In this document: piece by piece, positions 1 to 64,000 of the stretch
Layout of the letters: every line of letters starts with the position of its first letter
Position numbering within the stretch: position 1 is the first letter of the stretch
From: Planctomycetota bacterium
GTDB lineage: Bacteria; Planctomycetota; SZUA-567; H5-PLA8
Direction: 5' to 3'
Assembly (NCBI GenBank): GCA_023150555.1
Contig: JAKLKQ010000028.1
Location: 9,764-73,763, forward strand
Length of the DNA: 64,000 bases
Notes under the pieces: model-generated
Seen by the model: the letters and a program-made list of their open reading frames with translations, nothing else
Databases searched by the model: none
Told to the model about the DNA's origin: nothing
Translations under genes and position numbers: made by a program

Positions 1-809
1 AGAACGAGTCCCCCTGGCCGGAACCCGACGCCGAAGCGGCGAAGAAACTCGCCGACGAACTCAAGCGCGACCTTCCGGCGAAGGATTTCCGCTTCGAGCA
101 GGCCGGGCCGTGGATCGTCGCGACGGACCTCGACGCGGCCGCCACGCGGCGCTTCATCGACGGCACGATCCGCACCTACGCCGCCGACATCCAGCGGCAG
201 CTCTTCGACAAGACCCCGCGCCGCACGCCGGTGAAGGTCTACCTCTTCAAGGACGAACGCAGCTACAACGGCTGGAACGAGAAGCTCTTTGGCGAGAAGC
301 CTTCGACGCCCTACGGCTACTACAGCCGCACGCGCAAGGCGCTGGTGATGAACATCGGCACCGGCGGCGGCACGCTGCTGCACGAGATGGTCCACGCGAT
401 GGCCGAGGAGGAATTCCCCGCGATCCCCGCGTGGCTGAACGAGGGACTGGGGAGCCTGTACGAGGCCAGCTCGCGCGACGCCAAGGGCCGCGTCGTCGGC
501 ATCGCCAACTGGCGCCTGACCGGGCTGCTCGCCGACCTGAAGGCCGGCACGGCAGTGAAGTTCGCGGACCTGGTCGGCATGAGCGACGAAGAGTTCTACG
601 GCGAGAACTCCGGCAGCAACTACGCCTCCGCGCGCTACCTGATGCAGTGGCTGCAGTCGCAGGGGCAGCTCGAAGCCTTCTACCGCCGCATCCGCGACAA
701 GACCGACGACGACCCCCAGGCCAGCCTGCGCGCCGTCTGCGGCGGGAAGGTGACCATCGCCGAGATCGAAGCCAAGTGCTACGCCTGGGTGAAAACCCTC
801 AAGCGTTGA
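1..809 (+). CDS. Peptidase-MA-like (DUF1570-type) HExxH metalloprotein, 5' end cut by window edge
   Basis: Frame 3 is open from the window edge to the TGA at 807-809; track ORF 231..809 is only its internal GTG part. LLHEMVHAM ... AWLNEGLGSLYE is HExxH plus a downstream NEG glutamate, as in gluzincin/Peptidase_MA_2/DUF1570 proteins. A paralogous core occurs in 7173..8603. Confidence 0.7.
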   Translation, partial: NESPWPEPDAEAAKKLADELKRDLPAKDFRFEQAGPWIVATDLDAAATRRFIDGTIRTYAADIQRQLFDKTPRRTPVKVYLFKDERSYNGWNEKLFGEKPSTPYGYYSRTRKALVMNIGTGGGTLLHEMVHAMAEEEFPAIPAWLNEGLGSLYEASSRDAKGRVVGIANWRLTGLLADLKAGTAVKFADLVGMSDEEFYGENSGSNYASARYLMQWLQSQGQLEAFYRRIRDKTDDDPQASLRAVCGGKVTIAEIEAKCYAWVKTLKR

Positions 810-881
810 AACGCCGCTCTATTCCCGGTTGACCCCTTCGCCTCCGACGTGGATACTAAAGGAGGTTGAGGAGCAACCGGC

Positions 882-1685
882 ATGAAGGCGAAGATCCAGG
901 CGGCGCTCGACGAACTGCGGCCCTACATCCAGGCCGACGGCGGCGACGTGGACCTGGTCAGCGTCGACGACAACATCGTCACCGTGCGCCTGACCGGCCA
1001 CTGCGTCGGCTGCCCATCCTCCATGGTTACGCTGAAGGCCGGCATCGAGCAACACCTCAAGAAGCGCTGTCCCGAGATCACCGAAGTGCGCCAGGCGCCC
1101 AGCGCCGCGCAGGAAACCGCCCCCGGCGCGGCCGGGCATCCTGTGCAAAGCCCCTTCGCGGGAGCGGCTGCCCTGGCGCCTTCTGCGATCGAGAAGATCA
1201 CCGACCACCTGCGGCGCATGCACCGCGAGGCCGAACGCCATCTCGACCGCATGGAGACCGCGCTGAACCGCATCGCCGAGAAGCAGCACGGCGACGGCGA
1301 CTTGCGCGAACTGGAGACGACCGTCGAGTTCCTCAACGTGGACCTGATGACGCACATGCGCCAGGAAGACGAGGTGCTCTTTCCCGCGCTGGTGCCGTTC
1401 ATCTCGTGGGGCTCGCCTATGTCGGTGATGGCGAAGGAACACAACGTCATCCACGAAGAGATCCAGGCCATGCGCCCCGCGCTGAAGGCCTTCCGCAAGA
1501 GCGGCGACGGCGAGGAACTGGTGCGGCTGGGCAAGCGCCTGGCCCAGCGCCTGCGCGACGACTTCTTCCAGGAAGAGAACGTCATGTTCGTCGAGGCCGA
1601 CGAATCGCTGACCGGCGCGCGCGCCGACGCCCTGCGCGAGGCCATGGTACGCATCGCCGCCGCCGCCGAACGCGACCGCAACTGA
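882..1685 (+). CDS. NifU C-terminal-type (CxxC) domain fused to a hemerythrin/RIC-like di-iron domain
   Basis: AGGAGG lies upstream of the ATG. The N-terminal ~75 aa (DGGDVDLVSVDDNIVTVRLTGHCVGCPSS..TLKAGIE) carry the NifU/Nfu C-terminal domain signature. The C-terminal ~150 aa carry HREAE, HMRQEDEVLFP, KEHNVIHEE and FFQEENVMF, typical of HHE hemerythrin (ScdA/YtfE-type) domains. Confidence 0.8.
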   Translation: MKAKIQAALDELRPYIQADGGDVDLVSVDDNIVTVRLTGHCVGCPSSMVTLKAGIEQHLKKRCPEITEVRQAPSAAQETAPGAAGHPVQSPFAGAAALAPSAIEKITDHLRRMHREAERHLDRMETALNRIAEKQHGDGDLRELETTVEFLNVDLMTHMRQEDEVLFPALVPFISWGSPMSVMAKEHNVIHEEIQAMRPALKAFRKSGDGEELVRLGKRLAQRLRDDFFQEENVMFVEADESLTGARADALREAMVRIAAAAERDRN

Positions 1686-1770
1686 ACAACCGCCGTTCCC
1701 CATCGCTTTAATTTCGCGCGCCGCTCCGCTACACTGGATTCCGCTTCTACTGCGACAGAAGGAATTCCGC

Positions 1771-3210
1771 ATGGCCCGCGCGCCCAACATCCTGCTCTTC
1801 CTGACCGACGATCACGGCGCCTGGGCGACCGGCTGCTACGGCAACCGCGAGGTCCGCTCGCCCGCGATGGACGCCATCGCCGCGGAGGGTGCGCGCTTCG
1901 CCCACTGCTTCACGCCGTGCCCGGTCAGCTCGCCGGCGCGCGCGTGCGTAATGACCGGCCGCACGCCGTCGCAGGTGGGCGTGCACGACTGGCTGCTGGA
2001 CTCCGATCCCGAGATCGCGAAGACCGTGCCGAAGGGCGGGTGGCTGGGCGCGGAGACGACGCTGCCGATGCTGCTGCAGTCCGCCGGCTACCGCTGCGGC
2101 CTTTCGGGCAAGTGGCACATCGGCGCCGACGAGCAGGCGCCGGCCGGCTTCGACTGGTACTTCGGCCTGCCGGGGCGCCAGGGTGGGCACCGCGGGCCCC
2201 ACGAGTACGCGCTGAACGGCGAGCGCGTGACGCTCGACGGCGTGAAGACCGACATCATCACCGATTACGCATTGCGTTTCCTCGACGAGGCGCCCGCCGG
2301 CCGGCCGTTCTTCCTGAACGTGGGCTGGATCGCCACGCACAGCCCGTACCTGGACCACGAGGAAGACCTGGTCGAAAGCTACGCGAACTGCGTCTTCGAG
2401 GACATCCCGCCGTACGTGCCGCACCCCTGGCACAAGAACGAGGGCATGGCCTCGTCGAACCGCGGCACCGGCAAGCGCGCCAGCGAGGCCGACTGCCGCA
2501 TCCGCTACCGGAACTACTATGCCGCCGTCACCGAGATGGACCGCAACATCGTGCGGCTGCTGGATGCGCTGCGCGCGCAGGGGCGCCTGGACGACACGGT
2601 CGTGGTCTACACCGCCGACCACGGTTGTTCGCTGGGCCACCAGGGCTTCTGGGGCAAGGGCAACAGCACGCGCCCGCTGAACATGTACGAGACCTCGCTG
2701 CGCGTGCCGCTGATGCTGCGCTACCCCAAGGCCGTGCCCGCCGGGACCACGGTTACGCATTGCGTGGATCACTACGACACCTTCCGCGCGCTGTGCGACT
2801 TCGCGGGCGTGGACGCGGAGGGAAAGAAAGCGCGCGCCTGCGCGGGCGAAAGCTGGCGCGCGCTGGCCGAAGGCAAGGACGTTCCCGGCTGGCGCGAGGC
2901 GCGCTACGGCGAGTACGGCGACCTGCGCATGATCCGCACGCCCGAGTACAAACTCGTGCGGCGCTTTCCCAACGGCCCCGACGATCTCTTCGATCTGCGC
3001 AAGGACCCGAACGAGACGGTGAACCTCGCGCACGATCCTGCGCACGCCGCGACGCGGGCGAAGCTGCTGACCGACCTCGAAGGCTGGTACGCGAAGCACG
3101 AAGACCCCGCCAAGAGCGGCCTGCGCGTGAAGGAACTTCCCAAGCACAACACGCACGCCGAGGCCTGGCGCGACGGCCTCCGGGAGGCGGCGGGCTTGCA
3201 GATTTACTGA
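1771..3210 (+). CDS. Sulfatase (alkaline-phosphatase superfamily), Ser-type signature, no signal peptide
   Basis: NILLFLTDDHG metal-binding start. PVSSPARACVMTGR fits the sulfatase signature [CS]-x-P-x-R-x4-TG with Ser at the formylglycine position. DHG..LG..G.WGK motifs are present, and a GAAGGAA RBS precedes the start. Confidence 0.9.
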   Translation: MARAPNILLFLTDDHGAWATGCYGNREVRSPAMDAIAAEGARFAHCFTPCPVSSPARACVMTGRTPSQVGVHDWLLDSDPEIAKTVPKGGWLGAETTLPMLLQSAGYRCGLSGKWHIGADEQAPAGFDWYFGLPGRQGGHRGPHEYALNGERVTLDGVKTDIITDYALRFLDEAPAGRPFFLNVGWIATHSPYLDHEEDLVESYANCVFEDIPPYVPHPWHKNEGMASSNRGTGKRASEADCRIRYRNYYAAVTEMDRNIVRLLDALRAQGRLDDTVVVYTADHGCSLGHQGFWGKGNSTRPLNMYETSLRVPLMLRYPKAVPAGTTVTHCVDHYDTFRALCDFAGVDAEGKKARACAGESWRALAEGKDVPGWREARYGEYGDLRMIRTPEYKLVRRFPNGPDDLFDLRKDPNETVNLAHDPAHAATRAKLLTDLEGWYAKHEDPAKSGLRVKELPKHNTHAEAWRDGLREAAGLQIY

Positions 3211-3213
3211 ACT

Positions 3214-5313
3214 TTAATCCAGCGTCTCCGGCAGTTCGGGGACGAGCGGGTTCTCCTGCTCGGGCGGCTTCTCGGGCTTCTTCTTCTCGGGCTTCTTGTT
3301 GCGGCCGAAGTCGGGCACCACGCCGTCGTCTTCGTCCTCGGGCGGCGCGTCGGTCTTGGGCTGCTCGCCGGACACGGCGGGCTTCGGCGCCAGGTCTTCG
3401 GGTTTGAACTCGGGCTGCTTGACCGAAAGATCCCAGACCAGGATCGCGGTGTCCTCGCTGCCGCTGGCCAGCGTCTTGCCGCCGGGCGCAAAGCAGAGCG
3501 CCACGACGGGGCCCTGATGCCCGCGCCACGTGCCGAGCGCCTCGCCCTTCGCCGCCGACCACAGCTTCACGACGCCGTCCTTGCCGCCGGTCGCGATCTT
3601 GTCGCCGCCAGGCGCATAGGCCACCGCGCGCACCGTCTCGGCGTCGGCGTCGAACTTCGCCACTTCCGCGCCGCTGGCCACCGTCCACAGATGCGCGCTG
3701 CGCCCGGCGACCGTCGCCAGCGTCGCGCCGTCGGGCGAGAAGGCCAGGCCCGCGACGTGCCCGTAGGGGATCTCCAGCACGCGGGTCTGTTCGCCTTCGT
3801 TGACGTTCCAGATGCGCACGCTGTCGTCGTCGCTGCCGCTGGCCAGCGTCGCGCCGCCGGGCGCGAAGCCCAGCGCCGTCACCGCGCCGTGGTGGCCTTC
3901 CAGCACGCCGGCGAGCTTTCCGTCGGCGAGGTTCGTGATGCGCACGACTTCGTCCTCGCCGCCGGTGGCGATTCTTTTGCCGTCGGGCGAGAGCGCCATG
4001 GCGTGCTGCGGTGCCTGCGAGACGCGGAAGCGCCGCTGCTCGGCGCCGTTGCCGTCGCGCACGACCACGTAGCCGTCGGCGTCGAAGGAGACGACCGAGC
4101 CATCCGGCGCGCAGGCGACACCGACGACGCGTGTCTTGTGCCCGGCGCCGTAGCCTAAAGGCGCGCCGCCAGCCGCCTCCCACAGGCGCACGCTGCCGTC
4201 GGCGCCGGCGCTGGCGACCTGCTTGCCGTCCTTCGTGAAGGCCAGCGCGCGCACGGCGCCTTCGTGGCCGGCGGCGGGCGCGTCGCCGGCGCGGGCCTTG
4301 TCGAGGTTGAAGAAGGCCAGCAGGCCGCCGGGACCGCCGGTGGCGGCGATCTCGGCGTCGGGCGTGATGGCGAGGGCTTCCGGTGCCGCCGCGCGGGTCT
4401 CGACGGCTTTCGTCTCGGTGCCCTTGGCCGGATCCCAGACGCGCAGCTTGCGGTCGCTGCCGGCGGTGACGAGCATCGAGCCGTCGATGGAGCAGGCCAG
4501 GCCGTTGAGCCAGGTGTCCGGCACGGAGAACTTGGCGATCTCCGCGTCGCGCCACAGGTCCATGACCTGCACGCCGTAGTGGTCGGTGCCCAGCACCAGG
4601 CCCTTGTCGCCGGGCAGGATCCACACGAAGCGCAGCGTGTCGCCGGGGTTGATGACCTCGCGCAGCTGCGCGCCGCTTTCGGCGTCCCACAGCACCGCGG
4701 TGCGCGCGGTGGCGCTGGCCAGGACCTTGCCGTCGGCGCTGAAGCACAGCGAGCGCACGGCCTCGCGGTGCCCGCGCATGCGGGCGACCTCGCGCGCGTA
4801 GGCGATGTTCCAGACGCGCACGACCTTGTCGTCGCCGCTGGTCGCCACGGACTTGCCGTCTTTCGAGAAGGCCAGCACGCTCACCGGCGCCTTATGGCCT
4901 TCCAGCACGGCGAGTTCCTTGCCGGTCGAAAGTTCCCAGATGCGCGCGGCGTTGTCGTCGCCGCCGCTGACCAGCAGGTCCTGCGAGGGCGAGAAGGCCA
5001 GCGCGCGCACGGCGCCGGTGTGCCCGCGGAAGCGCCGCAGTTCGCGCCCGGTCTTGCCGTCCCACAGCCGCACGGTGTTGTCTTCGCCGGCGGTGGCGAT
5101 CTTGGTGCCGTCGGCGTCCATGGCCATGGCGAGCAGCTTGGCGCCGTGGCGCAGGCGCACGGTGCCCAGGCGCGCTATGGCCGCCGGCGGCAGCGCGTCG
5201 CCGTTGCGGTCCATGGCGGGGGCGGGCGCCTCGCCGGCGTGCGCGATGCTTACGCAAAGCAGCAGCGTGAGGGCGGATGCGCGGCGGAAGGAGCGCGTGG
5301 CGGTCGCGTGCAT
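3214..5313 (-). CDS. Secreted WD40 beta-propeller repeat protein with charged C-terminal tail
   Basis: Start taken at the internal ATG at 5313 (MHATATRSFRRASALTLLLCVSIAHAGE, a signal peptide). The 1003-aa track ORF otherwise runs through the upstream gene in another frame. There are more than 12 repeats of the GH.G.V..LAFSPDG..LASGS.D..V.LW type, and the tail is PEKKKPEKPPEQE-rich. Confidence 0.8.
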   Translation of the reverse strand: MHATATRSFRRASALTLLLCVSIAHAGEAPAPAMDRNGDALPPAAIARLGTVRLRHGAKLLAMAMDADGTKIATAGEDNTVRLWDGKTGRELRRFRGHTGAVRALAFSPSQDLLVSGGDDNAARIWELSTGKELAVLEGHKAPVSVLAFSKDGKSVATSGDDKVVRVWNIAYAREVARMRGHREAVRSLCFSADGKVLASATARTAVLWDAESGAQLREVINPGDTLRFVWILPGDKGLVLGTDHYGVQVMDLWRDAEIAKFSVPDTWLNGLACSIDGSMLVTAGSDRKLRVWDPAKGTETKAVETRAAAPEALAITPDAEIAATGGPGGLLAFFNLDKARAGDAPAAGHEGAVRALAFTKDGKQVASAGADGSVRLWEAAGGAPLGYGAGHKTRVVGVACAPDGSVVSFDADGYVVVRDGNGAEQRRFRVSQAPQHAMALSPDGKRIATGGEDEVVRITNLADGKLAGVLEGHHGAVTALGFAPGGATLASGSDDDSVRIWNVNEGEQTRVLEIPYGHVAGLAFSPDGATLATVAGRSAHLWTVASGAEVAKFDADAETVRAVAYAPGGDKIATGGKDGVVKLWSAAKGEALGTWRGHQGPVVALCFAPGGKTLASGSEDTAILVWDLSVKQPEFKPEDLAPKPAVSGEQPKTDAPPEDEDDGVVPDFGRNKKPEKKKPEKPPEQENPLVPELPETLD

Positions 5314-5327
5314 GCGGTCCCGGGTCT

Positions 5328-6257
5328 CTAGTGCATTTGCGCTTCGCAGGTGCCGATGGCCGGGCGGTAGAAGCTGAAGCGCACGTTGGGGTGCTCGGCC
5401 AGCAGCGACATGGGGACGCTCGAGTCGGGGATCTTCTTCGAGATCATCAGCGAGGTCAGGCGCATGCCGAAGGGGTTGTCGTGCACGCCGGCGTGCCAGA
5501 TGCTGACGCGCTCGGCCTTCCACGTCTCGACGGGCCCGACGGTGGCGGCCTGCGTAGGCACCATCGAGACGTTGCCTCCGCCGCTGGTGCGCGCGTTCTG
5601 GATCACGGTCATCGGATGCAGATCGACGACGCGCGCGGCGAGCTTGCGGTACTCGGCAGGCGAAGGCGGCGCGTCCTTGTGCGCGCCGGAACGCGGAAGC
5701 GGATCGTTGAAGGCCCAGTGCTTGACCTCGCCCTGGCCGCCCTGCATCACCACGCAGCGCACCGAATCGTAACTCCTCGTGTACCTGGCCAGGTCGCCGG
5801 TGGGGAAGTGCAGGTGGCTGTCCGGCATGCGCAGATTCTCGTCGATGCGGTTGAAGCACAGCTCCAGGTCGGCCTTGGCGAAGCTGAGCGGGTGCGTCAC
5901 CGGCACGGGCTTGCCGTCCTGCACCCACTCGTCCATACCCCAAAAGTGCGCGCTGCGGACGTCCAGGCCCAGCGCGTTGACGATGCGCGCGACCAGCGGC
6001 AGTTGCTCGGTGGGGCCGATGGGCCCGCAGATTCCGGCGGGCTTGCTCTCGCTCGACTGCCGCCACGCCTCGATGTATTCCAGCGCCTCGGCGAGGTAGA
6101 ACTCCTCGAGCGTCTCGTAGAAGCGCACCTCGAAGCCCGGCCGCGCAAGTTGCAGGAGATCCTTCGCGGTCAGCTTGGCGGCGTCGGCGAGGATCTTCGC
6201 ATCGAGTGTCGTGTAGTCCCACCACGCGGGCGCGACTTTGCTGATCGGGCGCGGCAT
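5328..6257 (-). CDS. Glucosamine-6-phosphate deaminase / 6-phosphogluconolactonase family protein (NagB-like)
   Basis: GPIGPTEQ ... FWGMDEW ... [14 protein letters not shown] match the NagB-family G.TP / F.MDEY / G.DGH.AFNEP motifs. Confidence 0.75.
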
Positions 6258-6309
6258 CGAAACGCCTCCTTATATAGGTGAGTAAACCGCCTGGGGCCGG
6301 CAGGCGGGG

Positions 6310-7116
6310 CTATTCCAGGTCCGCTTCGTAGTCCGGATCGACCCAGCAGGCCGCGCCGAGCCATTCGGCGAGCGGGTCGTAGCCTTCGCGCGCGAAGCCC
6401 AGGTGGTTGTGGCGGCGCCAGCCTTCGGCATATTCGAAGCGCCCGGACTGCTTCCCCACCGCGCGGCTCATCTGCTCCATCTCGGTCAGGTACGCGTCCA
6501 TGCCCTGGCTGACGTCGAGCCACTCCTTCTGCGTTCTGTGGCAGGCCAGCATGGCGCGCTTGCGTTCCAACACCGCGCCGATGTCCACGTACTGCCCGCT
6601 GCGCACCTTTCGGCGCAGGCCGTCGCGCAGGCCGTGCGGCAGCGCGTGGTAGACGACGCAGTCGCCTTCCACCGGCGGCACGCTCGGATCGGCCGCGAGG
6701 TTCTTCATCCCGCGGCCGAAGGCGGCGGTGACCAGCAGGCGGCAGACGTTCTGGTGGTCTTCCATGTAGTCGTGGGGCGAATGCGTCAGCACGAGGTCGG
6801 GCTTGATGCGGCGCACGACGGCGGCGGCCTTGTGCAGCGTGGCTGCGTCGTAGAAGACGTGCAGGTCGCCGCAGATGGGCGGGTGCGCGGTGCCGCCGGC
6901 GAGCTTCGCGCTGGCCCGCGCTTCGGCCCAGCGCAACTTGACGATCTCTTCGGCGGAATGCGTCGCGGTGCCGCAGGCGCCGTCGGCGAGGTTCCAGAGG
7001 TGGATCGCGGCCCCGGCGTCCTTCAGGCGCAGCAGCGTGCCGGCCATCATGAACTCGATGTCGTCGGGATGAGCGACGGCGGCGAGGACGGTCTTGCCTG
7101 AAGCGGGTGCGGACAT
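6310..7116 (-). CDS. PIG-L / LmbE family N-acetylglucosaminyl deacetylase
   Basis: VLAAVAHPDDIEFMMAGTL (AHPDD motif), HSPHDYMEDH and HRTQ motifs are typical of the PIG-L family. Confidence 0.85.
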   Translation of the reverse strand: MSAPASGKTVLAAVAHPDDIEFMMAGTLLRLKDAGAAIHLWNLADGACGTATHSAEEIVKLRWAEARASAKLAGGTAHPPICGDLHVFYDAATLHKAAAVVRRIKPDLVLTHSPHDYMEDHQNVCRLLVTAAFGRGMKNLAADPSVPPVEGDCVVYHALPHGLRDGLRRKVRSGQYVDIGAVLERKRAMLACHRTQKEWLDVSQGMDAYLTEMEQMSRAVGKQSGRFEYAEGWRRHNHLGFAREGYDPLAEWLGAACWVDPDYEADLE

Positions 7117-7172
7117 GCGCGCCAGTCTACAAAGGCGCGCGCCGGGAAAAAGAGCCGTTTAGCAGGTGCCTG

Positions 7173-8603
7173 CTACAGCTTGAGGATGAAGTCGCGCCAC
7201 TCCTTCTCGAGCGCCTCGACGTTCACGCGCCCGAAGCTGGCGGCGTAGGCGGCCTGCGCGCCCTGGCCCTTCAGCAGGGCGTTGTAGTAGTTGTTCAGGA
7301 TCTGGCGGTAGGGGTAGTTCTGCTGCGGTTTGGCCATCATCATGAAGTAGATCATCGACCAGGCCTGCGCGTAGTTCACGCCCACGGTCTTGCGGTCGTA
7401 GAGTTCGGCCTTCACCAGCATGGTGATCTCGGGGAAGCTCTTCACCGCGTTCTGGGAGATGGCGGCCTTGATCAGCGGCAGGCGCCACGGGTTGGGCTTG
7501 AAGTCGAAGCCCTTGGCGCCGCCCTTGATCTCCAGCGGCCCGAAGAAATCGCCGAAGCCCTCGTTGAACCACTGCGGCGGCTGCTCGATGAAGTAGTCGA
7601 GGAACTGGTGGAAGCCTTCGTGGTAGAGCACGATCAGGTTGTCGGCCTTGTTCGGGCGTCCACGCACGACGAGTTTCTTGACGAAGGGGTTGTAGAAGCC
7701 GCCGGTGTTGGGTTGCCCGCCGAAGCCGAAGTAGTCTGGGTCCTTGCCGAAGATGTAGATGGGAAAGCGCGCGGTGCCGGGCGGCGTGCCGAAGTAGCTG
7801 ACGTAGAGCTTGTAGACGTTCTCGGCCTCCTCGGCCATGTAGTCGCAGACGTCCTGGCTCACGTCGGTCTGGATGATGTAGTGCGGCGTCTCCTTCTTGT
7901 ACACGGTCGGCCAGTTGGGGCCCTTCGCGTCCTGCGCGAGGAGCTTAAGCATCTGTTCGAGCATCTTCTGGCGGCCCGTCCATTCTTTTTTCTCGTCCTC
8001 GCTGGACACGCTGGCGAGGTGCTTTCCGGCGATCGCCTTCGCCTTCTCGAGGTCTGGGCGCGCGCGGGTGTAGTCGGTCATCTTCATGTAGATCAGCCCG
8101 CGGTTCTGGTTCGCGTAGAAGAACTCGGCGTCGATTTTCAGCGCGTTCTCGTACCAGCGCAGGGCTTCGGGATACTTCTTCTGCCACGCGTAAACATCGG
8201 CAAGCTCGGTCATGCCGGCGGGAAAATTGGCGCGGCGCACCAGCATCTGCCGCAGCAGGTCCTCGGCCTTCTTGAACTCCATCGTCATCTGGTAGCCGAT
8301 GGCGAGATTAAAGGTGGTCAGGTCGCGGAAGAGGCCCTGCGCTTCGGGGGTCGCCTTCGAGTGGCTCGTGCTGAGTTGCAGCGCTTCTTCGAAGGCCGTC
8401 GTCGCCTTGTCGGCGTTGGCGTAAAAGTCCTTGGCGGAAGTCCTTAGCGCTTTGAGCGCCTCCTTGCCGCGCTTGTAGGCCTCCAGCGCGGCGGGTGCCA
8501 CCTCCGCGGGCGGCTCCTGGTCCTGGAAGGGCGTGTCGGCGCGAGCGGTTGCGGCGGCGGCCAGCAGCAGCACGGCAAAGGCGAGGCGGCTCACGAAGGA
8601 CAT
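7173..8603 (-). CDS. Secreted TPR-repeat protein with DUF1570/peptidase-MA-like C-terminal domain
   Basis: Start at ATG 8603 (GGGAGA 7 nt upstream; MSFVSRLAFAVLLLAAAATARA is a signal peptide); an alternative ATG is at 8630. TPR-like helices occupy the N-terminal half. LYHEGFHQFLDYF ... WFNEGFGDFFGP resembles the HExxH..NEG core of gene 1..809. Confidence 0.75.
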   Translation of the reverse strand: MSFVSRLAFAVLLLAAAATARADTPFQDQEPPAEVAPAALEAYKRGKEALKALRTSAKDFYANADKATTAFEEALQLSTSHSKATPEAQGLFRDLTTFNLAIGYQMTMEFKKAEDLLRQMLVRRANFPAGMTELADVYAWQKKYPEALRWYENALKIDAEFFYANQNRGLIYMKMTDYTRARPDLEKAKAIAGKHLASVSSEDEKKEWTGRQKMLEQMLKLLAQDAKGPNWPTVYKKETPHYIIQTDVSQDVCDYMAEEAENVYKLYVSYFGTPPGTARFPIYIFGKDPDYFGFGGQPNTGGFYNPFVKKLVVRGRPNKADNLIVLYHEGFHQFLDYFIEQPPQWFNEGFGDFFGPLEIKGGAKGFDFKPNPWRLPLIKAAISQNAVKSFPEITMLVKAELYDRKTVGVNYAQAWSMIYFMMMAKPQQNYPYRQILNNYYNALLKGQGAQAAYAASFGRVNVEALEKEWRDFILKL

Positions 8604-8813
8604 CGGCTCATCTCCCGCATCCATGGACAAGGCTTATCGGTGGGCGGCGCGGGGTAACTGCCCGCGGTGCGCTACCTTACGTAGCCGTCTGGGAGGCGCT
8701 TTACGCGCAAAAATCGCGCGATTTCCCAACCAATTGCGTAGCCGGATACCGTGCAGGACGGCGAAATCCGGCTCCGGAATAGAGAAATTGTTTCGCACAA
8801 TGTGCAGGAGAAA

Positions 8814-9401
8814 TCAGGGCACGGCTTCGACGCCGACGACCTCGGGGAGTTCGCGGCGCAAGAGGTTCTCGATGCCGGCCTTGAGCGTCACGAGAGAGCT
8901 GGGGCACTGGTGGCAGGCCCCGCGTAGGCGCAGCTTCACGATGCCGTCCTCGAAGCCGCAGAAGACGATGTCGCCGCCGTCGTTGGCGACGGCGGGCCGG
9001 ATCACGGTGTCGAGCAGCCGCACGATGTGGTCTTCGGTAGTCATCGGTCCGGCCTGCTTGGCGGCTTCGGCGGCCGCGCGCTGCTCGGCAAGCTTCTCCG
9101 CGTCGACAGCCGGATCACTCGACGCCGCGTGCGCCTGCAGCGTCTCGGCGACGGGCGCATCGAGTTTCGCGGGGTCCTCGCCCAGGCCCACGCTCACCGT
9201 CACGAAGCTCGGACCCACGAAGACGCCCTGCACGCCGTCGAGCGCGAAGAGCTTCGCGGCCAGCGGGCTGGCCTCCGCGTCGCCCGCCGAGCGGAAGTCG
9301 AAGCCCGCGCCGGCGAGAAGCGTGCGGTTCAGCACGTACTTGCGGCTGCTGGGATTAGGCGTGGGGGCCGCCTGGATGGACAGTTCCGGTGCCGAACTCA
9401 T
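8814..9401 (-). CDS. Nfu/NifU-type Fe-S cluster scaffold (Nfu N-terminal domain + NifU C-terminal CxxC domain)
   Basis: N-terminus NPSSRKYVLNRTL...FVGPSFVTVS is Nfu_N-like. C-terminus DGGDIVFCGFEDGIVKLRLRGACHQCPSSLVTLKAGIEN is the NifU C-terminal domain. Confidence 0.85.
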   Translation of the reverse strand: MSSAPELSIQAAPTPNPSSRKYVLNRTLLAGAGFDFRSAGDAEASPLAAKLFALDGVQGVFVGPSFVTVSVGLGEDPAKLDAPVAETLQAHAASSDPAVDAEKLAEQRAAAEAAKQAGPMTTEDHIVRLLDTVIRPAVANDGGDIVFCGFEDGIVKLRLRGACHQCPSSLVTLKAGIENLLRRELPEVVGVEAVP

Positions 9402-9646
9402 TTCGGGCTCCTCCCTCTATCTGCAATCTAAGACGCCGCGCGAAGGGCGGCAAGGTCAATCCGGACATTGAGAGTCGGAGATGCCATCAATTCTGCACGT
9501 TGCGCATAAAGCACTACGTGCACTTGCCTTGGCCACAAAAGCATACTTTTCTTCTACTTTGCCGAATCGATTCGGAATTTTTCGGGAACGCTTTGCGAGT
9601 TCGATCCGGCTTGCTTAATGGGAAGGGATTGGAGACCCGCCGCGCA

Positions 9647-10216
9647 ATGCCCACCACGGCCCTGATGATCGAGACGTTGGTCCAGATGCGCCACGATCCC
9701 GGCGGCGTTCCAGTGGATCAGTTCTGGGCGCTGGTGGAGCGTTTCCGCGCGGACCTGGTCAACCAGGCGCTGGGCATCCTGAGCAGCCAGCCCGACGCCG
9801 AGGACGTCGCGCAGGAGGCGCTCAGCAAGGCCTTCCTCGAACTCCACAAGCTTCGCGATCCGGCCAAGCTTGGCTGGTGGCTGCGGCGGATCAACCGCTG
9901 CCAGGCCCTGGAGCTTCGCCGCAAGCGCCTGCGCGCGCGCGAAGAGCGCCTCGCCACGGGGCAAGTCGATGCCCTGCGCGCGCCCGAGCGCAATCGCCCG
10001 CCCGAGGCCGACGCCGTGGTGCGCGCCGTCGACCAGCTGCCCGAGCACTTCCGCGAGGTCGTGGTGCTGAAGTACTGGGAGAAGCTCGGCAACGATGAGA
10101 TCGCCGTTCGCCTGAACATCGCGCCCGTCACGGTGCGGACGCGGCTGGCGCGTGCCGATGGCCTGTTGGCCCGCGCGCTGCGGGTCGCGCGGCGCGAGGA
10201 GGAGCACGCACGATGA
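9647..10216 (+). CDS. ECF-type RNA polymerase sigma factor (canonical, stand-alone)
   Basis: Start at ATG 9647 inside track ORF 9389..10216. Region 2 is DAEDVAQEALSKAFLELHKL; region 4 is EVVVLKYWEKLGNDEIAVRLNIAPVTVRTRLARA. The stop overlaps the next start (ATGA at 10213). Confidence 0.8.
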   Translation: MPTTALMIETLVQMRHDPGGVPVDQFWALVERFRADLVNQALGILSSQPDAEDVAQEALSKAFLELHKLRDPAKLGWWLRRINRCQALELRRKRLRAREERLATGQVDALRAPERNRPPEADAVVRAVDQLPEHFREVVVLKYWEKLGNDEIAVRLNIAPVTVRTRLARADGLLARALRVARREEEHAR

Positions 10217-12060
10217 ACGCTCAGACACAGTCGGCGGCCTGCCAGGACGCGATGGTGAACGTTCGCCCGTTCCTGGACGGCGAGCTGCCCGAAGACGAAG
10301 CCCGCGCGCTGGAGGCCCACGTCGCGGCCTGCACGGCGTGCCGCAACGAGTTCAAGGCCCGAGAGGAGATCATCGCCATGCTGGGACGCACCTACGGAAA
10401 GAAGCGCATCAGCGACGAGTTCGATACGTCGGCCAACCGCAAGATGCTGGCGAAGAAGGCCACCAGCGGGCCCTTCTCGGTCTCCACCGGACCGCGGGAT
10501 CAGGTCGACGAGGAGGAAGACGGCGCGCTCGAGCCGGCCGGCGGCGGCCTCCTGGAAAGTCTGAGCGCGCAGTTCGGCGCCGCCCCGTGGTGGATCATCA
10601 GCGGCGCCTTCCACGCGCTGCTGATCCTGCTCGTCTTCCTGATCGGCATGGTCGTGATGCAGGCCAAGCAGCAGGACGTGGTCATCGTCACCGACCTCCA
10701 GAAGCAGGAGCCGCCGCCGGAACCCGAGAAGCAGCTCGAGCGCACGATCATCGAGAAGCCCGTGCCCGTCGTAGAGAACGAGCTCGTGACCGACCAGCAG
10801 CCGATCGTGACGCACGAAGTCGTCGAGTTCGCCGAGCAGATCGAGACCGACAACGACAGCGACGCGCACGACTCCAAGGGTGAGGACGGCATCAGCGACA
10901 TCTGGCTGGGCGGCCAGGGCACCGTCGGCGCACTGGGCGTGGGCGGCGGCGGACGGGCGGGAGCCTTCGGGCGGCCCGGCGGCGCCGGCGGGCGCCTGCA
11001 GCGCGCGGTCAAGGGCGGAGGCGGCAAGGCCACCGAGAGCGCCGTGGACAAGGCGCTGGAATGGCTTGCGAAGCACCAGGAAGCCGACGGCCACTGGGAC
11101 ACGAAGAAGTACGAAGGCAGGATCAACGCCGATGCGGGGCTGACCGGCCTGGCGCTGCTGGCGTTCCTGGGCGCGGGGCACACCGAGAAGGTGGGCAAGT
11201 ACAAGGACAACGTGCAGCGCGCGGTGGCGTGGATCGTCTCGAAGCAGGAGGCCGACGGCCAGATCGGGAAAGGCTACGACGAGTTCTGGGATCACGGCGG
11301 CATGTCGCCGTACCACCACGCCATCTGCGGGCTGGCGCTGGCCGAGGCTTCCGCGATGGGCCGCGTGCCGGCCACGCGCGCGGCGGCGCAGAAGGCGCTG
11401 GAGTACTCGACCGAGATCCACCAGCAGGGCGAGGGGCAATCGGAGAAGGGCGCCTGGCGCTACGAGCGCAAGTCCAAGAGCACCGACGCGTCGGTCAGCG
11501 GCTGGTTCGTGATGCAGCTCAAGAGCGCCAAGGTCGCGGGGCTGGCGGTGAACCCGGCCAGCTTCGAGGGCGCGATGAAGTTCTTCGATCAAATCGAGGT
11601 GAAGGACAAGGTCGGCGAGTACGGCGGCGGGCGCTTTCCCTACACCGTCGACGGCAACGGCGCGAAAGGCGTGATGCTGAACCCCACCGCCATCGGCATC
11701 CTCTGCAACCTCTTCCTGGGGCGCGATCCCAACCGCCTTCTGGGCGGTGCCGAGTACCTGCTGCAGAACCTGCCGAAGTGGGACCCCAAGATGGGCCAGG
11801 GCAACGGCGGAAGCTGGCCCATGTACTACACGTACTACGGTACCCTGGCGATGTTCCAGCTGGGCGGGCACTACTGGACGCAGTGGAACGAGGCCATGAA
11901 GAACATGCTGCTGCCGAACCAGCGCAAGGGCGGCGACGAGGACGGCAGCTGGGACCCGATGGGCGGCATGGGCGACCAGTTGGGCGGGCGCGTGTACATG
12001 ACCGCCGTCAGTGCGCTGTGCCTGGAAGTCTACTACCGCTACCTGCCGATTACGCGCTGA
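10213..12060 (+). CDS. Anti-sigma factor: zf-HC2 N-terminus, TM helix, prenyltransferase/squalene-cyclase-like alpha-toroid ectodomain
   Basis: HVAACTACRNEF (H-x3-C-x2-C) zf-HC2 motif. TM helix WWIISGAFHALLILLVFLIGMVV. Repeats such as ALEWLAKHQEADGHW and AVAWIVSKQEADGQ are typical of prenyltransferase/SQHop-cyclase repeats. Translationally coupled to the sigma gene. Confidence 0.8.
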   Translation: MNAQTQSAACQDAMVNVRPFLDGELPEDEARALEAHVAACTACRNEFKAREEIIAMLGRTYGKKRISDEFDTSANRKMLAKKATSGPFSVSTGPRDQVDEEEDGALEPAGGGLLESLSAQFGAAPWWIISGAFHALLILLVFLIGMVVMQAKQQDVVIVTDLQKQEPPPEPEKQLERTIIEKPVPVVENELVTDQQPIVTHEVVEFAEQIETDNDSDAHDSKGEDGISDIWLGGQGTVGALGVGGGGRAGAFGRPGGAGGRLQRAVKGGGGKATESAVDKALEWLAKHQEADGHWDTKKYEGRINADAGLTGLALLAFLGAGHTEKVGKYKDNVQRAVAWIVSKQEADGQIGKGYDEFWDHGGMSPYHHAICGLALAEASAMGRVPATRAAAQKALEYSTEIHQQGEGQSEKGAWRYERKSKSTDASVSGWFVMQLKSAKVAGLAVNPASFEGAMKFFDQIEVKDKVGEYGGGRFPYTVDGNGAKGVMLNPTAIGILCNLFLGRDPNRLLGGAEYLLQNLPKWDPKMGQGNGGSWPMYYTYYGTLAMFQLGGHYWTQWNEAMKNMLLPNQRKGGDEDGSWDPMGGMGDQLGGRVYMTAVSALCLEVYYRYLPITR

Positions 12061-12087
12061 CCCCCACTGCACCTACAACGTGCTGCG

Positions 12088-12140
12088 ACGGAACGGGTTG
12101 CTTCGGCAACCCGTTCTCGTCTCGTGAGACTCTTTTTCCT
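12088..12140 (+). terminator. Hairpin terminator downstream of the anti-sigma gene
   Basis: Perfect 11-bp stem GAACGGGTTGC/GCAACCCGTTC with a TTCG loop (12091-12116), then a T5 run at 12133-12137. Confidence 0.5.
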
Positions 12141-12316
12141 AGCAAGGCTTTGCTGGCGGCGGCCATTCCCTGGTTGGAAGGGCAAGCGTGGGCAGCCCTC
12201 AGTACTACGCACACGTGCAACGCTCGTGGCAGTGATTTTCGAGAAAGCGGTGCTGAGTTCGACCGCCCCCCCGCAAGTAATCCCTGAAAGGCCGCAGCCG
12301 GCCGGGAGCGATCACG

Positions 12317-13891
12317 GTGATCACGAACGCCATGCTTCGATACGGAAAGCACGTACGCCCCGCCACCGCCGCCGCGAAGGCGGTGGACGAGCCCGGCGAC
12401 GACGAACTGCTGCGCCGCATCGCGGAGGAACGAGACCGCGAGGCTTTCGAGGCGCTCTTCCGCCGCCACCAGGGCCGCGCCTACGCGCTGGCGCTGCACG
12501 TCGCCGGCAGCCCGCAGATCGCCGAGGAGGCCGTGCAGGAAGCGATGCTCGGCGTCTGGCGCTCCGCCCGCACCTACCGGCCCGGCGGCAGTGCCCGCGC
12601 GTGGATCTGCCGGATCGTGGCCCGCAAGGCCTGCGCCTGCGCGCGCAACCACCGGAACCAGGGACCGAACATGGATGCGGCGATCGAAAGCAACGCAGCG
12701 TATGCCGGAGCGGCCGCCGACGAGGCCCTTGCGCAGGACGAACTGCACAGCGCGCTGCGCGCCGAGGTCGGACGGCTGCCCGAACGCAGCCGCGCCATCG
12801 TCGGGCTCTACTTCCTCGCGGGATTGTCGCAGGACGAGATCGGGCGCGAACTGAACATGCCGCAGCGCACGGTCTCGCTGAAGCTCGAGCAGGCCCTGGA
12901 GAGCCTGCGCCGCAGCCTCACGCAGGCGGGCTTCGCCTCGGCCGCCGTGATCGTCCAGGGGCCGCAGATGACGCGGCTGCTGGAGAGCGCCTATCCTGTG
13001 CCGCCGGAACTCGGCGCGCGCATTCTCGAGGCCGTCGGCCAGGCCGGCACCGCCGCACGCAGCACCTTGCGCCGGGTGCCGGTGCGCGTCGTCGCGCGGC
13101 CGGTCTGGGCTGCCGGGTTGGGCCTGCTGGCGTTGGGACTGGCTGCGACCGCCTGGGTCGGGCTGAACGCGCCCGCGCCGTCGGTGCTCGCCGCGCCGCC
13201 TGCGCCTGCCGAAGCGCCGCGTGCGATTCCGCCGGCCGCAGCTGCGGACAAAGCGCCGCCGCTTCCGGCGCCCTACCACAAGGTCTGGACCTTCGAGGCC
13301 GGCGCGCCGAAGGACCTGCTCGTGCGCCACGGCAGCTGGCATTGGGCGCCCGGGGACGGTAAGCATCCGGCGGCCATGGTCGCCGACACGATGGTGACCA
13401 GCTTCATCGAACTGCCGCGCGAACCGTTCGCGCACGGCCTGGTGCCCGTCGAGGTCTTGCTGCACGCGGAGCCCAGCGACACGCGTAGCATGAGCGGGAC
13501 CTGCATGGCCTCGTGGGCCAGCAACGAGGCCGGCCTGGCCTCGAAGGCACGCCTGATCCGCTGGAACGTCCTCTTCAACACGCACAGCGTTCACCGCACC
13601 TGCTTCGACGGGCGCTGGGCCGTGCAGTTCCGCGATGGCGAGCCCAAGTGCATCTTCGACTACACGGACATCGCGGAGGCCGACCGCCTCTGCGTGGTGG
13701 TGCGCAACTGGCGCATCGAGCGCATCGAGCTGCGGGTGCTTCCGGAACCGGAAGCCGCGGCGCTGCGCGCCGATCGCGCCCTGAACTTCGAGACGTTCCC
13801 TGGAAAGCTCGGCCGGATGGACCATTTCCCCTTCGCTGGCGGCATGCCGCGCGACGGCGGATTCTGGCCGGGCGAGGAGAAACCGCAATGA
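12317..13891 (+). CDS. ECF sigma factor fused via linker and one TM helix to an uncharacterised ~230-aa extracytoplasmic domain
   Basis: GGGAG RBS before the GTG start. Sigma region 2 is EEAVQEAMLGVWRSARTY; region 4 is RAIVGLYFLAGLSQDEIGRELNMPQRTVSLKLEQA. TM helix WAAGLGLLALGLAATAWVGL. The C-terminal domain is homologous to that of 42296..43852 (HKVWTF..W.W.P..., RIELR.L.EPE). Confidence 0.75.
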   Translation: MITNAMLRYGKHVRPATAAAKAVDEPGDDELLRRIAEERDREAFEALFRRHQGRAYALALHVAGSPQIAEEAVQEAMLGVWRSARTYRPGGSARAWICRIVARKACACARNHRNQGPNMDAAIESNAAYAGAAADEALAQDELHSALRAEVGRLPERSRAIVGLYFLAGLSQDEIGRELNMPQRTVSLKLEQALESLRRSLTQAGFASAAVIVQGPQMTRLLESAYPVPPELGARILEAVGQAGTAARSTLRRVPVRVVARPVWAAGLGLLALGLAATAWVGLNAPAPSVLAAPPAPAEAPRAIPPAAAADKAPPLPAPYHKVWTFEAGAPKDLLVRHGSWHWAPGDGKHPAAMVADTMVTSFIELPREPFAHGLVPVEVLLHAEPSDTRSMSGTCMASWASNEAGLASKARLIRWNVLFNTHSVHRTCFDGRWAVQFRDGEPKCIFDYTDIAEADRLCVVVRNWRIERIELRVLPEPEAAALRADRALNFETFPGKLGRMDHFPFAGGMPRDGGFWPGEEKPQ

Positions 13892-14154
13892 ACGCCTGGC
13901 CCGTCGAACGCTGGGGCCGCCTGGTGGCGGGCGCGTCGATCCTCGCCTTCACCGCGCTGGCCGTGCTGCATCACCCGTACTGGTTGCTGGCGGTCGCTGC
14001 CGGTGCGGTGAACCTTGTGCTCTCGGCGCTGACGGATCGCTGCCCCGTCCGCGCGCTGCTACTGAAACTGGGCGCACGCGAATGCGATACCTCGTTGGAA
14101 ACCGGCCCCGCTGCGAGCCGCGCCGGGGTCCTCGTGGAAAGGAGCCTCTCATGA
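13888..14154 (+). CDS. DUF2892 (YgaP-like) small two-TM membrane protein
   Basis: The ATG overlaps the sigma stop (ATGA at 13888-13891). ERWGRLVAGASILAFTAL ... NLVLSALTDRCPVRALLLKLG matches the DUF2892 pattern with a conserved Cys-Pro. Paralogue at 43966..44277. Confidence 0.7.
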   Translation: MNAWPVERWGRLVAGASILAFTALAVLHHPYWLLAVAAGAVNLVLSALTDRCPVRALLLKLGARECDTSLETGPAASRAGVLVERSLS

Positions 14155-14870
14155 TCGCCGAACCCGAAGCCCCCGCCATCTGCCTGGCGCCCGACGCCCT
14201 GACGCGGGACCGCTTCAGCAACATCTCGCAGGTGCTGCGCCGGATCGCGACGGAGTCCGTCACCGAGCGCCGCCGCGAACCCGACCCGGCCATCGTCGTG
14301 CGCAAGGTCCGCCGCACGAGCGAACTCGAGGAGGTCCACCGCCTGACCTACCGCGCCTACCGCGAACGCGGCTACTGCGGCGAGCAACCCGACGGCAAGC
14401 TGGTTCACTACCCGCACCTGGAGAACATCCCCGAGACGTCCGTCTTCGTGGCCTACGAAGAAGGGAAGATCCTGGGCACCGTCTCGGTGACGCTCGACGG
14501 CCCAGCGGGCCTGCACGTGGACGCGGACTTCAAGGACACGGTGGACAAAGTGCGCGCCGAGAACCGCCGGCTGTGTGCGCCGTGGCGCATCGCGACGCAC
14601 AGTTCGCTGCGCAGCGAGAAGCGCGTGGTTATGGCGCTGCTGCAGGCGGTGGTGGACGAGGCCTTTGACGCGATGGGCTGCCAGACGTTCCTGTGCACCT
14701 TCAATCCGCGGCACGAACGCTTCTACCGCCGGATCTGGAACATGCCCACCATCGCGCGGCACGAAGGCAGCGATGGGCTGGAGAACGCCCCCGCCGTGCT
14801 GATGCGCTGCGACATCGAGACGATCCCGCTCGAGTGGCTCAACAACGTCGGCGGGAACGGCCAGGGGTGA
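14151..14870 (+). CDS. GNAT-fold N-acyl amino acid synthase-like protein (FeeM / LuxI-related)
   Basis: GGAAAGGAG RBS; the ATG overlaps the DUF2892 stop (ATGA at 14151-14154). ELEEVHRLTYRAYRERGYC ... VFVAYEEGKILGTVSV ... FNPRHERFYRRIW resembles long-chain N-acyl amino acid synthases (FeeM/exosortase-associated family). Motif-level call only. Confidence 0.6.
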   Translation: MIAEPEAPAICLAPDALTRDRFSNISQVLRRIATESVTERRREPDPAIVVRKVRRTSELEEVHRLTYRAYRERGYCGEQPDGKLVHYPHLENIPETSVFVAYEEGKILGTVSVTLDGPAGLHVDADFKDTVDKVRAENRRLCAPWRIATHSSLRSEKRVVMALLQAVVDEAFDAMGCQTFLCTFNPRHERFYRRIWNMPTIARHEGSDGLENAPAVLMRCDIETIPLEWLNNVGGNGQG

Positions 14871-14958
14871 AGGGCGGGGGAAGGGATGAAGTGTGAGGGA
14901 TGAAAAACTGAATCGGGTGATCAAGAAACATCGAACGGCACTCCGAAACGGAATGCCG

Positions 14959-15000
14959 TTCTCTGAGAGCCTCTGTGTTCTCCGAGTCTCTGCGTTGAGG
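14959..15000. repeat. Short periodic intergenic repeat (CTCTG[AT]G / CACAGAG units)
   Basis: TTCTCTGAG AGCCTCTGTG TTCTCCGAG TCTCTGCG lies between convergent genes. It belongs to the same unit family as 27531-27566, 40545-40572 and 52514-52536. Confidence 0.4.
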
Positions 15001-15032
15001 TCGTTAGCTGACCGCTGAAAGCCGGCAGCGTC

Positions 15033-16052
15033 TCAGAACTTCAGCACCACGCCCAGGGACTCCTGGGGCTTCTCGATGATCTGCGTGTAGGCCTCGTTGG
15101 CCTTCGTCACGTCGTAGCGGTGCGTGACCAGCGACGCTGCGTCCAGGCGCCCTTCGCCCAGCAGGTCGGCGAAGAGCTGGATGTTGCGGTGCGTGGTCCA
15201 GCGCACATGCGCCGCCGGGTAGTCGCGGCCTTCCTGCTTGTACTCCAGGTCGCGCCAGCCGGGCCCGCAGCCGCCGCACATCAGGATCTCGACGTCCTCG
15301 CCGGCGGGGCGGTTCATCGGGATCACGCCGATCATCACGATGCGCCCGGTGACCGTGTTGACCATCTTGTTGACGCTCTCGAACAGCGACTCGTCGCGGG
15401 CCTTCGCGGCCACCAGCGCCGCGTCGGCGCCGTGCCCGTTGGTCAATTCCTGGAGCTTGGCCACGACGTCGGTCTCGCGGGGATCGAAGGCGAACGCCGC
15501 GCCGCCCTTCTTCGCCAGGTCCAGGCGCTGCGGGTAGATGTCGCTGCCCACGACGTAGGCCCCGAACAGGTTCGCGAAGCGCACCGCGTACTGCCCGACC
15601 ATGCCCAGGCCGACGACGACATTCCATTCGCCCAGCGCCGAGCGCGCGCGGCGGCAGGCGTGCAGCCCCGTGCAGGCGACGTTCACCTGGACGCCGGCTT
15701 CGAGCAGCGCTTCGCTCTTGAGCTTCCCGATCAGGTGGCGGGGCGCGAAGACTTCGTCGGCATTGAACGCGAAGCCGCCGCCGGGCATGCAGACGGGGTC
15801 GCCGGGCTTGAGGTCCTCGAGGCCGGGCGTCACCTCCTTCACAATCCCGGAGATCTGGTAGCTGATGGCGTGGTCGGGCTTCGACTTGTCGGGCTTGGCG
15901 CGGCGTTCGACGACGGGCGCGAGAGTGCTGCCGACGCCGATCATGGAGTGAGTCACCTTCAGGATCGCACCGGGGGGCTTGCCGGCAAGCGTCGGCGCGG
16001 GGACCTCCTTTAGGGATACCTCGCCGGTACCGCTGACCATCAGCTGCCGCAT
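15033..16052 (-). CDS. Zinc-type alcohol dehydrogenase / MDR-family oxidoreductase
   Basis: Start at ATG 16052 (AAGGAG RBS) inside track ORF 15033..16220. GDPVCMPGG, the Rossmann motif VVGLGMVGQYAV and the overall MDR layout support the call. Confidence 0.85.
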   Translation of the reverse strand: MRQLMVSGTGEVSLKEVPAPTLAGKPPGAILKVTHSMIGVGSTLAPVVERRAKPDKSKPDHAISYQISGIVKEVTPGLEDLKPGDPVCMPGGGFAFNADEVFAPRHLIGKLKSEALLEAGVQVNVACTGLHACRRARSALGEWNVVVGLGMVGQYAVRFANLFGAYVVGSDIYPQRLDLAKKGGAAFAFDPRETDVVAKLQELTNGHGADAALVAAKARDESLFESVNKMVNTVTGRIVMIGVIPMNRPAGEDVEILMCGGCGPGWRDLEYKQEGRDYPAAHVRWTTHRNIQLFADLLGEGRLDAASLVTHRYDVTKANEAYTQIIEKPQESLGVVLKF

Positions 16053-16296
16053 GGCGTGCTCCTTTGTGCGCGCGCGTTTGTGAAAACTCTTTTTAACTGT
16101 ACCGATTGGTTCCGCCGCGGCAAGGCGCGCCGAATCCGTTGGATGGAACCAACTTGCAGAGGCCCCTCGAAAGGCGAAAAATAAACTTCGTGCAATTGCC
16201 CGGTCCCGGTTGCGTTTCATGCGTTCCTGTGTTATTTCTGAGGCCCCGTAAGGGATTCGGCACTTCGAATCCCAGGCCTACGGGAGCCTCGAACGA

Positions 16297-17166
16297 ATGT
16301 CCGTTGCTGTGGTCCTGCCGGCGCGGCTGGCTGCCAGCCGATTGCCGAACAAGTTGCTATTGGACCGCACCGGGCGGACGGTGCTGGAGCACACCGTCGC
16401 GCGAGCGCTGGCCGCCAAGGAACGTTCGGGCGGCCTGATCCGCGCCGTGCTGGTGGCCTGCGACGACGAGAAACTCGCCGTGGCCGCGCGCCGCGCGGGC
16501 GTCGAAGCGGTGCTCACCGATCCCAAGCTCCCCAGCGGCACCGACCGCATCGCCGTCGCCGCGAAGGACCTGCCCGACGACATCATCGTGAACCTGCAGG
16601 CCGACGAGCCGGAGCTGGACCCCGGTTCGGTCCTACAAGTCGCCTCGATCCTCAACAGCGATACCGACGACGCGCAGATGGCCACGCTGGCCGTGCCGAT
16701 CTTCGATGAGGCCCGGCACAAGAACCCCAACGTTGTGAAGGTGGTCGCCGACGCCAAGGGCCGCGCGTGCTACTTCAGCCGCGCGCCTATTCCCTTCGCG
16801 CGCGAGCCCGAGCAGGCCGCGGCGCTGTGGAACTTTAAGGACAAGGCCGGCAAGCCCAAGCGCGTCTACGGGTTGCACCACCTGGGCCTGTACGCCTACC
16901 GCAAGGACTTCCTCCTTAATTACAAGAACCTCCCGGACAGCCGGCTGGAGAAGCTCGAAAAACTCGAGCAGCTGCGCGCGGTCGAGGCCGGGCACACGAT
17001 CCTGCTGGGCCTAGCCGCGTCGAACCCGCCGGGGATCGACACGCCGGAGGATTACGAGGCCTTCGTGAAGCGCTGGAAGGCCACGGGTGGCGGGAAGGAC
17101 GGCGCGGAGCTGGAAGACTTCCAGGCCGACTGGCTGGACCGCGGCGCGACGTTCTACGGACATTGA
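16297..17166 (+). CDS. kdsB: 3-deoxy-manno-octulosonate cytidylyltransferase (CMP-KDO synthetase)
   Basis: [32 protein letters not shown] and [10 protein letters not shown] are KdsB motifs. The protein has a ~40-aa C-terminal extension. Classic kdsB-pyrG synteny. Confidence 0.85.
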
Positions 17167-17236
17167 CGGAAGGGGGCCGGTTACCGGGGCCCGGACCCCG
17201 GAGACCGCAAAAGACCGAGCGGAGCGAGCAAAGCGA

Positions 17237-18895
17237 ATGGCCAAGCACATCTTCATCACCGGCGGCGTCGTGTCGAGCCTGGGCAAGGGCATCACCACCG
17301 GCGCGGTGGGCATGCTGCTCAAGCGCATGGGCCTCACCGTCAAACTGCAGAAGCTTGACCCGTACCTGAACGTCGATCCGGGCACGATGAACCCGTACGA
17401 GCACGGCGAGGTCTACGTCACCGAAGACGGCGCGGAGACCGACCTGGACCTGGGCCACTACGAGCGCTTCACCGGCGACTACGTCAGCCGCGAGAGCAAC
17501 TTCACGACGGGGCAGATCTACCAGGAGATCATCCGGCGCGAGCGCCGCGGCGACTTTCTGGGCAAGACGGTGCAGGTCGTCCCGCACGTAACCGACGAGA
17601 TCAAGCGCTGCATCCGAACGCTCGCCAAGCCCGACGTGGACGTGGTGATCACCGAGATCGGCGGCACGGCCGGCGACATCGAGAGCCTGCCGTTCCTGGA
17701 GGCGATCCGCCAGTTCCGCCACGACGTCCACAGCCGCAACTGCATGTTCATCCACCTGACGCTGGTGCCGTTCATCCGCGCGGCAGGCGAGCAGAAGACC
17801 AAGCCCACGCAGCAGTCGGTGGGCGAGTTGCGGCGCATCGGTATCCAGCCCGACGTGCTGATCGTGCGCTGCGAGCGGCACCTGACGGCGGACAGCAAGA
17901 AGAAGATCGCACTCTTCTGCAACGTCGACACGGAAGCCGTGATCGAGGAGAAGGACGTTGACCACAGCATTTACGAAGTCCCGCTGATGCTCCTGAAGCA
18001 GGAGCTGGACCGCATCATCGCCGAGCGCCTGAGCCTGCCCGTCGGCCGGCCGCGCATCCGCGACTGGATCGACGTCGTCGAGGACGTGAAGCACCTGCAG
18101 AAGCGCGTCAAGATCGCCATCGTCGGCAAGTACATCAACCACCAGGACGCGTACAAGTCGATCTACGAGGCGCTCGCGCACGCCGGCATCGCGCACAAGA
18201 CGAAGGTCGAGATCGAACGCATCGAGGCCGAGGACCTGGAGAAGAAGGACGGGCTCAAGCGCCTCGAGAAGGTCCACGGCATCCTGGTTCCCGGCGGCTT
18301 CGGGCAGCGCGGCACCGAGGGCAAGATCGCGGCCGTGCGCTTCGCCCGCGAACGCAAGATCCCCTACCTGGGCCTGTGCCTGGGCATGCAGATGGCCGTG
18401 ATCGAGTTCGGGCGCCACGTCTGTGGCCTGGCCGAGGCCACCAGCAGCGAGTTCAACGCCGACGCCAAGCAGGCCGTCATCGACCTGATGGCCAACCAGC
18501 GCGACGTAAAGGACATGGGCGCGACCATGCGCCTGGGCGCCTATCCGTGCGTGATCAAGGACGGCACCAAGGCCCGCGCCGCCTACGGCAAGGAACAGGT
18601 CGCCGAACGCCACCGCCACCGCTACGAGTTCAACAACCAGTACCGCGAGGTCTACGAGCACCGCGGCATGGTCTTCTCGGGGCTTTCGCCCGACGGCCGC
18701 CTGGTCGAGATCGTCGAGGTCACCGACCACCCGTGGTTCGTCGCCGTGCAGTTCCATCCCGAGTTCAAGTCCACGCCCACCGACGCGCATCCGCTCTTCA
18801 AGGACTTCATCAACGCGACGCTGGCCTATGCGAAAGACAAGGAAGGCGAGGCAGCGTTAAAGCTCCCCCAGGCTTCGGAGAAGGCCCCGGCTTGA
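17237..18895 (+). CDS. pyrG: CTP synthase
   Basis: [20 protein letters not shown]-terminus, and a glutaminase domain with GLCLGMQ and HRHRYEFN. Start at ATG 17237 inside track ORF 17087..18895. Confidence 0.95.
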
Positions 18896-18927
18896 CGTGT
18901 CGTCCCTATCGAATGGAGGTGCCTGCC

Positions 18928-19662
18928 ATGCGTTTCAGCGTGTGGATGTTCCTGTTCGTATTACTGGCTGCGGCAGGCTGTGGCGACGGAGCCAAGTCGG
19001 GCGCTAGTAGTGCTGGGGGCGCGGCCTCCGCGGCGGATGTGCCCGACGAACAGAAGCTGTGGCTGGTCATGACGAACAAGACGGGCGCCGACCTGTGGCA
19101 CTTCGACCTCGACGTCGGCGGCGAACACGTCACCTACCAGATCTTCAGCAACAACTACACCTTCAGCAGCATGGTCTACATCCAGGCGCCCGGCCCGCTG
19201 AAGCTGAGCTACCAGACGAAGAGCGAGGGCGGCGAGGCCAAGAGCGCCGACCTGGGCTTCACGGTCGAGCCCAAACTCAACGGCGGCAAGCTAAGCGTTA
19301 CCTTTCTGCCGAACGGCAAGGCCGAGACGCAGGCCATGCAGATCCGCAACGTGGCGTGGACGGAGGAGAACTCCACCGCCGCCTTTACCGTGCCCGCCGC
19401 GCAGAAGGTTTACGACGCGCTGGAACTGGGCATGAACGCCGCAGAGGTCGAGCTGGTGTGCGGTACGCGCCCGCAGGATGCGCCCACGTGGAGCATCGGC
19501 AAGCAGTACGGACTCCACGGAATGAAGGAAACCGTGGAGCTTCAAATCTGTCTGAAAGGCGGCAAGGTCGTGCGCGTAGCCTACTGCTATCCCAACGATC
19601 CGGACCAGAAGGGCAAGTTCATCGCTGAAAAAGGCGCTTCGGCCGACGGCTGGAGCAAATAG
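18928..19662 (+). CDS. Lipoprotein of unknown function
   Basis: GGAGGT RBS. MRFSVWMFLFVLLAAAGC is a lipobox signal peptide. No recognisable domain. Confidence 0.7.
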   Translation: MRFSVWMFLFVLLAAAGCGDGAKSGASSAGGAASAADVPDEQKLWLVMTNKTGADLWHFDLDVGGEHVTYQIFSNNYTFSSMVYIQAPGPLKLSYQTKSEGGEAKSADLGFTVEPKLNGGKLSVTFLPNGKAETQAMQIRNVAWTEENSTAAFTVPAAQKVYDALELGMNAAEVELVCGTRPQDAPTWSIGKQYGLHGMKETVELQICLKGGKVVRVAYCYPNDPDQKGKFIAEKGASADGWSK

Positions 19663-19796
19663 CCGCGCGGACTTCTTCCTGCCTAGTTTGCGTAAACCCT
19701 GAAACCGGCGGACGTTCCGCGCATCAAAATAATCCCGCAAGGCCTGCAACCCCTGCGGCTTCGGCGGGCCTTCCCTTGTAGAGGAAAGGATCGGGC

Positions 19797-21995
19797 ATGG
19801 CGCAGACGCAGACCGCGATCGAAACGGCGGAGGCCCTGGGCCGGCTGGCCCGGGCGCGTGACAGCGAAGCGTGGGGCGTGCTGCTGGAGCGGCACGGCCC
19901 AGCCGTGGACCGCGTCTGCCGCCGCATCCTGGGCGACGAGACCCTGGCCGAGGACGCCTGTCAGGAGACGTGGCTCCAGGTGCGCGCGCTGGCCGGGCGC
20001 TTCCGCGTTTTCGGGGGCGACGATTCGGCGCACGAGGCCGCCGCGCGCGGCTGGGTGCTGGCCATCGCGGCGAACGTGGCGTTGCACATGCAGCGCAAAC
20101 GGCACCGCGACCGCAACCGAGACGACGCCCATACGCGGGCCCGTACCGAGGCTTCCAGCGGGGAGGATGCCGCCATGGAGCGCGAACGCGCCGAAGCGGT
20201 GCAGCGCGAGCTGGCGGCACTGAACGAAGCCGACCGCACGCCCATCGTGATGCACTACTACGGTGGGTTGGGCTATGCGGAGTTGGCTGCGGCGCTGGAC
20301 TGCCCGGTCGGCACGGCCAAGGCTCGTGTCAGCCGGGGTCTGGAGAAGCTGCGCCAACGCCTGGCGCTGCTGGGCCTACTGCTGGCGCTGGGCGAGCTCG
20401 ATTCTTTCCTCGGCGGAACCGAAGCGCATGCGGCCGAAGGCGCCGCGGCTTCGGGGGCCGCGCTGTCGCCGGAGCGGCTCGCGCGCTGGCGCGACCTGCT
20501 GGACTCGAAGCGTGAACCGGCCATGCCCGGCATGGCCCCGAACCGAGGAGTAACGACGATGACCAAAGTGACAGCCATTGGCGCGGCCGTGCTGCTTGCG
20601 GCAGGCATTGCGCTGTGGGCAAAGCCCGGCAACGGTGCGGACTTCTCCGCTGGTGCGAATGAACCCAATGCGAAGGCAAAGGAAGGTCCAAAATCGATCC
20701 CAATCGAACCGTATCTTGCTCCGCCCGTGCCCCAACCGGAGGACGTCAGTCGCGCCGAGGCCGTGCGTCCTGTTGCGCCGGTGGCACCGGCCGCTCCGCT
20801 GGCCGATCCGAATAAGGCCGTGACGGAAGCCGAGAAGCGCGCGCTGGGCGAAGCGATCAATGCCTTCGCTGTGGATCTCTACGGCAAGCTGGCCGAAAAA
20901 CCCGGCAACCTGTTCGTCTCGCCCTACAGCGTCTCGACGGCGTTGGCGATGACCTGGGGCGGCTCGCGCGGCAACACCGCCGCCGAGATGGCGAAGGTGC
21001 TGCACATCGACGCGATGGGCGACCGTGCACACGACGCCTGCGGCGCCCTGATCGCGGAACTCAACGCGGAAAAGGGGCCTGACGGCAGGCCGCGCGGTTT
21101 CGAACTCGCCGTGGCCAACCGGCTCTTCGGGCAGAAGGGCTACCCGTTCCTGGTCCCGTTCGTGGCGTTGACAAAGGACCGCTACGCCGCGCCGCTGGAA
21201 GGACTGGATTTCAAGGCGGACGCGGAGGGCGCTCGCAAGCGCATCAACGCATGGGCCGAGGAGAAGACGCGCAGCCGGATCAAGGACCTGATTTCCGAAG
21301 GCGGCCTGAGCGAAGACGCGCGGCTGGTCCTGGTCAACGCGATCTACTTCAAGGGCAACTGGGAGGCGAAGTTCGACGAGAAGGCGACCTCCGCGCAGGC
21401 CTTCCACCTGGACGGAGGAAAGGCGGTGCAGGCCCCGTTGATGCAGCAGACGAACCAATTTGCATACAAGGAGATCGACGGCCGGCTGCAGGTGCTCGAG
21501 TTGCCTTACACCGGCGGGGAACTCGCGATGGTGGTGCTCCTACCCGATGCGAAGTGGGGCTTGGCGGGCTTGGAAAAGGACCTGACGCCGGCCAACCTGG
21601 CCGCCTGGACCGAAGGGCTGGAAGAGCAAGAGGCCAAGGTCTTCCTGCCGAAATTCAAGCAAACCTGGGGAAGCACGGACCTGTCTAAAGCCCTCATCGC
21701 GCTTGGCATGAAAGACGCTTTCGCATGGGAAAGCTCGCGCTTCGACGGCATCAGCAACGCCAAACCTATGCTGTGGATCTCCAATGTGCTGCACAAAACC
21801 TTCGTGGAGGTCAACGAGAAAGGCACCGAGGCCGCGGGCGCTACGGCGGTGGTCCTGTTGGATGGGGCACCGCCTCGTACTACGAAGAAACTGGTCGTGT
21901 TCCGCGCCGACCGGCCGTTCCTGTACGCGATCCGGCACAAGGCCAGCGGCGCGATCCTGTTCCTGGGCCGCGTGATGGACCCCACGAAGGAGTAG
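19797..21995 (+). CDS. Single ORF: ECF sigma factor - linker - TM helix - Pro/Ala-rich linker - complete serpin domain
   Basis: Sigma region 2 is TLAEDACQETWLQVRA; region 4 is TPIVMHYYGGLGYAELAAALDCPVGTAKARVSRGLEKL. There is no in-frame stop until 21995. TM helix VTAIGAAVLLAAGIALWA. Serpin motifs are FAVDLYGKL..NLFVSPYSVSTALAM, the hinge GTEAAGATAVV and FRADRPFLYAIRH. Confidence 0.7.
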   Translation: MAQTQTAIETAEALGRLARARDSEAWGVLLERHGPAVDRVCRRILGDETLAEDACQETWLQVRALAGRFRVFGGDDSAHEAAARGWVLAIAANVALHMQRKRHRDRNRDDAHTRARTEASSGEDAAMERERAEAVQRELAALNEADRTPIVMHYYGGLGYAELAAALDCPVGTAKARVSRGLEKLRQRLALLGLLLALGELDSFLGGTEAHAAEGAAASGAALSPERLARWRDLLDSKREPAMPGMAPNRGVTTMTKVTAIGAAVLLAAGIALWAKPGNGADFSAGANEPNAKAKEGPKSIPIEPYLAPPVPQPEDVSRAEAVRPVAPVAPAAPLADPNKAVTEAEKRALGEAINAFAVDLYGKLAEKPGNLFVSPYSVSTALAMTWGGSRGNTAAEMAKVLHIDAMGDRAHDACGALIAELNAEKGPDGRPRGFELAVANRLFGQKGYPFLVPFVALTKDRYAAPLEGLDFKADAEGARKRINAWAEEKTRSRIKDLISEGGLSEDARLVLVNAIYFKGNWEAKFDEKATSAQAFHLDGGKAVQAPLMQQTNQFAYKEIDGRLQVLELPYTGGELAMVVLLPDAKWGLAGLEKDLTPANLAAWTEGLEEQEAKVFLPKFKQTWGSTDLSKALIALGMKDAFAWESSRFDGISNAKPMLWISNVLHKTFVEVNEKGTEAAGATAVVLLDGAPPRTTKKLVVFRADRPFLYAIRHKASGAILFLGRVMDPTKE

Positions 21996-22033
21996 CATTC
22001 GAGCCGTAACTCGAGCCATCAAAGAAGGTTAAG

Positions 22034-22064
22034 GCGCGCCGGCGGGATTCTTCCCCCGGCGCGC
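22034..22064 (+). terminator. GC-rich hairpin downstream of the sigma-serpin ORF
   Basis: 9-bp stem GCGCGCCGG/CCGGCGCGC (22034-22042 / 22056-22064). It is followed directly by an AT-rich segment, with no clean T run. Confidence 0.45.
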
Positions 22065-22093
22065 TTGACTTCTGATTATATGTACAGTAATTT
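22065..22093 (+). promoter_or_regulatory. Sigma70-like promoter TTGACT-N17-TAATTT with overlapping inverted repeats
   Basis: TTGACT (22065-22070), a 17-nt spacer, then TAATTT (22088-22093), in the most AT-rich stretch of the region. The -10 hexamer is flanked by TACAG/CTGTA. Confidence 0.4.
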
Positions 22094-22145
22094 CTGTATA
22101 GACAGAAAGTAATGAAACCTGACACGCGGTCAAAGGAGGTGGGGC

Positions 22146-22559
22146 ATGTTCAACGCAACGGTCTGGTCCTACGCGTTCTACCTGGCGATCAGCGTCGCCC
22201 TGACGGTCTGGGTCGCGCAGACGCTCTTCAAGAACGGCCGCGTCCTCCTGGTCGACACTTTCCTGGGCAACACGGCTCTGGCCGACAGCGTCAACCACCT
22301 GTTGGTGGTCGGCTTCTACCTGATCAACATCGGGTACGTGACGCTGGCGCTGAAGTACGGCGAGAAGCCCGGGAATCTGCAGGAAGCCATCGAGTTCTTC
22401 AGCACGAAAATCGGCCTGGTGCTGCTGGTGCTGGGCGCGATGCACTTCAGCAACCTGTACGTCTTCAGCCGCATGCGCAAGCGCGCGCTGCTGCACGCCG
22501 CCCCGCCGCCGGTGGCGCCGCAGGAACGCCTGAACGCGCCCCAGGCCGCCAAGGTTTGA
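22146..22559 (+). CDS. Membrane protein of unknown function (3-4 TM)
   Basis: AAAGGAGG RBS. Hydrophobic segments are WSYAFYLAISVALTVWV, LLVVGFYLINIGYVTLAL and GLVLLVLGAMHF. Confidence 0.7.
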   Translation: MFNATVWSYAFYLAISVALTVWVAQTLFKNGRVLLVDTFLGNTALADSVNHLLVVGFYLINIGYVTLALKYGEKPGNLQEAIEFFSTKIGLVLLVLGAMHFSNLYVFSRMRKRALLHAAPPPVAPQERLNAPQAAKV

Positions 22560-22592
22560 CTGGGCGGCGAAAAGAGGAAAGGAGGCCACGCC

Positions 22593-23036
22593 ATGAAACG
22601 CCTGACGATCCTCTACGATGCGCAGTGCGCCGTCTGCCGCTTCTGCCGAGCCTGGATGGAAGAACAACCGGCCTACCTGGAGCTGGTCTTCTATCCGCGG
22701 CAGGCCCTTGGCGCGGTCGAACGATTCGCCGAGTTGCAGGGGCGCATTGCTCCCGACGAACTGGTCGCGGTGGACGACGAAGGCGGCGTCTACCGGGGCG
22801 ATGCCGCGTACCTGATGTGCTTGTACGCGCTGGAAGAGTACCGCGCGTGGTCGCTGCGCCTGGCCGAGCCCGCGCTGCGTCCACTGGCGGCGCGCTTCTT
22901 CCGCGTGCTGGCGGCCAACCGCTACAGGTTCTCGAAGTGGCTCGCGCCCAGGGACGCCGCTGTGTTGGAAACGGCGTACGAGCAACGTGGGGTGCCGCGA
23001 AGTGGGCCGCCCGCGCCGAGTTGCCCGGAATGCTGA
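22593..23036 (+). CDS. DCC-family thiol-disulfide oxidoreductase (DUF393)
   Basis: GAAAGGAGG RBS. ILYDAQCAVCRFC is the N-terminal CxxC of the DCC1-like family, and the size fits. Confidence 0.8.
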   Translation: MKRLTILYDAQCAVCRFCRAWMEEQPAYLELVFYPRQALGAVERFAELQGRIAPDELVAVDDEGGVYRGDAAYLMCLYALEEYRAWSLRLAEPALRPLAARFFRVLAANRYRFSKWLAPRDAAVLETAYEQRGVPRSGPPAPSCPEC

Positions 23037-23068
23037 AAACAAAGAGGCCGGCCCTTTGCGGGGCCGGC
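23034..23068 (-). terminator. Intrinsic terminator for the SWIB gene (shared convergent hairpin)
   Basis: Stem GCCGGCCC/GGGCCGGC (23047-23054 / 23061-23068). On the minus strand it is followed by TCTTTGTTTTCA. Confidence 0.5.
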
Positions 23069-23097
23069 GTCTTCACGTGTCTCGAAGCGAGCGCGGA

Positions 23098-23361
23098 TCA
23101 GGCGGTCTTGGTCAGGTGCTTGCCGACCAGCTTGGTCATCTCGAACATGCTGACGCGATCCTTGCCGCCGAAGATGGCCTTCAGCTTGGCGTCGGCGATG
23201 ATGGTGCGCTTCTCCTTGGGATCCTGGAGATTGTGCTTCTTGATGTAATCCCAGAGCTTCTTGGTTACTTCGGTGCGCGGAAGAGCGGCCGCGCCGACGA
23301 TCTCGGCGAGTTCCGCGCTGGGCTTCACCGGCTTGAAGAAGGCCGATTTCTTGTCTGCCAT
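23098..23361 (-). CDS. SWIB/MDM2-domain protein
   Basis: ELAEIVGAAALPRTEVTKKLWDYIKKHNLQDPKEKRTIIADAKLKAIFG is a SWIB domain. GGAGG lies 9 nt upstream of ATG 23361 (track start 23370 is too close to the RBS). Confidence 0.85.
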   Translation of the reverse strand: MADKKSAFFKPVKPSAELAEIVGAAALPRTEVTKKLWDYIKKHNLQDPKEKRTIIADAKLKAIFGGKDRVSMFEMTKLVGKHLTKTA

Positions 23362-23523
23362 CGGGTACATCCTCCTGGAAGGGCCGAATCGGTCATGGCC
23401 GAAGCGGCTGCACGACCCCCCGTACGACGTTCGGCGAATGCCTACGATCGTACCTGTATCGGTCGTTTTTGTGAATCGGCTGAATCAAAAGAAGTTACGC
23501 CCTAGGTGCGCAACGCAAATCCT

Positions 23524-24546
23524 TTATTTATTTGAAGTTGTGGACTTCGACCGGCGCCTGGGGCGGCGCCGGCGCCGCGGGGCGGCCGCCGTGCTCCCCT
23601 CGGAGGGCTTCGCCGGGGCCTCGGCGGAGGCGCTCACGGCGGGCGCTTCTTCAATCACGGCCTTGCGCGAGGCGTTGCTGCGGCGCGCGGGCGCCTTGGC
23701 GCTGTGCGCGGCGGCCTCCGCGGGCTCGGGGGCTTCGGGGGCCGGGGTGCCTGCCGACGCCTTAGCCGCGGGCCGTGGGCCGCCCTCGACCAGTTCGGCG
23801 CCGAAGCGCGTGACGTAGTAGCTGCGGCGGGCCTCGTCGCGCCCCAACTCCACCAGGCTGTGGGACGCGGCATCCTCAAGCAGCCGCGAGAAGGTCTTGT
23901 ATCCGTAGTAGCCCTCGTTGAAGGAAGGGCGCTTGCGGCGGATGGTCTCCTTGATCAGGCTGGGCCAGAGCACGTCGCGGCTTTCGCGTCGCAGCGCGGC
24001 GAGGGATTCCAGCAGGAGCGCGAAGCACTTGCGCTTGCGCTCGGGCAGCGCCTGCAGCTCGGGCAGGTCGGGGACGTCCTCTTCCTTGGTCAGGTCTTCG
24101 TAGTAGATGAACTCGTCGCAGTTGTCGCGCAGCAGCTCGCTGGTGCTGGCCTGCATGCCCAGGCCGATGACGTGCTTACCGTTTTCCTTGAGCTTGCTGA
24201 CCAGGGGCGAAAAGTCGCTGTCGCCGCTGACGATGGCGAAGGTGTCGATGTGGGCCTTGGCGAAGCACAGGTCCATGGCGTCGACGACCAGGCGGATGTC
24301 GGCGGAGTTCTTGCCGGTCATCTGGCGGCGCGGAATCTCGATGAGTTCGATGGCCGATTCGTGCAGTTCGGTGGTGAAGGACTGGAAACGCTTCCAGTCG
24401 GCATAGGCACGCTTGACCACGATGTGGCCCTTCTCGACCAGGCGCGCGAGCACCCGGTCGATGTGAAAGCGCTCGTTCTGGTTTCGAAAGCCCAGCGCGA
24501 GGTTCTCGAAGTCGATGAATACGGCGAGTTGTTTCTGTCCGTCCAT
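23524..24546 (-). CDS. NYN (LabA-like) nuclease domain + OST-HTH/LOTUS domain protein with Ala/Arg-rich tail
   Basis: LAVFIDFENL ... FAIVSGDSDFSPLVSKLKENGKHVIG is the NYN/LabA core. The central part is LOTUS-like (LWPSLIKETIRRKRPSFNEGYYGYKTFSRLLEDA). The tail is RRRRRPRRRSK. Confidence 0.85.
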   Translation of the reverse strand: MDGQKQLAVFIDFENLALGFRNQNERFHIDRVLARLVEKGHIVVKRAYADWKRFQSFTTELHESAIELIEIPRRQMTGKNSADIRLVVDAMDLCFAKAHIDTFAIVSGDSDFSPLVSKLKENGKHVIGLGMQASTSELLRDNCDEFIYYEDLTKEEDVPDLPELQALPERKRKCFALLLESLAALRRESRDVLWPSLIKETIRRKRPSFNEGYYGYKTFSRLLEDAASHSLVELGRDEARRSYYVTRFGAELVEGGPRPAAKASAGTPAPEAPEPAEAAAHSAKAPARRSNASRKAVIEEAPAVSASAEAPAKPSEGSTAAAPRRRRRPRRRSKSTTSNK

Positions 24547-24631
24547 GACGGCTTTCCTTTCAATGGTGACGGCGGAGATTGTACAGAAAAGCCGCGGCCG
24601 CGGTTATCTCCAAAAGCGCCCGGGCTGCGGT

Positions 24632-24672
24632 CCCTCGCGGACGGCCGCGGGGCGGCGGCCGTTCCGCGAGGG
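24632..24672. other. Very stable GC hairpin between infA and the NYN gene
   Basis: CCCTCGCGGA-CGGCCGC ... GCGGCCG-T-TCCGCGAGGG gives about 17 paired positions with one bulge. Confidence 0.4.
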
Positions 24673-24724
24673 ATGCGGTTGGAATGCGTCGGCGAATGGT
24701 GCGGAATGCTTTGGGGCTACGGCT

Positions 24725-24943
24725 TCAGCGCGGGCGGTAGATGATGCGGCCTTTCGTCAAATCGTACGGCGACATGGCGACGCGCACGCGGTCGCCGGGC
24801 AGGACGCGGATGTAGAAGCGCCGCATCTTGCCGCTGAGGTACGCGAGTATCTCGTGGCCGTTGTCCAGTTTGACCCGGAAGTTCGCGTTGGGCAGCGCTT
24901 CCTGGACCGTACCTTCGATTTCGATGGCTTCTTCTTTGGCCAT
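24725..24943 (-). CDS. infA: Translation initiation factor IF-1
   Basis: [70 protein letters not shown] is near-canonical IF-1. GGGAG RBS. Confidence 0.95.
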
Positions 24944-25023
24944 GATACTCCCTGTCGTTGCGCCCTGCTTGCGCAGACCCTGCTGCCCAGAAACGTTTTC
25001 GGGGGATCGGGCGGGCCCTGCGA

Positions 25024-25060
25024 TTTAAAAGACCGGCGGGGAGTCGACGCTCCCCGCCGG
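25024..25060 (-). terminator. Rho-independent terminator of cspA
   Basis: Perfect 11-bp stem CCGGCGGGGAG/CTCCCCGCCGG (25033-25043 / 25050-25060). On the minus strand it is followed by TCTTTTAAATC. Confidence 0.6.
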
Positions 25061-25081
25061 CGAATCCCTTGGCTCGTAGCC

Positions 25082-25297
25082 TTAATCGTCGGACTGGACC
25101 GGGCGGACCTTGGTGGCCTTCGGGCCCTTATCCGAGTCAACCGTCTCGAATTCGACCACCTGACCCTCCTGCAGGGTGCGGAAGCCCTCGGCCTGGATCT
25201 CCGAGTGGTGAACGAACAGGTCCTTCTCGCCGCTATCCGGCGTGATGAACCCGTAGCCCTTCTGGTCATTGAACCACTTCACTTTGCCCCTTGCCAT
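25082..25297 (-). CDS. cspA: Cold-shock protein (CspA family)
   Basis: [34 protein letters not shown] carries the RNP1/RNP2 motifs. GGAAGGAG RBS. Start at 25297 inside track ORF 25082..25345. Confidence 0.95.
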
Positions 25298-25530
25298 TCG
25301 CCTGCTCCTTCCAACAAAAACAAAGCCGGACGGCCCCAAAGCCAACCATCACCAGAGATGGATTATAAGCCAGAGCGTCCACAGGACATGGTAGGGGGTC
25401 ACGGTTTAAGAGCAAGTCGCTTCACGGGAGCCCGCGGCGGCCCGAAGGATTGAAGGCTGGCGCTGGCGGAGCGTCCCGGCTTGCAATTGCGGGGCGCTCA
25501 CGTACCCTGAAACGCCTGTGAAACAGGACC

Positions 25531-25568
25531 CGGGCGGGAGGCGCTAAGGACGCGCCCGCCCGCCTTTT
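25531..25568 (+). terminator. Orphan terminator-like hairpin 40 nt upstream of accA
   Basis: CGGGCGGG (25531-25538) pairs with CCCGCCCG (25555-25562), followed by CCTTTTCC. There is no upstream + strand CDS. Confidence 0.35.
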
Positions 25569-25609
25569 CCGAGAACGAGACCGTCGAGGGAGCACGCGCT
25601 CACGCAACC

Positions 25610-26617
25610 ATGGCCGCCACCCTGCCGCTGACTACCTATTACCTGCCCTTTGAGGAAAAGCTCAAGCAGGTCGAAGAGCAGATCCGCAAACTCGAGGAAC
25701 TCTCCGTCACCAACGCGCTGGACGTGCGCGAGGAGGTCGAAAGCCTCTGCGCCAAGCGCGAGGACTGCCTGCGCAAGATCTACGAGCAGCTGACGCCTTG
25801 GGACCGCATCCAGGTCGCGCGCCACGTGCAGCGCCCGCAGACGATGGACTACGTGGACCGCATCTGCAGCGAGTTCCTGGAGCTGCACGGCGACCGCGCC
25901 TTCGCTGACGACCGCGCGATCGTCTCCGGCTTCGCCACCATCGACGGCGTGCGCGTGATGCTGATCGGCCAGCACAAGGGCCGCGACGTCTACGAGCGCT
26001 CCCAGTGCAACTTCGGCATGCCGCAGCCCGAGGGCTACCGCAAGGCGCTGTGGAAGTTCAAGCTTGCCGAAAAGTACGGCCTCCCGGTGCTGTTCATCAT
26101 CGACACCAAGGGCGCGGCCGCGGCCATCGAAGCCGAGGAGCGCGGGCAGTCGCAGGCCATCGCCTACAACCTGATGGTGCTCAGCGGCCTGAAGGTCCCC
26201 ATCGTGTGCGTGGTGATCGGCGAAGGCGGCAGCGGCGGCGCGCTGGGCATCGGCGTCGGCGACCGCTTTCTGATGCAGGAGTACGCCTACTTCAGCGTCA
26301 TCGCGCCCGAAGGCTGCGCCTCGATCCTGTGGCGCGACGCCAGCAAATTCGCCGAGGCCGCCAAGGCCATGCGCATCACCGCGCCGGAGATCAAGCAGTT
26401 GGGCATTGCCGACGAGATCATCGGCGAACCCCTGGGCGGCGCGCACCGCGACCCCGACGCGGCCGCGAACATGCTGAAGGACGCCGTCGCGCGGAACTTC
26501 CGCGAACTGCTGCAGATCCCCATCGACCGGCTGCTCGAGGAACGCTACAAGAAGCTGCGCAGCATCGGCGCGTGGCTCGAGAACGGCGCCAAGCAGGGCA
26601 GCGCGGCGGGGGCGTAA
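25610..26617 (+). CDS. accA: Acetyl-CoA carboxylase carboxyltransferase alpha subunit
   Basis: LTPWDRIQVARHVQRPQTMDY, GDRAFADDRAIVSGFA, FGMPQPEGYRKALW and IDTKGA are AccA motifs. Confidence 0.95.
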   Translation: MAATLPLTTYYLPFEEKLKQVEEQIRKLEELSVTNALDVREEVESLCAKREDCLRKIYEQLTPWDRIQVARHVQRPQTMDYVDRICSEFLELHGDRAFADDRAIVSGFATIDGVRVMLIGQHKGRDVYERSQCNFGMPQPEGYRKALWKFKLAEKYGLPVLFIIDTKGAAAAIEAEERGQSQAIAYNLMVLSGLKVPIVCVVIGEGGSGGALGIGVGDRFLMQEYAYFSVIAPEGCASILWRDASKFAEAAKAMRITAPEIKQLGIADEIIGEPLGGAHRDPDAAANMLKDAVARNFRELLQIPIDRLLEERYKKLRSIGAWLENGAKQGSAAGA

Positions 26618-26665
26618 GCCGACCGCGTCTGATCGATTGCTTCCGAGTTTTATCCGGAACGCGCG

Positions 26666-27433
26666 TTACTCGTCCTTCACCAGCACGAACGTCGAGCAGT
26701 AGTGCACGACGCCCTGGCCGTCGACGGTGGGCGCAAAGGGCACGATCTTGTGCACGCGCCAGCCTTCGTATTCGACCTTGTGCCGCATGCCGAAGTCGTG
26801 GTGGAACTTCTGGAAGACTTCCGCTTCCGGCCAGCAGTGCCAGCCGGTGTGCAGTCCGAAGGCGAAGCCCTTCTTCTCCGCGACTTCCTGGGTGCCGCGG
26901 ATGTAGGCCGCCATGTCGCCGACCATGGGATTGCCCATCTCCGAAGCGAAGATCCGCGTGTGCACGCCGATGTTGTGGCGGATGAAGACCCCCAGGTGGG
27001 TGCGGCTGTTGCCTTCGCCCTCCGTGTGGCCGGTCGGATAGCCGGTGTTCCGGAATGGTTTCATGTTCCGCGCGATGCTGTGAAAGTTCCCGAAGTAGCA
27101 GGACAGGTCGTTGTGCTGCGCGCCGTTCAACTCGGCCTCGGGGACGGCCTTGGCCTGCGCGACCTTGTCGCTCAACAGCACGACGCGGTGCTTGGTGGCG
27201 TAGTCCCCGCCGCTGGTCTTGAAGGTGGGGTAGCCGCCGACGAAGCCATTCTTCGTCGCGATGGCGTGCGCGCCCCGAAAGAACTCCAACGGGTCGTTCA
27301 TCGAAGGGTTGCCCAGGTCCGAGAGGCTTACGTCGCGGACTTCCAGGCCGTCCTTGTACAGGTACGTGGCCCACGTGTGCGCGGCGTCCTTGCTGGTGCC
27401 GTGGAGCGTGTACATGAGCTGCTGCCGAGCCAT
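26666..27433 (-). CDS. Hypothetical cytoplasmic protein, His/Trp/Gly-rich, no recognised domain
   Basis: Strong RBS AAGGAGGGGG before the ATG. Coding-like GC3 over 255 aa. No signal peptide and no familiar motif. Confidence 0.7.
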   Translation of the reverse strand: MARQQLMYTLHGTSKDAAHTWATYLYKDGLEVRDVSLSDLGNPSMNDPLEFFRGAHAIATKNGFVGGYPTFKTSGGDYATKHRVVLLSDKVAQAKAVPEAELNGAQHNDLSCYFGNFHSIARNMKPFRNTGYPTGHTEGEGNSRTHLGVFIRHNIGVHTRIFASEMGNPMVGDMAAYIRGTQEVAEKKGFAFGLHTGWHCWPEAEVFQKFHHDFGMRHKVEYEGWRVHKIVPFAPTVDGQGVVHYCSTFVLVKDE

Positions 27434-27530
27434 CGATCCCCCTCCTTAATATAGGGTGGAGGCCAGCCTACCACGCCGGTCCCGGACCGCTATTGGGCGA
27501 AGCGGCGAAAAGCTTTCGGGACAATCAAAG

Positions 27531-27620
27531 TTCACCACGGAACCACCGAGGGCACGGAGGAAGAAGCCTGGAAGAGGATCCCTTGCGATCTTTGCGGCTT
27601 TGCGTGAGAGTTTCGCGTGC
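27531..27620. repeat. Composite periodic intergenic repeats (CAC[CG]GAG units, then TTTGCG units)
   Basis: TTCACCACGGAACCACCGAGGGCACGGAGGAAG (27531-27566) is followed by CTTGCGATC TTTGCGGC TTTGCGTGAGAG TTTCGCG (27582-27620). Confidence 0.45.
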
Positions 27621-27635
27621 CTTCCAGCCACGCGC

Positions 27636-28706
27636 TCACTTCTCCATCTTAAGGTGCTTCTTGATGAACGCGAGCATCTCGTCGTTGGGGCTCTGGAAGC
27701 CATCGACGGGGTAGTCGCCGGTCTGGCGCTGCACGCATTCCACGCCGATCTTGTCCATCTCCTTCTTCAGATGCTTGCCGAAGTTCGGATGGTGGATGTT
27801 GCCGTCGGTCGCGGCGCCGTTCGAGTTCTGGATGTAGACCGGGCAGTCGTCCTTGGTCAGCAGCGACAAGGGCCCGCAGTCGGCGATGCGTTTGGCGACT
27901 ACGTCCGGAATCGGGTCCTTGTCCCAGTTAAAATTGGGCGCTACGCCGAAGAGTCCCCTGAGCGCGGGATGGTTGTAGGCGTTGCCCGGCACGATCTCCT
28001 TGATCACCTTCGGGTCGTAGGTGCACTGCGCGTTGGTGGGCAGCGCGCACGCGATGCGGGTGGACTCGCGCGCGACGGGGTCCTCGGCCTTCGGATCGGC
28101 CAGGTCGTCGTGAAAGCCGAGCCACAGCGACAGCCCAGCGCCGGCGGAACTGCCCGTCGAGGCGATGCGAGTCTTGCCCAGGTTCCACTTCGCGGCGTGG
28201 GCGCGCAGGTGCTGGATCGCGCGCGCACAGTCGTGGTGCTGCATCGGATAGGGCCCGATGCCCGTCAGGCGGTATTCGATGCTGGCGAACGAGATCCCCG
28301 CGGCCAGGAACGGGCCGACCAGGTTGGGCACGTTGTTCTTGGTGCCGCTGCGGAAGCCGCCGCCGTGGATGTAGACGACCAGCGGCGTGGGCTTGTCCGA
28401 CTTCGCCAGCCACAGGTCGAAGACCTGCGCTTCGTGTGCGCCGTAATGCTCGTTGGCGACGTCCGGCGCACGAGCGCCGCGCCGCCCCGCATCGCCGCGG
28501 GGCCGCCGTTGGCGGCCGAGCGTCTCGCCGTCTTCTTCGTCGCCGCCCTTTGCAGCGTCGCCGGCGTTCGTTTGATCCGTCTTGGCCGCGCCGTCACCTT
28601 CTTTCGCGCCATCCTCGGCGCGTGCGCCGGCAGCCAGCAGAAGCGAGCACGCGGCCAGCGCCAGGAGCAGGGCCGGAACCAGGTTCATGCCGTTTCGTGC
28701 AGTCAT
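27636..28706 (-). CDS. Secreted alpha/beta hydrolase (esterase/lipase-type)
   Basis: Signal peptide MNLVPALLLALAACSLLLAAGARA, HGGGF oxyanion motif and the nucleophile elbow GSSAGAG. Confidence 0.8.
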   Translation of the reverse strand: MTARNGMNLVPALLLALAACSLLLAAGARAEDGAKEGDGAAKTDQTNAGDAAKGGDEEDGETLGRQRRPRGDAGRRGARAPDVANEHYGAHEAQVFDLWLAKSDKPTPLVVYIHGGGFRSGTKNNVPNLVGPFLAAGISFASIEYRLTGIGPYPMQHHDCARAIQHLRAHAAKWNLGKTRIASTGSSAGAGLSLWLGFHDDLADPKAEDPVARESTRIACALPTNAQCTYDPKVIKEIVPGNAYNHPALRGLFGVAPNFNWDKDPIPDVVAKRIADCGPLSLLTKDDCPVYIQNSNGAATDGNIHHPNFGKHLKKEMDKIGVECVQRQTGDYPVDGFQSPNDEMLAFIKKHLKMEK

Positions 28707-28827
28707 GCGGGAGAGCTCCCAGGTCGTTCGTGAGATATGGTTCAGTTCTTGTGACGCGGCAACTGCCCATTCAACCCAAAGAGCATATCAAAAGGAAGGG
28801 CCGCGTACAGCCAGCGCTCCAGGTGCT

Positions 28828-29306
28828 TCAGCGCGCGCCGCCGCCAATCTTTTCCATGATCATTACCATGGGCGCGAAGTATGCGTAAACGGCGAAATAC
28901 AGAATGAGCACGCCTGCAAATGCGATGGTCCAGCTGAACCAGAGCATGCGTTCGCGGTCTTGGCAGGCCCAGCGAAAGTGGATGATGACAAAACGATGGC
29001 AAGCACGGTGTAGACAACGGGCGCGAGCGGGAAATTGAAGAAAGTCAGGAACCACATCGTTACGACGGGGAGTTCGCCAAGCTCCATCTCTTTGAATATC
29101 TCTTCCAGCTTCGGCGCGATACGGCTGGCGACGGTGACGGAGATGAAGAAAAGAATCAGGAGCAGCAGCGCGATGTACTTTGCGCGTTCGGTTGGTTGCT
29201 GGGGGTGCACCTGGTGTTCATCCGCGGCGTCGAGTGTTTCGTCGTCGTCTGGATCCATGGCGGGATTCTGTCGCCGTTCCGCGCATCCCGCAACTCGAAA
29301 GGGCAC
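28828..29306 (-). pseudogene. Single-domain T2SS-F (GspF/PilC)-like membrane protein interrupted by a frameshift
   Basis: Frame A (29306..28863) reads IAPKLEEIFKEMELGELPVVTMWFLTFFNFPLAPVVYTVLAIV, then loses its hydrophobic character. Frame B (29055..28828) continues VIIHFRWACQDRERMLWFSWTIAFAGVLILYFAVYAYFAPMVMIMEKIGGGAR. Adding one nucleotide near the A4/T4 run at 28990-28993 joins them into a 3-TM T2SSF-type domain. Confidence 0.5.
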
Positions 29307-29312
29307 CGCGCG

Positions 29313-30797
29313 CTAATCGCTTACGTGGGCCCCCTTCGGCACCGCGGGGGATTCCGCAACAGCGGGCAATTCGGCGCGGAACGTCGTGCCGCGTTCGCTG
29401 GTCTCGAAGGTTATCGTCCCGCCGTGTTCTTCGACGACCTGCTTCGCGATCGCCAGGCCCAGCCCGCCGCCGCCGGGCTTGGTGCTGACGAAGAGATCGA
29501 AGATCTTCTCCCGCACTTCCGCCGGCACGCCGGGGCCGGTGTCGGCGACTTCCAGGGTCACCTTGCGCGCGGCGGCGTTCCATTTCGTGCGCACGGTCAC
29601 CTGCCCGTTGCGGACGATGGCCTGCATCGCGTTGAGGATCAGGTTCACGAGCAGTTGCCGGATCTTCGAAGGGTCCAGCGCCAGGTCGGCGGGCAGTCCG
29701 GCGTCGGATTCGAGCGCCGACTTCACGCGCGCGTGGTCGAGCTGATTCTTGAGGAAGGCCAGCGTGTCGGCGCTGAGCCTGTTCAGGTCGGTGGGCTCGC
29801 GTTTGGGCGGGCGCGGGCGCGCGAAGGTGAGCAGTTCCTCGACGGCCAGCGCAAGTCTGTCGAGTTCGCCCAGCACGATGCGGTAGGCCTCCTGCGTGGA
29901 CTCGTCGCCGCCCTTCGCCGCGAGCATCTCGACGGTCATGCGCAGACTGGTGAGCGGGTTACGGATCTCGTGCGCGACCGACGCTGCCAGTTTGCCCGTA
30001 ACCGCAAGACGTTCGGTCTTGATCAGGTCTTCCTGCGACTTGCGCAGGCTCGCGACCATCGTGCGGAAGGCCTCGCCCAGCCGCCCGATCTCGTCGCGCG
30101 GCGTTCCGGCGCCCGCGCCGTCGGTACCTTCCGTTTCCAGCGTCTCGCTCAGGCCACCGGCGGCCAGGCGGCCGGCGTTGCGCGCCAAGTGCCGTACCGG
30201 GCGGCTGACCCATTGCGCGACCAGGCGCCCCAGCAGCGCCGCTAGCCCGATGCCCAGCAGGCCCAGCCAGGCGAAGCGCCAAAGCGCGCGGTCCTTGGCC
30301 GCGTCGAGGGCGCTCTGCGGATACAGGAGGAAGCACTGCCCGCGCAGCGTGCTGGCGTACAGCACCAGGTAGGGAGTGTTGGCAAGCGTCAGACGCGTGG
30401 CGCTGATCTTGTCGACATTGTCCAGGCCCGGAAGGGCCTTGGGATCGGCGGCGGCTGCGCGCAGCTCCTCGACTAGGGTACGGCCGGAGGGGTCGTTGAC
30501 GTCCAGCGTCGTGACGGCCGGCTGCTTGGGCCGGAAGACGACGAACTCGCTGAGCGTCTCGCCTTCATCGATGCCGGCGACGGTGTCGCGGATGCCGCGC
30601 AGGGTGTGCTCGGTCAGTGGCAGCTGGAAATGGCGGTGGGTGGCCAGCGAGAAGAGGAAGCGCTGCTGCTGCTCGACACGTTGCTCGAGTTCGTTGAAGG
30701 TGTCCTGGACCAGCACCCAGCCCAACCCCACAAGGAGCACCGCAAAGAGCGCCACAAAGGGCAGCGTGATCTTGGTAGCCAGGCCGAACCGGAGCAT
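29313..30797 (-). CDS. Sensor histidine kinase (2 TM, periplasmic domain, HAMP, HisKA, HATPase_c)
   Basis: SVAHEIRNPLTSL is the H-box. NLILNAMQA (N box), DTGPGV (G1) and GGGLGLAI (G2) are present. AGGAAG RBS. No response regulator lies adjacent. Confidence 0.85.
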   Translation of the reverse strand: MLRFGLATKITLPFVALFAVLLVGLGWVLVQDTFNELEQRVEQQQRFLFSLATHRHFQLPLTEHTLRGIRDTVAGIDEGETLSEFVVFRPKQPAVTTLDVNDPSGRTLVEELRAAAADPKALPGLDNVDKISATRLTLANTPYLVLYASTLRGQCFLLYPQSALDAAKDRALWRFAWLGLLGIGLAALLGRLVAQWVSRPVRHLARNAGRLAAGGLSETLETEGTDGAGAGTPRDEIGRLGEAFRTMVASLRKSQEDLIKTERLAVTGKLAASVAHEIRNPLTSLRMTVEMLAAKGGDESTQEAYRIVLGELDRLALAVEELLTFARPRPPKREPTDLNRLSADTLAFLKNQLDHARVKSALESDAGLPADLALDPSKIRQLLVNLILNAMQAIVRNGQVTVRTKWNAAARKVTLEVADTGPGVPAEVREKIFDLFVSTKPGGGGLGLAIAKQVVEEHGGTITFETSERGTTFRAELPAVAESPAVPKGAHVSD

Positions 30798-30975
30798 TTA
30801 GGGCTTCCTGTCCTTCAAACGCAACGCGTATGGCCGGTCCAGGGTTCACCCCACATGGTGCATCATTTGGGGCCTGGGACCGGACAAAAGCTCATAACAT
30901 CATAGCGTCATTGGGCTTTCCTGTCAGCGTGCAGGAATCGCCGAAAGGGAAGACTCGTTACGGTTAATTTTACGA

Positions 30976-31003
30976 TTGACATGTGAGAAGGCCTTTCTAA
31001 GTT
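30976..31003 (+). promoter_or_regulatory. Sigma70-like promoter TTGACA-N16-TAAGTT
   Basis: TTGACA (30976-30981) and TAAGTT (30998-31003) lie in an AT-richer intergenic region, about 115 nt upstream of the small lipoprotein gene. Confidence 0.4.
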
Positions 31004-31119
31004 GTTTAGTGCCCAGAGGAAAGCACGAACACTGGATCATGCGGTTCCAGGCCACGGCGTGGATGGTTCCCGCCGAACGCATGATGCGCGTTCGTGTTTG
31101 GATTGGGGAGGAGAGTAAA

Positions 31120-31359
31120 ATGCGGAAGTTCGTTGCGATGCTGGCGATCATCGGTTTCTGTGGTCTCGGCGTGGTGGGCTGCGGCAAGACCGCTGCCAAG
31201 ACGGGTGCCACGGCCACGGTCAAGACCGGGGCGAAGACGGAAGCCAAGACGGGCGAAGCTGCTGCGTCTACCGAAGCCAAGACCGCCGAAGAAGCCAAGA
31301 CGGGCGAAGGCAGCGGCGAAGCCAAGACCGGCGAAGCCGAAGCCAAGACCGGCGAGTAA
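31120..31359 (+). CDS. Small lipoprotein made of AKTGE-type repeats
   Basis: GGGGAGGAGAG RBS. MRKFVAMLAIIGFCGLGVVGC has a lipobox. The mature part is TAAKTGATATVKTGAKTEAKTGEAAASTEAKTAEEAKTGEGSGEAKTGEAEAKTGE. Confidence 0.6.
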   Translation: MRKFVAMLAIIGFCGLGVVGCGKTAAKTGATATVKTGAKTEAKTGEAAASTEAKTAEEAKTGEGSGEAKTGEAEAKTGE

Positions 31360-31393
31360 GTTCGCTTACTACGGTTTTGTAGGAATTCGAAAA

Positions 31394-31428
31394 CAGGGAG
31401 GGAGCTTAGGCTTCCTCCCTGTTTTTGT
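31394..31428 (+). terminator. Rho-independent terminator
   Basis: Stem CAGGGAGG/CCTCCCTG (31394-31401 / 31414-31421), followed by TTTTTGTTG. Confidence 0.7.
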
Positions 31429-31542
31429 TGTATTGGGGTAAATGTGAGGTGAAGATCTCCCGCAGCTTCGCATCTTTATCGCACCTCGTGCGTATTATGA
31501 ATGAATAGTTAGCCGTAATGATGGGCCGGGGGGAGTGCCGTC

Positions 31543-34500
31543 GTGCGCCAGCGTGTTAGAGACCTCTTCTCGGCCGCCACCGCGTGGTACCTCATCGCGC
31601 TGGCCTGGCTGGCGTTCTGCGGCGTGGCAGCGCTATTGATGGCCTACCGCTGCGTGACCCATTCCATCTTCGCCGACCTGATCGACTTCCGGAACGTCCC
31701 GATCCTCGACAGCGTGCAGCGCAGCTACGAGACCTGGTACTTGACGGGCGTAAGCTGCGGCGCCTTCGCATGGCTGGCCCAGGCGCCGTTCTACCGTTCG
31801 CTGATGCGCCGCTGGGAAGGCTGGGGGCTGTGGATGTTCAGCGGCGCGGCGGTTCTGACCACCGGCATCATCGCGCAAGCCGTCACGCCCGCCTCCGGCA
31901 CGACGCTGGCGGCCGTCCGCGCCATCGACGCGTGGGACTGGTTCGTCCTGGCGCTGGGCGTCTCGGCGGCGATTTGCTTCCTGCGCGCGGTGAACCCGCT
32001 CTCCCGCGACGCGCGGGAAGACGAGGATGCCGCGCGTGCCGGGGCGGTCCAGGGGCGCCTGGCGCCGCTGGCCCCGCGCCTGGCGACGATCTACCTGCTC
32101 TGCGTCGCGGCGGTGTTCGTGTACGCATTGTACGATCATCTCAAGTTCTGGGACCCTTCGCGCAACGGCGGGTACCACTACGACAAGTTCTTCGCGGCCG
32201 GCGAGTTGCCCACGGCACACCTGGTGCTGTATTCGACGTCGCTCGTCTTCGCCTCGCTGGCGGCGCTTGTGGCGTGCGGCGGCTACGTCGCGTATCGCTA
32301 CCTCACGCGCCCGGGCCCGGCCTCGGACGGCCGGCGGCTGGCCGCGGCGGTGGCGGCGTCGTGGGCTTTGGCTCTGATGCTGCCGTGGGAGGTGAAGCTC
32401 TTCACTGAGATCCGCGCGGAGGGCGCGTGGATCCTGCCGGCCGGGCTGGTGGGCCTGGCCTTCGCCGGGCTGGCGCCCGTCTGCTTCGTCACGCTGCGCA
32501 CCCTACGCGGCGACCTGCGCGCGGAGAACTGGCATTTCCATCCCTCCGAGCAGGGACTGCTGGCGTTCGCGCTCTTCCCGGTCTACCCCTTGGTGCGGCC
32601 TTTTGGCCCGCGCGGGCCGCGTCTGGCGCTGGCCTGCTGGATGCCCCTCGCCGGTGCGGTGCTGGCGGGCCTGACCTGGTTCGTCAACCGCGTCGAGGAC
32701 CTGTACGACTTCGACGACTGGCGCCAGATGCTGCGCGGCGGGCAGTTCCCGGCACTGCGCATCTTTCTGGCCCTGGCCGGCGCCTACTTCGTCTTCCTCT
32801 GCGGGCGGCGCCTGGTCGAAGTCCTGATCGCCTGGCGCGCGCGCCCGCGGAAGCCCAAGGTGTTGGAAATGCCCGTTGCGCCCGAAGGCGCGGCCACGTT
32901 GACGGAAGCCCCCGCGCTGCCCGCGCCGCAGTTGCTCGCTGGACTCCTTGAACCTGTTGCGCCCATTGAACCGCCGGTGTCCGTTGCGCCTGTCGCGACC
33001 GCCGGTTCGTTGCCGCCCGCGCGGAGCGGGCCGTGGCTGCGAGGCTCGCGCTGGGGCGTGCAGGCCGCGGCACTGGCGTGCCTGTTCTTCGCGACGTGGC
33101 CGTTCTGGGGCTGGGAGCATGTCAGCAAGAACGTCTTCGCGCGCACCTTCGAGTACAGCGGACGGCACGAGTTCGAGATGAACCTGCTGCACTGGATCTT
33201 CGACCTGGACCGCGACGGGTACGCGCAGGTCCTGCACGGCGGCGATCCCGACAACCTCGACGCGTCGGTCCAGGGCGGGGGCCTGCCGCCGCCGTACGAG
33301 GCCGAGGTGCCCGTCGATGAGTTCGAGATCGCCGATCCGGCCAAGGCCGCGGCCTTCCCCAACGTGGCGCTGTTCTTCCTGGAAGGGGTCGCGCCCGAGG
33401 CGATCTCGGCCTACGGCAAGCGCAAGCTTTCCGGCGGTCGGCGCGCCACGCCGCACATGGACGGGGTGGCCGACGAAGGCACGGTCTTCACGAACATGCT
33501 CTGCCCATACCCCAGCACGTGGGACGGATGGTTCGTGACGGTAAGCGGGCGCTTCCTGCGCGTGATGGAGATGAACACGTCGCGGCCTTTCGGCGAACGC
33601 TACAGCCGCTACAACAACCTCCACAAGATCATGAAGCTGGCGGGCATCCAGCGCTTCTGCCACGCCGACACGGCGCCCTATCCCAGCCTGCTGGTGCCGA
33701 GCGACGACCGCATGGACAACTACGAGGACGGCTTCGACAGCATCGTCAGCGACGAGGAGGAGAAGAAGGAGATCTGGCGCGGCGACAAGCGCGCCGACCG
33801 CCTGGTGGACTTCATCGATTCGCTCGAGGAGGGCGAACGCTTCTTCCTCTGCGAGCACATGTCCGACACGCACTTCCCCTGGAACCGCACGCCCAAGTGG
33901 CGCGCGAAGGAACTGGGCTTCCCCGACGGATTGGAGTTTGCCGAGGAAGACGCCATCGTCGAAGGCACGCGCAACAACAAGAAGTCCTGCTACTACCAGA
34001 CCATCACCCGCATGGACGCGCAGATCGGCCGCGTGCTCGAACGCCTCAAGGAGCGCGGGCTGTACGACAACACCATGGTCATCATCATCAGCGACCACGG
34101 CTGCCAGTGGTGGGAGCACGAGCACCTCTACTACGTCGCGCATCTGTACCATCAGAGCCTGCACGTGCCGTGCATCGTGCGCGTGCCCGGCCTGGAGGCC
34201 GCGCCCAAGGCCGGCGCGTGGACGATGCAGCAGGACCTGCTGCCCACGCTGATGGACCTCGCCGGCATTCGCCTGAAGGATCCGCGCGCCGACTACCCGC
34301 TTCCGGGCCTGAGTCTGCTGCCGCTGATGCGGGGCGGAGACGACGCTGGGCTCCTGGCGGAGTACCGCAACCGCGACATGATCCTGACCACGCACTACGA
34401 CATGCTGGGCTCGATCCGGAACTTCCGCGAAAAGCTGATCTTCGACCGGCCCAGCGGAACGTACCTGCTCTTCGACCTCGAGAAGGACCCGCAGGAGATG

Positions 34501-34632
34501 CATAACCTCGCCGACTCGCGGCCTGAGCTGCTGCAGGAGATGCTCGACCACCTGCGCGGCATGGTGAAGAAGCACCCGGCCTTCGTCGGCGGCGTCTACG
34601 ATCCCGATGTCGACGGCCCGCCCAAGAAATGA
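31543..34632 (+). CDS. Polytopic membrane protein (>=10 TM) with C-terminal sulfatase-fold (alkaline-phosphatase superfamily) domain
   Basis: GGGGGAG RBS before the GTG start. The N-terminal ~480 aa are highly hydrophobic and a Pro-rich linker follows. The C-terminal ~470 aa carry FFLEGV..., FTNMLCPYPSTWDGWFVTVSGR, ISDHGCQWWEH and other sulfatase-family blocks. Confidence 0.8.
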   Translation: MRQRVRDLFSAATAWYLIALAWLAFCGVAALLMAYRCVTHSIFADLIDFRNVPILDSVQRSYETWYLTGVSCGAFAWLAQAPFYRSLMRRWEGWGLWMFSGAAVLTTGIIAQAVTPASGTTLAAVRAIDAWDWFVLALGVSAAICFLRAVNPLSRDAREDEDAARAGAVQGRLAPLAPRLATIYLLCVAAVFVYALYDHLKFWDPSRNGGYHYDKFFAAGELPTAHLVLYSTSLVFASLAALVACGGYVAYRYLTRPGPASDGRRLAAAVAASWALALMLPWEVKLFTEIRAEGAWILPAGLVGLAFAGLAPVCFVTLRTLRGDLRAENWHFHPSEQGLLAFALFPVYPLVRPFGPRGPRLALACWMPLAGAVLAGLTWFVNRVEDLYDFDDWRQMLRGGQFPALRIFLALAGAYFVFLCGRRLVEVLIAWRARPRKPKVLEMPVAPEGAATLTEAPALPAPQLLAGLLEPVAPIEPPVSVAPVATAGSLPPARSGPWLRGSRWGVQAAALACLFFATWPFWGWEHVSKNVFARTFEYSGRHEFEMNLLHWIFDLDRDGYAQVLHGGDPDNLDASVQGGGLPPPYEAEVPVDEFEIADPAKAAAFPNVALFFLEGVAPEAISAYGKRKLSGGRRATPHMDGVADEGTVFTNMLCPYPSTWDGWFVTVSGRFLRVMEMNTSRPFGERYSRYNNLHKIMKLAGIQRFCHADTAPYPSLLVPSDDRMDNYEDGFDSIVSDEEEKKEIWRGDKRADRLVDFIDSLEEGERFFLCEHMSDTHFPWNRTPKWRAKELGFPDGLEFAEEDAIVEGTRNNKKSCYYQTITRMDAQIGRVLERLKERGLYDNTMVIIISDHGCQWWEHEHLYYVAHLYHQSLHVPCIVRVPGLEAAPKAGAWTMQQDLLPTLMDLAGIRLKDPRADYPLPGLSLLPLMRGGDDAGLLAEYRNRDMILTTHYDMLGSIRNFREKLIFDRPSGTYLLFDLEKDPQEMHNLADSRPELLQEMLDHLRGMVKKHPAFVGGVYDPDVDGPPKK

Positions 34633-34641
34633 CTCGCGGTT

Positions 34642-34666
34642 CGCGTCTTTCAACGACGCGGGTTTT
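34642..34666 (+). terminator. Small hairpin terminator
   Basis: CGCGTC/GACGCG stem with a 7-nt loop, followed by GGTTTTGCG. Confidence 0.45.
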
Positions 34667-34718
34667 GCGATAAAGAGTGTTCCGCGATGACCCCGTTTCG
34701 TTACCCACGAGAGTTTCC

Positions 34719-35921
34719 ATGTCCTCCGACGTCCACGACCTGACGCTCAGCCGCGGGCACGCCAAGCCCCTGTACAGCGGGCACCCGTGGGTCTTCGCCG
34801 ATGCGCTGGACCGCGGGCGTTCCCTGACGCCCGACGACGGCGACGAAGTGCGCGTGCGCGACGAGGCCGGCGTCGTGCTGGGACGCGGCTTCTACAGCGC
34901 GAAGAGCGCCATAGCCGTGCGGCTGCTGACGCGCAACGATGAGGACCTGGACGCGGCGTTCCTGAGGGCGCGCATCGAATCGGCCGCCGCGTATCGCGCG
35001 TGCATCGGGCGCGGGCTGAATCCGGACGACGCGTGCCGCGTGGTAAACGCCGAAGGCGACGGCTTGCCAGGCCTGGTGGTGGACCGCTACGGCGCGTACC
35101 TGAGCGTGCAGATCGCGACGGCGGGCATGGAACGCCGCCGCGCCGTGGTGCTCGACGCGCTGCAGGAACGCTTCTCGCCGAAGGGCATCGCCGACCGCAG
35201 CGACGAGCGCGCGCGCAAGGCCGAAGGGCTTGCGCCAGCGTCCAGCCTGGTCGCGCGAGGGACGCTGCCCGAGGAACCCGTCGAGGTCGCGCACGCCGGG
35301 CTGCGCCTGAGCGTCGACCTGCGGCGCGGCCAGAAGACCGGCACGTACCTGGACCAGTTCGAGACGCACGAACGCTTCGCGCACTTTGCGCGGGGCGCGG
35401 CGTCGGTGCTGGATGTCTTCAGCCACACCGGCGGCTTTGCGCTGGCCGCGGCGGGCGCCGGGGCCAAGGGCCTGGTGTTGCTGGACAAGAGCGAACCGGC
35501 GCTGCGGCAGGCAGAGGCGAACCTGAAGCGCAACGGCGTCGAGGACGCCGACCTGGTCTGCGCGTCCTGGGCTGAAGGCCTGAAACATCTGCGCGAGGAG
35601 AACCGGCGCTTCGCCGCGATGGCCGTCGACCCGCCCAAGTTCGCGCGCGGCAAGGACGCACTGCGTGAGGCGCTGAACGGCTACCGCGACCTGAACGCGG
35701 CGGCCGCGCCGCTGCTGGAGCGCGGCGGGATCCTCTTCACGTGCTCGTGTTCGGGCAACGTCTCGTCGCAGGACTTCGAGCGCGCCGTGGCGGCGGGCAT
35801 CGCCCACACCGGGCGGCGCGCGCGGCTGATCGAGACGCGCGGCGCGGCGGCGGACCATCCCATTCCGCCGGGCTTCGCGCAGGGCCGCTATCTCAAGTGC
35901 CTGGTGCTGGAAGTGGAGTGA
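34719..35921 (+). CDS. SAM-dependent rRNA (cytosine-C5) methyltransferase, RlmI-like (PUA + class I MTase)
   Basis: GHPWVFADAL is a PUA-type N-terminus. VLDVFSHTGGFALAAA is SAM motif I. DPPKFA is also present. Start at ATG 34719 inside track ORF 34677..35921. Confidence 0.8.
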   Translation: MSSDVHDLTLSRGHAKPLYSGHPWVFADALDRGRSLTPDDGDEVRVRDEAGVVLGRGFYSAKSAIAVRLLTRNDEDLDAAFLRARIESAAAYRACIGRGLNPDDACRVVNAEGDGLPGLVVDRYGAYLSVQIATAGMERRRAVVLDALQERFSPKGIADRSDERARKAEGLAPASSLVARGTLPEEPVEVAHAGLRLSVDLRRGQKTGTYLDQFETHERFAHFARGAASVLDVFSHTGGFALAAAGAGAKGLVLLDKSEPALRQAEANLKRNGVEDADLVCASWAEGLKHLREENRRFAAMAVDPPKFARGKDALREALNGYRDLNAAAAPLLERGGILFTCSCSGNVSSQDFERAVAAGIAHTGRRARLIETRGAAADHPIPPGFAQGRYLKCLVLEVE

Positions 35922-35936
35922 CGGCGCGCCAGCGCG

Positions 35937-36689
35937 TCAGGGCTTTACCTTCAACTCGACGGAAGCCGTCAGCGCCACCTTCGGGACCTGCTTGAGCTTC
36001 TCCTCGAGACCGCCCAGACCCATGCTTCGCTCCACGGGCCCGTTCCATTCGGAGAGATCCTTCGCCGCGTAGTCGCAAGTGAACTTCACCGTGTAGGCGC
36101 CTTCCTTGTCGGGGGTCCATTTCGCCTGCCACTCGCCGAAACTGCCGGGGCCGAACGGATCGAAGCTCTCCCCCGGCTTCAGGACTTTCAGGTCGCTGTC
36201 TCGGAGAGAATTGCAGTTCCCGCAGCCCATCATCATAGCTTGCGGCTTGTCGGGGGTAATGCTGCGGCCGAAATGGGGGTAGCGCTTGTCGCTCGTGGAG
36301 CCGTCCAGGCATCCCACCACAGTCACGTCGCGGTCGCTGACGTTCTTGATGCGCACGCGGAACGTGACCTCCTTGCCGGCCTGGGCTTCGCCTTCAACTT
36401 CCGCGGTGAACTCGAGCGGTGCGTCGAGGGCTTCGACGATCTCGGCCAGCCGGCGCTTGGATTCCGCTTCCGTGGCCTTGTCGCGAGCCTTGCGCAGGTC
36501 GGCCAGGGCGGGCTTGCCCAGGGCGAGCAGCGCCTTCGAGGCGTTCTCGCGCGTCTCGAACTCCTCGCTCTCCAAATGCTTCACCAGTTCGGGGATGCGT
36601 TCGGGCTTGGGCGAGGCGTCCTCGCCATTCACGGTGCATGCACATAGTGCGACCAGGAGCAAGACTGGCAAGGCTCGCAAGGCTCGCAT
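35937..36689 (-). CDS. Lipoprotein of unknown function
   Basis: CAAGGAGG RBS before ATG 36689. MRALRALPVLLLVALCAC has a lipobox. A HEAT-like N-terminal segment is followed by a beta-rich C-terminal domain. Confidence 0.7.
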   Translation of the reverse strand: MRALRALPVLLLVALCACTVNGEDASPKPERIPELVKHLESEEFETRENASKALLALGKPALADLRKARDKATEAESKRRLAEIVEALDAPLEFTAEVEGEAQAGKEVTFRVRIKNVSDRDVTVVGCLDGSTSDKRYPHFGRSITPDKPQAMMMGCGNCNSLRDSDLKVLKPGESFDPFGPGSFGEWQAKWTPDKEGAYTVKFTCDYAAKDLSEWNGPVERSMGLGGLEEKLKQVPKVALTASVELKVKP

Positions 36690-36782
36690 GACGATACCTC
36701 CTTGTTGGCGAGGTCGGCTCGGCAAGCATAAGACGCGGCGGGGCCGCCGCGGTGCTCAGAATTTTGGACATTACGGCCCGGA

Positions 36783-38015
36783 TCAGTCCTTCTCCAACTT
36801 CGCGCCATTCATGATGCCTTTGCCGGTGACATAGAGCCATAAGCCGGCCTCGGCGGGGACCTTCCAGGTCTCGGCGACCTGTTCGCCGTTGCAATAGAAG
36901 ACGATGCGCTGGCCGTCGCGGCGGAAACTCAGCATGATCTGCTTGGCGGCGGGCTGGCCGGGCTTGCTGCCGGCGGTTTCGCCGTCGACCATCAGGTACG
37001 GTCCGCTGCCTTCCTTGCTGCCCCAGCCGATGATGCGCTTGGGCGTGTCGCCCTTGCGGTCCTTCTTGTCGGGCCGCAGTTCGATGCAGACGAAGCTGCG
37101 GTGGTCCATCTGCGCTTCGATGGCAATGGAGACGCGGAAGTTGCCGGTCAGCATCGTCTTCCACTTTTCGTCGCCTTCGTTCAGGTGCAGAAGGTTGGCC
37201 GCCCACATCGTGTTCGATCCGGTTCCCTGCGTCCAATCTTCGCGGCGCAGCGACGCGGGGGCCGGCAAGGGTTGCTCGGCCGGCTTTGCGGGCTGGGCGG
37301 CGGCGGTCTTGGCGGCCTCGACCTTCTCCTTCTCGCGCCGGGCTTCGGCCAGGCTGCTTTCGGCGGCCTTGTCGCCGGGCTTGGCCTTTAGCGCCTTCTC
37401 CAGGTTGGCGATCGCGGTATCCCAGTCCTTTTTGCCCAGCGCCTCCAGGCCCGCACGCATAGCGGTCCGGTAGGCGTCGGCTTCCGCGACGGGCGGTTCG
37501 ATGCTGGGCGCGCCGGCATCGGCCGCGGGCTTTTCTTCGGCGGCCTTGGCCGGTTCCTCGGCAGGCTTATCGCCGGCGGCCTTGGCCTTGCCGGCGGCGG
37601 CTGCGTCGAGGCCCTTCTTCACGGAGGCTTCGTCGGCGCCGAGTTCCTTGGCCTTCTGGAAGAGTTTCTCGGCCTCGTCCCACTGTTCCAGGCGCAGCAG
37701 CTCCTGCGCGGAACTCAGCGCGGCGGCAGAGGCCTTGCGTTCGGTGTTGATCTTCACGGCTTTCTTGTGCAGGACCTGCGCGGCGATCTTGTTGGGATGC
37801 TCGTTGTCGCCCAGGGCCTTCAAGGCTGCGTCAAGCACCGTCTCGGCGGTGGCCCAGTCGTCTTCCTTGATGGCTTTGGCGGCCGCGGTGTAGCTGGCCT
37901 CGAAGTTCTTCTTCGCGCGGTCGGCCTCGCCGCCGGCGTCTTCGGCACACAGGTTGGCGGAGACCGCCAGGAGGGCGGCCGCGGCCAGGAAGGCAAACGA
38001 AGCGGGGTTTTTCAT
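36783..38015 (-). CDS. Secreted protein with TPR-like helical N-terminal half, Ala/Pro/Lys linker and beta-rich C-terminal domain
   Basis: GAGGAGG RBS. Signal peptide MKNPASFAFLAAAALLAVSANLCA. Repeated DW..A...L..ALK motifs. Confidence 0.75.
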   Translation of the reverse strand: MKNPASFAFLAAAALLAVSANLCAEDAGGEADRAKKNFEASYTAAAKAIKEDDWATAETVLDAALKALGDNEHPNKIAAQVLHKKAVKINTERKASAAALSSAQELLRLEQWDEAEKLFQKAKELGADEASVKKGLDAAAAGKAKAAGDKPAEEPAKAAEEKPAADAGAPSIEPPVAEADAYRTAMRAGLEALGKKDWDTAIANLEKALKAKPGDKAAESSLAEARREKEKVEAAKTAAAQPAKPAEQPLPAPASLRREDWTQGTGSNTMWAANLLHLNEGDEKWKTMLTGNFRVSIAIEAQMDHRSFVCIELRPDKKDRKGDTPKRIIGWGSKEGSGPYLMVDGETAGSKPGQPAAKQIMLSFRRDGQRIVFYCNGEQVAETWKVPAEAGLWLYVTGKGIMNGAKLEKD

Positions 38016-38114
38016 CGAAGGACCTCCTCAATTAAGGTGGAATTACCTTAGCAGCCGGGCGTATTCGGAGCAACCCACAGGATGAATTAGACGCTCGTTC
38101 GGGTTTCCATTGGC

Positions 38115-38142
38115 TTGACATTGCGATATTGCAATCTAAATT
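38115..38142 (+). promoter_or_regulatory. Sigma70-like promoter TTGACA-N16-TAAATT with near-palindromic spacer
   Basis: TTGACA (38115-38120) and TAAATT (38137-38142). The spacer contains ATTGCGAT|ATTGCAAT, with 7 of 8 pairs palindromic. Confidence 0.4.
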
Positions 38143-38185
38143 GTGATATAGCTTTGAGGCGTTCGGCCGCGGGCTTGGGGCAATT

Positions 38186-38788
38186 ATGGAAGCCGTGCTG
38201 TCGGAAAAGGTGCTGGTTCTGAACCGTTCCTGGGTCGCGGTGAACGTCGCGACCGTGCGCCGCGCCTTGACGCTCGTTTACCAGGACATCGCCCGCATCG
38301 TCGAGCCGCACGACTACAGCACTTACGATTTCGACGGATGGATCGAGGCCAGCCAGGCGGCGAAGGCCGGCAAGCGCATCGTCTCGACGAGCTTCGAGAT
38401 CCGCGTGCCGGAAGTGATCGTGCTGCGCGGCTTCAACAAACGCTTCAGCAAGGAAGTGAAGTTTTCGCGCCGCAACATCTTCGAACGCGACGGCAACTCT
38501 TGCCAGTACTGCGGGCGCAAGTTCGAGCGCTGCGACCTGACCCTCGACCACGTGATGCCGCGCAGCCGGGGAGGCAAGAGCACCTGGGAGAACGTGGTGC
38601 TGTGCTGCTTGAAGTGCAACATCCGCAAGGGCTGCCGCACGCCCGACGAGGCGCACATGAAGCTGCTGCGCCCGCCCGAGAAGCCGAAATGGGCCACGCG
38701 TATCGGCGTCAAGATCGGCCGCCGCGCGAAGGAGTCCTGGGAGCGCTTCCTCGAGGAGGCGTACTGGGAAGTGGAACTGCGGGAGTAG
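38186..38788 (+). CDS. HNH endonuclease family protein
   Basis: CQYCGRKFERCDLTLDHVMPRSRGGKSTWENVVLCCLKCNIRKG is the HNH motif with two CxxC pairs. Confidence 0.85.
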   Translation: MEAVLSEKVLVLNRSWVAVNVATVRRALTLVYQDIARIVEPHDYSTYDFDGWIEASQAAKAGKRIVSTSFEIRVPEVIVLRGFNKRFSKEVKFSRRNIFERDGNSCQYCGRKFERCDLTLDHVMPRSRGGKSTWENVVLCCLKCNIRKGCRTPDEAHMKLLRPPEKPKWATRIGVKIGRRAKESWERFLEEAYWEVELRE

Positions 38789-38895
38789 GCCCGGAGGGGT
38801 CCGGGAAACCGGTTTCAACGCTAAGCCGGGCCGGGTAGCATTCGTCCTATAACCGAACGCCCAAACGAACCATTGTGTTCTGGGGAGATTCTGCC

Positions 38896-39633
38896 ATGAA
38901 ACGCTTTGCCCTGTTGGCCGCACTGGTGTTGCTCGCGTGCGCGTTCGCATTCGGCGCCGACGACTGCGGCTCCTGTCCTATGAAGAAGGAATCCGGCGAC
39001 TGCGGCAAGTCCGCCGCCTGTCCCATGCACAAGGCCGCCGCCTGTTCGAAGGATCCGTCGAAGTGCGCCCAGTGCACCATGGACCCGACGCTCTGCTCCA
39101 TCTGCAACGGCTGCCCGATGATGCAGGAGAAGAGCAACATCGACGGCGCGAAGGACCGCGTCAGCGCGGCCGCCGAGAAGATCAGCGATGTGGCCATGGC
39201 GCAGGCGATCCTCGAAGCGCAGTCCAAGGGCGACCCGCAGAAGATGCAGGAACTGACAGCCGAATCGCGCAAGGCCGCCGAGTTGCGGCGCAAAGAGCGC
39301 GAGAAGCGCGAGAAGGAAGAGGCCATGCGCGAAGAGCAGGCGCGCAAGGAATACGAGAAGACCGTAATGGAGTACGAGAAGAAGTACGACCGCAAGTACC
39401 CAGGCACCTACGCCGACTACAAGCGCCACGAGTACTACGGCCACCCCGACTACGCGCGCGTCCGCCACAGCGACGACGGCTGGATGGAGGTCGGCGGTTC
39501 GACCAGCAGTTCCCACTACAGCGCCAGCACCGGCTCGGGCGGCTCGTTCGGCCCCAGCGCCAGCGTGCGCGAAGGTGGCTACTCCAACACCTCCGTCGGC
39601 GTCCGCAGCACGGTCATCGAACTGGACCGCTGA
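38896..39633 (+). CDS. Secreted Cys/Met-rich protein with charged coiled-coil segment
   Basis: Signal peptide MKRFALLAALVLLACAFAFG. The next ~70 aa hold 14 Cys, including CGSCPM, CPMHK, CAQC and CSICNGCPMM. A KEREKREKEEAMREEQARKEYEK helix follows, then a Ser/Gly/Tyr-rich C-terminus. Confidence 0.7.
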   Translation: MKRFALLAALVLLACAFAFGADDCGSCPMKKESGDCGKSAACPMHKAAACSKDPSKCAQCTMDPTLCSICNGCPMMQEKSNIDGAKDRVSAAAEKISDVAMAQAILEAQSKGDPQKMQELTAESRKAAELRRKEREKREKEEAMREEQARKEYEKTVMEYEKKYDRKYPGTYADYKRHEYYGHPDYARVRHSDDGWMEVGGSTSSSHYSASTGSGGSFGPSASVREGGYSNTSVGVRSTVIELDR

Positions 39634-39662
39634 ACGGCAGAATACAGGGGCGAGGGTTCAGG

Positions 39663-39694
39663 GAAGGCGCGGCTTCGCCGTGCCTTCTTTTTTT
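39663..39694 (+). terminator. Rho-independent terminator
   Basis: Stem GAAGGCGCGG/CCGTGCCTTC (one G-U pair), loop CTTCG, then T7. Confidence 0.7.
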
Positions 39695-39818
39695 GGCGAA
39701 CGAAAGTGCGCCGAAGGCGCTCCAATTCTGAATCCTGAGGCTTTTCCTCACTCCCCCCTAACCACGCACCCCTGCATTCCGTTGCACGGCGCCCTTGCGC
39801 CGGGCAGAATGGCGCCCC

Positions 39819-40541
39819 ATGACCGAATTGCGCAAAGGCGTCATCGTCGCCATCGACGGGCCCGCCGGCAGCGGCAAGTCCACCGCCGCGCGGCAACTCG
39901 CCCGCGCCGAAGGCCTGCACTACCTCAACACCGGCGCCATGTACCGAGCCGTCGCACACCTGGCAAGCGAAGGCGGCATCGACGCGGCCGCGCAGCCCGA
40001 ACGCGCCGCCGAAGTCGCTCGCGCGATGGACTTTGAGTATCGCGTGCAGGGCGACGCGCTGCATTTCTGGGTCGCGTCCAAGGCCGGCGCCAAGAAGGAG
40101 GATCTCACGCCGGTCCTCTTCACCGCCGCGCTGACCGAGAAGCTGCAACCGGTGGTCACCAACGAGGCCATCCGCGCGGTGCTGGTCGAGAAGATGCGCG
40201 CCGCCGCCCGCGCGGTGCTTAGACAGGGCGCCAAGGGTGTGGTGCTGGAAGGGCGCGACATAGGCACCGTCGTCTTCCCCGACGCCTCGATCAAGTTCTA
40301 CATCCATGCCGACCTCGACGCGCGCGCGCAGCGCCGCGCCGCCGAACTGGCCGCGCGCGGCGAGAAGGTGGAACTGGGCGGCCTGAAGAAGCAGATCGCG
40401 CGGCGCGACGACTTCGATGCCGGGCGCGCCGTGGGCCCGCTCAAGCGCGCCAACGACGCCATCGACGTGGATACTTCCCACCTGGATGTCGATCAGACCC
40501 TGGCCAAGCTGCGCGCGGAGCTGAAGGCGCGGCTGGGCTGA
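39819..40541 (+). CDS. cmk: Cytidylate kinase
   Basis: VIVAIDGPAGSGKSTAARQLA has the P-loop. LNTGAMYRAV and GRDIGTVVFPDA are Cmk motifs. Confidence 0.9.
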   Translation: MTELRKGVIVAIDGPAGSGKSTAARQLARAEGLHYLNTGAMYRAVAHLASEGGIDAAAQPERAAEVARAMDFEYRVQGDALHFWVASKAGAKKEDLTPVLFTAALTEKLQPVVTNEAIRAVLVEKMRAAARAVLRQGAKGVVLEGRDIGTVVFPDASIKFYIHADLDARAQRRAAELAARGEKVELGGLKKQIARRDDFDAGRAVGPLKRANDAIDVDTSHLDVDQTLAKLRAELKARLG

Positions 40542-40544
40542 ATC

Positions 40545-40572
40545 GAAATCACCACAGAGACCACAGAGAAGG
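40545..40572. repeat. Short intergenic repeat GAAATCAC-CACAGAGACCACAGAG
   Basis: Tandem CCACAGAGA x2 lies immediately after the cmk stop. It shares GAAATCAC and the 12-mer CAGAGACCACAG (inverted) with 52514-52536. Confidence 0.45.
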
Positions 40573-40760
40573 ACTGGGTTCGCTGCACTACTTCGCCCTG
40601 CTTGTGGTACGAATGGCGCATCCTGCTTCACGGCAGGTACTGAATTCTCCTCTAAGAACAAATGCAGCGGCGGCCTGCATACGTGCAATGCGCTGGCGCG
40701 GCACCGGTTTTATGAAAGGAGGCCCGGGAGGCTCGGAAGAAAGGATCAAGGGCAAAGGGG

Positions 40761-41507
40761 GTGCCTGTGCATCGACGCGATCCCTATCCGACCGGGAAGG
40801 TCCACGGTAATGCGGCCGAAGAAGGCTGGACCGACGCGGATTCCCGAGTGGTCACTATAACGCTGGCCATTGGATTCAGTGTGTTGGCCGTCGGAACTCT
40901 TCTGTATGATGGCCTCTGGCTTCCCTTCATCCTGATCATGCTGCACGTGGCGCGACTCCTGGTCGTCGGCGGCCGCCGCGCGAATCCCTGGCTGCCGGAT
41001 CATCCCGTATTCCACGATCTGTTCACCGTGCCCGCCTCCCGAAAGCGTTTCACATTCACCTACTTCACGCTGTTGGCTTTTGTGGTGATGGCTAGCTTAG
41101 CGATCTGGGGCGGCGTCGAGGTCCGCGCGCTTTTTCCGCATGAGCCCTTGGTTCTGGTCTTATACGCGGGGCTCTCGCTGGCGCCCGTCCTGATCGCGTC
41201 GCTGGTCGTCGAGTACGTGCAAGTTTCAAGCAAAAGAAGGAAGCGGAAAAGCCCACGCCTCGCCCCAGGCGCACTCGGCGGCGGAAGGCGATGCGCGCTC
41301 GGCCATAATGCCCTCGAGGATCAACGGCATGAGCGATCAGGGACAGCTGGAACACCGCATCGCGACCATTGCGTTGGTGTTGTTCTTGATGGTGGCGGGC
41401 GTTGCTGCCGGCCTGGCAACAGGGTTCTGGTGGCTCCTCCCGCTGGGTTTGGTTTACGGTGCGAGCCATTGGGTCGATTTCACGAGCCGGAGCCCGCAAC
41501 GGACTAA
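40761..41507 (+). CDS. 4-TM membrane protein, paralogue 1 (3' end uncertain)
   Basis: GTG start after AAAGGGG. HPVFHDLFTVPASRKRFTFTYFTLLAFVVMASLAIWG aligns with paralogue 2. The ORF continues ~90 aa past the aligned end and overlaps the next gene, so the true stop or frame is doubtful. Confidence 0.5.
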   Translation: MPVHRRDPYPTGKVHGNAAEEGWTDADSRVVTITLAIGFSVLAVGTLLYDGLWLPFILIMLHVARLLVVGGRRANPWLPDHPVFHDLFTVPASRKRFTFTYFTLLAFVVMASLAIWGGVEVRALFPHEPLVLVLYAGLSLAPVLIASLVVEYVQVSSKRRKRKSPRLAPGALGGGRRCALGHNALEDQRHERSGTAGTPHRDHCVGVVLDGGGRCCRPGNRVLVAPPAGFGLRCEPLGRFHEPEPATD

Positions 41508-41784
41508 CCATCCAGCTTTCCTTAACGTCTTTGAATTGCTCGCACGCAAGAAGACCTTTTCTTTCCGCTATCTTACGTTGCTGGCTTTTGTGTTGATGGC
41601 GAGCTGTGTCGCCTTGGCTGCAATCAAAATCATGGAAACCTTCCCGGAGAAGAAGTTCGCGTTCGTGGTCTTCCTCTTCTTCGCGGTACCGGTGGTTCTG
41701 TACCTCACGCTGTTCATCGAAGTCCTGCAGTTGCCGAAGGAGGACAAGAGTGACGAGGACCGCGGCGGGAAACCGGGCGCGTGA
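41329..41784 (+). CDS. 4-TM membrane protein, paralogue 2
   Basis: GAGGA lies 9 nt upstream of ATG 41329. HPAFLNVFELLARKKTFSFRYLTLLAFVLMASCVALAA. Local GC is well below the window average (43-50% in two 60-nt samples counted). Confidence 0.6.
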   Translation: MSDQGQLEHRIATIALVLFLMVAGVAAGLATGFWWLLPLGLVYGASHWVDFTSRSPQRTNHPAFLNVFELLARKKTFSFRYLTLLAFVLMASCVALAAIKIMETFPEKKFAFVVFLFFAVPVVLYLTLFIEVLQLPKEDKSDEDRGGKPGA

Positions 41785-41788
41785 CGCT

Positions 41789-42115
41789 TCACTTCCTCAG
41801 CCACGAAATCAATTGGACGATTTGGTCAAGGATCACGACCACAACGGCAGGCAGTACGATGGCGTATAGCAGCAACGGCAGGGAGTTCTCCAGCCACGCA
41901 TCTGGGAGCAGGCCGCTGCCAACGATCCCCAAGCAAAGGTAGGCAGGAAGCGCGATGTATCCCATGCAGCCGCCCTGATTCTCTTCCTCTCGATCCGCCG
42001 AGCCTACTTTGGCTGAGTTCGCCTGGTGCGCATGCGCGGCGAGTTCTTCGCGCCAGGCTGGATCGCTCAGGCGCAGGACGCTGCTGCGGCGGGGGTCGGC
42101 GGCGCGGCTCTTCAT
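41789..42115 (-). CDS. Small 2-TM membrane protein (hypothetical)
   Basis: This is the C-terminal 108 codons of track ORF 41789..42454, from ATG 42115 (AGGAAA upstream). The hydrophobic end is MGYIALPAYLCLGIVGSGLL...LLLYAIVLPAVVVVILDQIV. The upstream part of the track ORF looks non-coding. Confidence 0.4.
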   Translation of the reverse strand: MKSRAADPRRSSVLRLSDPAWREELAAHAHQANSAKVGSADREEENQGGCMGYIALPAYLCLGIVGSGLLPDAWLENSLPLLLYAIVLPAVVVVILDQIVQLISWLRK

Positions 42116-42295
42116 CACCTGTTTCCTAAGTGCCGCCCCGCCTTCCTTTCGAACGATCCCTCCTCCAGGATGCAACTCAATAAAAATAAAAGAGTTATGA
42201 CTCGCCATTTTTCTCCCGTTTCTTCTGCTCACCCCCGCTGTCCCGAGGTTGGGTGGATAGAACGGGGCCGGTGCGTAAGATGGGAGGGCGTTCTT

Positions 42296-43852
42296 GTGCA
42301 TATGACGGCAGCGCAGCACGCGCCCACAACGCCCGCCCGCCAGGACCGGAGAGGACCCAAGCGCGTGGACGCTACGCAGGACGGCGAGCTTGAGCTGCTG
42401 CGGCGAATTGCGCGGGACCGCGACCACGCGGCGTTTCAGGAACTTTATGGGCACATTTCAAAACCGGCGTACAATCTGGCCCTGCACTTGACCCGCGACG
42501 CGTACCTGGCCGAGGAGGCCGTCCAGGATGGCATGGTGCGCGTTTGGCGTTCGGCCGGGCAGTGTACGGAAGGCAGCGCGCGGACCTGGGTGCTGCGGAT
42601 CGTGGCGAACGAATGCCTGCGGCTCTTGAAGAAGAAGAGGAATAGAAACGTGGCCATGACGTCCGACAATGCGGATCTGTTTCCCGCGCGCGAGATTAAG
42701 AACGACGCCGGCGCCGAGCACGAGGAACTGCAGGAGGCCCTGCACCGCGGCATCGAGCGCCTGCCCGACCACACGCGCCAGATCGTCGCGTTGTATTACG
42801 GCGCGAACCTGAGCCAGCGCGAGATCGGCGAGATGCTGGAGGTCCCGCAGACGACCGTCAGCCTGCACCTGCGCGAGGCCCTCGACAATCTCCGCACCGC
42901 GCTTGCCGGCGCCGGCTTCGCCGCCGCCGTGCCGATGCTCGAATCCGGCGCGCTGAAGGACGTGCTGCTGGGCGGCGCGCAGGCGCCTCCGGACCTGCTC
43001 TCGAAGATCGTCGTGCAGCTCGAGAACGCCGCGCGTATCACGCAGCGCTTCAGCCGCCGCCTGGCTCCGGCCACCGCCAAAGGAAAGGTTTTTGCCACGG
43101 TGGCGTTTTGCGCGGCGGCGGCCGCCGCCGGCGCGTGGTGGTACGTGCATACGCAGGACGCGCAGCCGCAAAGTGCGACCGCGCCAACCACGCCCGTGGC
43201 TGCCGCGCCCGCCGAACGCATCCACCGCGTCTGGGACTTTACGAAGGGCCCGGACGCGTCCTTTCGCGTGACGGGGAGCGAATGGTCGTGGGTGCCGGCG
43301 CAGGGCGGCCGGCCCGCCGGCATGCAAACCGTCACGCGCGACAGCAAGCGCACCAAGGCCTTCCTGCCGCTGGAGGTGCCGCTGGGCCGTTGCTGGGAGG
43401 TGCGCATCCGCGGCCGCTTCCAGCGCACGAAGACGCCCGCGCCCATCGAATTGAGCGTCACTCCGACAGTGGTCGTTCCGCCTCCGGAGTACACGCGTTA
43501 CATCAGCGACGCCGCGCTCAGTGCCGACGAAGATTGCGTCTCGGTCACCTATCTGCTGCCGGACAAGTGGGAGGCGACCTCGTACTGGTCGGCAGACGAG
43601 ACCAAGCGCTGGGCCACGTCCTTTTTCCACCACGAGCCGGAGACCGAGTTGCGTTCGAGCCTGGTCCTGGTCGCGATCCATGCCATCGTGTCGCGCGTGG
43701 AACTGCGCGAGATCGCGCCCGAAGAAGTGCCCGCGCCGTACAACGATCCCATGCGCGCCATCAAGGAATTCAAACTGAAGGAGAAGCGTTACCACCGCAC
43801 GAACTATCCGGGTACGAAGACCCTTGAAGAAATCGGCAAGCCGTCTGAGTAG
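42296..43852 (+). CDS. ECF sigma factor fused via linker and one TM helix to an uncharacterised extracytoplasmic domain (paralogue of 12317..13891)
   Basis: GGGAGGG lies 7 nt upstream of GTG 42296 (ATG 42302 is an alternative). Region 2 is EEAVQDGMVRVWRSAGQC; region 4 is RQIVALYYGANLSQREIGEMLEVPQTTVSLHLREA. TM helix VFATVAFCAAAAAAGAWWYV. The ectodomain has HRVWDF..W.W.P.. and RVELREIAPEE. Confidence 0.7.
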   Translation: MHMTAAQHAPTTPARQDRRGPKRVDATQDGELELLRRIARDRDHAAFQELYGHISKPAYNLALHLTRDAYLAEEAVQDGMVRVWRSAGQCTEGSARTWVLRIVANECLRLLKKKRNRNVAMTSDNADLFPAREIKNDAGAEHEELQEALHRGIERLPDHTRQIVALYYGANLSQREIGEMLEVPQTTVSLHLREALDNLRTALAGAGFAAAVPMLESGALKDVLLGGAQAPPDLLSKIVVQLENAARITQRFSRRLAPATAKGKVFATVAFCAAAAAAGAWWYVHTQDAQPQSATAPTTPVAAAPAERIHRVWDFTKGPDASFRVTGSEWSWVPAQGGRPAGMQTVTRDSKRTKAFLPLEVPLGRCWEVRIRGRFQRTKTPAPIELSVTPTVVVPPPEYTRYISDAALSADEDCVSVTYLLPDKWEATSYWSADETKRWATSFFHHEPETELRSSLVLVAIHAIVSRVELREIAPEEVPAPYNDPMRAIKEFKLKEKRYHRTNYPGTKTLEEIGKPSE

Positions 43853-43965
43853 AAGCAAGGGCCGGTAAACACCGAAGCAAACCGACCGTCCGCACCAGAC
43901 GGGCTCACGCGCGCCCGTGCCGGGGAAACTCTGTGCCTGTGCGGAACGAGGGAAGGAGGACCGCG

Positions 43966-44277
43966 ATGCCGCATCCGTCCCAAGCGCCCACCGTCCGTCG
44001 CCCCTGGGAGGTCGCACGCTGGGGCCGTCTGCTGGCCGGCGCGAGCACGCTGGCCTTCACGGTGCTGGGCATGCTGGTCGATCCGCTGTGGCATATCGGC
44101 ACGCTGCTGGGCGCGCTGAACCTGGTGGTGACGGCCGTCACCGACCGCTGCGTGCTGCGCGATGCCCTGCTGCGCCTCGGCGCGAAGGAGCGCGAGGACC
44201 TCTTTCTGCCCGGCGGCGGGGTGCGGCCGGAGGCCCGGCGCGCCGGGCGCGGAAGCGCTGTCCTCATCCGGCGGTAG
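43966..44277 (+). CDS. DUF2892 (YgaP-like) small membrane protein, paralogue 2
   Basis: GGAAGGAGGA RBS. ARWGRLLAGASTLAFTVL ... NLVVTAVTDRCVLRDALLRLGAKE aligns along its length with 13888..14154. Confidence 0.7.
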   Translation: MPHPSQAPTVRRPWEVARWGRLLAGASTLAFTVLGMLVDPLWHIGTLLGALNLVVTAVTDRCVLRDALLRLGAKEREDLFLPGGGVRPEARRAGRGSAVLIRR

Positions 44278-44365
44278 GAATTTGACGGAATTGCTTGGCT
44301 CAAAGGGACGTACCGAAAGTACATCGGTTAGGAAGGCGGAAGAGCGTAGAGCAAAGGAGCTTCCC

Positions 44366-45250
44366 GTGGGCCAACAGATCAAATGCAATCCCATGCCGGA
44401 CGACGTGCGGCGCCTGCGCGCGATGCGCGTCGCCCTGCCGGGCCTGGGCGGCGTCGGCGGTGGACACGCCCAGGTGCTGGCCGAGATGGGCGTCGGCGCG
44501 TTCCACCTCGCGGACTTCGACACCTTCGACCTTGTCAACTTCAATCGGCAGCTCGGCGCGACGATGTCCAGTCTGGGCCGCCTGAAGGCAGACGTTACGG
44601 GCGAACTGATTCGCAAGACGAATCCCGCCGCCGAGGTGACGCTCTTCCGCGATGGCATCCAGCCGGAGAACATCGGCGCGTTCCTCAAGAACGTGGACGT
44701 TGTGGTGGACGGCATCGAGTTCTTCGCCATCGGCGTGCGCCGCATGCTCTACAAGGCCAGCCGCGAACGCCGCATCCCGGTGATCCACGCCGGGCCCATC
44801 GGCTACGGCGCGACGGTGCTGGTATTCGCGCCGGACGGGCCATCCTTCGACGAGTACTTCCGCATTGACGATCGTATGACGCGCGCCGAAATGCTGGCCG
44901 CGCACGCGCTGGGGCACGGCACGGGCTTTAAGAGCGACCTCGATCCGTCGCGCGTGGACTTCCACAAGCGCACCGGCCCGGCGCTGGCCCCGGCCTGCAT
45001 GTTCTGCTCGGCGCTGGCCGCGCAGGAGGTGCTGCGCCTGGCGCGCGGCGAACCATTCCAGGCCACGGCGCCGCGCAACGGATGCTACGTCGATTTGTTC
45101 TACGGGCGCGTGCTGCCGCTGCGGCCCAAGCCCAGTCTGACGCGCACGCTGCGTGGGCGTCTACTGAGGCGCATCATCTTCCGCAGGATGCCGGGCCTGC
45201 GCGAACTGCACGAGACGGAACTGCTGCAACGGAACGCGACCCTCGCCTGA
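44366..45250 (+). CDS. ThiF/MoeB/HesA-family E1-like adenylyltransferase
   Basis: AAAGGAG RBS before GTG 44366. LPGLGGVGGGHAQVLAEMGVGAFHLADFDTFDLVNFNRQ is the E1 nucleotide-binding motif. There is no rhodanese or Ub-like partner domain. Confidence 0.75.
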   Translation: MGQQIKCNPMPDDVRRLRAMRVALPGLGGVGGGHAQVLAEMGVGAFHLADFDTFDLVNFNRQLGATMSSLGRLKADVTGELIRKTNPAAEVTLFRDGIQPENIGAFLKNVDVVVDGIEFFAIGVRRMLYKASRERRIPVIHAGPIGYGATVLVFAPDGPSFDEYFRIDDRMTRAEMLAAHALGHGTGFKSDLDPSRVDFHKRTGPALAPACMFCSALAAQEVLRLARGEPFQATAPRNGCYVDLFYGRVLPLRPKPSLTRTLRGRLLRRIIFRRMPGLRELHETELLQRNATLA

Positions 45251-45283
45251 AGCGAGGGCGCGCGCAATAAAGGAGGCGTATCC

Positions 45284-46363
45284 ATGGTGACGACCGCCAC
45301 GCTGGAATCAAGGCTCGCGGCGCAGAGAGCCGGCTCCGAAAGTGACCTCGACTTCGAAGGCCTCATCTTCATCGGCTGCGGACACACCGCGTCGCAGCTG
45401 CTCTGGGCCGGCTGCGAGTTCGACCTCTTCTCGCTGATTGACCGCGACGGGCCCCGCACGCGCGAAGAGATCGCCTCGGCGCTGAAGATCGACGCACAGC
45501 CCGCGCGCATCCTGCTCGACGGGCTCGCCGCTATGAAGGTGCTGCGCAAGGAAGGCGCGCGCTACGCGAACTCGGCGGCGGCCGCGCGGCACCTGGTGCG
45601 CGGGAAGCCCGAGTGCATGATTGCGACCTTTGGCTGGCAGCACCACATCGTCTACCCGGGGCTGCTGGACTTCATCGAGTCGTTGAAGGCCAACCGCAAC
45701 GTCGGCTTGCGCCGCTTTCCCGGCGATGGCGAGACCCTGTACCAGCGCCTGACGCAGGATCCGAAGACCGAGCGCATCTTCCAGGACGCGATGAGCGGCC
45801 TCAGCGCGCAGGCCAACCGCGTGCTGGCGCAGGTCGCGAATCTGAAGGACACGCGGCACATCGTTGACCTCGGCGGAGGCGACGGCAGCAACTTGGTGGC
45901 GCTGACCGAGCGTTACGCGCAACTGCGCGGCACGGTCTTCGACGGCGCGACGGTGCTGGAGGCCGCGCGCGGAAAAATAGCGGCGGCGGGCCGGCAAGAG
46001 CGCATCGGTACGCACCCCGGCGACTTCCTCGTCGATCCGCTGCCCGCGGACGCCGATGCCTTTCTGCTCGCGCACATCTGCACGATCTGGTCGCCCGAGC
46101 GCAACACGGCGCTATTCCGCAAGTGCTGCGCGGCGCTGCCGCCGGGCGGCAAGCTGCTGGTCTTCAACATGGTCACCGACGACGGCGGGGCCGGCCCGCT
46201 GATGTGCGCGCTGGGTTCGCCGTACTTCCAGGCCGTCGCCAGCGGCGAGGGGATGCTCTACAGCGCCGGCGAGATCGAGGGCTGGCTGCGCGAAGCCGGC
46301 TTCGTGCGGACCACGCGGCAGAAGCTGCCCATGGAGCACGTGCTGATCGAGGCGGTGAAGTAG
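45284..46363 (+). CDS. Class I SAM-dependent O-methyltransferase (family 2, COMT/CrtF-like, with N-terminal dimerisation/wHTH domain)
   Basis: AAAGGAGG RBS. HIVDLGGGDGSNLVAL is motif I. FLLAHICTIWSPE and GGKLLVFNMV are also present. Confidence 0.85.
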   Translation: MVTTATLESRLAAQRAGSESDLDFEGLIFIGCGHTASQLLWAGCEFDLFSLIDRDGPRTREEIASALKIDAQPARILLDGLAAMKVLRKEGARYANSAAAARHLVRGKPECMIATFGWQHHIVYPGLLDFIESLKANRNVGLRRFPGDGETLYQRLTQDPKTERIFQDAMSGLSAQANRVLAQVANLKDTRHIVDLGGGDGSNLVALTERYAQLRGTVFDGATVLEAARGKIAAAGRQERIGTHPGDFLVDPLPADADAFLLAHICTIWSPERNTALFRKCCAALPPGGKLLVFNMVTDDGGAGPLMCALGSPYFQAVASGEGMLYSAGEIEGWLREAGFVRTTRQKLPMEHVLIEAVK

Positions 46364-46494
46364 CGCTTCCCATTGGCTTTCCGGATCCACGCTGGACGTT
46401 GCGCGCGGGGCGGGGGCGGCTATCGTTATGTTCCCGAGGGGCGAAGGAACGCCCCGAGAGCGCCCACCATCGTTCACGAAAGCGAGTCCAACCC

Positions 46495-47547
46495 ATGCCG
46501 CAGAAGCTGCGCTGCGCCGTCATCGGCGCCGGAGGCATCGCACGGTCCCACATCCTAGGTTTCCGCAAGCACGCCTCGGCCGAGGTCGTCGCGATCGCGG
46601 AACTCAGCCCCGAACGCCGCCAGGAGGCGATGACCAACTTCGAGATTCCCCGCGGGGTGGAGAACTACAAGGAGCTGCTTGAGGACAAGAGCATCGACAT
46701 CGTCTCCATCGCGCTGCCGAACTTCCTGCATTCGCAGGTGGCCGTCGAGGCCATCAACGCCGGCAAGCACGTGCTGCTGGAGAAGCCCATGGCCACGCAC
46801 GCGTCCGAGGCGCAGAAGATCCTCGACGCGCTCAAGAAGAAGAAGGTCGTCTTCATGGTCGGGCAGAACTGGCGCTTCGAGAAGGAACCGCAGATCGTCA
46901 AGGACTACGTCACGCGCGGCGAACTCGGCGACGTGTACCACGCGCGCGCGTGGTGGCTGCGCCCCAGCGGCATCCCGCGCATCGGTTCGTGGTTCACGCA
47001 GAAGAAGTTCGGCGGCGGCGGCTGCGGCTACGACATCGGCGTGCACATGCTCGACTGCACCCTGCACCTGATGGGCTGCTTCGACGCAGTGGCCGTCAGC
47101 GGTCTGACCTACGCGAAGTTCGGCCCGCGCGGCCTGGGCGGCGGCGGATGGGGCAAGGGCGAGATCGACCCGAACAAGCCCTTCGACGTTGAGGACTATG
47201 CCGGAGCGCTGATCAAGCTCAAGAACGGTTCCAGCGTGATGCTGGAAGTCAGCTGGGCGATGCAGGCCGATCCGACGGTCGGCTACGGCATCTCGCTGTT
47301 CGGCACCGAGGCCGGCGCGCAGATCAATCCGGTCAAGATCATTCGCATCCGCGAAGGCCGCAACGAGGTCGCCACGCCGACCTACCAGAAGCTGGCGCTG
47401 CCCGAGGACCGCATGGTCCACTTCATGGACTGCGTCGTCAATGGCGCCGAGCCCGTGGTGAAGCCCGAACAGTCCTTCAAGGTCCAGCGCATCCTCGACG
47501 CGATCTACGAATCTGCTTCGAGCGGCAAGGAAGTGCGCCTGGACTGA
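46495..47547 (+). CDS. Gfo/Idh/MocA-family NAD(P)-dependent oxidoreductase
   Basis: LRCAVIGAGGIARSHILGF is the Rossmann start, and HVLLEKPMA is the family motif. Start at ATG 46495 inside track ORF 46123..47547. Confidence 0.9.
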   Translation: MPQKLRCAVIGAGGIARSHILGFRKHASAEVVAIAELSPERRQEAMTNFEIPRGVENYKELLEDKSIDIVSIALPNFLHSQVAVEAINAGKHVLLEKPMATHASEAQKILDALKKKKVVFMVGQNWRFEKEPQIVKDYVTRGELGDVYHARAWWLRPSGIPRIGSWFTQKKFGGGGCGYDIGVHMLDCTLHLMGCFDAVAVSGLTYAKFGPRGLGGGGWGKGEIDPNKPFDVEDYAGALIKLKNGSSVMLEVSWAMQADPTVGYGISLFGTEAGAQINPVKIIRIREGRNEVATPTYQKLALPEDRMVHFMDCVVNGAEPVVKPEQSFKVQRILDAIYESASSGKEVRLD

Positions 47548-47594
47548 CCGCTGCCGCGAAGAGTAAGGTTTGAAGGGTAAAGGTTGAAGTCATA

Positions 47595-47630
47595 GAGCGC
47601 CGCCCGGGCAACGGGCGGCGCTCATTTTTT
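47595..47630. terminator. Bidirectional rho-independent terminator
   Basis: Perfect 12-bp stem GAGCGCCGCCCG/CGGGCGGCGCTC, loop GGCAA, then A-TTTTTT. It lies between convergent genes. Confidence 0.75.
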
Positions 47631-47639
47631 GTGTCACCA

Positions 47640-48071
47640 TCACGGGTCGAAGGACCAGATCCAGAAGAACAGGTATAGCAGCAGCCCGGTGGCCATCAAT
47701 GCGCCCATGAAGACGCCGAAGCCGCCGGCCGCGCCGGTCAAAAGCGCGCCGCAGCCGCCGATGCCGAGCACCGAGATCATCATCGAGCGCAGCGAGAAGC
47801 GCTTGTGCGTGAAGCCGAAGAAGATCACGCCAAGCCACGCCGCGGAAGATACCATGGCCGCGAGCGCGCAGGGATAAGCCAGGCAAGCGATGGCGGCGGC
47901 CAACTGCGTATCGACGAACGTAGCCAGCGCGCCGAAGACCAGAAAGGCCAGCATCCAGTTCAGGCAACGGTACGTGAATCCCCGTGTGGCGTTCCGTGCC
48001 TTCAGCCAGGGATCGGAAAGGGCGATGGGCGGACCGCCAAGAGCGTCGTTCATGCCGTCACTATACCCCAC
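47640..48071 (-). CDS. Membrane protein of unknown function (4 TM)
   Basis: Hydrophobic segments are LNWMLAFLVFGALATFV, AIACLAYPCALAAMV, WLGVIFFGF and GALMATGLLLYLFFWIW. Confidence 0.6.
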   Translation of the reverse strand: MGYSDGMNDALGGPPIALSDPWLKARNATRGFTYRCLNWMLAFLVFGALATFVDTQLAAAIACLAYPCALAAMVSSAAWLGVIFFGFTHKRFSLRSMMISVLGIGGCGALLTGAAGGFGVFMGALMATGLLLYLFFWIWSFDP

Positions 48072-48187
48072 GCGCAGGGCGAGCCGCGGGCGCCCGACCC
48101 GGCGTTTCCGTCACTTTATCCTTAACCCTTGACTCCTTATCCTTTGCCGGCGTCAGCGGAGTGTAAAACCTTCAACGCGAGGTCCCC

Positions 48188-48970
48188 ATGTCCTTCGTCC
48201 ATGCGCATTTCTTCAGCGATGTGTTGCAGAAGCAGGTGCAGTGCTACGTGCTGTTGCCCGACGCCGGGCGCGGGCCGTTCCCGGTGCTGTACCTGCTCCA
48301 CGGCCGCAGCGACGATCACACCATCTGGCACCGCCGCACGCGCATCGAGCAGCTGGTGCGCGGGATGCCGTTGGCGGTCGTGATGCCCGACGGTTTCCGC
48401 GGTTTCTACACCGACAACGAATCGGGCCCCGCGTACGCCCGCTACCTTTACGAGGACGTGATCGGCTTCGTCGAGCGAACCTTTCCGGTCGCCCACAGGC
48501 GTTCGGCGCGTTGCATCGGCGGCTTAAGCATGGGCGGATACGGCGCCCTGCGCGCGGCCTTCGCGCGTCCGGACCTCTTCGCCAGCGCGCACAGCCACAG
48601 CGGCGCGTTGAAAGCTGGGCATAACCCGGTCCGGTTCGCCAGCTCGCAACCGGGCGAAGACCGCCTGATCTTCGGCGCGCGCCCCGCCGGCAGCGCGCAC
48701 GACCTGTTCGCATGGGCGGCGACGCGAAAGCGCCAGGGCACGCGGCTGCCGAAGCTGCGCATCGACTGCGGCGTGGACGATTACCTGATCGAACATAACC
48801 GCGCGTTTCACGATCACCTGGAGGCGCTGAAGATCCCGCACGAGTACCGCGAGTTCGCCGGCGCGCACGACTGGGCATACTGGGACGAACACATCGGCGA
48901 GGCGCTCGCCTTCCACGCCCGTGCGCTCAAACTGCCGGGCCACGCGCAGGCCATCAAGGGCCAGCGCTGA
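48188..48970 (+). CDS. Esterase D / putative-esterase family serine hydrolase
   Basis: FPVLYLLHG and the nucleophile elbow GGLSMGGYGAL. The layout resembles S-formylglutathione hydrolase/EstA-like enzymes. Confidence 0.85.
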   Translation: MSFVHAHFFSDVLQKQVQCYVLLPDAGRGPFPVLYLLHGRSDDHTIWHRRTRIEQLVRGMPLAVVMPDGFRGFYTDNESGPAYARYLYEDVIGFVERTFPVAHRRSARCIGGLSMGGYGALRAAFARPDLFASAHSHSGALKAGHNPVRFASSQPGEDRLIFGARPAGSAHDLFAWAATRKRQGTRLPKLRIDCGVDDYLIEHNRAFHDHLEALKIPHEYREFAGAHDWAYWDEHIGEALAFHARALKLPGHAQAIKGQR

Positions 48971-48991
48971 ACGGCAGGCTGGGCACCGACG

Positions 48992-49543
48992 CTAGAACAG
49001 GTCTTCCTCGGAAAAGACAACATCCTTGTGCTGCCGCAGGTGGAAGAGGAACCACTGCAGCGGCGCGCGGTCCTTGCCGCGCGTGCAGCCGTCGAGCATC
49101 AGGAACGCAGTAAAAAGGTTCCAGTCGCCGATCGCGGCAAACAGGCTGTCGAGTCGCGCGCGGTCCAATTGCCTTTTGACCTGCTCCTTGCGCCAAAGCG
49201 CATACGGTTCGTCGTGGAACTGCACCATGGCAAGCAGGTCCTCGTCGGCGCAGAACTCGGCCAGGAACGCGCGGCCCAGCGAAGCGTGGCTGCGCGGATC
49301 TGTGATCGCGACGCCTCGCTCGGCATGCGGCTTGCAGATGTCGTGCACGTGGATCAGCAGGCGCAGCTTAGCCGGCGCGTCGGGCGGAAGCTTGTGCGTG
49401 AGCCGGTTGAGATTGCCTTCCAGCTCTTCGAAGTGGGCGCGCAGGGTGCATTCGGGATGCCCGTGGCGGGGCTTGCCCCAGTCAAGATTCCTGCGGTAGC
49501 GCTCGTCCGCCTGGACGGAGTGAAGGATGGTCGCGTAGTTCAT
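48992..49543 (-). CDS. HD-superfamily metal-dependent phosphohydrolase-like protein
   Basis: HPECTLRAH ... LLIHVHDICKP is an H...HD motif. Small single-domain protein. Confidence 0.65.
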   Translation of the reverse strand: MNYATILHSVQADERYRRNLDWGKPRHGHPECTLRAHFEELEGNLNRLTHKLPPDAPAKLRLLIHVHDICKPHAERGVAITDPRSHASLGRAFLAEFCADEDLLAMVQFHDEPYALWRKEQVKRQLDRARLDSLFAAIGDWNLFTAFLMLDGCTRGKDRAPLQWFLFHLRQHKDVVFSEEDLF

Positions 49544-49645
49544 AACGCAGGGCCTTGTTCATGTCGCATCTCGCTCGTATTGGTGCCCAATAAACCCCAT
49601 GCTGCGGGACAAAGTCAAATCGTGAACCTGGAATTCACAAAAAAT

Positions 49646-50491
49646 TCAGGTCAGCCCGAGCTCGGCCAGCGAATCGCGATAGATGATGCCGTCGGTGACC
49701 TCGCGCGCGATGGGCGGCAGGTTGTACTGCGCGGCGTAGTCGTTCATCTTCTTCAGCGCGTCGATACTCTGCTGCGTGGTGGTGAAAGGATAGTCGCTGC
49801 CCAGCAGGAGCTTGCGGTGCGTGCCGTATTCCTCGGCCAGCTTCAGCGCCTGGTAGTACTGGTAGGGGCGATAGAAGAGCGCCGAGACGTCCGCGTAGAC
49901 GTTGGGCTGCTTGCGGATCAGCGAGACGCATTCGCCGATCCACGGATGGCCCATGTGCGCGACGATCATCTTCAGCTCGGGATGCCGGTAGGCGATGTCC
50001 TCGAGCTGCACCGGGTTCGCGAACTTCAGCGGCGCGCGGTAGGCGAAGGTCGTGCCCTGGTGGAAGAGCACCGGCAGCTTCTTCTTTTCCGCGTACGCGT
50101 AGATGGGCCGCAGGCGTTCGTCGTCCGGATGCACGCCCTGGTACGTCGGCCCCAGCTTCACGCCGCGCATGCCGAATTCATCGACGCAGCGTTTGATCTC
50201 GTCGGCGGCCGGATCGTCGACCAGCGGGTCGGCGCAGGCGAAGCCGATCAGGCGCTTGGGATCGGTGGCGACGTACTCGGCGACGTGGTCGTTCTTGACG
50301 TTCAGGCCGCAGTTGCTGGCGCGCAGGCCGAAGACCACCGCGCGTTCAGCGCCGGCGATGGCCGCGCGGTGCGATTCGGGCGTGATCTCCAGCATGCCGG
50401 GCGCGCCGCCGGCCCTGCGCATGTCGCGCTCGACCTCGGGCCCCAGGTCGAGGTCCTTCTTCCAGAAGTGCGTGTGGACGTCGACGATCAT
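49646..50491 (-). CDS. Amidohydrolase-2 (ACMSD-like TIM-barrel metal hydrolase)
   Basis: MIVDVHTHFW N-terminal HxH, plus VAHMGHPW and LLGSDYPF motifs. Confidence 0.85.
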   Translation of the reverse strand: MIVDVHTHFWKKDLDLGPEVERDMRRAGGAPGMLEITPESHRAAIAGAERAVVFGLRASNCGLNVKNDHVAEYVATDPKRLIGFACADPLVDDPAADEIKRCVDEFGMRGVKLGPTYQGVHPDDERLRPIYAYAEKKKLPVLFHQGTTFAYRAPLKFANPVQLEDIAYRHPELKMIVAHMGHPWIGECVSLIRKQPNVYADVSALFYRPYQYYQALKLAEEYGTHRKLLLGSDYPFTTTQQSIDALKKMNDYAAQYNLPPIAREVTDGIIYRDSLAELGLT

Positions 50492-50530
50492 GCGTCGTCC
50501 CCGAAGCCGGCGCGATTATAGCGCTTGCGG

Positions 50531-51859
50531 CTACAGCTTGGCGAGAATCTCCCGCGTGACGGCCAGTGTGCGGTCGATGTTGGCCTCAGTGTGCGCGGCG
50601 GAGATGCTGCCCTGCTTGGTCGGCATCGGGAAGTGGTAGATCCCGCGCTCGATCAGCGCGCGGCGGTACTTCGTGTCGAAGGCGAAGTCGTGGCGTTCGC
50701 GCAGGTCGTGCCAGTCGCGCGGGGGGCCGTCCATGAAGTACGCGCAGAAGGCGCTGCCCTGCCGCGCGACGTGCGCCGTCACGCCGGCGTCGGCGAAGAG
50801 TTTGCGCAGGCCTTCCTCCATGCGGCGGCCGAGGTTCTCGAGGCGCTCGTACACGGCCCCGCCGTCCGCACGCAGTTTCTCGATCGTCGCGATGGCCGCG
50901 GCGACGACCAACGGGTGCCCGTTGTACGTGCCGGCGATCAGCACGCGGCGCTTGGCATCCGGCGTGTCGAAGAGATCCATCACTTCGCTTTTTCCCGCGA
51001 TCGCGCCGATGGGGTAGCCGTTGGCGACGGCCTTGCCGAAGGTCGCCAGGTCCGGCGTAACGCCGCAGATGGACTGGTAGCCGCCCAACGCCGAGCGGAA
51101 GCCCGTCTTCACCTCGTCGAAGACCAGCAGCGCGCCGTGGCGGTCGCAGAGTTCCCGCAGGCCTTTCAGGTAGCCGTCGCGCGGCTTGACGATGCCGATG
51201 TTCTGCAGGATGGGCTCGGCGATCACGCACGCGATCTTGTGCTTCTTGAACACGTACTCGACGCTCTCGAGGTCGTTGAAGTTGACGGTATGGACGTCCT
51301 TCGCCGTCGCGTCCGGAATGCCGGCGGACAGCGGCAGGAAAGGGTACTCGCCGGGCGAGACCCGCGGGCCGGTGGCTTCGGCGGGCGGCATCACCGCGCG
51401 CGCGACCGCGTCGTGCCAGCCGTTGTAGCCGCCCAGCATCACGACCACGCCGTCGCGGCCCGTGAACGAACGCGATAGACGCAAGGCGTGATACGTCGCC
51501 TCGCTGCCGCTGCACGTCAGCTGCACCTTGTCGGCGCACGGCACGGCCTCGGCGATGAGTTCGCACAGCCGGCCTTCCCAAGGCGTGGTGCCGCTGCCCA
51601 TCAGCGTCGCCTCGTCGGCGAGGGTCCGCTGTACGGCGGCGTTGACGTCGGGATCGTTGTGGCCCAACAGGTACGGCGCGAAGCCGGCGTGGTAGTCGAG
51701 GTACTCGTTGCCGTCGGCGTCCCACACGCGCGCGCCGCGCGCTTTCACGAACGCGATGGCGGGCTCGACCTTGCGGTTCAGGCTGACCATGCCGCCGGGG
51801 ATCACGGCGCGGTTGCGTTCCAGCAGCGCTTGGGAGGCAGCGCGGGGCAGGGCGGTCAT
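50531..51859 (-). CDS. Class-III PLP-dependent aminotransferase (glutamate-1-semialdehyde aminomutase-like)
   Basis: Start at ATG 51859 (AAGGAG RBS) inside track ORF 50531..52051. SGSEATYHALRLSR, LVFDEVKTGFR and the PLP lysine in TFGKAVANG. Confidence 0.9.
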   Translation of the reverse strand: MTALPRAASQALLERNRAVIPGGMVSLNRKVEPAIAFVKARGARVWDADGNEYLDYHAGFAPYLLGHNDPDVNAAVQRTLADEATLMGSGTTPWEGRLCELIAEAVPCADKVQLTCSGSEATYHALRLSRSFTGRDGVVVMLGGYNGWHDAVARAVMPPAEATGPRVSPGEYPFLPLSAGIPDATAKDVHTVNFNDLESVEYVFKKHKIACVIAEPILQNIGIVKPRDGYLKGLRELCDRHGALLVFDEVKTGFRSALGGYQSICGVTPDLATFGKAVANGYPIGAIAGKSEVMDLFDTPDAKRRVLIAGTYNGHPLVVAAAIATIEKLRADGGAVYERLENLGRRMEEGLRKLFADAGVTAHVARQGSAFCAYFMDGPPRDWHDLRERHDFAFDTKYRRALIERGIYHFPMPTKQGSISAAHTEANIDRTLAVTREILAKL

Positions 51860-51883
51860 CGGCAACTCCTTGGCAAGTTCCAC

Positions 51884-51912
51884 ACTATAGAACATATGTT
51901 CTATAAAATGAA
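51884..51912 (-). promoter_or_regulatory. Sigma70-like promoter TTCATT-N17-TATAGT for the aminotransferase operon
   Basis: On the minus strand: TTCATT (51912-51907), the 17-nt spacer TTATAGAACATATGTTC, then TATAGT (51889-51884). The ATG lies about 25 nt downstream. Confidence 0.45.
51886..51905. promoter_or_regulatory. Perfect 20-bp palindromic operator candidate TATAGAACAT|ATGTTCTATA
   Basis: It is self-complementary over all 20 positions and occupies the spacer and -10 of the predicted promoter. The core GAAC-N4-GTTC equals the Cheo-box (Gram-positive-type LexA) core. Confidence 0.5.
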
Positions 51913-52056
51913 TATAGCCGGGCGGGCGGCGGTGGGAAGCCCCAATTTCTCGGAAAATTCCGTGGCCCGGCCGTTTGACTTCGTGCCCGGGATGGGGTTT
52001 GTTGTCGAGAACGCCGCGCAATCCAGTGAGGCTGAAAGGAACAAGGTGCACCTCTG

Positions 52057-52191
52057 ATGAAACCGTTCTCGATCAACCACGGCCAGGGTACCGGTACCGC
52101 TTTGGCGGTGGCGGCTGGCGTCGCGCTGAAGGCCAAGGCCAAGCGCACGCAGACCCCGACCGATACGGGAGACCCATCGCCTCCAGCCTGA
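52057..52191 (+). CDS. Possible 44-aa small protein (MKPFSINHGQGTGTALAVAAGVALKAKAKRTQTPTDTGDPSPPA)
   Basis: ATG 52057 to TGA 52189-52191; too short for the ORF track. GC3 is about 77%, similar to real genes here. AGGAACAAGG lies upstream, and a strong terminator lies 27 nt downstream. Confidence 0.3.
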   Translation: MKPFSINHGQGTGTALAVAAGVALKAKAKRTQTPTDTGDPSPPA

Positions 52192-52217
52192 GCGCGCGAA
52201 ACGTGATCGCTGACCAA

Positions 52218-52250
52218 GGGCCGGAGGCAAAACCTCCGGCCCTTTTCGTT
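52218..52250 (+). terminator. Rho-independent terminator
   Basis: Perfect 10-bp stem GGGCCGGAGG/CCTCCGGCCC, loop CAAAA, then TTTTCGTT. Confidence 0.7.
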
Positions 52251-52284
52251 GGCCGGAGCCTCCGGATGCAGAAAGGAGCCGGCC

Positions 52285-52473
52285 ATGCAAAGTACACAGG
52301 CGTTTCAATTACCCAGCAACAGTCATCGCAGGCCGCGCGGCGGACGCCGCCTCGCCCCCGTGGTGCAGCGGCGTTGCCGCGAGTGCGGCGGCGTGCTGAG
52401 ACCGTACGGCGAGACGGGGCGCTGGGCGTGCGAACGCTGCGCGCGCGTCGTCGAACCGTTCGAGTCGCGCTAA
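52285..52473 (+). CDS. Zinc-ribbon miniprotein (62 aa)
   Basis: AAAGGAG RBS 6 nt before ATG 52285. CRECGGVLRPYGETGRWACERC has two CxxC pairs. Confidence 0.55.
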   Translation: MQSTQAFQLPSNSHRRPRGGRRLAPVVQRRCRECGGVLRPYGETGRWACERCARVVEPFESR

Positions 52474-52513
52474 TTCCATAGGCCCGTCGCTGCGGGTCCC
52501 GCGGAGAAGACAG

Positions 52514-52536
52514 TGAAATCACTGTGGTCTCTGCGT
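52514..52536. repeat. Short intergenic repeat GAAATCAC-TGTGGTCTCTG
   Basis: It contains CTGTGGTCTCTG (52521-52532), the exact reverse complement of CAGAGACCACAG at 40555-40566, preceded by the same GAAATCAC. Confidence 0.45.
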
Positions 52537-52579
52537 GTCCCGCGGCGAGAATGACGTTCAAAGAAAAGGAGGCACACGA

Positions 52580-53389
52580 GTGCTACCCAACGAAGGCCTG
52601 CACGACTACTCCGTCGCGGCGGAGTTCTACGACGGCGTCAAGGCGTACGAAGAACGCCCCGATGTCCAGTTCTTCGTCGATGCCGCGGCCGCCGCCGGCG
52701 GCCCGGTGCTCGAGGTCGGATGCGGCACGGGGCGGGTATTGCTGCCCTGTGCCCGCGCCGGTGCCCGCATGACCGGCCTGGACCTCAGTGACGGGATGCT
52801 GAAGGTCCTGCACGCGAAACTCGAGAAGGAACCTGCCGAGGTGCGCGCGCGCGTCAACATCGTGAAGGGCGATATGCGCGCGTTCGAGCTGAACGAACGC
52901 TTCTCGCTCGCGACGATCCCTTTCCGCCCGTTCCAGCACCTGCTGACGGTGCCCGAGCAGCGCGCGTGCCTGCAAAGTATCCGCAAGCATCTTCTGCCGG
53001 GCGGGCGGCTGATTCTGGATGTCTACGACCCGAACCTGAAGCTGCTGCTCGACGAACGCCGGAAGCAGGAATCCGGCGTCGAAGCCTGTTTCGACCTGCC
53101 CGGCGGGCGCAAGGTGGAGCGGCGCTTCCGCGTCGCGGCCGTGCACTTCTGCCGGCAGGTGCAGGACGTCGAACTGATCTACTACGTCACGCATTCGGAC
53201 GGCACGCAGGAACGCATCGTCGACGCGTTCCCGATGCGCTACTTCTTCCGCTACGAGATGCAGAACCTGCTGGAGAGCGAAGGCTTCGTGATCGAGGCGC
53301 TGTACGGCGACTACAAAAGGACGCCGCGCGACGCGATGCCTGGCGACGCCCTGTGCGAGTTGGTCTTCATGGCGAAAAAGGAGGGCTGA
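52580..53389 (+). CDS. Class I SAM-dependent methyltransferase
   Basis: AAAGGAGG lies 7 nt before GTG 52580 (the track start is 52535). VLEVGCGTGRVLLP is motif I, followed by LDLSDGML. Confidence 0.8.
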   Translation: MLPNEGLHDYSVAAEFYDGVKAYEERPDVQFFVDAAAAAGGPVLEVGCGTGRVLLPCARAGARMTGLDLSDGMLKVLHAKLEKEPAEVRARVNIVKGDMRAFELNERFSLATIPFRPFQHLLTVPEQRACLQSIRKHLLPGGRLILDVYDPNLKLLLDERRKQESGVEACFDLPGGRKVERRFRVAAVHFCRQVQDVELIYYVTHSDGTQERIVDAFPMRYFFRYEMQNLLESEGFVIEALYGDYKRTPRDAMPGDALCELVFMAKKEG

Positions 53390-53401
53390 AGCCGGCGGGC
53401 G

Positions 53402-55267
53402 TCAGCGACGCGCTTCGGAGGGGATCTGCGACTCGACGGCCCGCGCGCCCTGGTCGTCGCCGGCGGCGCGGTAGACGTCGGCCAGCGCGTAGGCGACCTT
53501 GACGTAGTAGGGATTGACGAACTCGCTGCGCATCTTGGGCATGCGGGCCAGCGCGTTCTTCATGGGCAGCAGGGCTTCCCGGGGCTTCTTCAGCGCCATG
53601 GCCAGTGTTCCGCAGCGGATGGCGATCTCGGCGCCCTGGGAACCTTCGCCGGCGCATTCGACGGCTGCTTTCGCGGCCACGCCCAGCGCCATGTCCTTGC
53701 GCTCGAAGCGTTCGCACATGTCCATCTCCTGCAGGCGCAAGCGCGCCACCAGGTCCAGGCGTTTCGACTGTAGGTAAACGCGCGAGGCGGTCTCGAAGAA
53801 GCGGAACTGCTCCGCCGACTCCTTATGTACGTTCGCGAAGCCGCTGAGCAGTTCGTAGGTCAGGTCGGGAAATTCGGCGCAGTTGCGGTTCAGGAAGGCC
53901 CACTGCTTGCCCGCTTCGGCCACGCCGAAGCGTCCCCGGGACGCCGCATCGGCCACCGCCCGCCAAGCGGCGCGGTGGAAGGGGTTGCGCGTCACGGCGG
54001 CGGCCAGCAGGCGGTAGGCCTCCTCCGGCGTCAATGCGTCTTCGAATTCGGTCGCGACCCGTCGCAGCAGTTCGGCGTCGGCGAAGGCGCTTTCGCCCTT
54101 CAAGGCCTTTAGCATCAGCGCGAGCGCGTAATCGCTGCTCGTGTCGCCGGTCTGCGGGCACATTACCTTGGCGAGGAAGTAATTGTCGAAACCGTAGCGC
54201 CCGCAATCCTCGATGCGGTAGCCGCGCTGGTCCTTCACGACCCAGCCGACCCAAGCATGGTGGATGCTGGCATTGCCCTGCCCGCACGCGACGTACGCGG
54301 GAATGCCGTTGGCGCGGCAGACCGAGCGCGCGAAGTAGGCCTGGTCCCGGCAGACGCCCCCGTAGGTCTTCAGGTTCTCGAGCGTGTACGGCTTGCCCTT
54401 CAGTTTGCCGAGCTCGTTGTCCAGTTTCGACATGTCGTACACGATGCGCGAGTAGCAGCGCCCCAGCACCGGATCGAATTTGAAGTTGGCCTGCGCCCAG
54501 TCCCGTTCCTTAAGCGGCGTTGCGTCGGCGGCGACGTAGATGAGGAGCTGCCACGGCGCGTCCTTGAACCAGGGGCTCATGCGCCCAAGGTTCGACACCA
54601 TCCAGCCGAAGCTTTCTTCCGGCGCAGGCGCGCGGTATTCCAGGGCCTGGCCCAGTTCCGGGATGATCCGCGCGTGGTTGTACGAGGGCACGTGCGGGTC
54701 GTCCCACACGCAAGCGAAGGCGATCAACAGCTGCTCCATAGATGCGCTTTCGGCGGGGTATTTGGCGCGGATCGTGAGCGCCACCTTGGCGGCTTCGGGC
54801 ATGCAATCCCACCTCGGATCGAGACAGAAGAGCAGGCGCCGGCGCGTCTCCGGCGACTCCTTGAACCAGTTCTCCACCGCCGCGGCGTCGCCCGCCTCCA
54901 GCGGCGCGTGCGCGCGGTACTCGGCCTGGCGTTGCAGGCCCAGGAAAACCAGTTGTTCCTCGTAGGTCCACGGGTCAGGGTTCTTCTCGCGTTCGGCCTG
55001 CCACGCTTCGAGCACCTTGCGCGGGTCGCGCTCGCCGTCGTCCGGCTGGTCGCGCCCCAGCAGGCGGAACTCCTGAAGAGCGAGGTAGGCGGCCAGCAAT
55101 TCCTTCATCGACCCGGCGTTGGCGGGATCGACCTTTCTGGCCAGCTCGACGATGCGCGTGCGTGCGGCCTTGGCGTCGGGCGGGGCCGGGGCGGAGGCGG
55201 GGGCCTCGCCTGCGAACAGGCCGCAGGAGGCGGCGAGAGCAAGGAACAGGATCGCGACCCGTTTCAT
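53402..55267 (-). CDS. Secreted transglutaminase-like cysteine protease-fold protein with TPR-like C-terminal half
   Basis: Signal peptide MKRVAILFLALAASCGLFAG. GGVCRDQAYFARSVCRANGIPAYV ... HHAWVGWVV is the transglutaminase-core Cys/His pattern. Confidence 0.8.
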   Translation of the reverse strand: MKRVAILFLALAASCGLFAGEAPASAPAPPDAKAARTRIVELARKVDPANAGSMKELLAAYLALQEFRLLGRDQPDDGERDPRKVLEAWQAEREKNPDPWTYEEQLVFLGLQRQAEYRAHAPLEAGDAAAVENWFKESPETRRRLLFCLDPRWDCMPEAAKVALTIRAKYPAESASMEQLLIAFACVWDDPHVPSYNHARIIPELGQALEYRAPAPEESFGWMVSNLGRMSPWFKDAPWQLLIYVAADATPLKERDWAQANFKFDPVLGRCYSRIVYDMSKLDNELGKLKGKPYTLENLKTYGGVCRDQAYFARSVCRANGIPAYVACGQGNASIHHAWVGWVVKDQRGYRIEDCGRYGFDNYFLAKVMCPQTGDTSSDYALALMLKALKGESAFADAELLRRVATEFEDALTPEEAYRLLAAAVTRNPFHRAAWRAVADAASRGRFGVAEAGKQWAFLNRNCAEFPDLTYELLSGFANVHKESAEQFRFFETASRVYLQSKRLDLVARLRLQEMDMCERFERKDMALGVAAKAAVECAGEGSQGAEIAIRCGTLAMALKKPREALLPMKNALARMPKMRSEFVNPYYVKVAYALADVYRAAGDDQGARAVESQIPSEARR

Positions 55268-55409
55268 ATGTTTTTCCGGGGTGTCCGGCAGTCTGGCTAC
55301 ATGCTACTACGACTTACGCGAGTTTGCGTTTGCGCCAAAGATTGAAAATCCAGCCTCGAGATGCACCCGTGCGTGGGTGGGGGCGCCCGGTGTGCCTCCT
55401 TATAGTATA

Positions 55410-56930
55410 TTACGGATCCGGCTGCACCAGCACACCGTCGGCGACGGCGTGATCGAGTTCCACCACGCTGCCGTCGGCGCGTTCGACGACCCAACGGTTG
55501 GCGGCGACGTTGCGCGGGCGCAGCTTGATGCGTTCGCCCTTCTTCAGCGGCGTATAGGTGGCCGCCGCGGGCTTGACCTCGACGATCGTGCCGCCCTGGT
55601 CCTTGCGCAGCAGGCTGACCATCACCGGCTGGCCCGAATGGGTGTCGACGAAGTCCGGCGGGATCTCGCTGCCGTGCGGGTCCTTCAGCGGGTGGCCCAG
55701 GATGTGGTCGATGTAGTCGACGCTGGCCTCTTCGTGCAGATGTTCGAGCTTGTGCGCCTGCCCGTGCAGCTCGGCTTCGGGCGTGCCGACCTGTGAGAGG
55801 TACGTCTCCCACAGGCGGTGCGCGCGCTGCAAGCGCCGCGCCTGCAGCGTGCCCTGTTCGGTCAGCGCGTAGCCTTCGGCACGCGCCTCCAGCAGGCCGT
55901 CCTGCACCAGGCGCTTGACGGCGCGCAGCGTGGCGCGGGGTTCGTGGCCCAGGCCGTCGCGCAGTTCGCCCGCCGAGACTGCGCGCGCGCCGGCCTTCAG
56001 CACCAGCCCGAGGATGTCCTCCACCAGTTCCTGCGGCAGCATGCGCCGCCGCCGCAGCCACCCGGCCAACAGCCCGTAGCGCGGCGCGATCACCAGCACG
56101 ACCAGGAACTGCAGCGAGCAGAAGAGCATGATCGCCGCGCCGCCGCTGGAGTCGATGGCGTACGCCAGGTACAGGCCGCCGACGACGCTGCTGGCGGCGA
56201 AGCCCGCGGCCAGCCACATCATGCGCTGCAGGCGGTCGGTCAGCAGGTAGGCGGTGGCCGCCGGCGTGATCATCAGGCCGACGACGAGGATCAGGCCGAC
56301 CATGCTGATGCCGCTGACGACGACCAGCGAAACGCACGTCGTCAGCGCGTAGTCGATCAAGAGCACCGGCAGGCCCAGCGCCGCGGCCAGCACGGGGTCG
56401 AAGCTCGCGATCTGAAAGTGACGGAAGAAGAGGATGACCAGGCTCAGCACCAGGGCCGAAGCGATGGCGCTGGCGCGCAGGTCGTCGTCGGCCACGCCCA
56501 GCACGTCGCCCATGATGAAGTGATACAGGTCGATGTGGATCTCGCTGCTGTAGACGGTCACCAGTACCGCGCCGGCGGCGAAGAGTCCCGTGTACATCAC
56601 GCCGATGGCCGTGTCCTCCTTGATGCGGCTGACGCGCGAGACGAAGCCGATCATCGCCACCGCCAGCACGCTGGCGATCAGCGCGCCCACCAGCATCCCG
56701 CCGGCGTGCGCCTCCTCGTGGAAGAAGAACTTCATCACCAGGTAGCCGCCGGCGACGCCCGCGAGCATGATGTGCGACAGCGCGTCGCCCAGGAACGCCA
56801 TGCGCCGCAGGATCACCAGGCACCCGACCACCGCGCAGACGACGGCGACCAGCGTGCCGCCCAGCAGCGCCTTCAGGAAAAACTCCTGGTGCAGCGGCGC
56901 GACGAAAGTGTGTTCGAGCCATGCGTTCAT
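55410..56930 (-). CDS. ABC-3 family metal (Mn/Zn/Fe) permease fused to a C-terminal DtxR-type wHTH + dimerisation + FeoA/SH3 module
   Basis: Start at ATG 56930, overlapping the ATPase stop (ATGA). The permease part is LLGGTLVAVVCAVVGCLVILRRMAFLGDALSH... The C-terminal ~200 aa are LRAVKRLVQDGLLEARAEGYALTEQG..RAHRLWETYL (DtxR-like) plus GQPVMVSLL...GERIKL (FeoA-like). Confidence 0.8.
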   Translation of the reverse strand: MNAWLEHTFVAPLHQEFFLKALLGGTLVAVVCAVVGCLVILRRMAFLGDALSHIMLAGVAGGYLVMKFFFHEEAHAGGMLVGALIASVLAVAMIGFVSRVSRIKEDTAIGVMYTGLFAAGAVLVTVYSSEIHIDLYHFIMGDVLGVADDDLRASAIASALVLSLVILFFRHFQIASFDPVLAAALGLPVLLIDYALTTCVSLVVVSGISMVGLILVVGLMITPAATAYLLTDRLQRMMWLAAGFAASSVVGGLYLAYAIDSSGGAAIMLFCSLQFLVVLVIAPRYGLLAGWLRRRRMLPQELVEDILGLVLKAGARAVSAGELRDGLGHEPRATLRAVKRLVQDGLLEARAEGYALTEQGTLQARRLQRAHRLWETYLSQVGTPEAELHGQAHKLEHLHEEASVDYIDHILGHPLKDPHGSEIPPDFVDTHSGQPVMVSLLRKDQGGTIVEVKPAAATYTPLKKGERIKLRPRNVAANRWVVERADGSVVELDHAVADGVLVQPDP

Positions 56931-57733
56931 GGCGCGGCGCCCTCGCGGGCCTTGCGCGCGGCTTCCTCGCGCAGGTGTTCGAACGCGCGCAGGCGGCCCT
57001 CGTAGACCTCGCTCAGCAGGTCCTCGCGCAGCACCTGCGCCGGCGTGCCGTAGGCGAACAGGCGCTGCTTGACCAGCAGCAGCTTGTCGAAGTACTCGGC
57101 GGCGGTGACCAAGTCGTGGTGCACCACAACCAGCGTGCGGCCCTGCCCCTTCGCGCTGTGCAGCACGTCCAGCAGCGCGCGCTCGGTGCTCGCGTCCACG
57201 CCCGCGAAGGGCTCGTCGAGCAACAGGACCTCGCCGCCCTGCGCCAGCGCACGCGCCATGAAGACGCGCTGCTGCTGGCCGCCGCTGAGCTGCCCGATCT
57301 GCCGGTCGGCGAACTCGCTCATACGCACCATCTCCAGCGCCGCGTCGACGGCCTGGCGGTCGGCGGTGCCGGGGTCCTGCCACCAGCGCAGGTGCCCGTA
57401 GCGTCCCATCATCACCACCTCGCGCACCGTGACCGGGAAGTCCCAGTCCACCGCGCCGCGCTGTGGCACGTAGGCGATGCGCCCGATGGCGTGCTCGGCG
57501 GGCGTGCCGAGGATCTTGATCTGCCCCACGTCGCGCTTCACGAAGCCCAGCAGTGCCTTGATGAAGGTGCTCTTGCCCGCGCCGTTGGGCCCGATCACGC
57601 CGACCAGAACGCCGGGCTCGATCGCGACGCTGACGTCCAGCAGCGCGGGGCGCGGCCCGTAGCTAACGGTCAGGTGCTGCACTTCGATGGCCGGCGTTGT
57701 GGCCGTGCGCGCGCCGCTGGTGCTAATGGCCAT
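56927..57733 (-). CDS. Metal ABC transporter ATP-binding protein
   Basis: AAGGAGG lies 9 nt before ATG 57733. GPNGAGKST (Walker A), LSGGQQQRV (signature) and LLLDEP (Walker B). Confidence 0.85.
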   Translation of the reverse strand: MAISTSGARTATTPAIEVQHLTVSYGPRPALLDVSVAIEPGVLVGVIGPNGAGKSTFIKALLGFVKRDVGQIKILGTPAEHAIGRIAYVPQRGAVDWDFPVTVREVVMMGRYGHLRWWQDPGTADRQAVDAALEMVRMSEFADRQIGQLSGGQQQRVFMARALAQGGEVLLLDEPFAGVDASTERALLDVLHSAKGQGRTLVVVHHDLVTAAEYFDKLLLVKQRLFAYGTPAQVLREDLLSEVYEGRLRAFEHLREEAARKAREGAAP

Positions 57734-58241
57734 GGGCATCGTCCTCCTTCGGCGCGGCAGGCTCGGGCACCGTGAGCGTAAAGGTCCCTTCCACGGCCGT
57801 GCCGGCGACGGACCAGAGCGTCTGCTCCGCGCCGTCCAGCGCCTGCCCGTCGCGCAGCACGCGCACGCGCACGGCGTTGGCACGGTTGATCGTATCCGCC
57901 GGCGGATTGGCCGAAACGTAGAACTCGTTGAGGCCGATCACGACGCCTTCCAGCGGCGAAACGAGCACCGGCTTGCCGGCCTCGAGCTTCTTCGTCTCCC
58001 GCAGCACCTCCTTGCCCTTCAGCTTCACGACCAGCGCGGGCTTGGCGTCGCCATCTCCCAGGTCCAGCGCGAAGGCGTCGGGCGCGAGGCCGAACGAGGG
58101 CGTGACTTCCAGCGCGTAGACGCCCTGCGCCTTGCGTTCGACGTAGGCCTCGGGCGGCGGCGGCGGCGCGCGCCGTTCGAGGTACAGGTGCACGCCGCCG
58201 GCGATCACGACCCACGCCAGGAGGGCGCCCAGGATGCGCAT
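57723..58241 (-). CDS. N-terminally anchored periplasmic protein of unknown function inside the metal ABC operon
   Basis: GGAAAGGAA RBS. MRILGALLAWVVIAGGVHLYL is the TM anchor. The body is beta-rich and the C-terminus ends EDDAHGH. The stop overlaps the ATPase start. Confidence 0.65.
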   Translation of the reverse strand: MRILGALLAWVVIAGGVHLYLERRAPPPPPEAYVERKAQGVYALEVTPSFGLAPDAFALDLGDGDAKPALVVKLKGKEVLRETKKLEAGKPVLVSPLEGVVIGLNEFYVSANPPADTINRANAVRVRVLRDGQALDGAEQTLWSVAGTAVEGTFTLTVPEPAAPKEDDAHGH

Positions 58242-58256
58242 TGTTCGTTCCTTTCC

Positions 58257-59171
58257 CTACTTCAGCGCGTGGACGATGGTCAGCACGTTCTCGCGCATCA
58301 TGCCGACGTAGGTCTCGCCGGCGGTGCCGGCCGCGCCCATGCTGTCGCTGTACAGCTCGCCGCCGACCTCGACGCCGGCCTCGCGCGCGATCTCGCGGAT
58401 CAGCTTCGGGTTGACGGACGTCTCGACGAAGATCGCTTTCACGCCGAACGACTTGATCGACTCGACGACCTTGCGCCGGCGTTCGGGCGTCATACCGCCG
58501 CCGACTTCGCTGCCCGTCGACCAGCCCACGGGGGCCTCGTTGCGGAAGCCGTACGCCTTCGAGAAGTAGTTGAAGGCGTCGTGGCTGGTGACGAGGATGC
58601 GGCGTTCGGGCGCGATCGCGTTGAACTGCTCGCGGATCCACGCGTCGAGCACCTTCAGCTGCTTGAGGTACAGCTGCGCGCGCGCGATGTACTGCTCCTT
58701 GCCGTCGGGATCGAGCTTCAACACGGCCTTGACGATGTTGTTCACGTACAGCGCGGCGTTTTCGCAGCTGAACCACGAGTGCGGGTCGCTTACTTTTTCG
58801 CCGCCCTCGTCGAGCACCAGCGGCTCGATTCCGTCGGTGCAGGTGACGATCGGCTTGCCGGCCTTCTCGGCCAGCGTGGCCATCCAGTTCTTGCCTTCCA
58901 GGTGCAGGCCGTTCTGCAGGCACAGGTCGGCGGTGGAAACGGTCTCGGCGTCGCTGGGCTTGGGCGAGTACGTGTGCGGGTCGGCGCCGGGCGCGAGGAT
59001 GCACTTCACCACGCAGCGGTCGCCGGCGACCTGCCGCGCGAAGTCGGCGATCTGCGTCGTCGAGGCCACCAGGACAAGCTTGCGCTTCTCCGCGCCTTCG
59101 TGGTCGTCGCCGGCTCGGGCCGCCAGCGTTGCGCACAGCATCAGGGAAAGCAGCAGCAACAGTCTGTTCAT
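58257..59171 (-). CDS. Cluster A-I metal-binding SBP (PsaA/MntC/TroA type; ligand pattern suggests Mn/Fe)
   Basis: AGGAGAGG RBS before ATG 59171. Signal peptide MNRLLLLLSLMLCATLAARA. Ligand motifs are GADPHTY, SDPHSWF, FVETSV and LYSDSMG (His, His, Glu, Asp). Confidence 0.9.
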   Translation of the reverse strand: MNRLLLLLSLMLCATLAARAGDDHEGAEKRKLVLVASTTQIADFARQVAGDRCVVKCILAPGADPHTYSPKPSDAETVSTADLCLQNGLHLEGKNWMATLAEKAGKPIVTCTDGIEPLVLDEGGEKVSDPHSWFSCENAALYVNNIVKAVLKLDPDGKEQYIARAQLYLKQLKVLDAWIREQFNAIAPERRILVTSHDAFNYFSKAYGFRNEAPVGWSTGSEVGGGMTPERRRKVVESIKSFGVKAIFVETSVNPKLIREIAREAGVEVGGELYSDSMGAAGTAGETYVGMMRENVLTIVHALK

Positions 59172-59322
59172 CGGTACCTCTCCTATGAAGGGTTGCGTCC
59201 CAGCGCGAAGGGCCGGGCCGCCGTCGAAGATTGTCGGCTCGAACACATTCCCAATCCGAATCCAGGGTCCTTTCGCAACGTCTTCCGGCTTGAAGCTCTT
59301 GCCAATCGGTTCGCATCCGCTC

Positions 59323-60678
59323 CTAAAAGCTCAACGCCCAGCGGAGGCCGGCCACATGAGCGTCCCGAGCGCCCTGCTCGCCGTTGGGATGCCGTACGAA
59401 CTGGTAATTCGGCTGGAGCAGAAGGAACGCGTTGACCTGCGCGTTGTACACCACCTCGATGACGGTCTCGTGCGTGCGGTCCTCCGCGCGTTTGAGCCTC
59501 TGCGCGAAGTCCGCATGGCAGGTGAAGACGCCCAAAACGTCTTCGTCGCGGCCGGGAAAGAGCCCGTTGTAGACCAACCCGCCACCGAAATACCGGGAGA
59601 CCTCGTTGCGGCCGTCCGGAGCCCATGCGAACTGGAAGAAGGCGCTCAGGCCCTGCGCGCCGTCCTCGGTCTCCTTGAAGAGCATCTGGTCGAAGGTCGC
59701 GTACAAGCCGTTGTTGCTCGAGAAGCGCTTCAAGGCCGGCGGCGGCGGATCGCCCGGCTGCGGCTCGGGGAAGAAGGGCACTTCGTCTGCGCCGCCCGTG
59801 CTGTACCACGCCCCGAAGCGGTAGGTGCCGGGCAGGCCGGGGACCCAGCGCGCCGTGTGGACCTGCGCTTCGAAGAGCCCGACGTGCCCGCCGTCGCGGC
59901 TGAGCATCGCCGGACCGCCGGAGATCGAATCGCTGTTGGGCGCCGCGTCGAAGATGCCCGCCTGCAACGTGAGCCACTCGGCGGGCTTCCCGAACAGGGC
60001 GAAGCCGAGCCCGTTGTCCGGATAACTGGGGAAGGCCAGGCTGGGAAAGAAGCCGGCGGAGGACTGCAGGAAATAGCCGCCGTTCTCGGTGGCCGCGAAG
60101 TCGGCGTTGCCATCCATCTTGCCGGCCTTGAAGGCGAGTTTGTCGTCGAAGAACGACTGACGAAACCAGTATTCCATGAGCCGGTCGTAGCGGTTGGGGT
60201 CCGCTTCGAGGTAGGTGATGGCCTGAAACGCGCCCGCATGGTCCGCGGTGACGCCGTGTCCGTGCAGGTGCTGGTAGTAAAAGAAGAACGTGCCGCCGTT
60301 CCAGCCGCCCATCTTCTCGACATTCAATTCGGCGGTCAGCTCGACCGATCCCAGGTACTCCGTCGCGCCATTCGTATTCGCGCCGCCGCGCGTGTTTGAC
60401 ATGAGTTCGCCGGTGTAAACGAGGGCCAGGTCGGCGCCCCGGTCCGAGAGCCACCGGCGGCCGCCACACCAGCCGCCGGCAAGGTGCGCCCCGTTCCACC
60501 AATCCTCGGCGTTCCGAATGGGCCGGCTCTCCTGCCCTTCCGTGCCGTGGTGCTCGTGGGTCTGGTGCGCGGGGCCGTGCTGGTGGTCGCCCTCGGCGGC
60601 CCGGGCGAGGTCTTCGCCCAGGAGCGACAACACGATGCCGAGCACCCATAAGTTTGTCGCGGCTAACTTGTTAGTCAC
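59323..60678 (-). CDS. OprB-family (carbohydrate-selective-type) outer-membrane porin with His-rich N-terminal segment
   Basis: GGGGAGAG RBS before the GTG start. The signal peptide ends ARA-AEG. The mature N-terminus is GDHQHGPAHQTHEHHGTEG. The body (WWNGAHLAGGW..., LALVYTGE, FFFYYQHLHG, FFDDKLAFKAGKMD, ...FVRHP) is OprB-like. Confidence 0.8.
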   Translation of the reverse strand: MTNKLAATNLWVLGIVLSLLGEDLARAAEGDHQHGPAHQTHEHHGTEGQESRPIRNAEDWWNGAHLAGGWCGGRRWLSDRGADLALVYTGELMSNTRGGANTNGATEYLGSVELTAELNVEKMGGWNGGTFFFYYQHLHGHGVTADHAGAFQAITYLEADPNRYDRLMEYWFRQSFFDDKLAFKAGKMDGNADFAATENGGYFLQSSAGFFPSLAFPSYPDNGLGFALFGKPAEWLTLQAGIFDAAPNSDSISGGPAMLSRDGGHVGLFEAQVHTARWVPGLPGTYRFGAWYSTGGADEVPFFPEPQPGDPPPPALKRFSSNNGLYATFDQMLFKETEDGAQGLSAFFQFAWAPDGRNEVSRYFGGGLVYNGLFPGRDEDVLGVFTCHADFAQRLKRAEDRTHETVIEVVYNAQVNAFLLLQPNYQFVRHPNGEQGARDAHVAGLRWALSF

Positions 60679-60690
60679 GGCTAACTCTCC
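60659..60690. promoter_or_regulatory. Conserved GCTAAC-containing element at the 5' end of the porin gene (copy A)
   Basis: GCGGCTAACTT-GTTAGT-CACGGCTAACT. Blocks GCTAACTT (60662-60669) and CACGGCTAACT (60676-60686) are identical to copy B at 61322-61350. The half-site resembles the DtxR/IdeR box TTAGGTTAGCCTAACCTAA. Confidence 0.4.
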
Positions 60691-60708
60691 CCGGCGAAAA
60701 ACGCGCCG

Positions 60709-61338
60709 CTACACGCGGCTGGTCCAGCTTCGGCCCATGGCCCGCCGCAGCGCGGCGCTGGCCTTTGCGTCCTTGCCCCGGCCCTTGCGGAAACTCTTTC
60801 CGCTGCCGTTCACTTCCAGGTGGTCGATGAACTGCACCAGGCGCTCGACGGTCGCGTGGCTGATGGCGTGTTCCATCAGGCACGCGTCGTGCTCGGCCAG
60901 CTCCGCCGGCAGCTTCAGCACCTGGGTCAGGAAGCGCGTCAGCACGCGGTGCGTGCGGACCTGGTGCTCGGCGACGGCGCGCCCGTGTTCGGTCATCGTC
61001 ACGCCGCCGTAGGGCGTGTGGCGCACCAGGCCGCGGCGCTGCAGGCGCTGCACGGCTTTGCTTACACTGGGGCGCTTCACGTCCAGCGTCTCGGCGATGT
61101 GGCTGACGCGGCAGCTGCCTTCTTCGCGCGAGAGGCGGTAGATGGCCTCGATGTAGTCTTCCATGTTCGCGGACAGGGCGCGGCCGCCCGAGGCCGGGGC
61201 CGCCGCGCCGTCCGCGCGTGCCTTCCCGCTGCCGGACCTCCCGGTCTTGCCGCTCTTGCCCTTGCGTGCCGCCACGATTCGGAATCCTTTGCGCCGTTTT
61301 CGCCTGCCGCGATTGTTTCCTGCAGCTAACTTAACCAC
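60709..61338 (-). CDS. DtxR/MntR-family metal-dependent transcriptional regulator (start uncertain)
   Basis: MEDYIEAIYRLSREEGSCRVSHIAETLDVKRPSVSKAVQRLQRRGLV...HRVLTRFL is the DtxR/MntR wHTH plus metal-binding helix. The track ORF adds a 58-aa Lys/Arg/Gly-rich N-terminal extension from GTG 61338. Alternative starts are GTG 61275 and ATG 61164. Confidence 0.75.
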   Translation of the reverse strand: MVKLAAGNNRGRRKRRKGFRIVAARKGKSGKTGRSGSGKARADGAAAPASGGRALSANMEDYIEAIYRLSREEGSCRVSHIAETLDVKRPSVSKAVQRLQRRGLVRHTPYGGVTMTEHGRAVAEHQVRTHRVLTRFLTQVLKLPAELAEHDACLMEHAISHATVERLVQFIDHLEVNGSGKSFRKGRGKDAKASAALRRAMGRSWTSRV

Positions 61339-61350
61339 GGCTAACTTCTA
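61322..61350. promoter_or_regulatory. Conserved GCTAAC-containing element at the 5' end of the regulator gene (copy B)
   Basis: GCAGCTAACTT-AAC-CACGGCTAACT, with blocks at 61325-61332 and 61336-61346 identical to copy A. Confidence 0.4.
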
Positions 61351-61722
61351 TCCGGTCCCGGACGGCTGTCAAGACGCCTTTGCGAACGGCAGGGGCGAGG
61401 GGCCAGGGGTGAGGGAAGGAACGCCTGCGGCGTGCTCTCTGGAATGGTCCTCCTTCGCGGGTGTTTACTGTTCCTCGCCCCTGGCCCCTGCGTGTTGCCT
61501 TTGCCCTGCCCATTGGTTATTCATGGTTAAAGCGAATGAACGGCCGCCGCGGGGCGTTTTTCATAGGAGAAACGGACCGTGCTGCGTGCCGGACGCCAAA
61601 CGGCCGGCACGGAATCTGCCGCTCCCGTGCGCGAACCGGAAATGGAGCCCGGTGCCGGGTGTAGTAAAAATATAGGCGGTCCGGCGGGTCCCCATCCCCA
61701 AGGCAGACAAGGACGACAACGC

Positions 61723-64000
61723 ATGCGCCACCATCGGGCCAGGCTCCTTCTTCTCCTGATCGCGACGGCTCTCTTCGGCGCCGCCGGCGCGCGCGCCGGG
61801 GCCCTGGAGGAGTTCAAGGTCAAGCGCGAGGCGGTCTACGAGTTCGCCACGCCGCCGTCGGTCGCGCGGGCGGGCGACCGCATCGAGATCTCCTTCGCGA
61901 GCAAAGGACGCTGCGACGTCACGGTCGCCATCGAGAACGCCGACGGGAAGATCGTCCGCCATCTGGCCAGCGGCGTATTGGGTAGCAACGCCCCGGCGCC
62001 TTTCGCGAAGGACAGCCTGGCGCAGAAGATCGTCTGGGACGGCAAAGACGACCTGGGCCACTACATCGATGACAAGGACAGTTGCATCGTGCGCGTCTCC
62101 CTGGGACTGAAGCCGCAGTTCGAACGCACGCTCCACTGGTCGCCCAAGAAGCGCATCGCGCCGGGCAACGCGCCGCGGTTCGCGGCCGGGCCCGAAGGCG
62201 TCTACGTGCAGGAAGGCGGCGGCGTCGACCACATCCGCCTCTTCGACCACGACGGCAACTACGTGCGCACGGTCTATCCGTTCCCGCCGGATTACTCGTC
62301 GGCCGAAGCGAAAGCCGATTCGCCCACCGCGCTGCAGACGGCGCTCGCGAAGGTCATCGGGCTGAAGTGGATCGAGATGCCGCAGGACGGGAAACTCTAC
62401 CCCGAATGGCAGGGCATCATGTACAGCACGATGCTGACGTCGGGCGACAACCGGGGCACGGGCACGGGCCGCACCGGCGGCACGAAGTACGGTACGGCGG
62501 CCTCGGCGATGGCCCTGCAGCCGCCGTCCGGCGCGGGCAAGCCCGGCTTCCTGGCGCTGCTGAAGGAGGACCTCAACCGCGTCGCGACCGACGGCACCAC
62601 CGGCGGCCTGCCGCTGAAGGGGCCGAAGACCTGGTTCGAGGTCCCCAAGTACGGGCTGATCTCCGACGAAGGCCACGCGGGCGACACCAACCGCGGCTAT
62701 CCGCGCAGCGCGGCCTTTTCGCCCGACGGCAAGTGGCTCTACATGACCGGGTACCTGGGCGGCGGCAACTGGTGGCTGCCGGGCGTGGCGCGCATGGACT
62801 TTTCCGGCGACAAGGACCCCGAACTCTTCGCCGGCAGCATGGACGTGAAGCAGGAAGGCAGCGACACCGCGCACTTCAAGTGCCCCATGTCCGTCGCCTG
62901 CGATTCAAAGGGCCGCGTGTACGTCGCCGACAGCGAGAACAACCGCATCCAGGTCTTTGGCGAGGACGGCAAGTTCCTGAAGTCGTTGGGCCCGGTGACC
63001 GTCCCGATCGACGTCTTCGTGCATCCCAAGACCGGCCACATCTACGTGGCCTCGTGGATGATGATCTCGCGCTACAGCAAAGATCGCGTCAAGGCCGTGC
63101 TGACGCATTACGGCCCGCTGGAGGACTTCAAGCCGGTCGCCAGCTACCCGCTGCCGTTCTCGGGCTACAGCGAGCAGGTCTTCATGAACCGCACCAGTAA
63201 GAGCCACGGGCTCTTCATCGACTTCTACACCGAGCCGCCCACGATCTGGGTCGTGCCCGGATCCGGCGACACGACCGAACGCCTGATGCAGAACCGCCGC
63301 ACCTTCGCCAACCAGATGTGGGGCTTCTCGCGCTGGTCGGCGGCGCACTACCGCCTGTACCAGGAGAAGGGCGGCAAGCTGGTGGAGAAGGCGAATTTCG
63401 CGAAGGACGTCGCCGAGGCCATCACGCGCATCGACCCGCCCGCCACGCCCGCCCACGGCCGCCAGCGCATGTACGTGAACCCGAACTCGGGGCTCTTGTA
63501 CGTCGCCGAGACCGACGGCGCGGGCGTCGGCAAGGCCGTCAAGGACCTGCTCGTGATCGATCCGAAGACGGGCAAGGCCGAGGTCCTCAAGCTGCCGTTC
63601 ACCGCCGAGGAAGTGGACTTCGATCTTCAAGGCAACATCTACCTGCGCACGGACCTGATCGTCGCGCGCTTCGACCTGCAGAGCATGCGCGAGGTGCCCT
63701 TCGACTACGGCGAGGAACGCGACGCGCCCGGCTTCGACGGCGACGGCAAGCCGCTCATCGCCGCCCTGCGCCTGCCCGGCACCGGCCGCCCCGGCTGCTT
63801 TCACCTCGGCGGCTTCGGCGTCGCGCCCAATGGCAACATGGTCGTCAGCTGCTACAATGCCGCCAAGCTGGAACTGGTGACCGACGGCTTCAACTCCAAG
63901 AACGCGCAGGTCGGCAAGCCCTACACGCCGCGGCAGTACCCCGGCCGCATGCGCTGGGCCGAAGTCCACGTCTTCGACCGCTACGGCAAGGTCGTCCACG
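61723..64000 (+). CDS. Secreted NHL-repeat beta-propeller protein with FlgD-Ig-like N-terminal domain, 3' end beyond window
   Basis: This ORF is not in the track because no stop lies within the window. ATG 61723, then MRHHRARLLLLLIATALFGAAGARA as signal peptide. RIEISFASKGRCDVTVAIENADGKIVRHL is FlgD-Ig-like. GRVYVADSENNRIQVFGEDGKFLKSLG is an NHL repeat. Frame 1 stays open to 64000. Confidence 0.75.
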   Translation, partial: MRHHRARLLLLLIATALFGAAGARAGALEEFKVKREAVYEFATPPSVARAGDRIEISFASKGRCDVTVAIENADGKIVRHLASGVLGSNAPAPFAKDSLAQKIVWDGKDDLGHYIDDKDSCIVRVSLGLKPQFERTLHWSPKKRIAPGNAPRFAAGPEGVYVQEGGGVDHIRLFDHDGNYVRTVYPFPPDYSSAEAKADSPTALQTALAKVIGLKWIEMPQDGKLYPEWQGIMYSTMLTSGDNRGTGTGRTGGTKYGTAASAMALQPPSGAGKPGFLALLKEDLNRVATDGTTGGLPLKGPKTWFEVPKYGLISDEGHAGDTNRGYPRSAAFSPDGKWLYMTGYLGGGNWWLPGVARMDFSGDKDPELFAGSMDVKQEGSDTAHFKCPMSVACDSKGRVYVADSENNRIQVFGEDGKFLKSLGPVTVPIDVFVHPKTGHIYVASWMMISRYSKDRVKAVLTHYGPLEDFKPVASYPLPFSGYSEQVFMNRTSKSHGLFIDFYTEPPTIWVVPGSGDTTERLMQNRRTFANQMWGFSRWSAAHYRLYQEKGGKLVEKANFAKDVAEAITRIDPPATPAHGRQRMYVNPNSGLLYVAETDGAGVGKAVKDLLVIDPKTGKAEVLKLPFTAEEVDFDLQGNIYLRTDLIVARFDLQSMREVPFDYGEERDAPGFDGDGKPLIAALRLPGTGRPGCFHLGGFGVAPNGNMVVSCYNAAKLELVTDGFNSKNAQVGKPYTPRQYPGRMRWAEVHVFDRYGKVVH

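Follow-up and report, generated by a model that had tools for sequence, protein, structure and literature searches.

A single gene of the window, i.e., of the whole 64,000-nucleotide stretch of DNA that was analysed, encodes a sigma factor and a serpin together. Its 732-aa ORF (19797..21995, forward strand) begins with ATG, has its stop codon within these coordinates, and places a sigma factor of the ECF type, a transmembrane (TM) segment and a predicted extracytoplasmic serpin domain within one polypeptide; the claim of such an ORF, made in an earlier note on this DNA, is borne out by the ORF coordinates and by Pfam and NCBIfam matches. We read the protein as a tethered ECF sigma factor, probably under its own control, whose outer serpin would act as sensor or bait and whose sigma would be released by proteolysis, with a free pre-serpin made in addition, and we assign a probability of roughly 0.45 to this reading as a whole. 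Three points that were absent from the earlier note are considered here as well, namely the sharing of the sigma–linker–TM module with other ectodomains, a conserved internal Shine-Dalgarno (SD) element and ATG, and the fact that cleavage of the reactive-centre loop (RCL) does not shorten a serpin.

Domain architecture of the sigma–serpin protein

The features of the gene and of its upstream region are collected in Table 1. The N-terminal sigma part, in which regions 2 and 4 had been claimed for residues 1–190, is matched by PF04542 (region 2), by PF08281 and PF04545 (region 4) and by the NCBIfam model TIGR02937 (sigma70-ECF), the latter with 71.4 bits (cutoff, 42.9). With regions 2 and 4 both matched and no match to any Pfam region 1 or region 3 model, the protein falls among the ECF (group 4) sigma factors, and the solved structures closest to its sigma part are those of SigW, SigE, AlgU and RpoE.

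Table 1. Features of the sigma–serpin gene and of the region preceding it.
Feature	Coordinates	Strand	Basis
-35-like element TGCAACCC, putative ECF-type promoter	19745..19752	+	motif recurs in 9/13 sigma–serpin genes
-10-like element GGGCCTT, weak call	19766..19772	+	~12–13 nt after the -35-like motif
SD region AGAGGAAAGGA of the annotated start	19780..19790	+	sequence; conserved in L085 and L086
Full ORF (sigma, linker, TM, spacer, serpin)	19797..21995	+	domain matches; architecture in at least 40 proteins
Sigma-70 region 2, residues 29–104	19881..20108	+	PF04542 (Sigma70_r2), E=1.2e-8; pLDDT ~90
Sigma-70 region 4, residues 133–187	20193..20357	+	PF08281 (Sigma70_r4_2, residues 133–185), E=7e-13; PF04545, E=4e-9
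Conserved cytoplasmic linker, residues 189–250, candidate built-in anti-sigma-like clamp	20361..20546	+	conservation and model
Internal SD-like GAGGAG, rare codons CGA GGA GTA	20545..20550	+	codon-level conservation
In-frame internal ATG (M255), candidate second start	20559..20561	+	Met nearly invariant; P0002 and P0010 gene calls begin here
TM helix / signal-peptide-like segment MTKVTAIGAAVLLAAGIALWA, residues 255–275	20559..20621	+	Kyte–Doolittle peak 1.9–2.2; model helical at 254–272
KPGNGAD, signal-peptidase-I-like site (heuristic only)	20622..20642	+	[small]-x-[G/S/A] then [A/S]-[D/E], conserved
Pro/Ala-rich disordered extracytoplasmic spacer, to residue 343	20643..20825	+	pLDDT <50 over residues 274–335
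Serpin domain, residues 344–729	20826..21983	+	PF00079 (residues 353–729), E=2.6e-110; pLDDT >90
Hinge GTEAAGATA, residues 676–684, P15–P7 by canonical register	21822..21848	+	inhibitory-type hinge
Bait part of the RCL, VVLLDGAPPRT, P6–P5′ by canonical register (P1 uncertain)	21849..21881	+	register from SERPINB1 alignment

A strong TM helix preceded by basic residues (K/R) is present in 40 of 40 fusions, and its predicted N-in orientation would place the serpin outside the cytoplasmic membrane. The earlier note had spoken of a single hydrophobic helix; the strong TM helix stands, but a second, weaker hydrophobic stretch occurs at residues 189–207, directly after sigma region 4 (Kyte–Doolittle value 1.64). 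If this stretch were to span the membrane, which is conceivable, the serpin would come to lie in the cytoplasm. In several family members the stretch is weak or missing, and it always includes a charged or polar residue. Behind the TM helix, the family consensus reads NGAD, RGAD, NSAE or RAAD, and the Pro/Ala-rich spacer differs between members in both sequence and length.

The serpin domain is complete, in agreement with what had been claimed for it. The PF00079 match spans model positions 2–370 of 370, which corresponds to a full serpin fold, and the domain aligns end to end with its nearest solved relatives, 8gxv (1.5e-82) and SERPINB1 (4ga7). Its hinge has the small residues at P15–P9 that permit loop insertion, with FRADRPF located downstream, and a GTEAAAAT-type hinge is retained in essentially all of the 38 fusions examined (GTEAAGAT, residues 676–683, in the window). 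By fold and hinge, the window serpin is of the inhibitory type, as judged from its sequence. Across the family, the bait part of the RCL is hypervariable, differing in both sequence and length. In the window protein, the RCL is flexible in the model (pLDDT <50 at residues 686–698) and the P′ side of the bait is 5–6 residues longer than in SERPINB1; the canonical register puts P1 at G690, an atypical glycine, and this assignment is uncertain.

A conserved family and a module shared with other ectodomains

A search for the same architecture in other genomes returned at least 40 proteins with sigma and serpin in one ORF, on independent contigs from NCBI, ENA, JGI and Logan assemblies. The fusions form ~31 clusters at 50% identity, the frame stays open down to ~36% identity, and the closest homologue, 78% identical, occupies a syntenic locus in a different sample, all of which upholds the preference of the earlier note for a fusion over an assembly error. 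A priori, a sigma gene and a serpin gene might have been joined through a mistake in sequencing or assembly, and a frameshift is indeed present in one homologue (P0211), but the ORF is continuous in 40 independent proteins from the four sources and the linker is conserved as protein; we regard the probability of such an artefact as virtually nil.

Database records label the fusions only as "sigma-70 family" or "serpin B". Three fusions come from named Planctomycetota (the MAG proteins MBI3831691.1, MBI3828733.1 and MCW8133456.1), at least three fusion paralogues reside within GCA_016200135.1, and the window itself, with 66% GC, sulfatases, WD40 and DUF1570 proteins and many ECFs, is in keeping with Planctomycetota; the family is conserved and probably planctomycetal. 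A scan of species genomes with the family alignment gave, among the matches listed, mostly stand-alone serpins and generic ECFs, and local tblastn found no sigma adjoining the stand-alone serpins from these listed matches. L033, which had been suspected to be a fusion, was found to be an ordinary secreted serpin. A metagenomic protein, P0176, combines a zf-HC2 anti-sigma domain, a TM helix and a serpin, and is the only cluster of this kind identified. The earlier note knew of no described example, and our literature search likewise found no description of a serpin paired with an ECF or fused to a sigma or anti-sigma; a serpin extension has 0 occurrences in Pinto et al. 2020 (PMC7671368) and in the ECF reclassification.

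The sigma–linker–TM module is also present, at 37–43% identity, on the non-serpin proteins P0212–P0216 and L094, of which P0212 has a VOC/PhnB-like ectodomain and P0213–P0216 and L094 have other ectodomains. The non-serpin members were obtained by a profile search, a single-sequence query with sigma plus linker having missed even known fusions, and the metagenome scan contributed one further member, L094; sigma-plus-WD40 relatives are likewise among the homology matches. Within the window, the sigma genes at 12317–13888 and 42026–43849 have the sigma–linker–TM–ectodomain layout, confirming the two further genes of this design to which attention had been drawn, and a conventional pair of sigma and zf-HC2 anti-sigma is located at 9389–12057. 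Since the module is common to non-serpin ectodomains, the general kind to which the protein belongs, i.e., a planctomycetal ECF with a C-terminal extension, is one already known in Planctomycetes; the sigma–TM–serpin family itself is undescribed in the literature searched.

Neighbouring genes differ among 12 related loci, and no linked gene for a protease, including site-1 and site-2 proteases (no Prc or RseP), is found in the window (20 larger genes) or in the 12 related loci; one related locus holds a divergent alpha-2-macroglobulin. A fortuitous fusion would involve the insertion of a duplicated sigma module before a secreted-serpin gene with no signalling link, the serpin being made mostly from its own start as a secreted or anchored inhibitor and read-through being tolerated or serving co-expression only. 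Such an origin is in line with the lack of a conserved genomic context, with the other ectodomains carried by the same module, with the retained SD, ATG and signal sequence of the serpin gene, and with the diverse unrelated C-terminal extensions for which capture of a downstream gene has been proposed (PMC7671368). A neutral fusion, however, should often have picked up a stop codon somewhere after region 4 and ahead of the SD, whereas the frame is open throughout the ~31 clusters down to ~36% identity, paralogues are kept within one genome, and P0211 is the sole frameshifted copy seen; we consider a fusion devoid of any signalling link quite improbable.

Promoter-like motif and candidate internal translation start

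In the nine sigma–serpin genes with the -35-like motif, out of the 13, TGCAACCC or GGGAACTC / TGAAACCC lies 49–53 nt before the start codon. The motif was spotted by eye and then followed by a pattern search, automatic dyad enumeration having missed it. At the -10-like offset, homologues have TGCATCT, GCATTCT, CGTCTAA or GGGACTT, i.e., this element is loosely conserved. The pattern search gave no second convincing copy of the promoter motif in the window. Judging from the upstream sequence, the sigma–serpin gene is probably autoregulated from its own ECF-type promoter.

Just upstream of the TM helix, AGGA(G) and an in-frame ATG are conserved beyond what the protein level requires. All 10 of the independent core genes use GGA for the glycine at the junction, versus 5 of 106 at other conserved glycine columns, and the codon before it ends in A in all ten genes, this being the sole all-A third-position column in the alignment. 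The stand-alone pre-serpin gene at L093 (P0010), 71% identical, opens at the same M-T-K behind AAGGAG and has a non-coding upstream region, and the internal SD corresponds by homology to the genuine SD of this gene. A pre-serpin of ~478 aa, a putative second product, is probably also made from M255 on the same mRNA; alternatively, the SD-like element may mark a site of translational pausing or be a vestige. In non-serpin members, too, the Gly and Met of the junction are retained as amino acids, and the comparison of the internal SD covers one of these members (L094). The notion that the TM helix is merely the captured signal peptide of the serpin is weakened, since members with other ectodomains have the helix and the juxtamembrane G...M.K as well; the conservation of G...M.K at the amino-acid level in them may itself follow from the SD and ATG embedded there.

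The homology of the helix to the N-terminal signal sequence of the stand-alone serpin also bears on how the protein is processed. In a secretion-coupled polyprotein, signal peptidase would cut between NG and AD, or at a similar site, and send the serpin to the periplasm, and the remaining stub would be cleared constitutively by a site-2 protease, so that sigma activity would report serpin export and not the presence of a protease. The conserved pattern of [small]-x-[G/S/A] followed by [A/S]-[D/E] behind the helix fits this scheme, as do the close serpin relatives, which are secreted in the ordinary way and bear signal peptides. However, with 17–18 residues, the hydrophobic core is longer than is usual in a cleavable signal peptide, and the conserved, apparently sigma-clamping linker suggests regulated and not constitutive release. 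Export-coupled release of this type seems to us quite unlikely.

Linker, proposed release mechanism and known systems

The linker of ~65 aa that the earlier note had placed between sigma and the TM helix is indeed present, but it is not an inert one, as it is conserved and confidently helical. It comprises an amphipathic/hydrophobic stretch at residues 189–207 and helices at 198–206, 209–216 and 225–236 (ERLARWRDLLDS), and W231, L234, L235 and S237 are invariant in the family alignment. In the model of residues 1–283 (pTM 0.73), linker residues 221–240, including helix 225–236, have pLDDT values of 82–96. The modelled sigma superposes best on the anti-sigma-bound sigma chains 5wuq, 4cxf and 5uxx, with rmsd values of 6.7–8 Å and TMt of ~0.57, and fits poorly to RNAP-bound sigma, with rmsd values of 21–28 Å; the sigma is predicted to be compact, resembling anti-sigma-bound sigma. 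Between region 4 and the TM helix, no Pfam or NCBIfam match to an anti-sigma domain (ZAS/zf-HC2 or FecR) is found, and the likeness of the linker to an anti-sigma is functional only. As the model suggests, the ~60-aa helical linker probably holds the sigma closed and inactive, as a short fused anti-sigma would.

In our preferred reading, in which we infer the topology as well as autoregulation, initiation at M255, activation by proteolysis and the sensing of a protease, the protein would be a membrane-tethered, single-pass ECF sigma factor with sigma2–sigma4 in the cytoplasm. The linker after region 4 would keep the sigma inactive until release, and the N-in TM helix and the Pro/Ala spacer would display the serpin outside the cytoplasmic membrane, where an extracytoplasmic protease would engage the tethered serpin or the spacer. 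Extracytoplasmic proteolysis followed by intramembrane cleavage would then free the sigma, a route known from IutY and suggested for ECF52 (see below), and the freed sigma would raise transcription of the locus and the amount of inhibitor, which would exert negative feedback on protease activity. The TM helix would double as the signal peptide or anchor of the pre-serpin started at M255. Sensing of a protease by the tethered serpin is plausible.

A serpin is a suicide substrate for proteases, and complex formation or cleavage at the RCL might itself trigger sigma release from a single product, with the internal SD and ATG having no start function. A direct trigger of this kind would be consistent with the predicted outward orientation of the serpin, with the open frame in 40 diverged members, with the existence of the anti-sigma–TM–serpin relative P0176, and with a hinge that is kept while the bait diversifies, as expected if loop insertion matters; sigma/anti-sigma hybrids activated by regulated intramembrane proteolysis are known as well (PMC8999054). 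Yet cleavage does not split a serpin into separate parts, RCL cleavage removing no mass, and thus leaves no short stub of the kind that site-2 proteases need; because the serpin is not shortened, RCL cleavage alone cannot license a site-2 protease. In addition, the nucleotide conservation of AGGA and ATG would be difficult to account for if they had no role in translation, and the stand-alone serpin gene at L093 uses exactly the M255-equivalent start. We find it unlikely that events at the RCL release the sigma by themselves.

The tethered sigma with an additional free pre-serpin, the reading that we prefer, can be extended to a single-gene protease-homeostasis circuit, in which the serpin would be the sensor, the released sigma the transducer and the internally started free serpin the effector, the sensor reporting excess extracytoplasmic protease via the suicide-substrate reaction or via spacer cleavage. 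We hold this extension to be somewhat unlikely. If true, a serpin would here serve, for the first time, as a signalling receptor with a direct link to transcription. The serpin ectodomain points to a concrete ligand class, a protease, and the implied receptor principle, irreversible suicide-substrate capture, is an unusual one. For serpin biology, a bacterial serpin that is anchored in the membrane and coupled to gene expression would constitute a function beyond inhibition, and protease-responsive genetic switches might be built on such a protein as a natural scaffold. As the fusion junction retains the site at which translation of the captured gene began, one ORF may give both a tethered and a free ectodomain, and retained junction starts of this kind bear on the origin and annotation of such fusions.

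Several known systems share parts of this design. IutY of Pseudomonas putida (ECF243) is a sigma/anti-sigma hybrid in which proteolysis by Prc and then by RseP frees the cytoplasmic sigma (PMC8999054). It resembles the window protein in having sigma, TM segment and extracytoplasmic sensing part in one polypeptide, but IutY relies on a FecR-type anti-sigma and TonB-dependent cell-surface signalling, whereas the window protein has a serpin ectodomain, no recognisable anti-sigma and no linked receptor gene. SCO4117 of Streptomyces coelicolor (ECF52) consists of sigma, TM helix, Pro-rich extracytoplasmic region and sensor domain, and activation by proteolytic processing has been proposed for ECF48, ECF52 and ECF53 (PMC8999054). 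The order of sigma, TM helix, Pro-rich spacer and sensor is the same in ECF52 and in the window protein; ECF52 members, however, are actinobacterial and have a ZAS-like zinc finger before the TM helix and a carbohydrate-binding ectodomain, whereas the linker of the window protein is without a zinc-finger motif. Planctomycetal ECFs have heterogeneous C-terminal extensions, including a sigma–TM–WD40 type (Pinto et al. 2020, PMC7671368). They are probably from the same phylum and likewise show a recurring module with unrelated C-terminal domains, no conserved neighbourhood and paralogue expansion, but the serpin and the embedded SD, ATG and signal sequence are not described there, the latter fitting a scenario of a captured downstream gene.

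Stand-alone bacterial serpins (8GXV; planctomycetal, verrucomicrobial and other) agree with the window serpin in their full-length fold and canonical hinge, with 45–50% identity, and the closest of them, P0010 (71%), has start codon, SD and signal sequence in common with the internal site; they differ in being secreted proteins of ~400–430 aa without a link to a transcription factor. P0176 can be viewed as a "split" counterpart, in which a membrane protein of the ECF pathway carries a serpin as its extracytoplasmic domain, but its sigma would be a separate gene; the contig begins at the P0176 gene. In the RseA–DegS–RseP pathway of sigmaE, extracytoplasmic proteolysis relayed by intramembrane cleavage frees an ECF sigma, and the same logic is proposed here for the window protein. 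The two differ in that RseA is a separate anti-sigma serving as the protease substrate, whereas the candidate sensor of the window protein is a suicide-substrate inhibitor fused to the sigma itself.

A conserved single-polypeptide sigma-TM-serpin family

The sigma-serpin gene is a single ORF, as the earlier note had described, and profile searches support both the sigma and the serpin domains assigned there (see table). The sigma half scores 71.4 bits against TIGR02937, the NCBIfam ECF superfamily model (cutoff 42.9); no equivalog-level NCBIfam model is passed by the 732-aa protein. The architecture recurs elsewhere as a family and is not unique to the window: a word-indexed search yielded 15 full-length matches that combine sigma region 2, region 4 and Serpin (36-78% identity), HMMER, run exhaustively over 1.84 billion representatives, placed many further proteins of ~660-720 aa at the top of its list, and local phmmer searches, run with the sigma half and the serpin half separately, yielded 40 proteins with both domains. 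Since these 40 come from NCBI, ENA, JGI and Logan assemblies, an assembly error is excluded as the source of the fusion, and the preference for a genuine fusion voiced in the earlier note is borne out by ~31 separate clusters at 50% identity. The three members with NCBI accessions (MBI3831691.1, MBI3828733.1 and MCW8133456.1) are annotated only as 'sigma-70 family RNA polymerase sigma factor [Planctomycetota bacterium]', and a JGI member as 'serpin B'. The family alignment is conserved end to end, also across the stretch that joins region 4 to the TM helix. A 390-aa relative, P0211, has sigma, linker, TM helix and the serpin beginning (NNEFALDLYARLRTQEGNIFFSP) and is out of frame afterwards, which makes it either a degenerate gene copy or the result of a sequencing error.

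Features of the sigma-serpin gene and of its surroundings in the window
Feature	Position	Remarks
Sigma-serpin ORF	19797-21995 (+)	732 aa, ATG start
Sigma70_r2	residues 29-104	Pfam
Sigma70_r4_2 and Sigma70_r4	residues 133-187	Pfam
Weaker hydrophobic segment	residues 189-207	directly after region 4
Main hydrophobic segment	residues 255-275	strongest of the protein
Serpin, complete	residues 353-729	Pfam, E=2.6e-110; model positions 2-370 of 370
Hinge GTEAAGATA	residues 676-684	inhibitory type
-35-like motif, TGCAACCC type	19745-19752	window copy
Lipoprotein-like gene	18838-19659 (+)	MRFSVWMFLFVLLAAAGCGDG...; no Pfam match
First sigma-linker-TM-ectodomain paralogue	12317-13888 (+)	
Second sigma-linker-TM-ectodomain paralogue	42026-43849 (+)	true start probably downstream of 42026
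Conventional ECF sigma	9389-10213 (+)	
zf-HC2 anti-sigma	10213-12057 (+)	
WD40 ORF	3217-6309 (-)	~1031 aa
SWIB/MDM2-domain gene	23098-23370 (-)	90 aa
NYN-domain gene	23524-24546 (-)	long Ala/Pro/Arg-rich tail

The window is syntenic with L085, the locus of the closest homologue (78% identity), which comes from a different sample. The lipoprotein-like gene, directly upstream of the sigma-serpin gene in the window and possibly co-regulated with it, is kept upstream of the homologue too; downstream, both loci have genes for a 137-aa membrane protein and for DCC1-like, SWIB and NYN proteins. The SWIB domain, uncommon in bacteria, is encoded next to the NYN gene in both loci. Gene neighbourhoods otherwise vary, and no adjacent protease gene was found in 12 related loci. 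Paralogues are frequent (L087 440-7241, L001 478-9907 and L090 4001-6721), with at least three fusions in MAG GCA_016200135.1, one of which (P0012, 906 aa) has an additional ~190-aa insert between TM and serpin, and with one contig on which 7 kb hold two fusions and a stand-alone serpin. At L088, an alpha-2-macroglobulin gene (1-3676 (-), ~2063 aa) is divergent from the sigma-serpin gene at 4001-6190; bacterial alpha-2-macroglobulin is another protease trap.

A sigma-linker-TM profile finds this module (37-43% identity, ~90% coverage) joined to other ectodomains, VOC/PhnB-like in P0212 and without Pfam match in P0213-P0216, and also finds the frameshifted sigma-serpin P0211; a further module member, L094, has an STN-like ectodomain. 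The two further tethered sigmas that the earlier note had pointed out in the window are indeed present; they are paralogous and share an ectodomain without Pfam match, with the motifs HKVWTFE...GSWHWAP and HRVWDF...SEWSWVP. The window also holds a conventional ECF sigma with a zf-HC2 anti-sigma directly after it; the C-terminal part of the latter shows a weak match to the squalene-hopene cyclase C-terminal (terpenoid-cyclase-like) domain. A WD40 ORF of the window has a large beta-propeller region (residues ~390-965) and no match to the sigma query. A zf-HC2 anti-sigma-TM-serpin protein, P0176 (L004 14-2257, its contig beginning at the gene), represents a 'split' counterpart of the fusion, and a serpin has thus come to serve on at least two occasions as the outer domain of a membrane protein in an ECF pathway. 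P0166, with an anti-sigma-like N-terminus undetected by Pfam, may be a second such example.

Topology, linker and serpin half

In each of the 40 fusions, Lys or Arg precedes a strong TM helix, so by the positive-inside rule the sigma would lie inside and the serpin, predicted to be of inhibitory type, outside. The 189-207 stretch has a Kyte-Doolittle mean below 1.4 in four members and at least one charged or polar residue in every member; it is therefore treated as folded linker, and a second TM there was set aside. In the AlphaFold2 full-length model (mean pLDDT 83.5), the sigma domain is confident, the linker contains confident helices at 198-206, 209-216 and 225-236, the TM helix spans residues 254-272 and the spacer (274-335) is disordered. 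Helix 225-236, which holds the family-invariant W231, L234, L235 and S237, is again predicted with pLDDT 82-93 in a second model of residues 1-283 (pTM 0.73). In Foldseek searches against the PDB, the modelled sigma2/sigma4 arrangement superposes best on anti-sigma-bound sigma chains (SigW-RsiW, CnrH-CnrY and RpoE-NepR; rmsd 6.7-8 Å, TMt ~0.57), whereas the fit to ECF sigmas from holoenzyme or open-complex structures of RNAP is much poorer (rmsd 21-28 Å). The conserved post-region-4 segment has no Pfam match to an anti-sigma domain; from the models, we infer that it may act as a short fused anti-sigma keeping the sigma closed.

The serpin half aligns over its full length with inhibitory serpins, the best match being bacterial 8gxv (E=1.5e-82), followed by human SERPINB1 (E=4e-79). 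Its sole low-confidence part in the model is the reactive-centre loop (residues 686-698), as expected of an exposed loop in a native-state serpin. Of 38 fusions, essentially all have GTEAAAAT or a near variant as P15-P8 hinge, and the bait that follows is hypervariable both in sequence and in length (19-27 residues, counted from P15 to a conserved Phe). This combination of hinge conservation and bait diversification typically marks functional inhibitors that differ in their targets. In the canonical register, P1 would be G690, P3 and P4 would both be Leu and P4' would be Arg, an uncertain scissile-bond assignment. Other bacterial serpins found here (P0192, P0162, P0095, P0055, P0087 and others) have ankyrin or pentapeptide repeats joined to the serpin, form tandem double serpins of ~800-850 aa or, in many cases, carry N-terminal extensions of ~150 aa without Pfam match.

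Probable embedded start and promoter-like motif

The DNA leading into the TM helix is CGA GGA GTA ACG ACG ATG. Its first three codons, all A-ending and rare in a gene with a GC3 of 0.83, form GAGGAG 8 nt ahead of an in-frame ATG (M255); the gene's own start has an AGGA-type Shine-Dalgarno (SD) sequence. All 11 core-family genes use GGA for the junction Gly, and in 10 of these the base before it is A. In a codon alignment of ten independent genes, GGA is used at the junction Gly in 10/10, versus 5/106 codons at 11 other conserved Gly columns, and of ~1000 columns only the preceding one has an A as the last base of every codon, even though R, G, K, Q and T are all encoded there. The stand-alone serpin P0010 is decisive for the junction's origin. 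It is 71% identical to the window serpin half, closer than all fusions but P0001, and truly separate, with an unrelated gene ending 157 nt upstream and in-frame stops in the gap; its start, AAGGAG 8 nt ahead of ATG ACC AAG, encodes the same M-T-K as the window's M255-T-K, followed by a hydrophobic signal sequence. We conclude that the internal SD and ATG are under selection, and they very likely serve as a working start. The product from M255 would be a pre-serpin of ~478 aa, with the 'TM helix' as signal peptide or anchor.

Some caveats apply to this conclusion: the junction Gly and Met are also kept as amino acids in non-serpin module members, and the one such member with DNA (L094) has GGA GGA 9 nt ahead of ATG; the signature may therefore be general to the sigma-linker-TM module, or may be a pause site. 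The window's two other sigma-TM genes lack a Met before the TM helix, so an embedded start is not universal to tethered sigmas.

Nine of 13 sigma-serpin genes have TGCAACCC, or a variant with one or two mismatches, 49-53 nt ahead of the start codon, and TGCATCT, GCATTCT, CGTCTAA or GGGCCTT follows 12-13 nt later, a promoter-like geometry with a ~20-nt 5'-UTR that includes the SD. Autoregulation of an ECF gene is classically indicated by an upstream AAC-containing -35 element whose position is fixed, and we infer from this motif that the sigma-serpin gene is probably autoregulated. The window contains no second convincing copy.

Proposed mechanism and related systems

By analogy with IutY and ECF52 SCO4117, proteolysis of the outside part would lead to intramembrane cleavage and free the sigma; the freed sigma would raise transcription of its own gene and hence the amount of free serpin, which would exert negative feedback on protease activity and close the loop. 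The coupling step is the weak point of this mechanism: a serpin cut in its loop remains one piece, so degradation must act on either the covalent complex or the disordered spacer. Rival accounts are the single-product model of the earlier note, with the sigma-TM-serpin fusion as a protease-sensing switch, a polyprotein that signal peptidase would cut at a conserved NG|AD-like site, and a fortuitous fusion with no signalling link between sigma and serpin.

The earlier note knew of no described example, and full-text literature searches likewise gave no link of serpins with ECF sigma or anti-sigma fusions. The word 'serpin' has 0 occurrences in the ECF reclassification (without its supplements), an ECF evolution paper and a non-canonical-ECF review, and a serpin superfamily phylogeny paper never mentions sigma, fusion or fused. 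As far as these searches reach, what is new is a serpin in the ectodomain position, together with the nested start and its conservation; the general type, an ECF sigma tethered in the membrane whose C-terminal sensor domain has been swapped, is already known. The sharing of the module agrees with the pattern of planctomycetal ECF sigmas, which show duplication and unrelated C-terminal extensions, possibly acquired via downstream-gene capture (Pinto et al., PMC7671368). For the activation step, the analogues are IutY, with Prc and RseP, and ECF52 SCO4117, with a Pro-rich spacer and a sensor domain (both reviewed in PMC8999054).

Follow-up and report, generated by a model that had tools for sequence, protein, structure and literature searches.

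Introduction

N-acyl oxazolones are produced by OxzAB, TyzABC and TrzAS through the NAS/ThiF/FDO trio of enzymes, in which the ThiF-like cyclases of the OxzB/TyzB/TrzS group adenylate and cyclise N-acyl amino acids (PMC10404671, PMC12856293, PMC12596934). TyzABC of Mycobacterium tuberculosis, OxzAB of Pseudoalteromonas rubra and TrzAS make N-acyl tyrazolones/tryptazolones (PMC10404671, PMC12856293). The same trio was proposed for the planctomycetal stieleriacines, whose candidate clusters in Stieleria maiorica and S. neptunia (Planctomycetota) are described as having NAS, ThiF-family and methyltransferase genes nearby, together with an FDO/nitroreductase gene, their pathway genes being partly unclustered (PMC12479983). 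In the main text of that paper the word 'sigma' is absent, and the two occurrences of 'regulat*' do not concern gene regulation. TcdA, the tRNA t6A cyclodehydratase, is also ThiF-like and works with no Ub-like partner, activating a carboxylate and closing an oxazolone-type ring (PMC12596934).

Here we analysed a planctomycetal stretch of 64 kb (the window). It encodes a FeeM-fold N-acyltransferase and a ThiF-like, probably ATP-dependent cyclase without a protein partner, predicted to act on an N-acyl aromatic amino acid as in TyzABC, OxzAB and TrzAS, in two separate operons. Building on family membership, paralogy, synteny and selection, we propose a substrate, a product and an order of steps, and consider it fairly probable that the locus is half of a split biosynthetic system whose product is a stieleriacine/tyrazolone-type lipid, an N-acylated aromatic amino acid.

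Two cassettes with paralogous heads

The two cassettes are listed in Table 1. The preliminary description had taken the first two genes of cassette 2 for paralogues of those of cassette 1, and pairwise alignments bear this out: the sigma parts of sigma1 and sigma2 are 41% identical over 232 aa (E 2e-40) and the DUF2892 proteins 50% identical over 90 aa (E 2e-24), with the motifs AGFA..A, H.VW.F, W.W.P, R[IV]ELR, RWGRL.AGAS.LAFT and TDRC visible in the alignments. The similarity between the C-terminal domains of the sigma proteins is weak (24% identity over 182 aa, E 3e-4). With the Pfam model YgaP-like_TM, the DUF2892 protein of cassette 2 scores 22.7 bits, slightly below the 25.3 cut-off.

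Table 1. Features of the two cassettes, with positions in the window.
Feature	Position	Strand	Evidence
Cassette 1: sigma1, paralogous ECF sigma-TM-ectodomain protein (head)	12317..13891	+	Pfam Sigma70_r2 + r4
Cassette 1: paralogous DUF2892 membrane protein	13888..14154	+	Pfam 32.5 bits
Cassette 1: FeeM/NasY-like N-acyl amino acid synthase (cargo)	14151..14870	+	Pfam FeeM 132 bits
Palindromic hairpin between convergent FeeM and alcohol-dehydrogenase genes	14933..14961	.	hairpin
Cassette 2: sigma2, ECF sigma-TM-ectodomain protein (head)	42296..43852	+	Pfam Sigma70_r2 + r4
Cassette 2: DUF2892/YgaP-like small membrane protein, two hydrophobic segments (second head element)	43966..44277	+	Pfam PF11127
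Cassette 2: ThiF-like (E1-fold) adenylating enzyme, most likely an 'N-acyl amino acid cyclase' (OxzB/TyzB/TrzS group)	44366..45250	+	NCBIfam profiles
Cassette 2: class I 'family 2' methyltransferase, SibL-like	45284..46363	+	Pfam Methyltransf_2 + Dimerisation
Gfo/Idh/MocA NAD(P) oxidoreductase	46495..47547	+	Pfam GFO_IDH_MocA
Intrinsic-terminator-like hairpin, end of cassette 2	47595..47623	+	12-bp stem, 11 G-C pairs, T run

Both junctions of cassette 1 (sigma1/DUF2892 and DUF2892/FeeM) are ATGA overlaps, and its hairpin likely marks the end of the cassette. In cassette 2, the GTG of sigma2 lies 7 nt behind a GGGAGGG Shine-Dalgarno sequence, the ribosome binding site of the DUF2892 gene is GGAAGGAGG, and the GTG start codon of the ThiF gene is preceded by AAAGGAG. 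No terminator-like site was found on the + strand from the sigma2 gene through the end of the Gfo gene; the hairpin behind the latter is the only such site on this strand within 41500-48300. All four cassette 2 genes show dN/dS of 0.12-0.34 (against the very close relative L081, 0.28 for the DUF2892 gene and 0.12 for the ThiF gene) and are thus under purifying selection. The Gfo/Idh/MocA gene, correctly named in the preliminary description, follows the methyltransferase gene after a gap of 131 bp and may be co-transcribed with cassette 2; its membership of the pathway is doubtful. It is kept only in L081, with 97% identity and a dN/dS of 0.07, that is, much slower evolution than its neighbours.

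The ThiF-like enzyme is most likely an N-acyl amino acid cyclase

The ThiF-like protein carries the Pfam ThiF domain (133.7 bits). Its best NCBIfam profiles are PRK08223 (256 bits, slightly below the curated cut-off of 266), PRK14851 (218) and PRK14852 (182), which describe the architectures of the known oxazolone systems; every ThiF, MoeB, TcdA or MoeZ model gave at most 77 bits. The cassette 1 FeeM protein matches the N-terminal part of PRK14852 (positions 36-201), the ThiF-like protein positions 328-540, and the FDO of the related locus L082 positions 614-799, the last also matching PRK14851 and the Rv1355c (TrzS) family. These matches to successive stretches indicate that the PRK models describe NAS+ThiF+FDO and ThiF+FDO fusions. 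The window ThiF itself matches the Rv1355c/TrzS family with 67 bits. Placed by these profiles rather than by alignment with TyzB or OxzB, it is most likely a cyclase of the OxzB/TyzB/TrzS type that would activate and cyclise fatty-acylated tyrosine-type lipids.

In an alignment with 30 relatives, the ATP-site residues G26, G28, G31, D50, R61, Q62, K74 and D115 are invariant. The clade of the window ThiF lacks the N-terminal 'AFxRNxGL' segment and its conserved Arg, present in most relatives; the protein also differs from the described cyclases in that the initial ~20 PRK08223 positions, which most relatives have, are missing from it. Among solved structures TcdA is nearest (64 bits), with the similarity confined to the N-terminal Rossmann half; TcdA acts on a tRNA nucleoside, and its NCBIfam model gives the window protein 62 bits against a cut-off of 304.

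The methyltransferase is probably a C-methyltransferase

The preliminary description named the next gene a family-2 O-methyltransferase. Membership of family 2 holds; O-methylation is the less likely activity: the closest match is the C-methyltransferase SibL (222 bits, 38.5% identity over 322 ungapped residues), and the tyrosine O-methyltransferase MfnG gives 51 bits. SibL is the 3-hydroxykynurenine C4-methyltransferase of the sibiromycin pathway, and the window enzyme shares with it the catalytic 'tyrosine clamp' (Tyr134/Tyr295), the non-His residues at the O-methyltransferase catalytic dyad, and the Gly and Asp residues that bind SAM (PMC4426599). The clamp is kept as Y153 and Y314, and Thr267-Ile268 occupy the O-methyltransferase His-Asp position; the kept clamp and the absent His suggest that the ring is methylated on carbon, as it is in stieleriacines A-C. 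The enzyme is thus probably an aromatic C-methyltransferase; the case for C- over O-methylation is built on overall similarity to SibL (38.5% identity) and on a small number of active-site positions. It differs from SibL in having Thr for Asp132 and Trp for Tyr99, in its predicted substrate, tyrosine or N-acyl-tyrosine, and in its lipid-pathway context, SibL belonging to a pyrrolobenzodiazepine pathway.

Genes split in the window stand together in relatives

At 157 loci with a ThiF relative, the fetched flanks contained an FDO gene in 104 cases and a FeeM gene in 51; in 41 of the 157, ThiF and FDO are encoded by a single reading frame. Orthologues 57-70% identical to the window ThiF adjoin FeeM. 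In related Planctomycetota the genes that are split in the window are contiguous. Locus L087 reads sigma-FeeM-ThiF-MT, with ThiF 70% and methyltransferase (MT) 64% identical to those of the window, L171 reads sigma-DUF2892-FeeM-B12 rSAM-ThiF (FeeM 51%, ThiF 58%), L173 sigma-DUF2892-sigma-FeeM-ThiF, and L082 and L084 sigma-FeeM-ThiF-(FDO)-MacB exporter. ThiF-MT adjacency recurs in L081, L087, L088 and L032, the last being MT-ThiF-FDO with a methyltransferase 42% identical to that of the window. Comparative genomics of the DUF2892-E1-methyltransferase order showed that the DUF2892-E1 adjacency is not conserved; two separate blocks are conserved, sigma-DUF2892 as the one and ThiF-MT or FeeM-ThiF as the other.

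The cassette 1 FeeM protein, for which FeeM (2g0b) was the sole match in a PDB search, is 51% identical to the FeeM proteins of L082 and L171, whose genes adjoin ThiF or lie one gene from it. Its gene lies 30 kb from the window ThiF gene, and the functional link between them, as read from these relatives, makes the FeeM-like synthase the likely supplier of the ThiF substrate. Since the ThiF group acts on N-acyl amino acids, the earlier statement that the substrate was unknown can be replaced by this candidate.

It is rather unlikely that the ThiF-MT pair instead uses a small-molecule carboxylate from another source, such as an aromatic amino acid that is free or carries another modification (cf. 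SibL on 3-hydroxykynurenine), with the cassettes merely co-regulated by their similar heads. L081 and L088 (ThiF 62%, MT 53% identical) have sigma-ThiF-MT with no FeeM between, the closest solved methyltransferases, SibL and RedM, act on tryptophan-derived metabolites, the window lacks an FDO, and the modular head also drives GH28 genes. Against this stand the contiguous FeeM-ThiF-MT genes of L087, the similarity of the cassette 1 FeeM to ThiF-linked FeeM proteins, and the joining of FeeM and ThiF in the fusion models; moreover, the contigs of L088 and L087 are short, and a FeeM gene could sit just beyond L088.

The preliminary description was right in seeing an E1 without a Ub-like or sulfur-carrier partner (no ThiS-like or Ub-like ORF ending in GG occurs anywhere in the 64-kb window), beside a methyltransferase in a setting that resembles secondary-metabolite chemistry. 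The MccB-like logic it drew from this did not hold up: by its PRK08223 score (256 bits versus ~77 for ThiF/MoeB) the ThiF groups with the OxzB/TyzB/TrzS cyclases, for which no precursor peptide is needed. We regard as very improbable a MccB/PaaA-like RiPP pathway, in which the E1 would adenylate the C-terminus of a short precursor peptide and the methyltransferase would tailor a peptide-nucleotide or peptide product. A stand-alone E1 does adjoin a methyltransferase, and PaaA is among the weak PDB matches (31 bits, versus 64 for TcdA), but with the threshold at E 1e-5 MccB does not appear among these matches, and the protein begins only 25 residues before its GxGxxG motif (G26), leaving no N-terminal peptide-clamp domain. 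The 113-bp and 88-bp gaps around the DUF2892 gene hold no candidate ORF of at least 60 aa beyond the expected off-frame ORFs. L082 and L084 have a small conserved ORF of 84-93 aa overlapping the ThiF stop, but it has no counterpart in the window, and the partners of the family across the 157 loci are FDO and FeeM.

A housekeeping MoeB/ThiF sulfur-carrier adenylyltransferase with its MoaD/ThiS partner elsewhere and a coincidental methyltransferase neighbour, to which the Pfam ThiF domain and the public naming of some relatives as 'molybdopterin/thiamine biosynthesis adenylyltransferase' might point, is scarcely credible, as already implied in the preliminary description, given 77 bits with the ThiF model (cut-off 275) and 62-75 with MoeB models (cut-offs 266-449), a single conserved CxxC (C211/C214) instead of four Zn cysteines, the absence from the window of thi and moa genes and of any carrier ending in GG, and synteny with FeeM, FDO and MT rather than with thi or moa genes.

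Proposed pathway

In the N-acyl aromatic amino acid pathway that we favour, the FeeM/NasY-like synthase would use acyl-ACP or acyl-CoA to N-acylate tyrosine or phenylalanine. The ThiF-like enzyme would then adenylate the carboxylate of the N-acyl amino acid, using ATP, and attack by the amide oxygen on the adenylated carboxylate would give a 5(4H)-oxazolone. The SibL-like enzyme would add a methyl group to the aromatic ring and so yield a 3-methyl-tyrosine unit, the most likely site being the ring carbon ortho to the phenol OH. The locus differs from TyzABC, OxzAB and TrzAS in its attached SibL-like methyltransferase, in operons that start with a fused ECF sigma and DUF2892, and in its acyltransferase, which lies in a separate operon 30 kb away. 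Unlike these systems and the Stieleria clusters, it has no flavin desaturase (FDO, nitroreductase superfamily) adjoining or fused to ThiF or elsewhere in the 64 kb, so that a hallmark partner is missing; either a desaturase gene lies elsewhere, or the product remains saturated. In the latter case the labile oxazolone would serve as an activated intermediate: it would be hydrolysed, perhaps epimerising as well, or handed to another nucleophile.

A modular, presumably regulatory head

Sigma1 has its TM segment at residues 258-283. In sigma2, a single hydrophobic segment (residues 265-284, nt 43088-43147) joins the sigma part to a beta-sandwich domain of ~200 aa, and the AF2 model consists of the sigma domain, three helices, the TM segment and the beta-sandwich (residues 305-510, pLDDT 80-95). 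Foldseek with this model retrieved ECF sigmas; its matches to ConA-like lectin folds were weak. The ectodomain matches no Pfam model and is rare, with only 20 cluster representatives among 1.84 billion proteins; sigma2 as a whole is 67% identical to L081 sigA. The window also encodes a sigma-TM-serpin fusion of the same layout as sigma1 and sigma2.

'One-component' ECFs are sigma factors with C-terminal regulatory extensions. Like them, the window proteins have sigma2 and sigma4 domains followed by a fused extension that replaces a separate anti-sigma factor; here, in contrast, the extension is predicted to span the membrane and terminates in a beta-sandwich without a Pfam model, and the sigma genes are trailed by a DUF2892 gene. 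We found no account of this sigma-DUF2892 head in the literature searched, and no shared promoter motif upstream of the sigma genes. The DUF2892 gene lies directly 3' of the fused sigma in all eight places examined, and in two of the eight the cargo consists of GH28 enzymes, indicating that the head is a regulatory module and not specific to the N-acyl amino acid pathway. We infer the membrane topology of the head, that is, the side faced by the beta-sandwich domain. The proposed pathway would be divided between two operons, each headed by an unusual membrane-anchored sigma factor and a small membrane protein, a modular unit that presumably makes transcription of its cargo responsive to an extracytoplasmic cue.

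Paralogous heads open two cassettes

The window has a G+C content of 66% and its nearest homologues are found in Planctomycetota. Cassette 1 (12317-14961) and cassette 2 (42296-47623) each begin with a two-gene head, encoding an ECF sigma factor fused to a membrane segment and an ectodomain, followed by a DUF2892 protein; the genes behind the head are denoted its cargo. The preliminary description had proposed that the heads are duplicates, and alignment confirmed this: identity is 41% over 232 amino acids in the sigma parts (E 2e-40), 24% in the C-terminal domains of the same proteins (E 3e-4) and 50% between the DUF2892 proteins (E 2e-24), and all of the motifs it had assigned to both heads are present.

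Features of the two cassettes and other genes of the window
Feature	Position	Strand	Remarks
Fused sigma protein, cassette 1	12317-13891		
DUF2892 protein, copy 1	13888-14154		
FeeM-like gene behind cassette 1 head	14151-14870	+	Pfam FeeM, 132 bits
ECF sigma factor with long C-terminal extension, cassette 2	42296-43852	+	
Small DUF2892/YgaP-like membrane protein, copy 2	43966-44277	+	RBS GGAAGGAGG
ThiF-fold protein	44366-45250	+	GTG start behind AAAGGAG; relative P0002 starts at same place
Methyltransf_2 protein with dimerisation domain	45284-46363	+	Pfam
Gfo/Idh/MocA oxidoreductase	46495-47547	+	Pfam
Strong terminator-like site	47595-47623	+	
Two tandem ORFs just upstream of cassette 2	40761-41784	+	Similar small multi-TM proteins
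Conventional ECF sigma factor	9389-10216		Overlaps anti-sigma gene
Sigma/anti-sigma pair directly upstream of cassette 1	9389-12060	+	
Third fused sigma protein	19797-21995	+	Serpin domain
NifU-like domain fused to hemerythrin HHE domain	882-1685	+	
Second Nfu/NifU gene	8814-9401	-	
Stand-alone SWIB/MDM2-domain protein	23098-23370	-	90 aa, 113 bits; adjoins NYN-domain and cold-shock proteins
Metal-uptake cluster	55410-61338	-	ABC ATPase, ZnuA, OprB-family porin, separate DtxR-like repressor
ABC-3 permease fused to DtxR-type Fe_dep_repr_C domain	55410-57383	-	

Both junctions of cassette 1 are ATGA overlaps, and a hairpin lies 3' of the FeeM-like gene. The cassette 2 genes form a run on the forward strand with high third-position GC, separated by short gaps (113, 88, 33 and 131 bp); on this strand no terminator-like site was found inside the cassette, and a strong one follows its last gene. 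The Gfo/Idh/MocA gene may be co-transcribed with cassette 2. As a member of the pathway it was rejected as unproven; its adjacency to the methyltransferase gene is kept only in L081, a locus whose ThiF is 91% identical, and its rate of change relative to L081 (97% identity, dN/dS 0.07) is well below that of the adjacent genes.

The tandem ORFs upstream of cassette 2 share the motif ...HP.F...F....R K.F.F.Y.TLLAFV.MAS..., have lower third-position GC than their neighbours and show no Pfam match. Upstream of cassette 1, the anti-sigma protein combines a zf-HC2 domain with a large ectodomain that weakly matches the C-terminal domain of squalene-hopene cyclase.

The ThiF-like enzyme matches the PRK08223 group best

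Among NCBIfam models, the ThiF-like protein of cassette 2 matches PRK08223 (256 bits), PRK14851 (218 bits) and PRK14852 (182 bits) best, and every ThiF, MoeB, MoeZ, TcdA and SAMP-E1 model gives 77 bits or less; the Pfam ThiF domain scores 133.7 bits. The match to PRK08223 covers profile positions 21-257 of 296, without the first ~20, and remains below the curated cut-off (256.2 against 266 bits). This shortfall of 10 bits is due to a missing N-terminal 'AFxRNxGL' segment: most relatives carry the sequence 'FxYxxAFxRNxGL', which is absent from the clade formed by the window protein and the homologues P0002, P0004 and P0005. The orthologue at locus L082, 62% identical, reaches 356 bits. In-frame DNA upstream of the gene (about 44273-44365) shows no protein-level conservation in L081. 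The gene is under purifying selection, with dN/dS of 0.12 against L081 and 0.14 against L087.

An alignment of 30 relatives demonstrated that the nucleotide-binding residues GxGxxG (G26, G28, G31), D50, R61, Q62, K74 and D115 are invariant. The last of these corresponds to the aspartate of the TrzS adenylation motif, a residue that has been mutated (PMC12856293). The closest solved structure by sequence is that of TcdA, likewise a ThiF-like enzyme without a partner; TcdA closes an oxazolone-type ring.

The preliminary description had seen an E1-like enzyme with neither a ubiquitin-like or sulfur-carrier partner nor a precursor peptide, and had likened its chemistry to that of MccB. The absence of a partner stands: a search of the whole window for GG-ending ORFs of the Ub-like/ThiS-like kind gave only three off-frame, low-GC3 artefacts. 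Likewise, no precursor candidate was found next to the gene among ORFs of at least 60 amino acids. The likeness to MccB fails. PaaA is among the PDB matches with 31 bits, while MccB is absent at E 1e-5 or better, the PRK08223 group is the best match, and the protein starts 25 residues before GxGxxG (G26), so that it has no N-terminal peptide-binding domain as in RiPP enzymes of the MccB/PaaA type. A housekeeping sulfur-carrier enzyme is rejected by MoeB/ThiF scores of 77 bits against a cut-off of 275 and 75 against 449; of the zinc cysteines, of which MoeB/ThiF enzymes have four, only C211 and C214 are conserved.

Synthase and cyclase genes of one predicted pathway lie in two operons

PRK14852, a model of 989 residues, is matched by the cassette 1 FeeM-like protein at positions 36-201, by the window ThiF at 328-540 and by a nitroreductase-superfamily oxidase of a related locus at 614-799; the latter also matches PRK14851 (323-668) and the 'Rv1355c family' model. 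[quoted passage not shown] A set of the same three genes is the proposed source of the stieleriacines, N-acyl dehydrotyrosines made by planctomycetes of the genus Stieleria (PMC12479983).

We fetched 160 loci encoding relatives of the window ThiF from genomes and metagenomes, 157 of which were analysable. An FDO lies within the flanks in at least 104/157 loci, a FeeM-like gene in at least 51 and one or the other in at least 120, and ThiF and FDO share a single reading frame in at least 41; all four counts are minima, given the shortness of many contigs and the small number of tblastn queries.

Gene order at loci of relatives (identity to the window proteins)
Locus	Identity	Gene order
L081	ThiF 91%	sigA-273 aa-DUF2892-sigB-ThiF-MT-Gfo
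L087	ThiF 70%, MT 64%	sigma-FeeM-ThiF-MT
L086	ThiF 63%	UbiE-type MT-FeeM-FtsX-ThiF-ABC-adaptor
L088	ThiF 62%, MT 53%	sigma-ThiF-MT
L082, L084	ThiF 62%, ~52%	sigma-FeeM-ThiF-small ORF-(FDO)-MacB-type exporter
L171	ThiF 58%, FeeM 51%	sigma-DUF2892-FeeM-B12 radical-SAM methylase-ThiF
L173	ThiF 57%	sigma-DUF2892-sigma-FeeM-ThiF
L032	ThiF 45%, MT 42%	MT-ThiF-FDO
L169 (8001-11498), L172 (1-1589)	DUF2892 72-75%	sigma-DUF2892 head with GH28 rhamnogalacturonidase/polygalacturonase-like genes

The FeeM-like protein of cassette 1 scores 132 bits on PF21926 (cut-off 27), and its sole PDB match is FeeM (2g0b). Its gene and ThiF are not neighbours in the window: the FeeM-like gene follows the other head, 30 kb upstream. 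Orthologues of the pair adjoin each other in L082, L084, L087 and L173 and are separated by a single gene in L171, and the cassette 1 protein is 51% identical to the FeeM adjoining ThiF in L082 and to that one gene from ThiF in L171. Since the orthologues are contiguous in these relatives, the two cassettes correspond to parts of what is elsewhere one operon; cassette 1 would provide the synthase and cassette 2 the cyclase and the methyltransferase.

Together, the sequence comparisons point to a pathway for N-acyl aromatic amino acid/oxazolone lipids, probably encoded in two operons, with no local desaturase and a probable C-methyltransferase. In the predicted ThiF step, which we consider likely, the enzyme would use ATP to close an N-acyl amino acid into an oxazolone ring. 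Thus a substrate that the preliminary description called unknown is assigned a predicted class, N-acyl amino acid, from the ThiF family and the FeeM link, and its intuition of secondary-metabolite chemistry is upheld.

A small conserved ORF of 84-93 amino acids with the motif ALARTYCE[IL]RA was observed in L082 (10935-11189) and L084 (10933-11214), overlapping the ThiF stop codon and preceding FDO or MacB exporter genes. It has no NCBIfam match and no Pfam match on record, and no counterpart was found in the window.

The methyltransferase resembles a C-methyltransferase

The cassette 2 methyltransferase was previously described as a family-2 O-methyltransferase. The fold assignment stands, as Pfam places it in the O-methyltransferase family (Methyltransf_2 and dimerisation domain, 107 and 39 bits), but O-methylation is the less likely activity. 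Among solved proteins SibL is much the closest (222 bits, 38.5% identity over 322 residues, ungapped); this C-methyltransferase acts on 3-hydroxykynurenine, at the carbon beside the phenolic hydroxyl. The catalytic tyrosines of SibL, Tyr134 and Tyr295 (PMC4426599), are kept as Y153 and Y314, whereas SibL Asp132 is replaced by Thr. A phenolic O-methyltransferase of the COMT/ASMT/MfnG type is disfavoured: the catalytic His/Asp position (ASMT His255/Asp256) is occupied by Thr267-Ile268, compared with Val248-Ile249 in SibL, and the tyrosine O-methyltransferase MfnG scores just 51 bits. The closeness to SibL, the retained tyrosine clamp, the missing O-methyltransferase histidine and the low MfnG score, all points of homology, make O-methylation less likely than methylation at a ring carbon, which would yield a 3-methyl-tyrosine unit. 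A ring methyl of this type is present in stieleriacines A-C, and the methyltransferase of the S. maiorica cluster groups with a tyrosine C3-methyltransferase (PMC12479983).

Behind the sigma-DUF2892 head of L171, the gene that separates FeeM from ThiF (2111-3544) encodes a B12-binding radical SAM enzyme. This protein matches the hopanoid C-3 methylase HpnR best (213 bits, under the model cut-off), and it is probably a second, unrelated kind of C-methylase in such clusters.

The head is a portable and probably regulatory unit

The two sigma proteins, whose sigma regions are 2 and 4 only, score 91.5 and 82 bits on TIGR02937, the sigma70-ECF superfamily model (cut-off 42.9). An AF2 model of the cassette 2 protein (mean pLDDT 75) has four parts: the ECF sigma domain, whose top Foldseek matches are SigW, SigK and sigma-E; three short helices formed by the conserved AGFAAAVP..L..APP.L stretch; a hydrophobic helix at residues 265-284, of low confidence; and a beta-sandwich at residues 305-510 (pLDDT 80-95). 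No Pfam model matched the ectodomain, and Foldseek gave weak matches to ConA-like lectins, SO2946, calreticulin and CBM22 (E about 1e-4 to 1e-2, TM about 0.4), so that in the model it is a lectin-like beta-sandwich and nothing more specific. Searched exhaustively with HMMER, 1.84 billion representatives contained just 20 ectodomain relatives, nearly all about 500 amino acids long and matching at the C-terminus; sigma region 4 was detected in 20 of the 22 proteins scanned, which comprise these relatives and the two window paralogues.

On PF11127 (cut-off 25.3 bits) DUF2892 copy 1 scores 32.5 bits and copy 2 22.7, yet copy 2 shares 50% identity with copy 1, and the match is present in most homologues of copy 2. 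This DUF2892 subfamily directly follows a fused sigma gene in 8/8 places examined, twice in the window and once each in L081, L169, L170, L171, L172 and L173. The cargo in L169 and L172 is a GH28 rhamnogalacturonidase-like gene in place of a lipid gene, which marks the head as a modular, portable two-gene unit, presumably regulatory, with which the operon structure of both window cassettes is consistent. N-acyl amino acid synthase (NAS)/ThiF genes are thus a frequent, non-exclusive cargo.

The literature searched contained no report of the fused-sigma/DUF2892 module and nothing connecting DUF2892 to sigma factors, and the word 'sigma' is absent from the Stieleria comparative-genomics paper (PMC12479983). 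Blocks upstream of the sigma genes that look similar by eye were not established as a shared promoter motif; when 5-mer dyads were enumerated exactly across nine such regions, none exceeded shuffled controls, and a sigma-70 consensus scan was uninformative. The head could be a membrane-embedded sensor of an envelope or extracellular cue, possibly the N-acyl amino acid lipid itself.

L081 (4835-9340) and L173 (6414-9880) have the layout sigma-(X)-DUF2892-second fused sigma-cargo, which hints at a two-sigma cascade, shortened in the window. The second sigma gene and the 273-aa gene of L081, the latter with a weak NCBIfam match to PRK06202 (hypothetical protein), are absent from the window. The third fused sigma protein of the window has the same layout as the cassette proteins, with ECF sigma regions 2 and 4, a hydrophobic segment (residues 254-276) and, past a linker rich in proline, a complete serpin domain (residues 353-729; Pfam Serpin, 370 bits), an unusual membrane-anchored sigma that suggests protease sensing.

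A possible role for ThiF where the desaturase is missing

Neither a tblastn search of the window with the L082 FDO as query nor Pfam scans covering nearly all of its called genes revealed an FDO/nitroreductase. When an FDO HMM built from 47 FDO-containing ORFs was run against all six-frame ORFs of the window, the sole match was the ThiF ORF, which reflects the many ThiF-FDO fusions in the training set. The flanks retrieved for the Planctomycetota relatives L084, L086 and L171 likewise yielded no FDO, so this lineage may hold further NAS/ThiF clusters that lack one.

The desaturase would be encoded elsewhere in the genome, or else the product would be saturated. Saturated azlactones racemise readily, as general chemistry suggests. 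With TrzS, the ThiF step can come before desaturation, giving a saturated oxazolone (PMC12856293). Stieleriacine C is a saturated congener of D-configuration, and for planctomycetal producers that show no oxazolones the function of ThiF has been called enigmatic (PMC12479983). These three points, a saturated oxazolone from TrzS, easy racemisation and the D-configured stieleriacine C, make it worth testing whether an FDO-less ThiF acts as an ATP-driven 'azlactone epimerase/activator', whose saturated oxazolone, on racemisation and hydrolysis, would give an N-acyl amino acid of D-configuration. If true, this would explain both the configuration of stieleriacine C and the enigmatic ThiF (PMC12479983). 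That the head is a lipid-responsive sensor and, at the same time, the FDO-less ThiF an azlactone epimerase/activator is a joint reading we regard as improbable.

Implications

Under the predicted pathway an E1 that looked like an orphan becomes open to testing on substrates of a named class, and two distant operons are connected; the gene set is small enough for reconstitution. N-acyl amino acid/oxazolone lipids are thought to shape biofilm communities. The picture of their biosynthesis, first described in 2021-2025, is widened to some Planctomycetota clusters in which the desaturase is missing in the flanks examined, the probable C-methylating enzymes are SibL-like or B12 radical SAM, and the genes follow a fused ECF sigma/DUF2892 head. 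If the lipid is the cue for the head, an enzyme of the AHL-synthase fold and a one-component ECF sigma factor would form an autoinducing circuit analogous to LuxI/LuxR.
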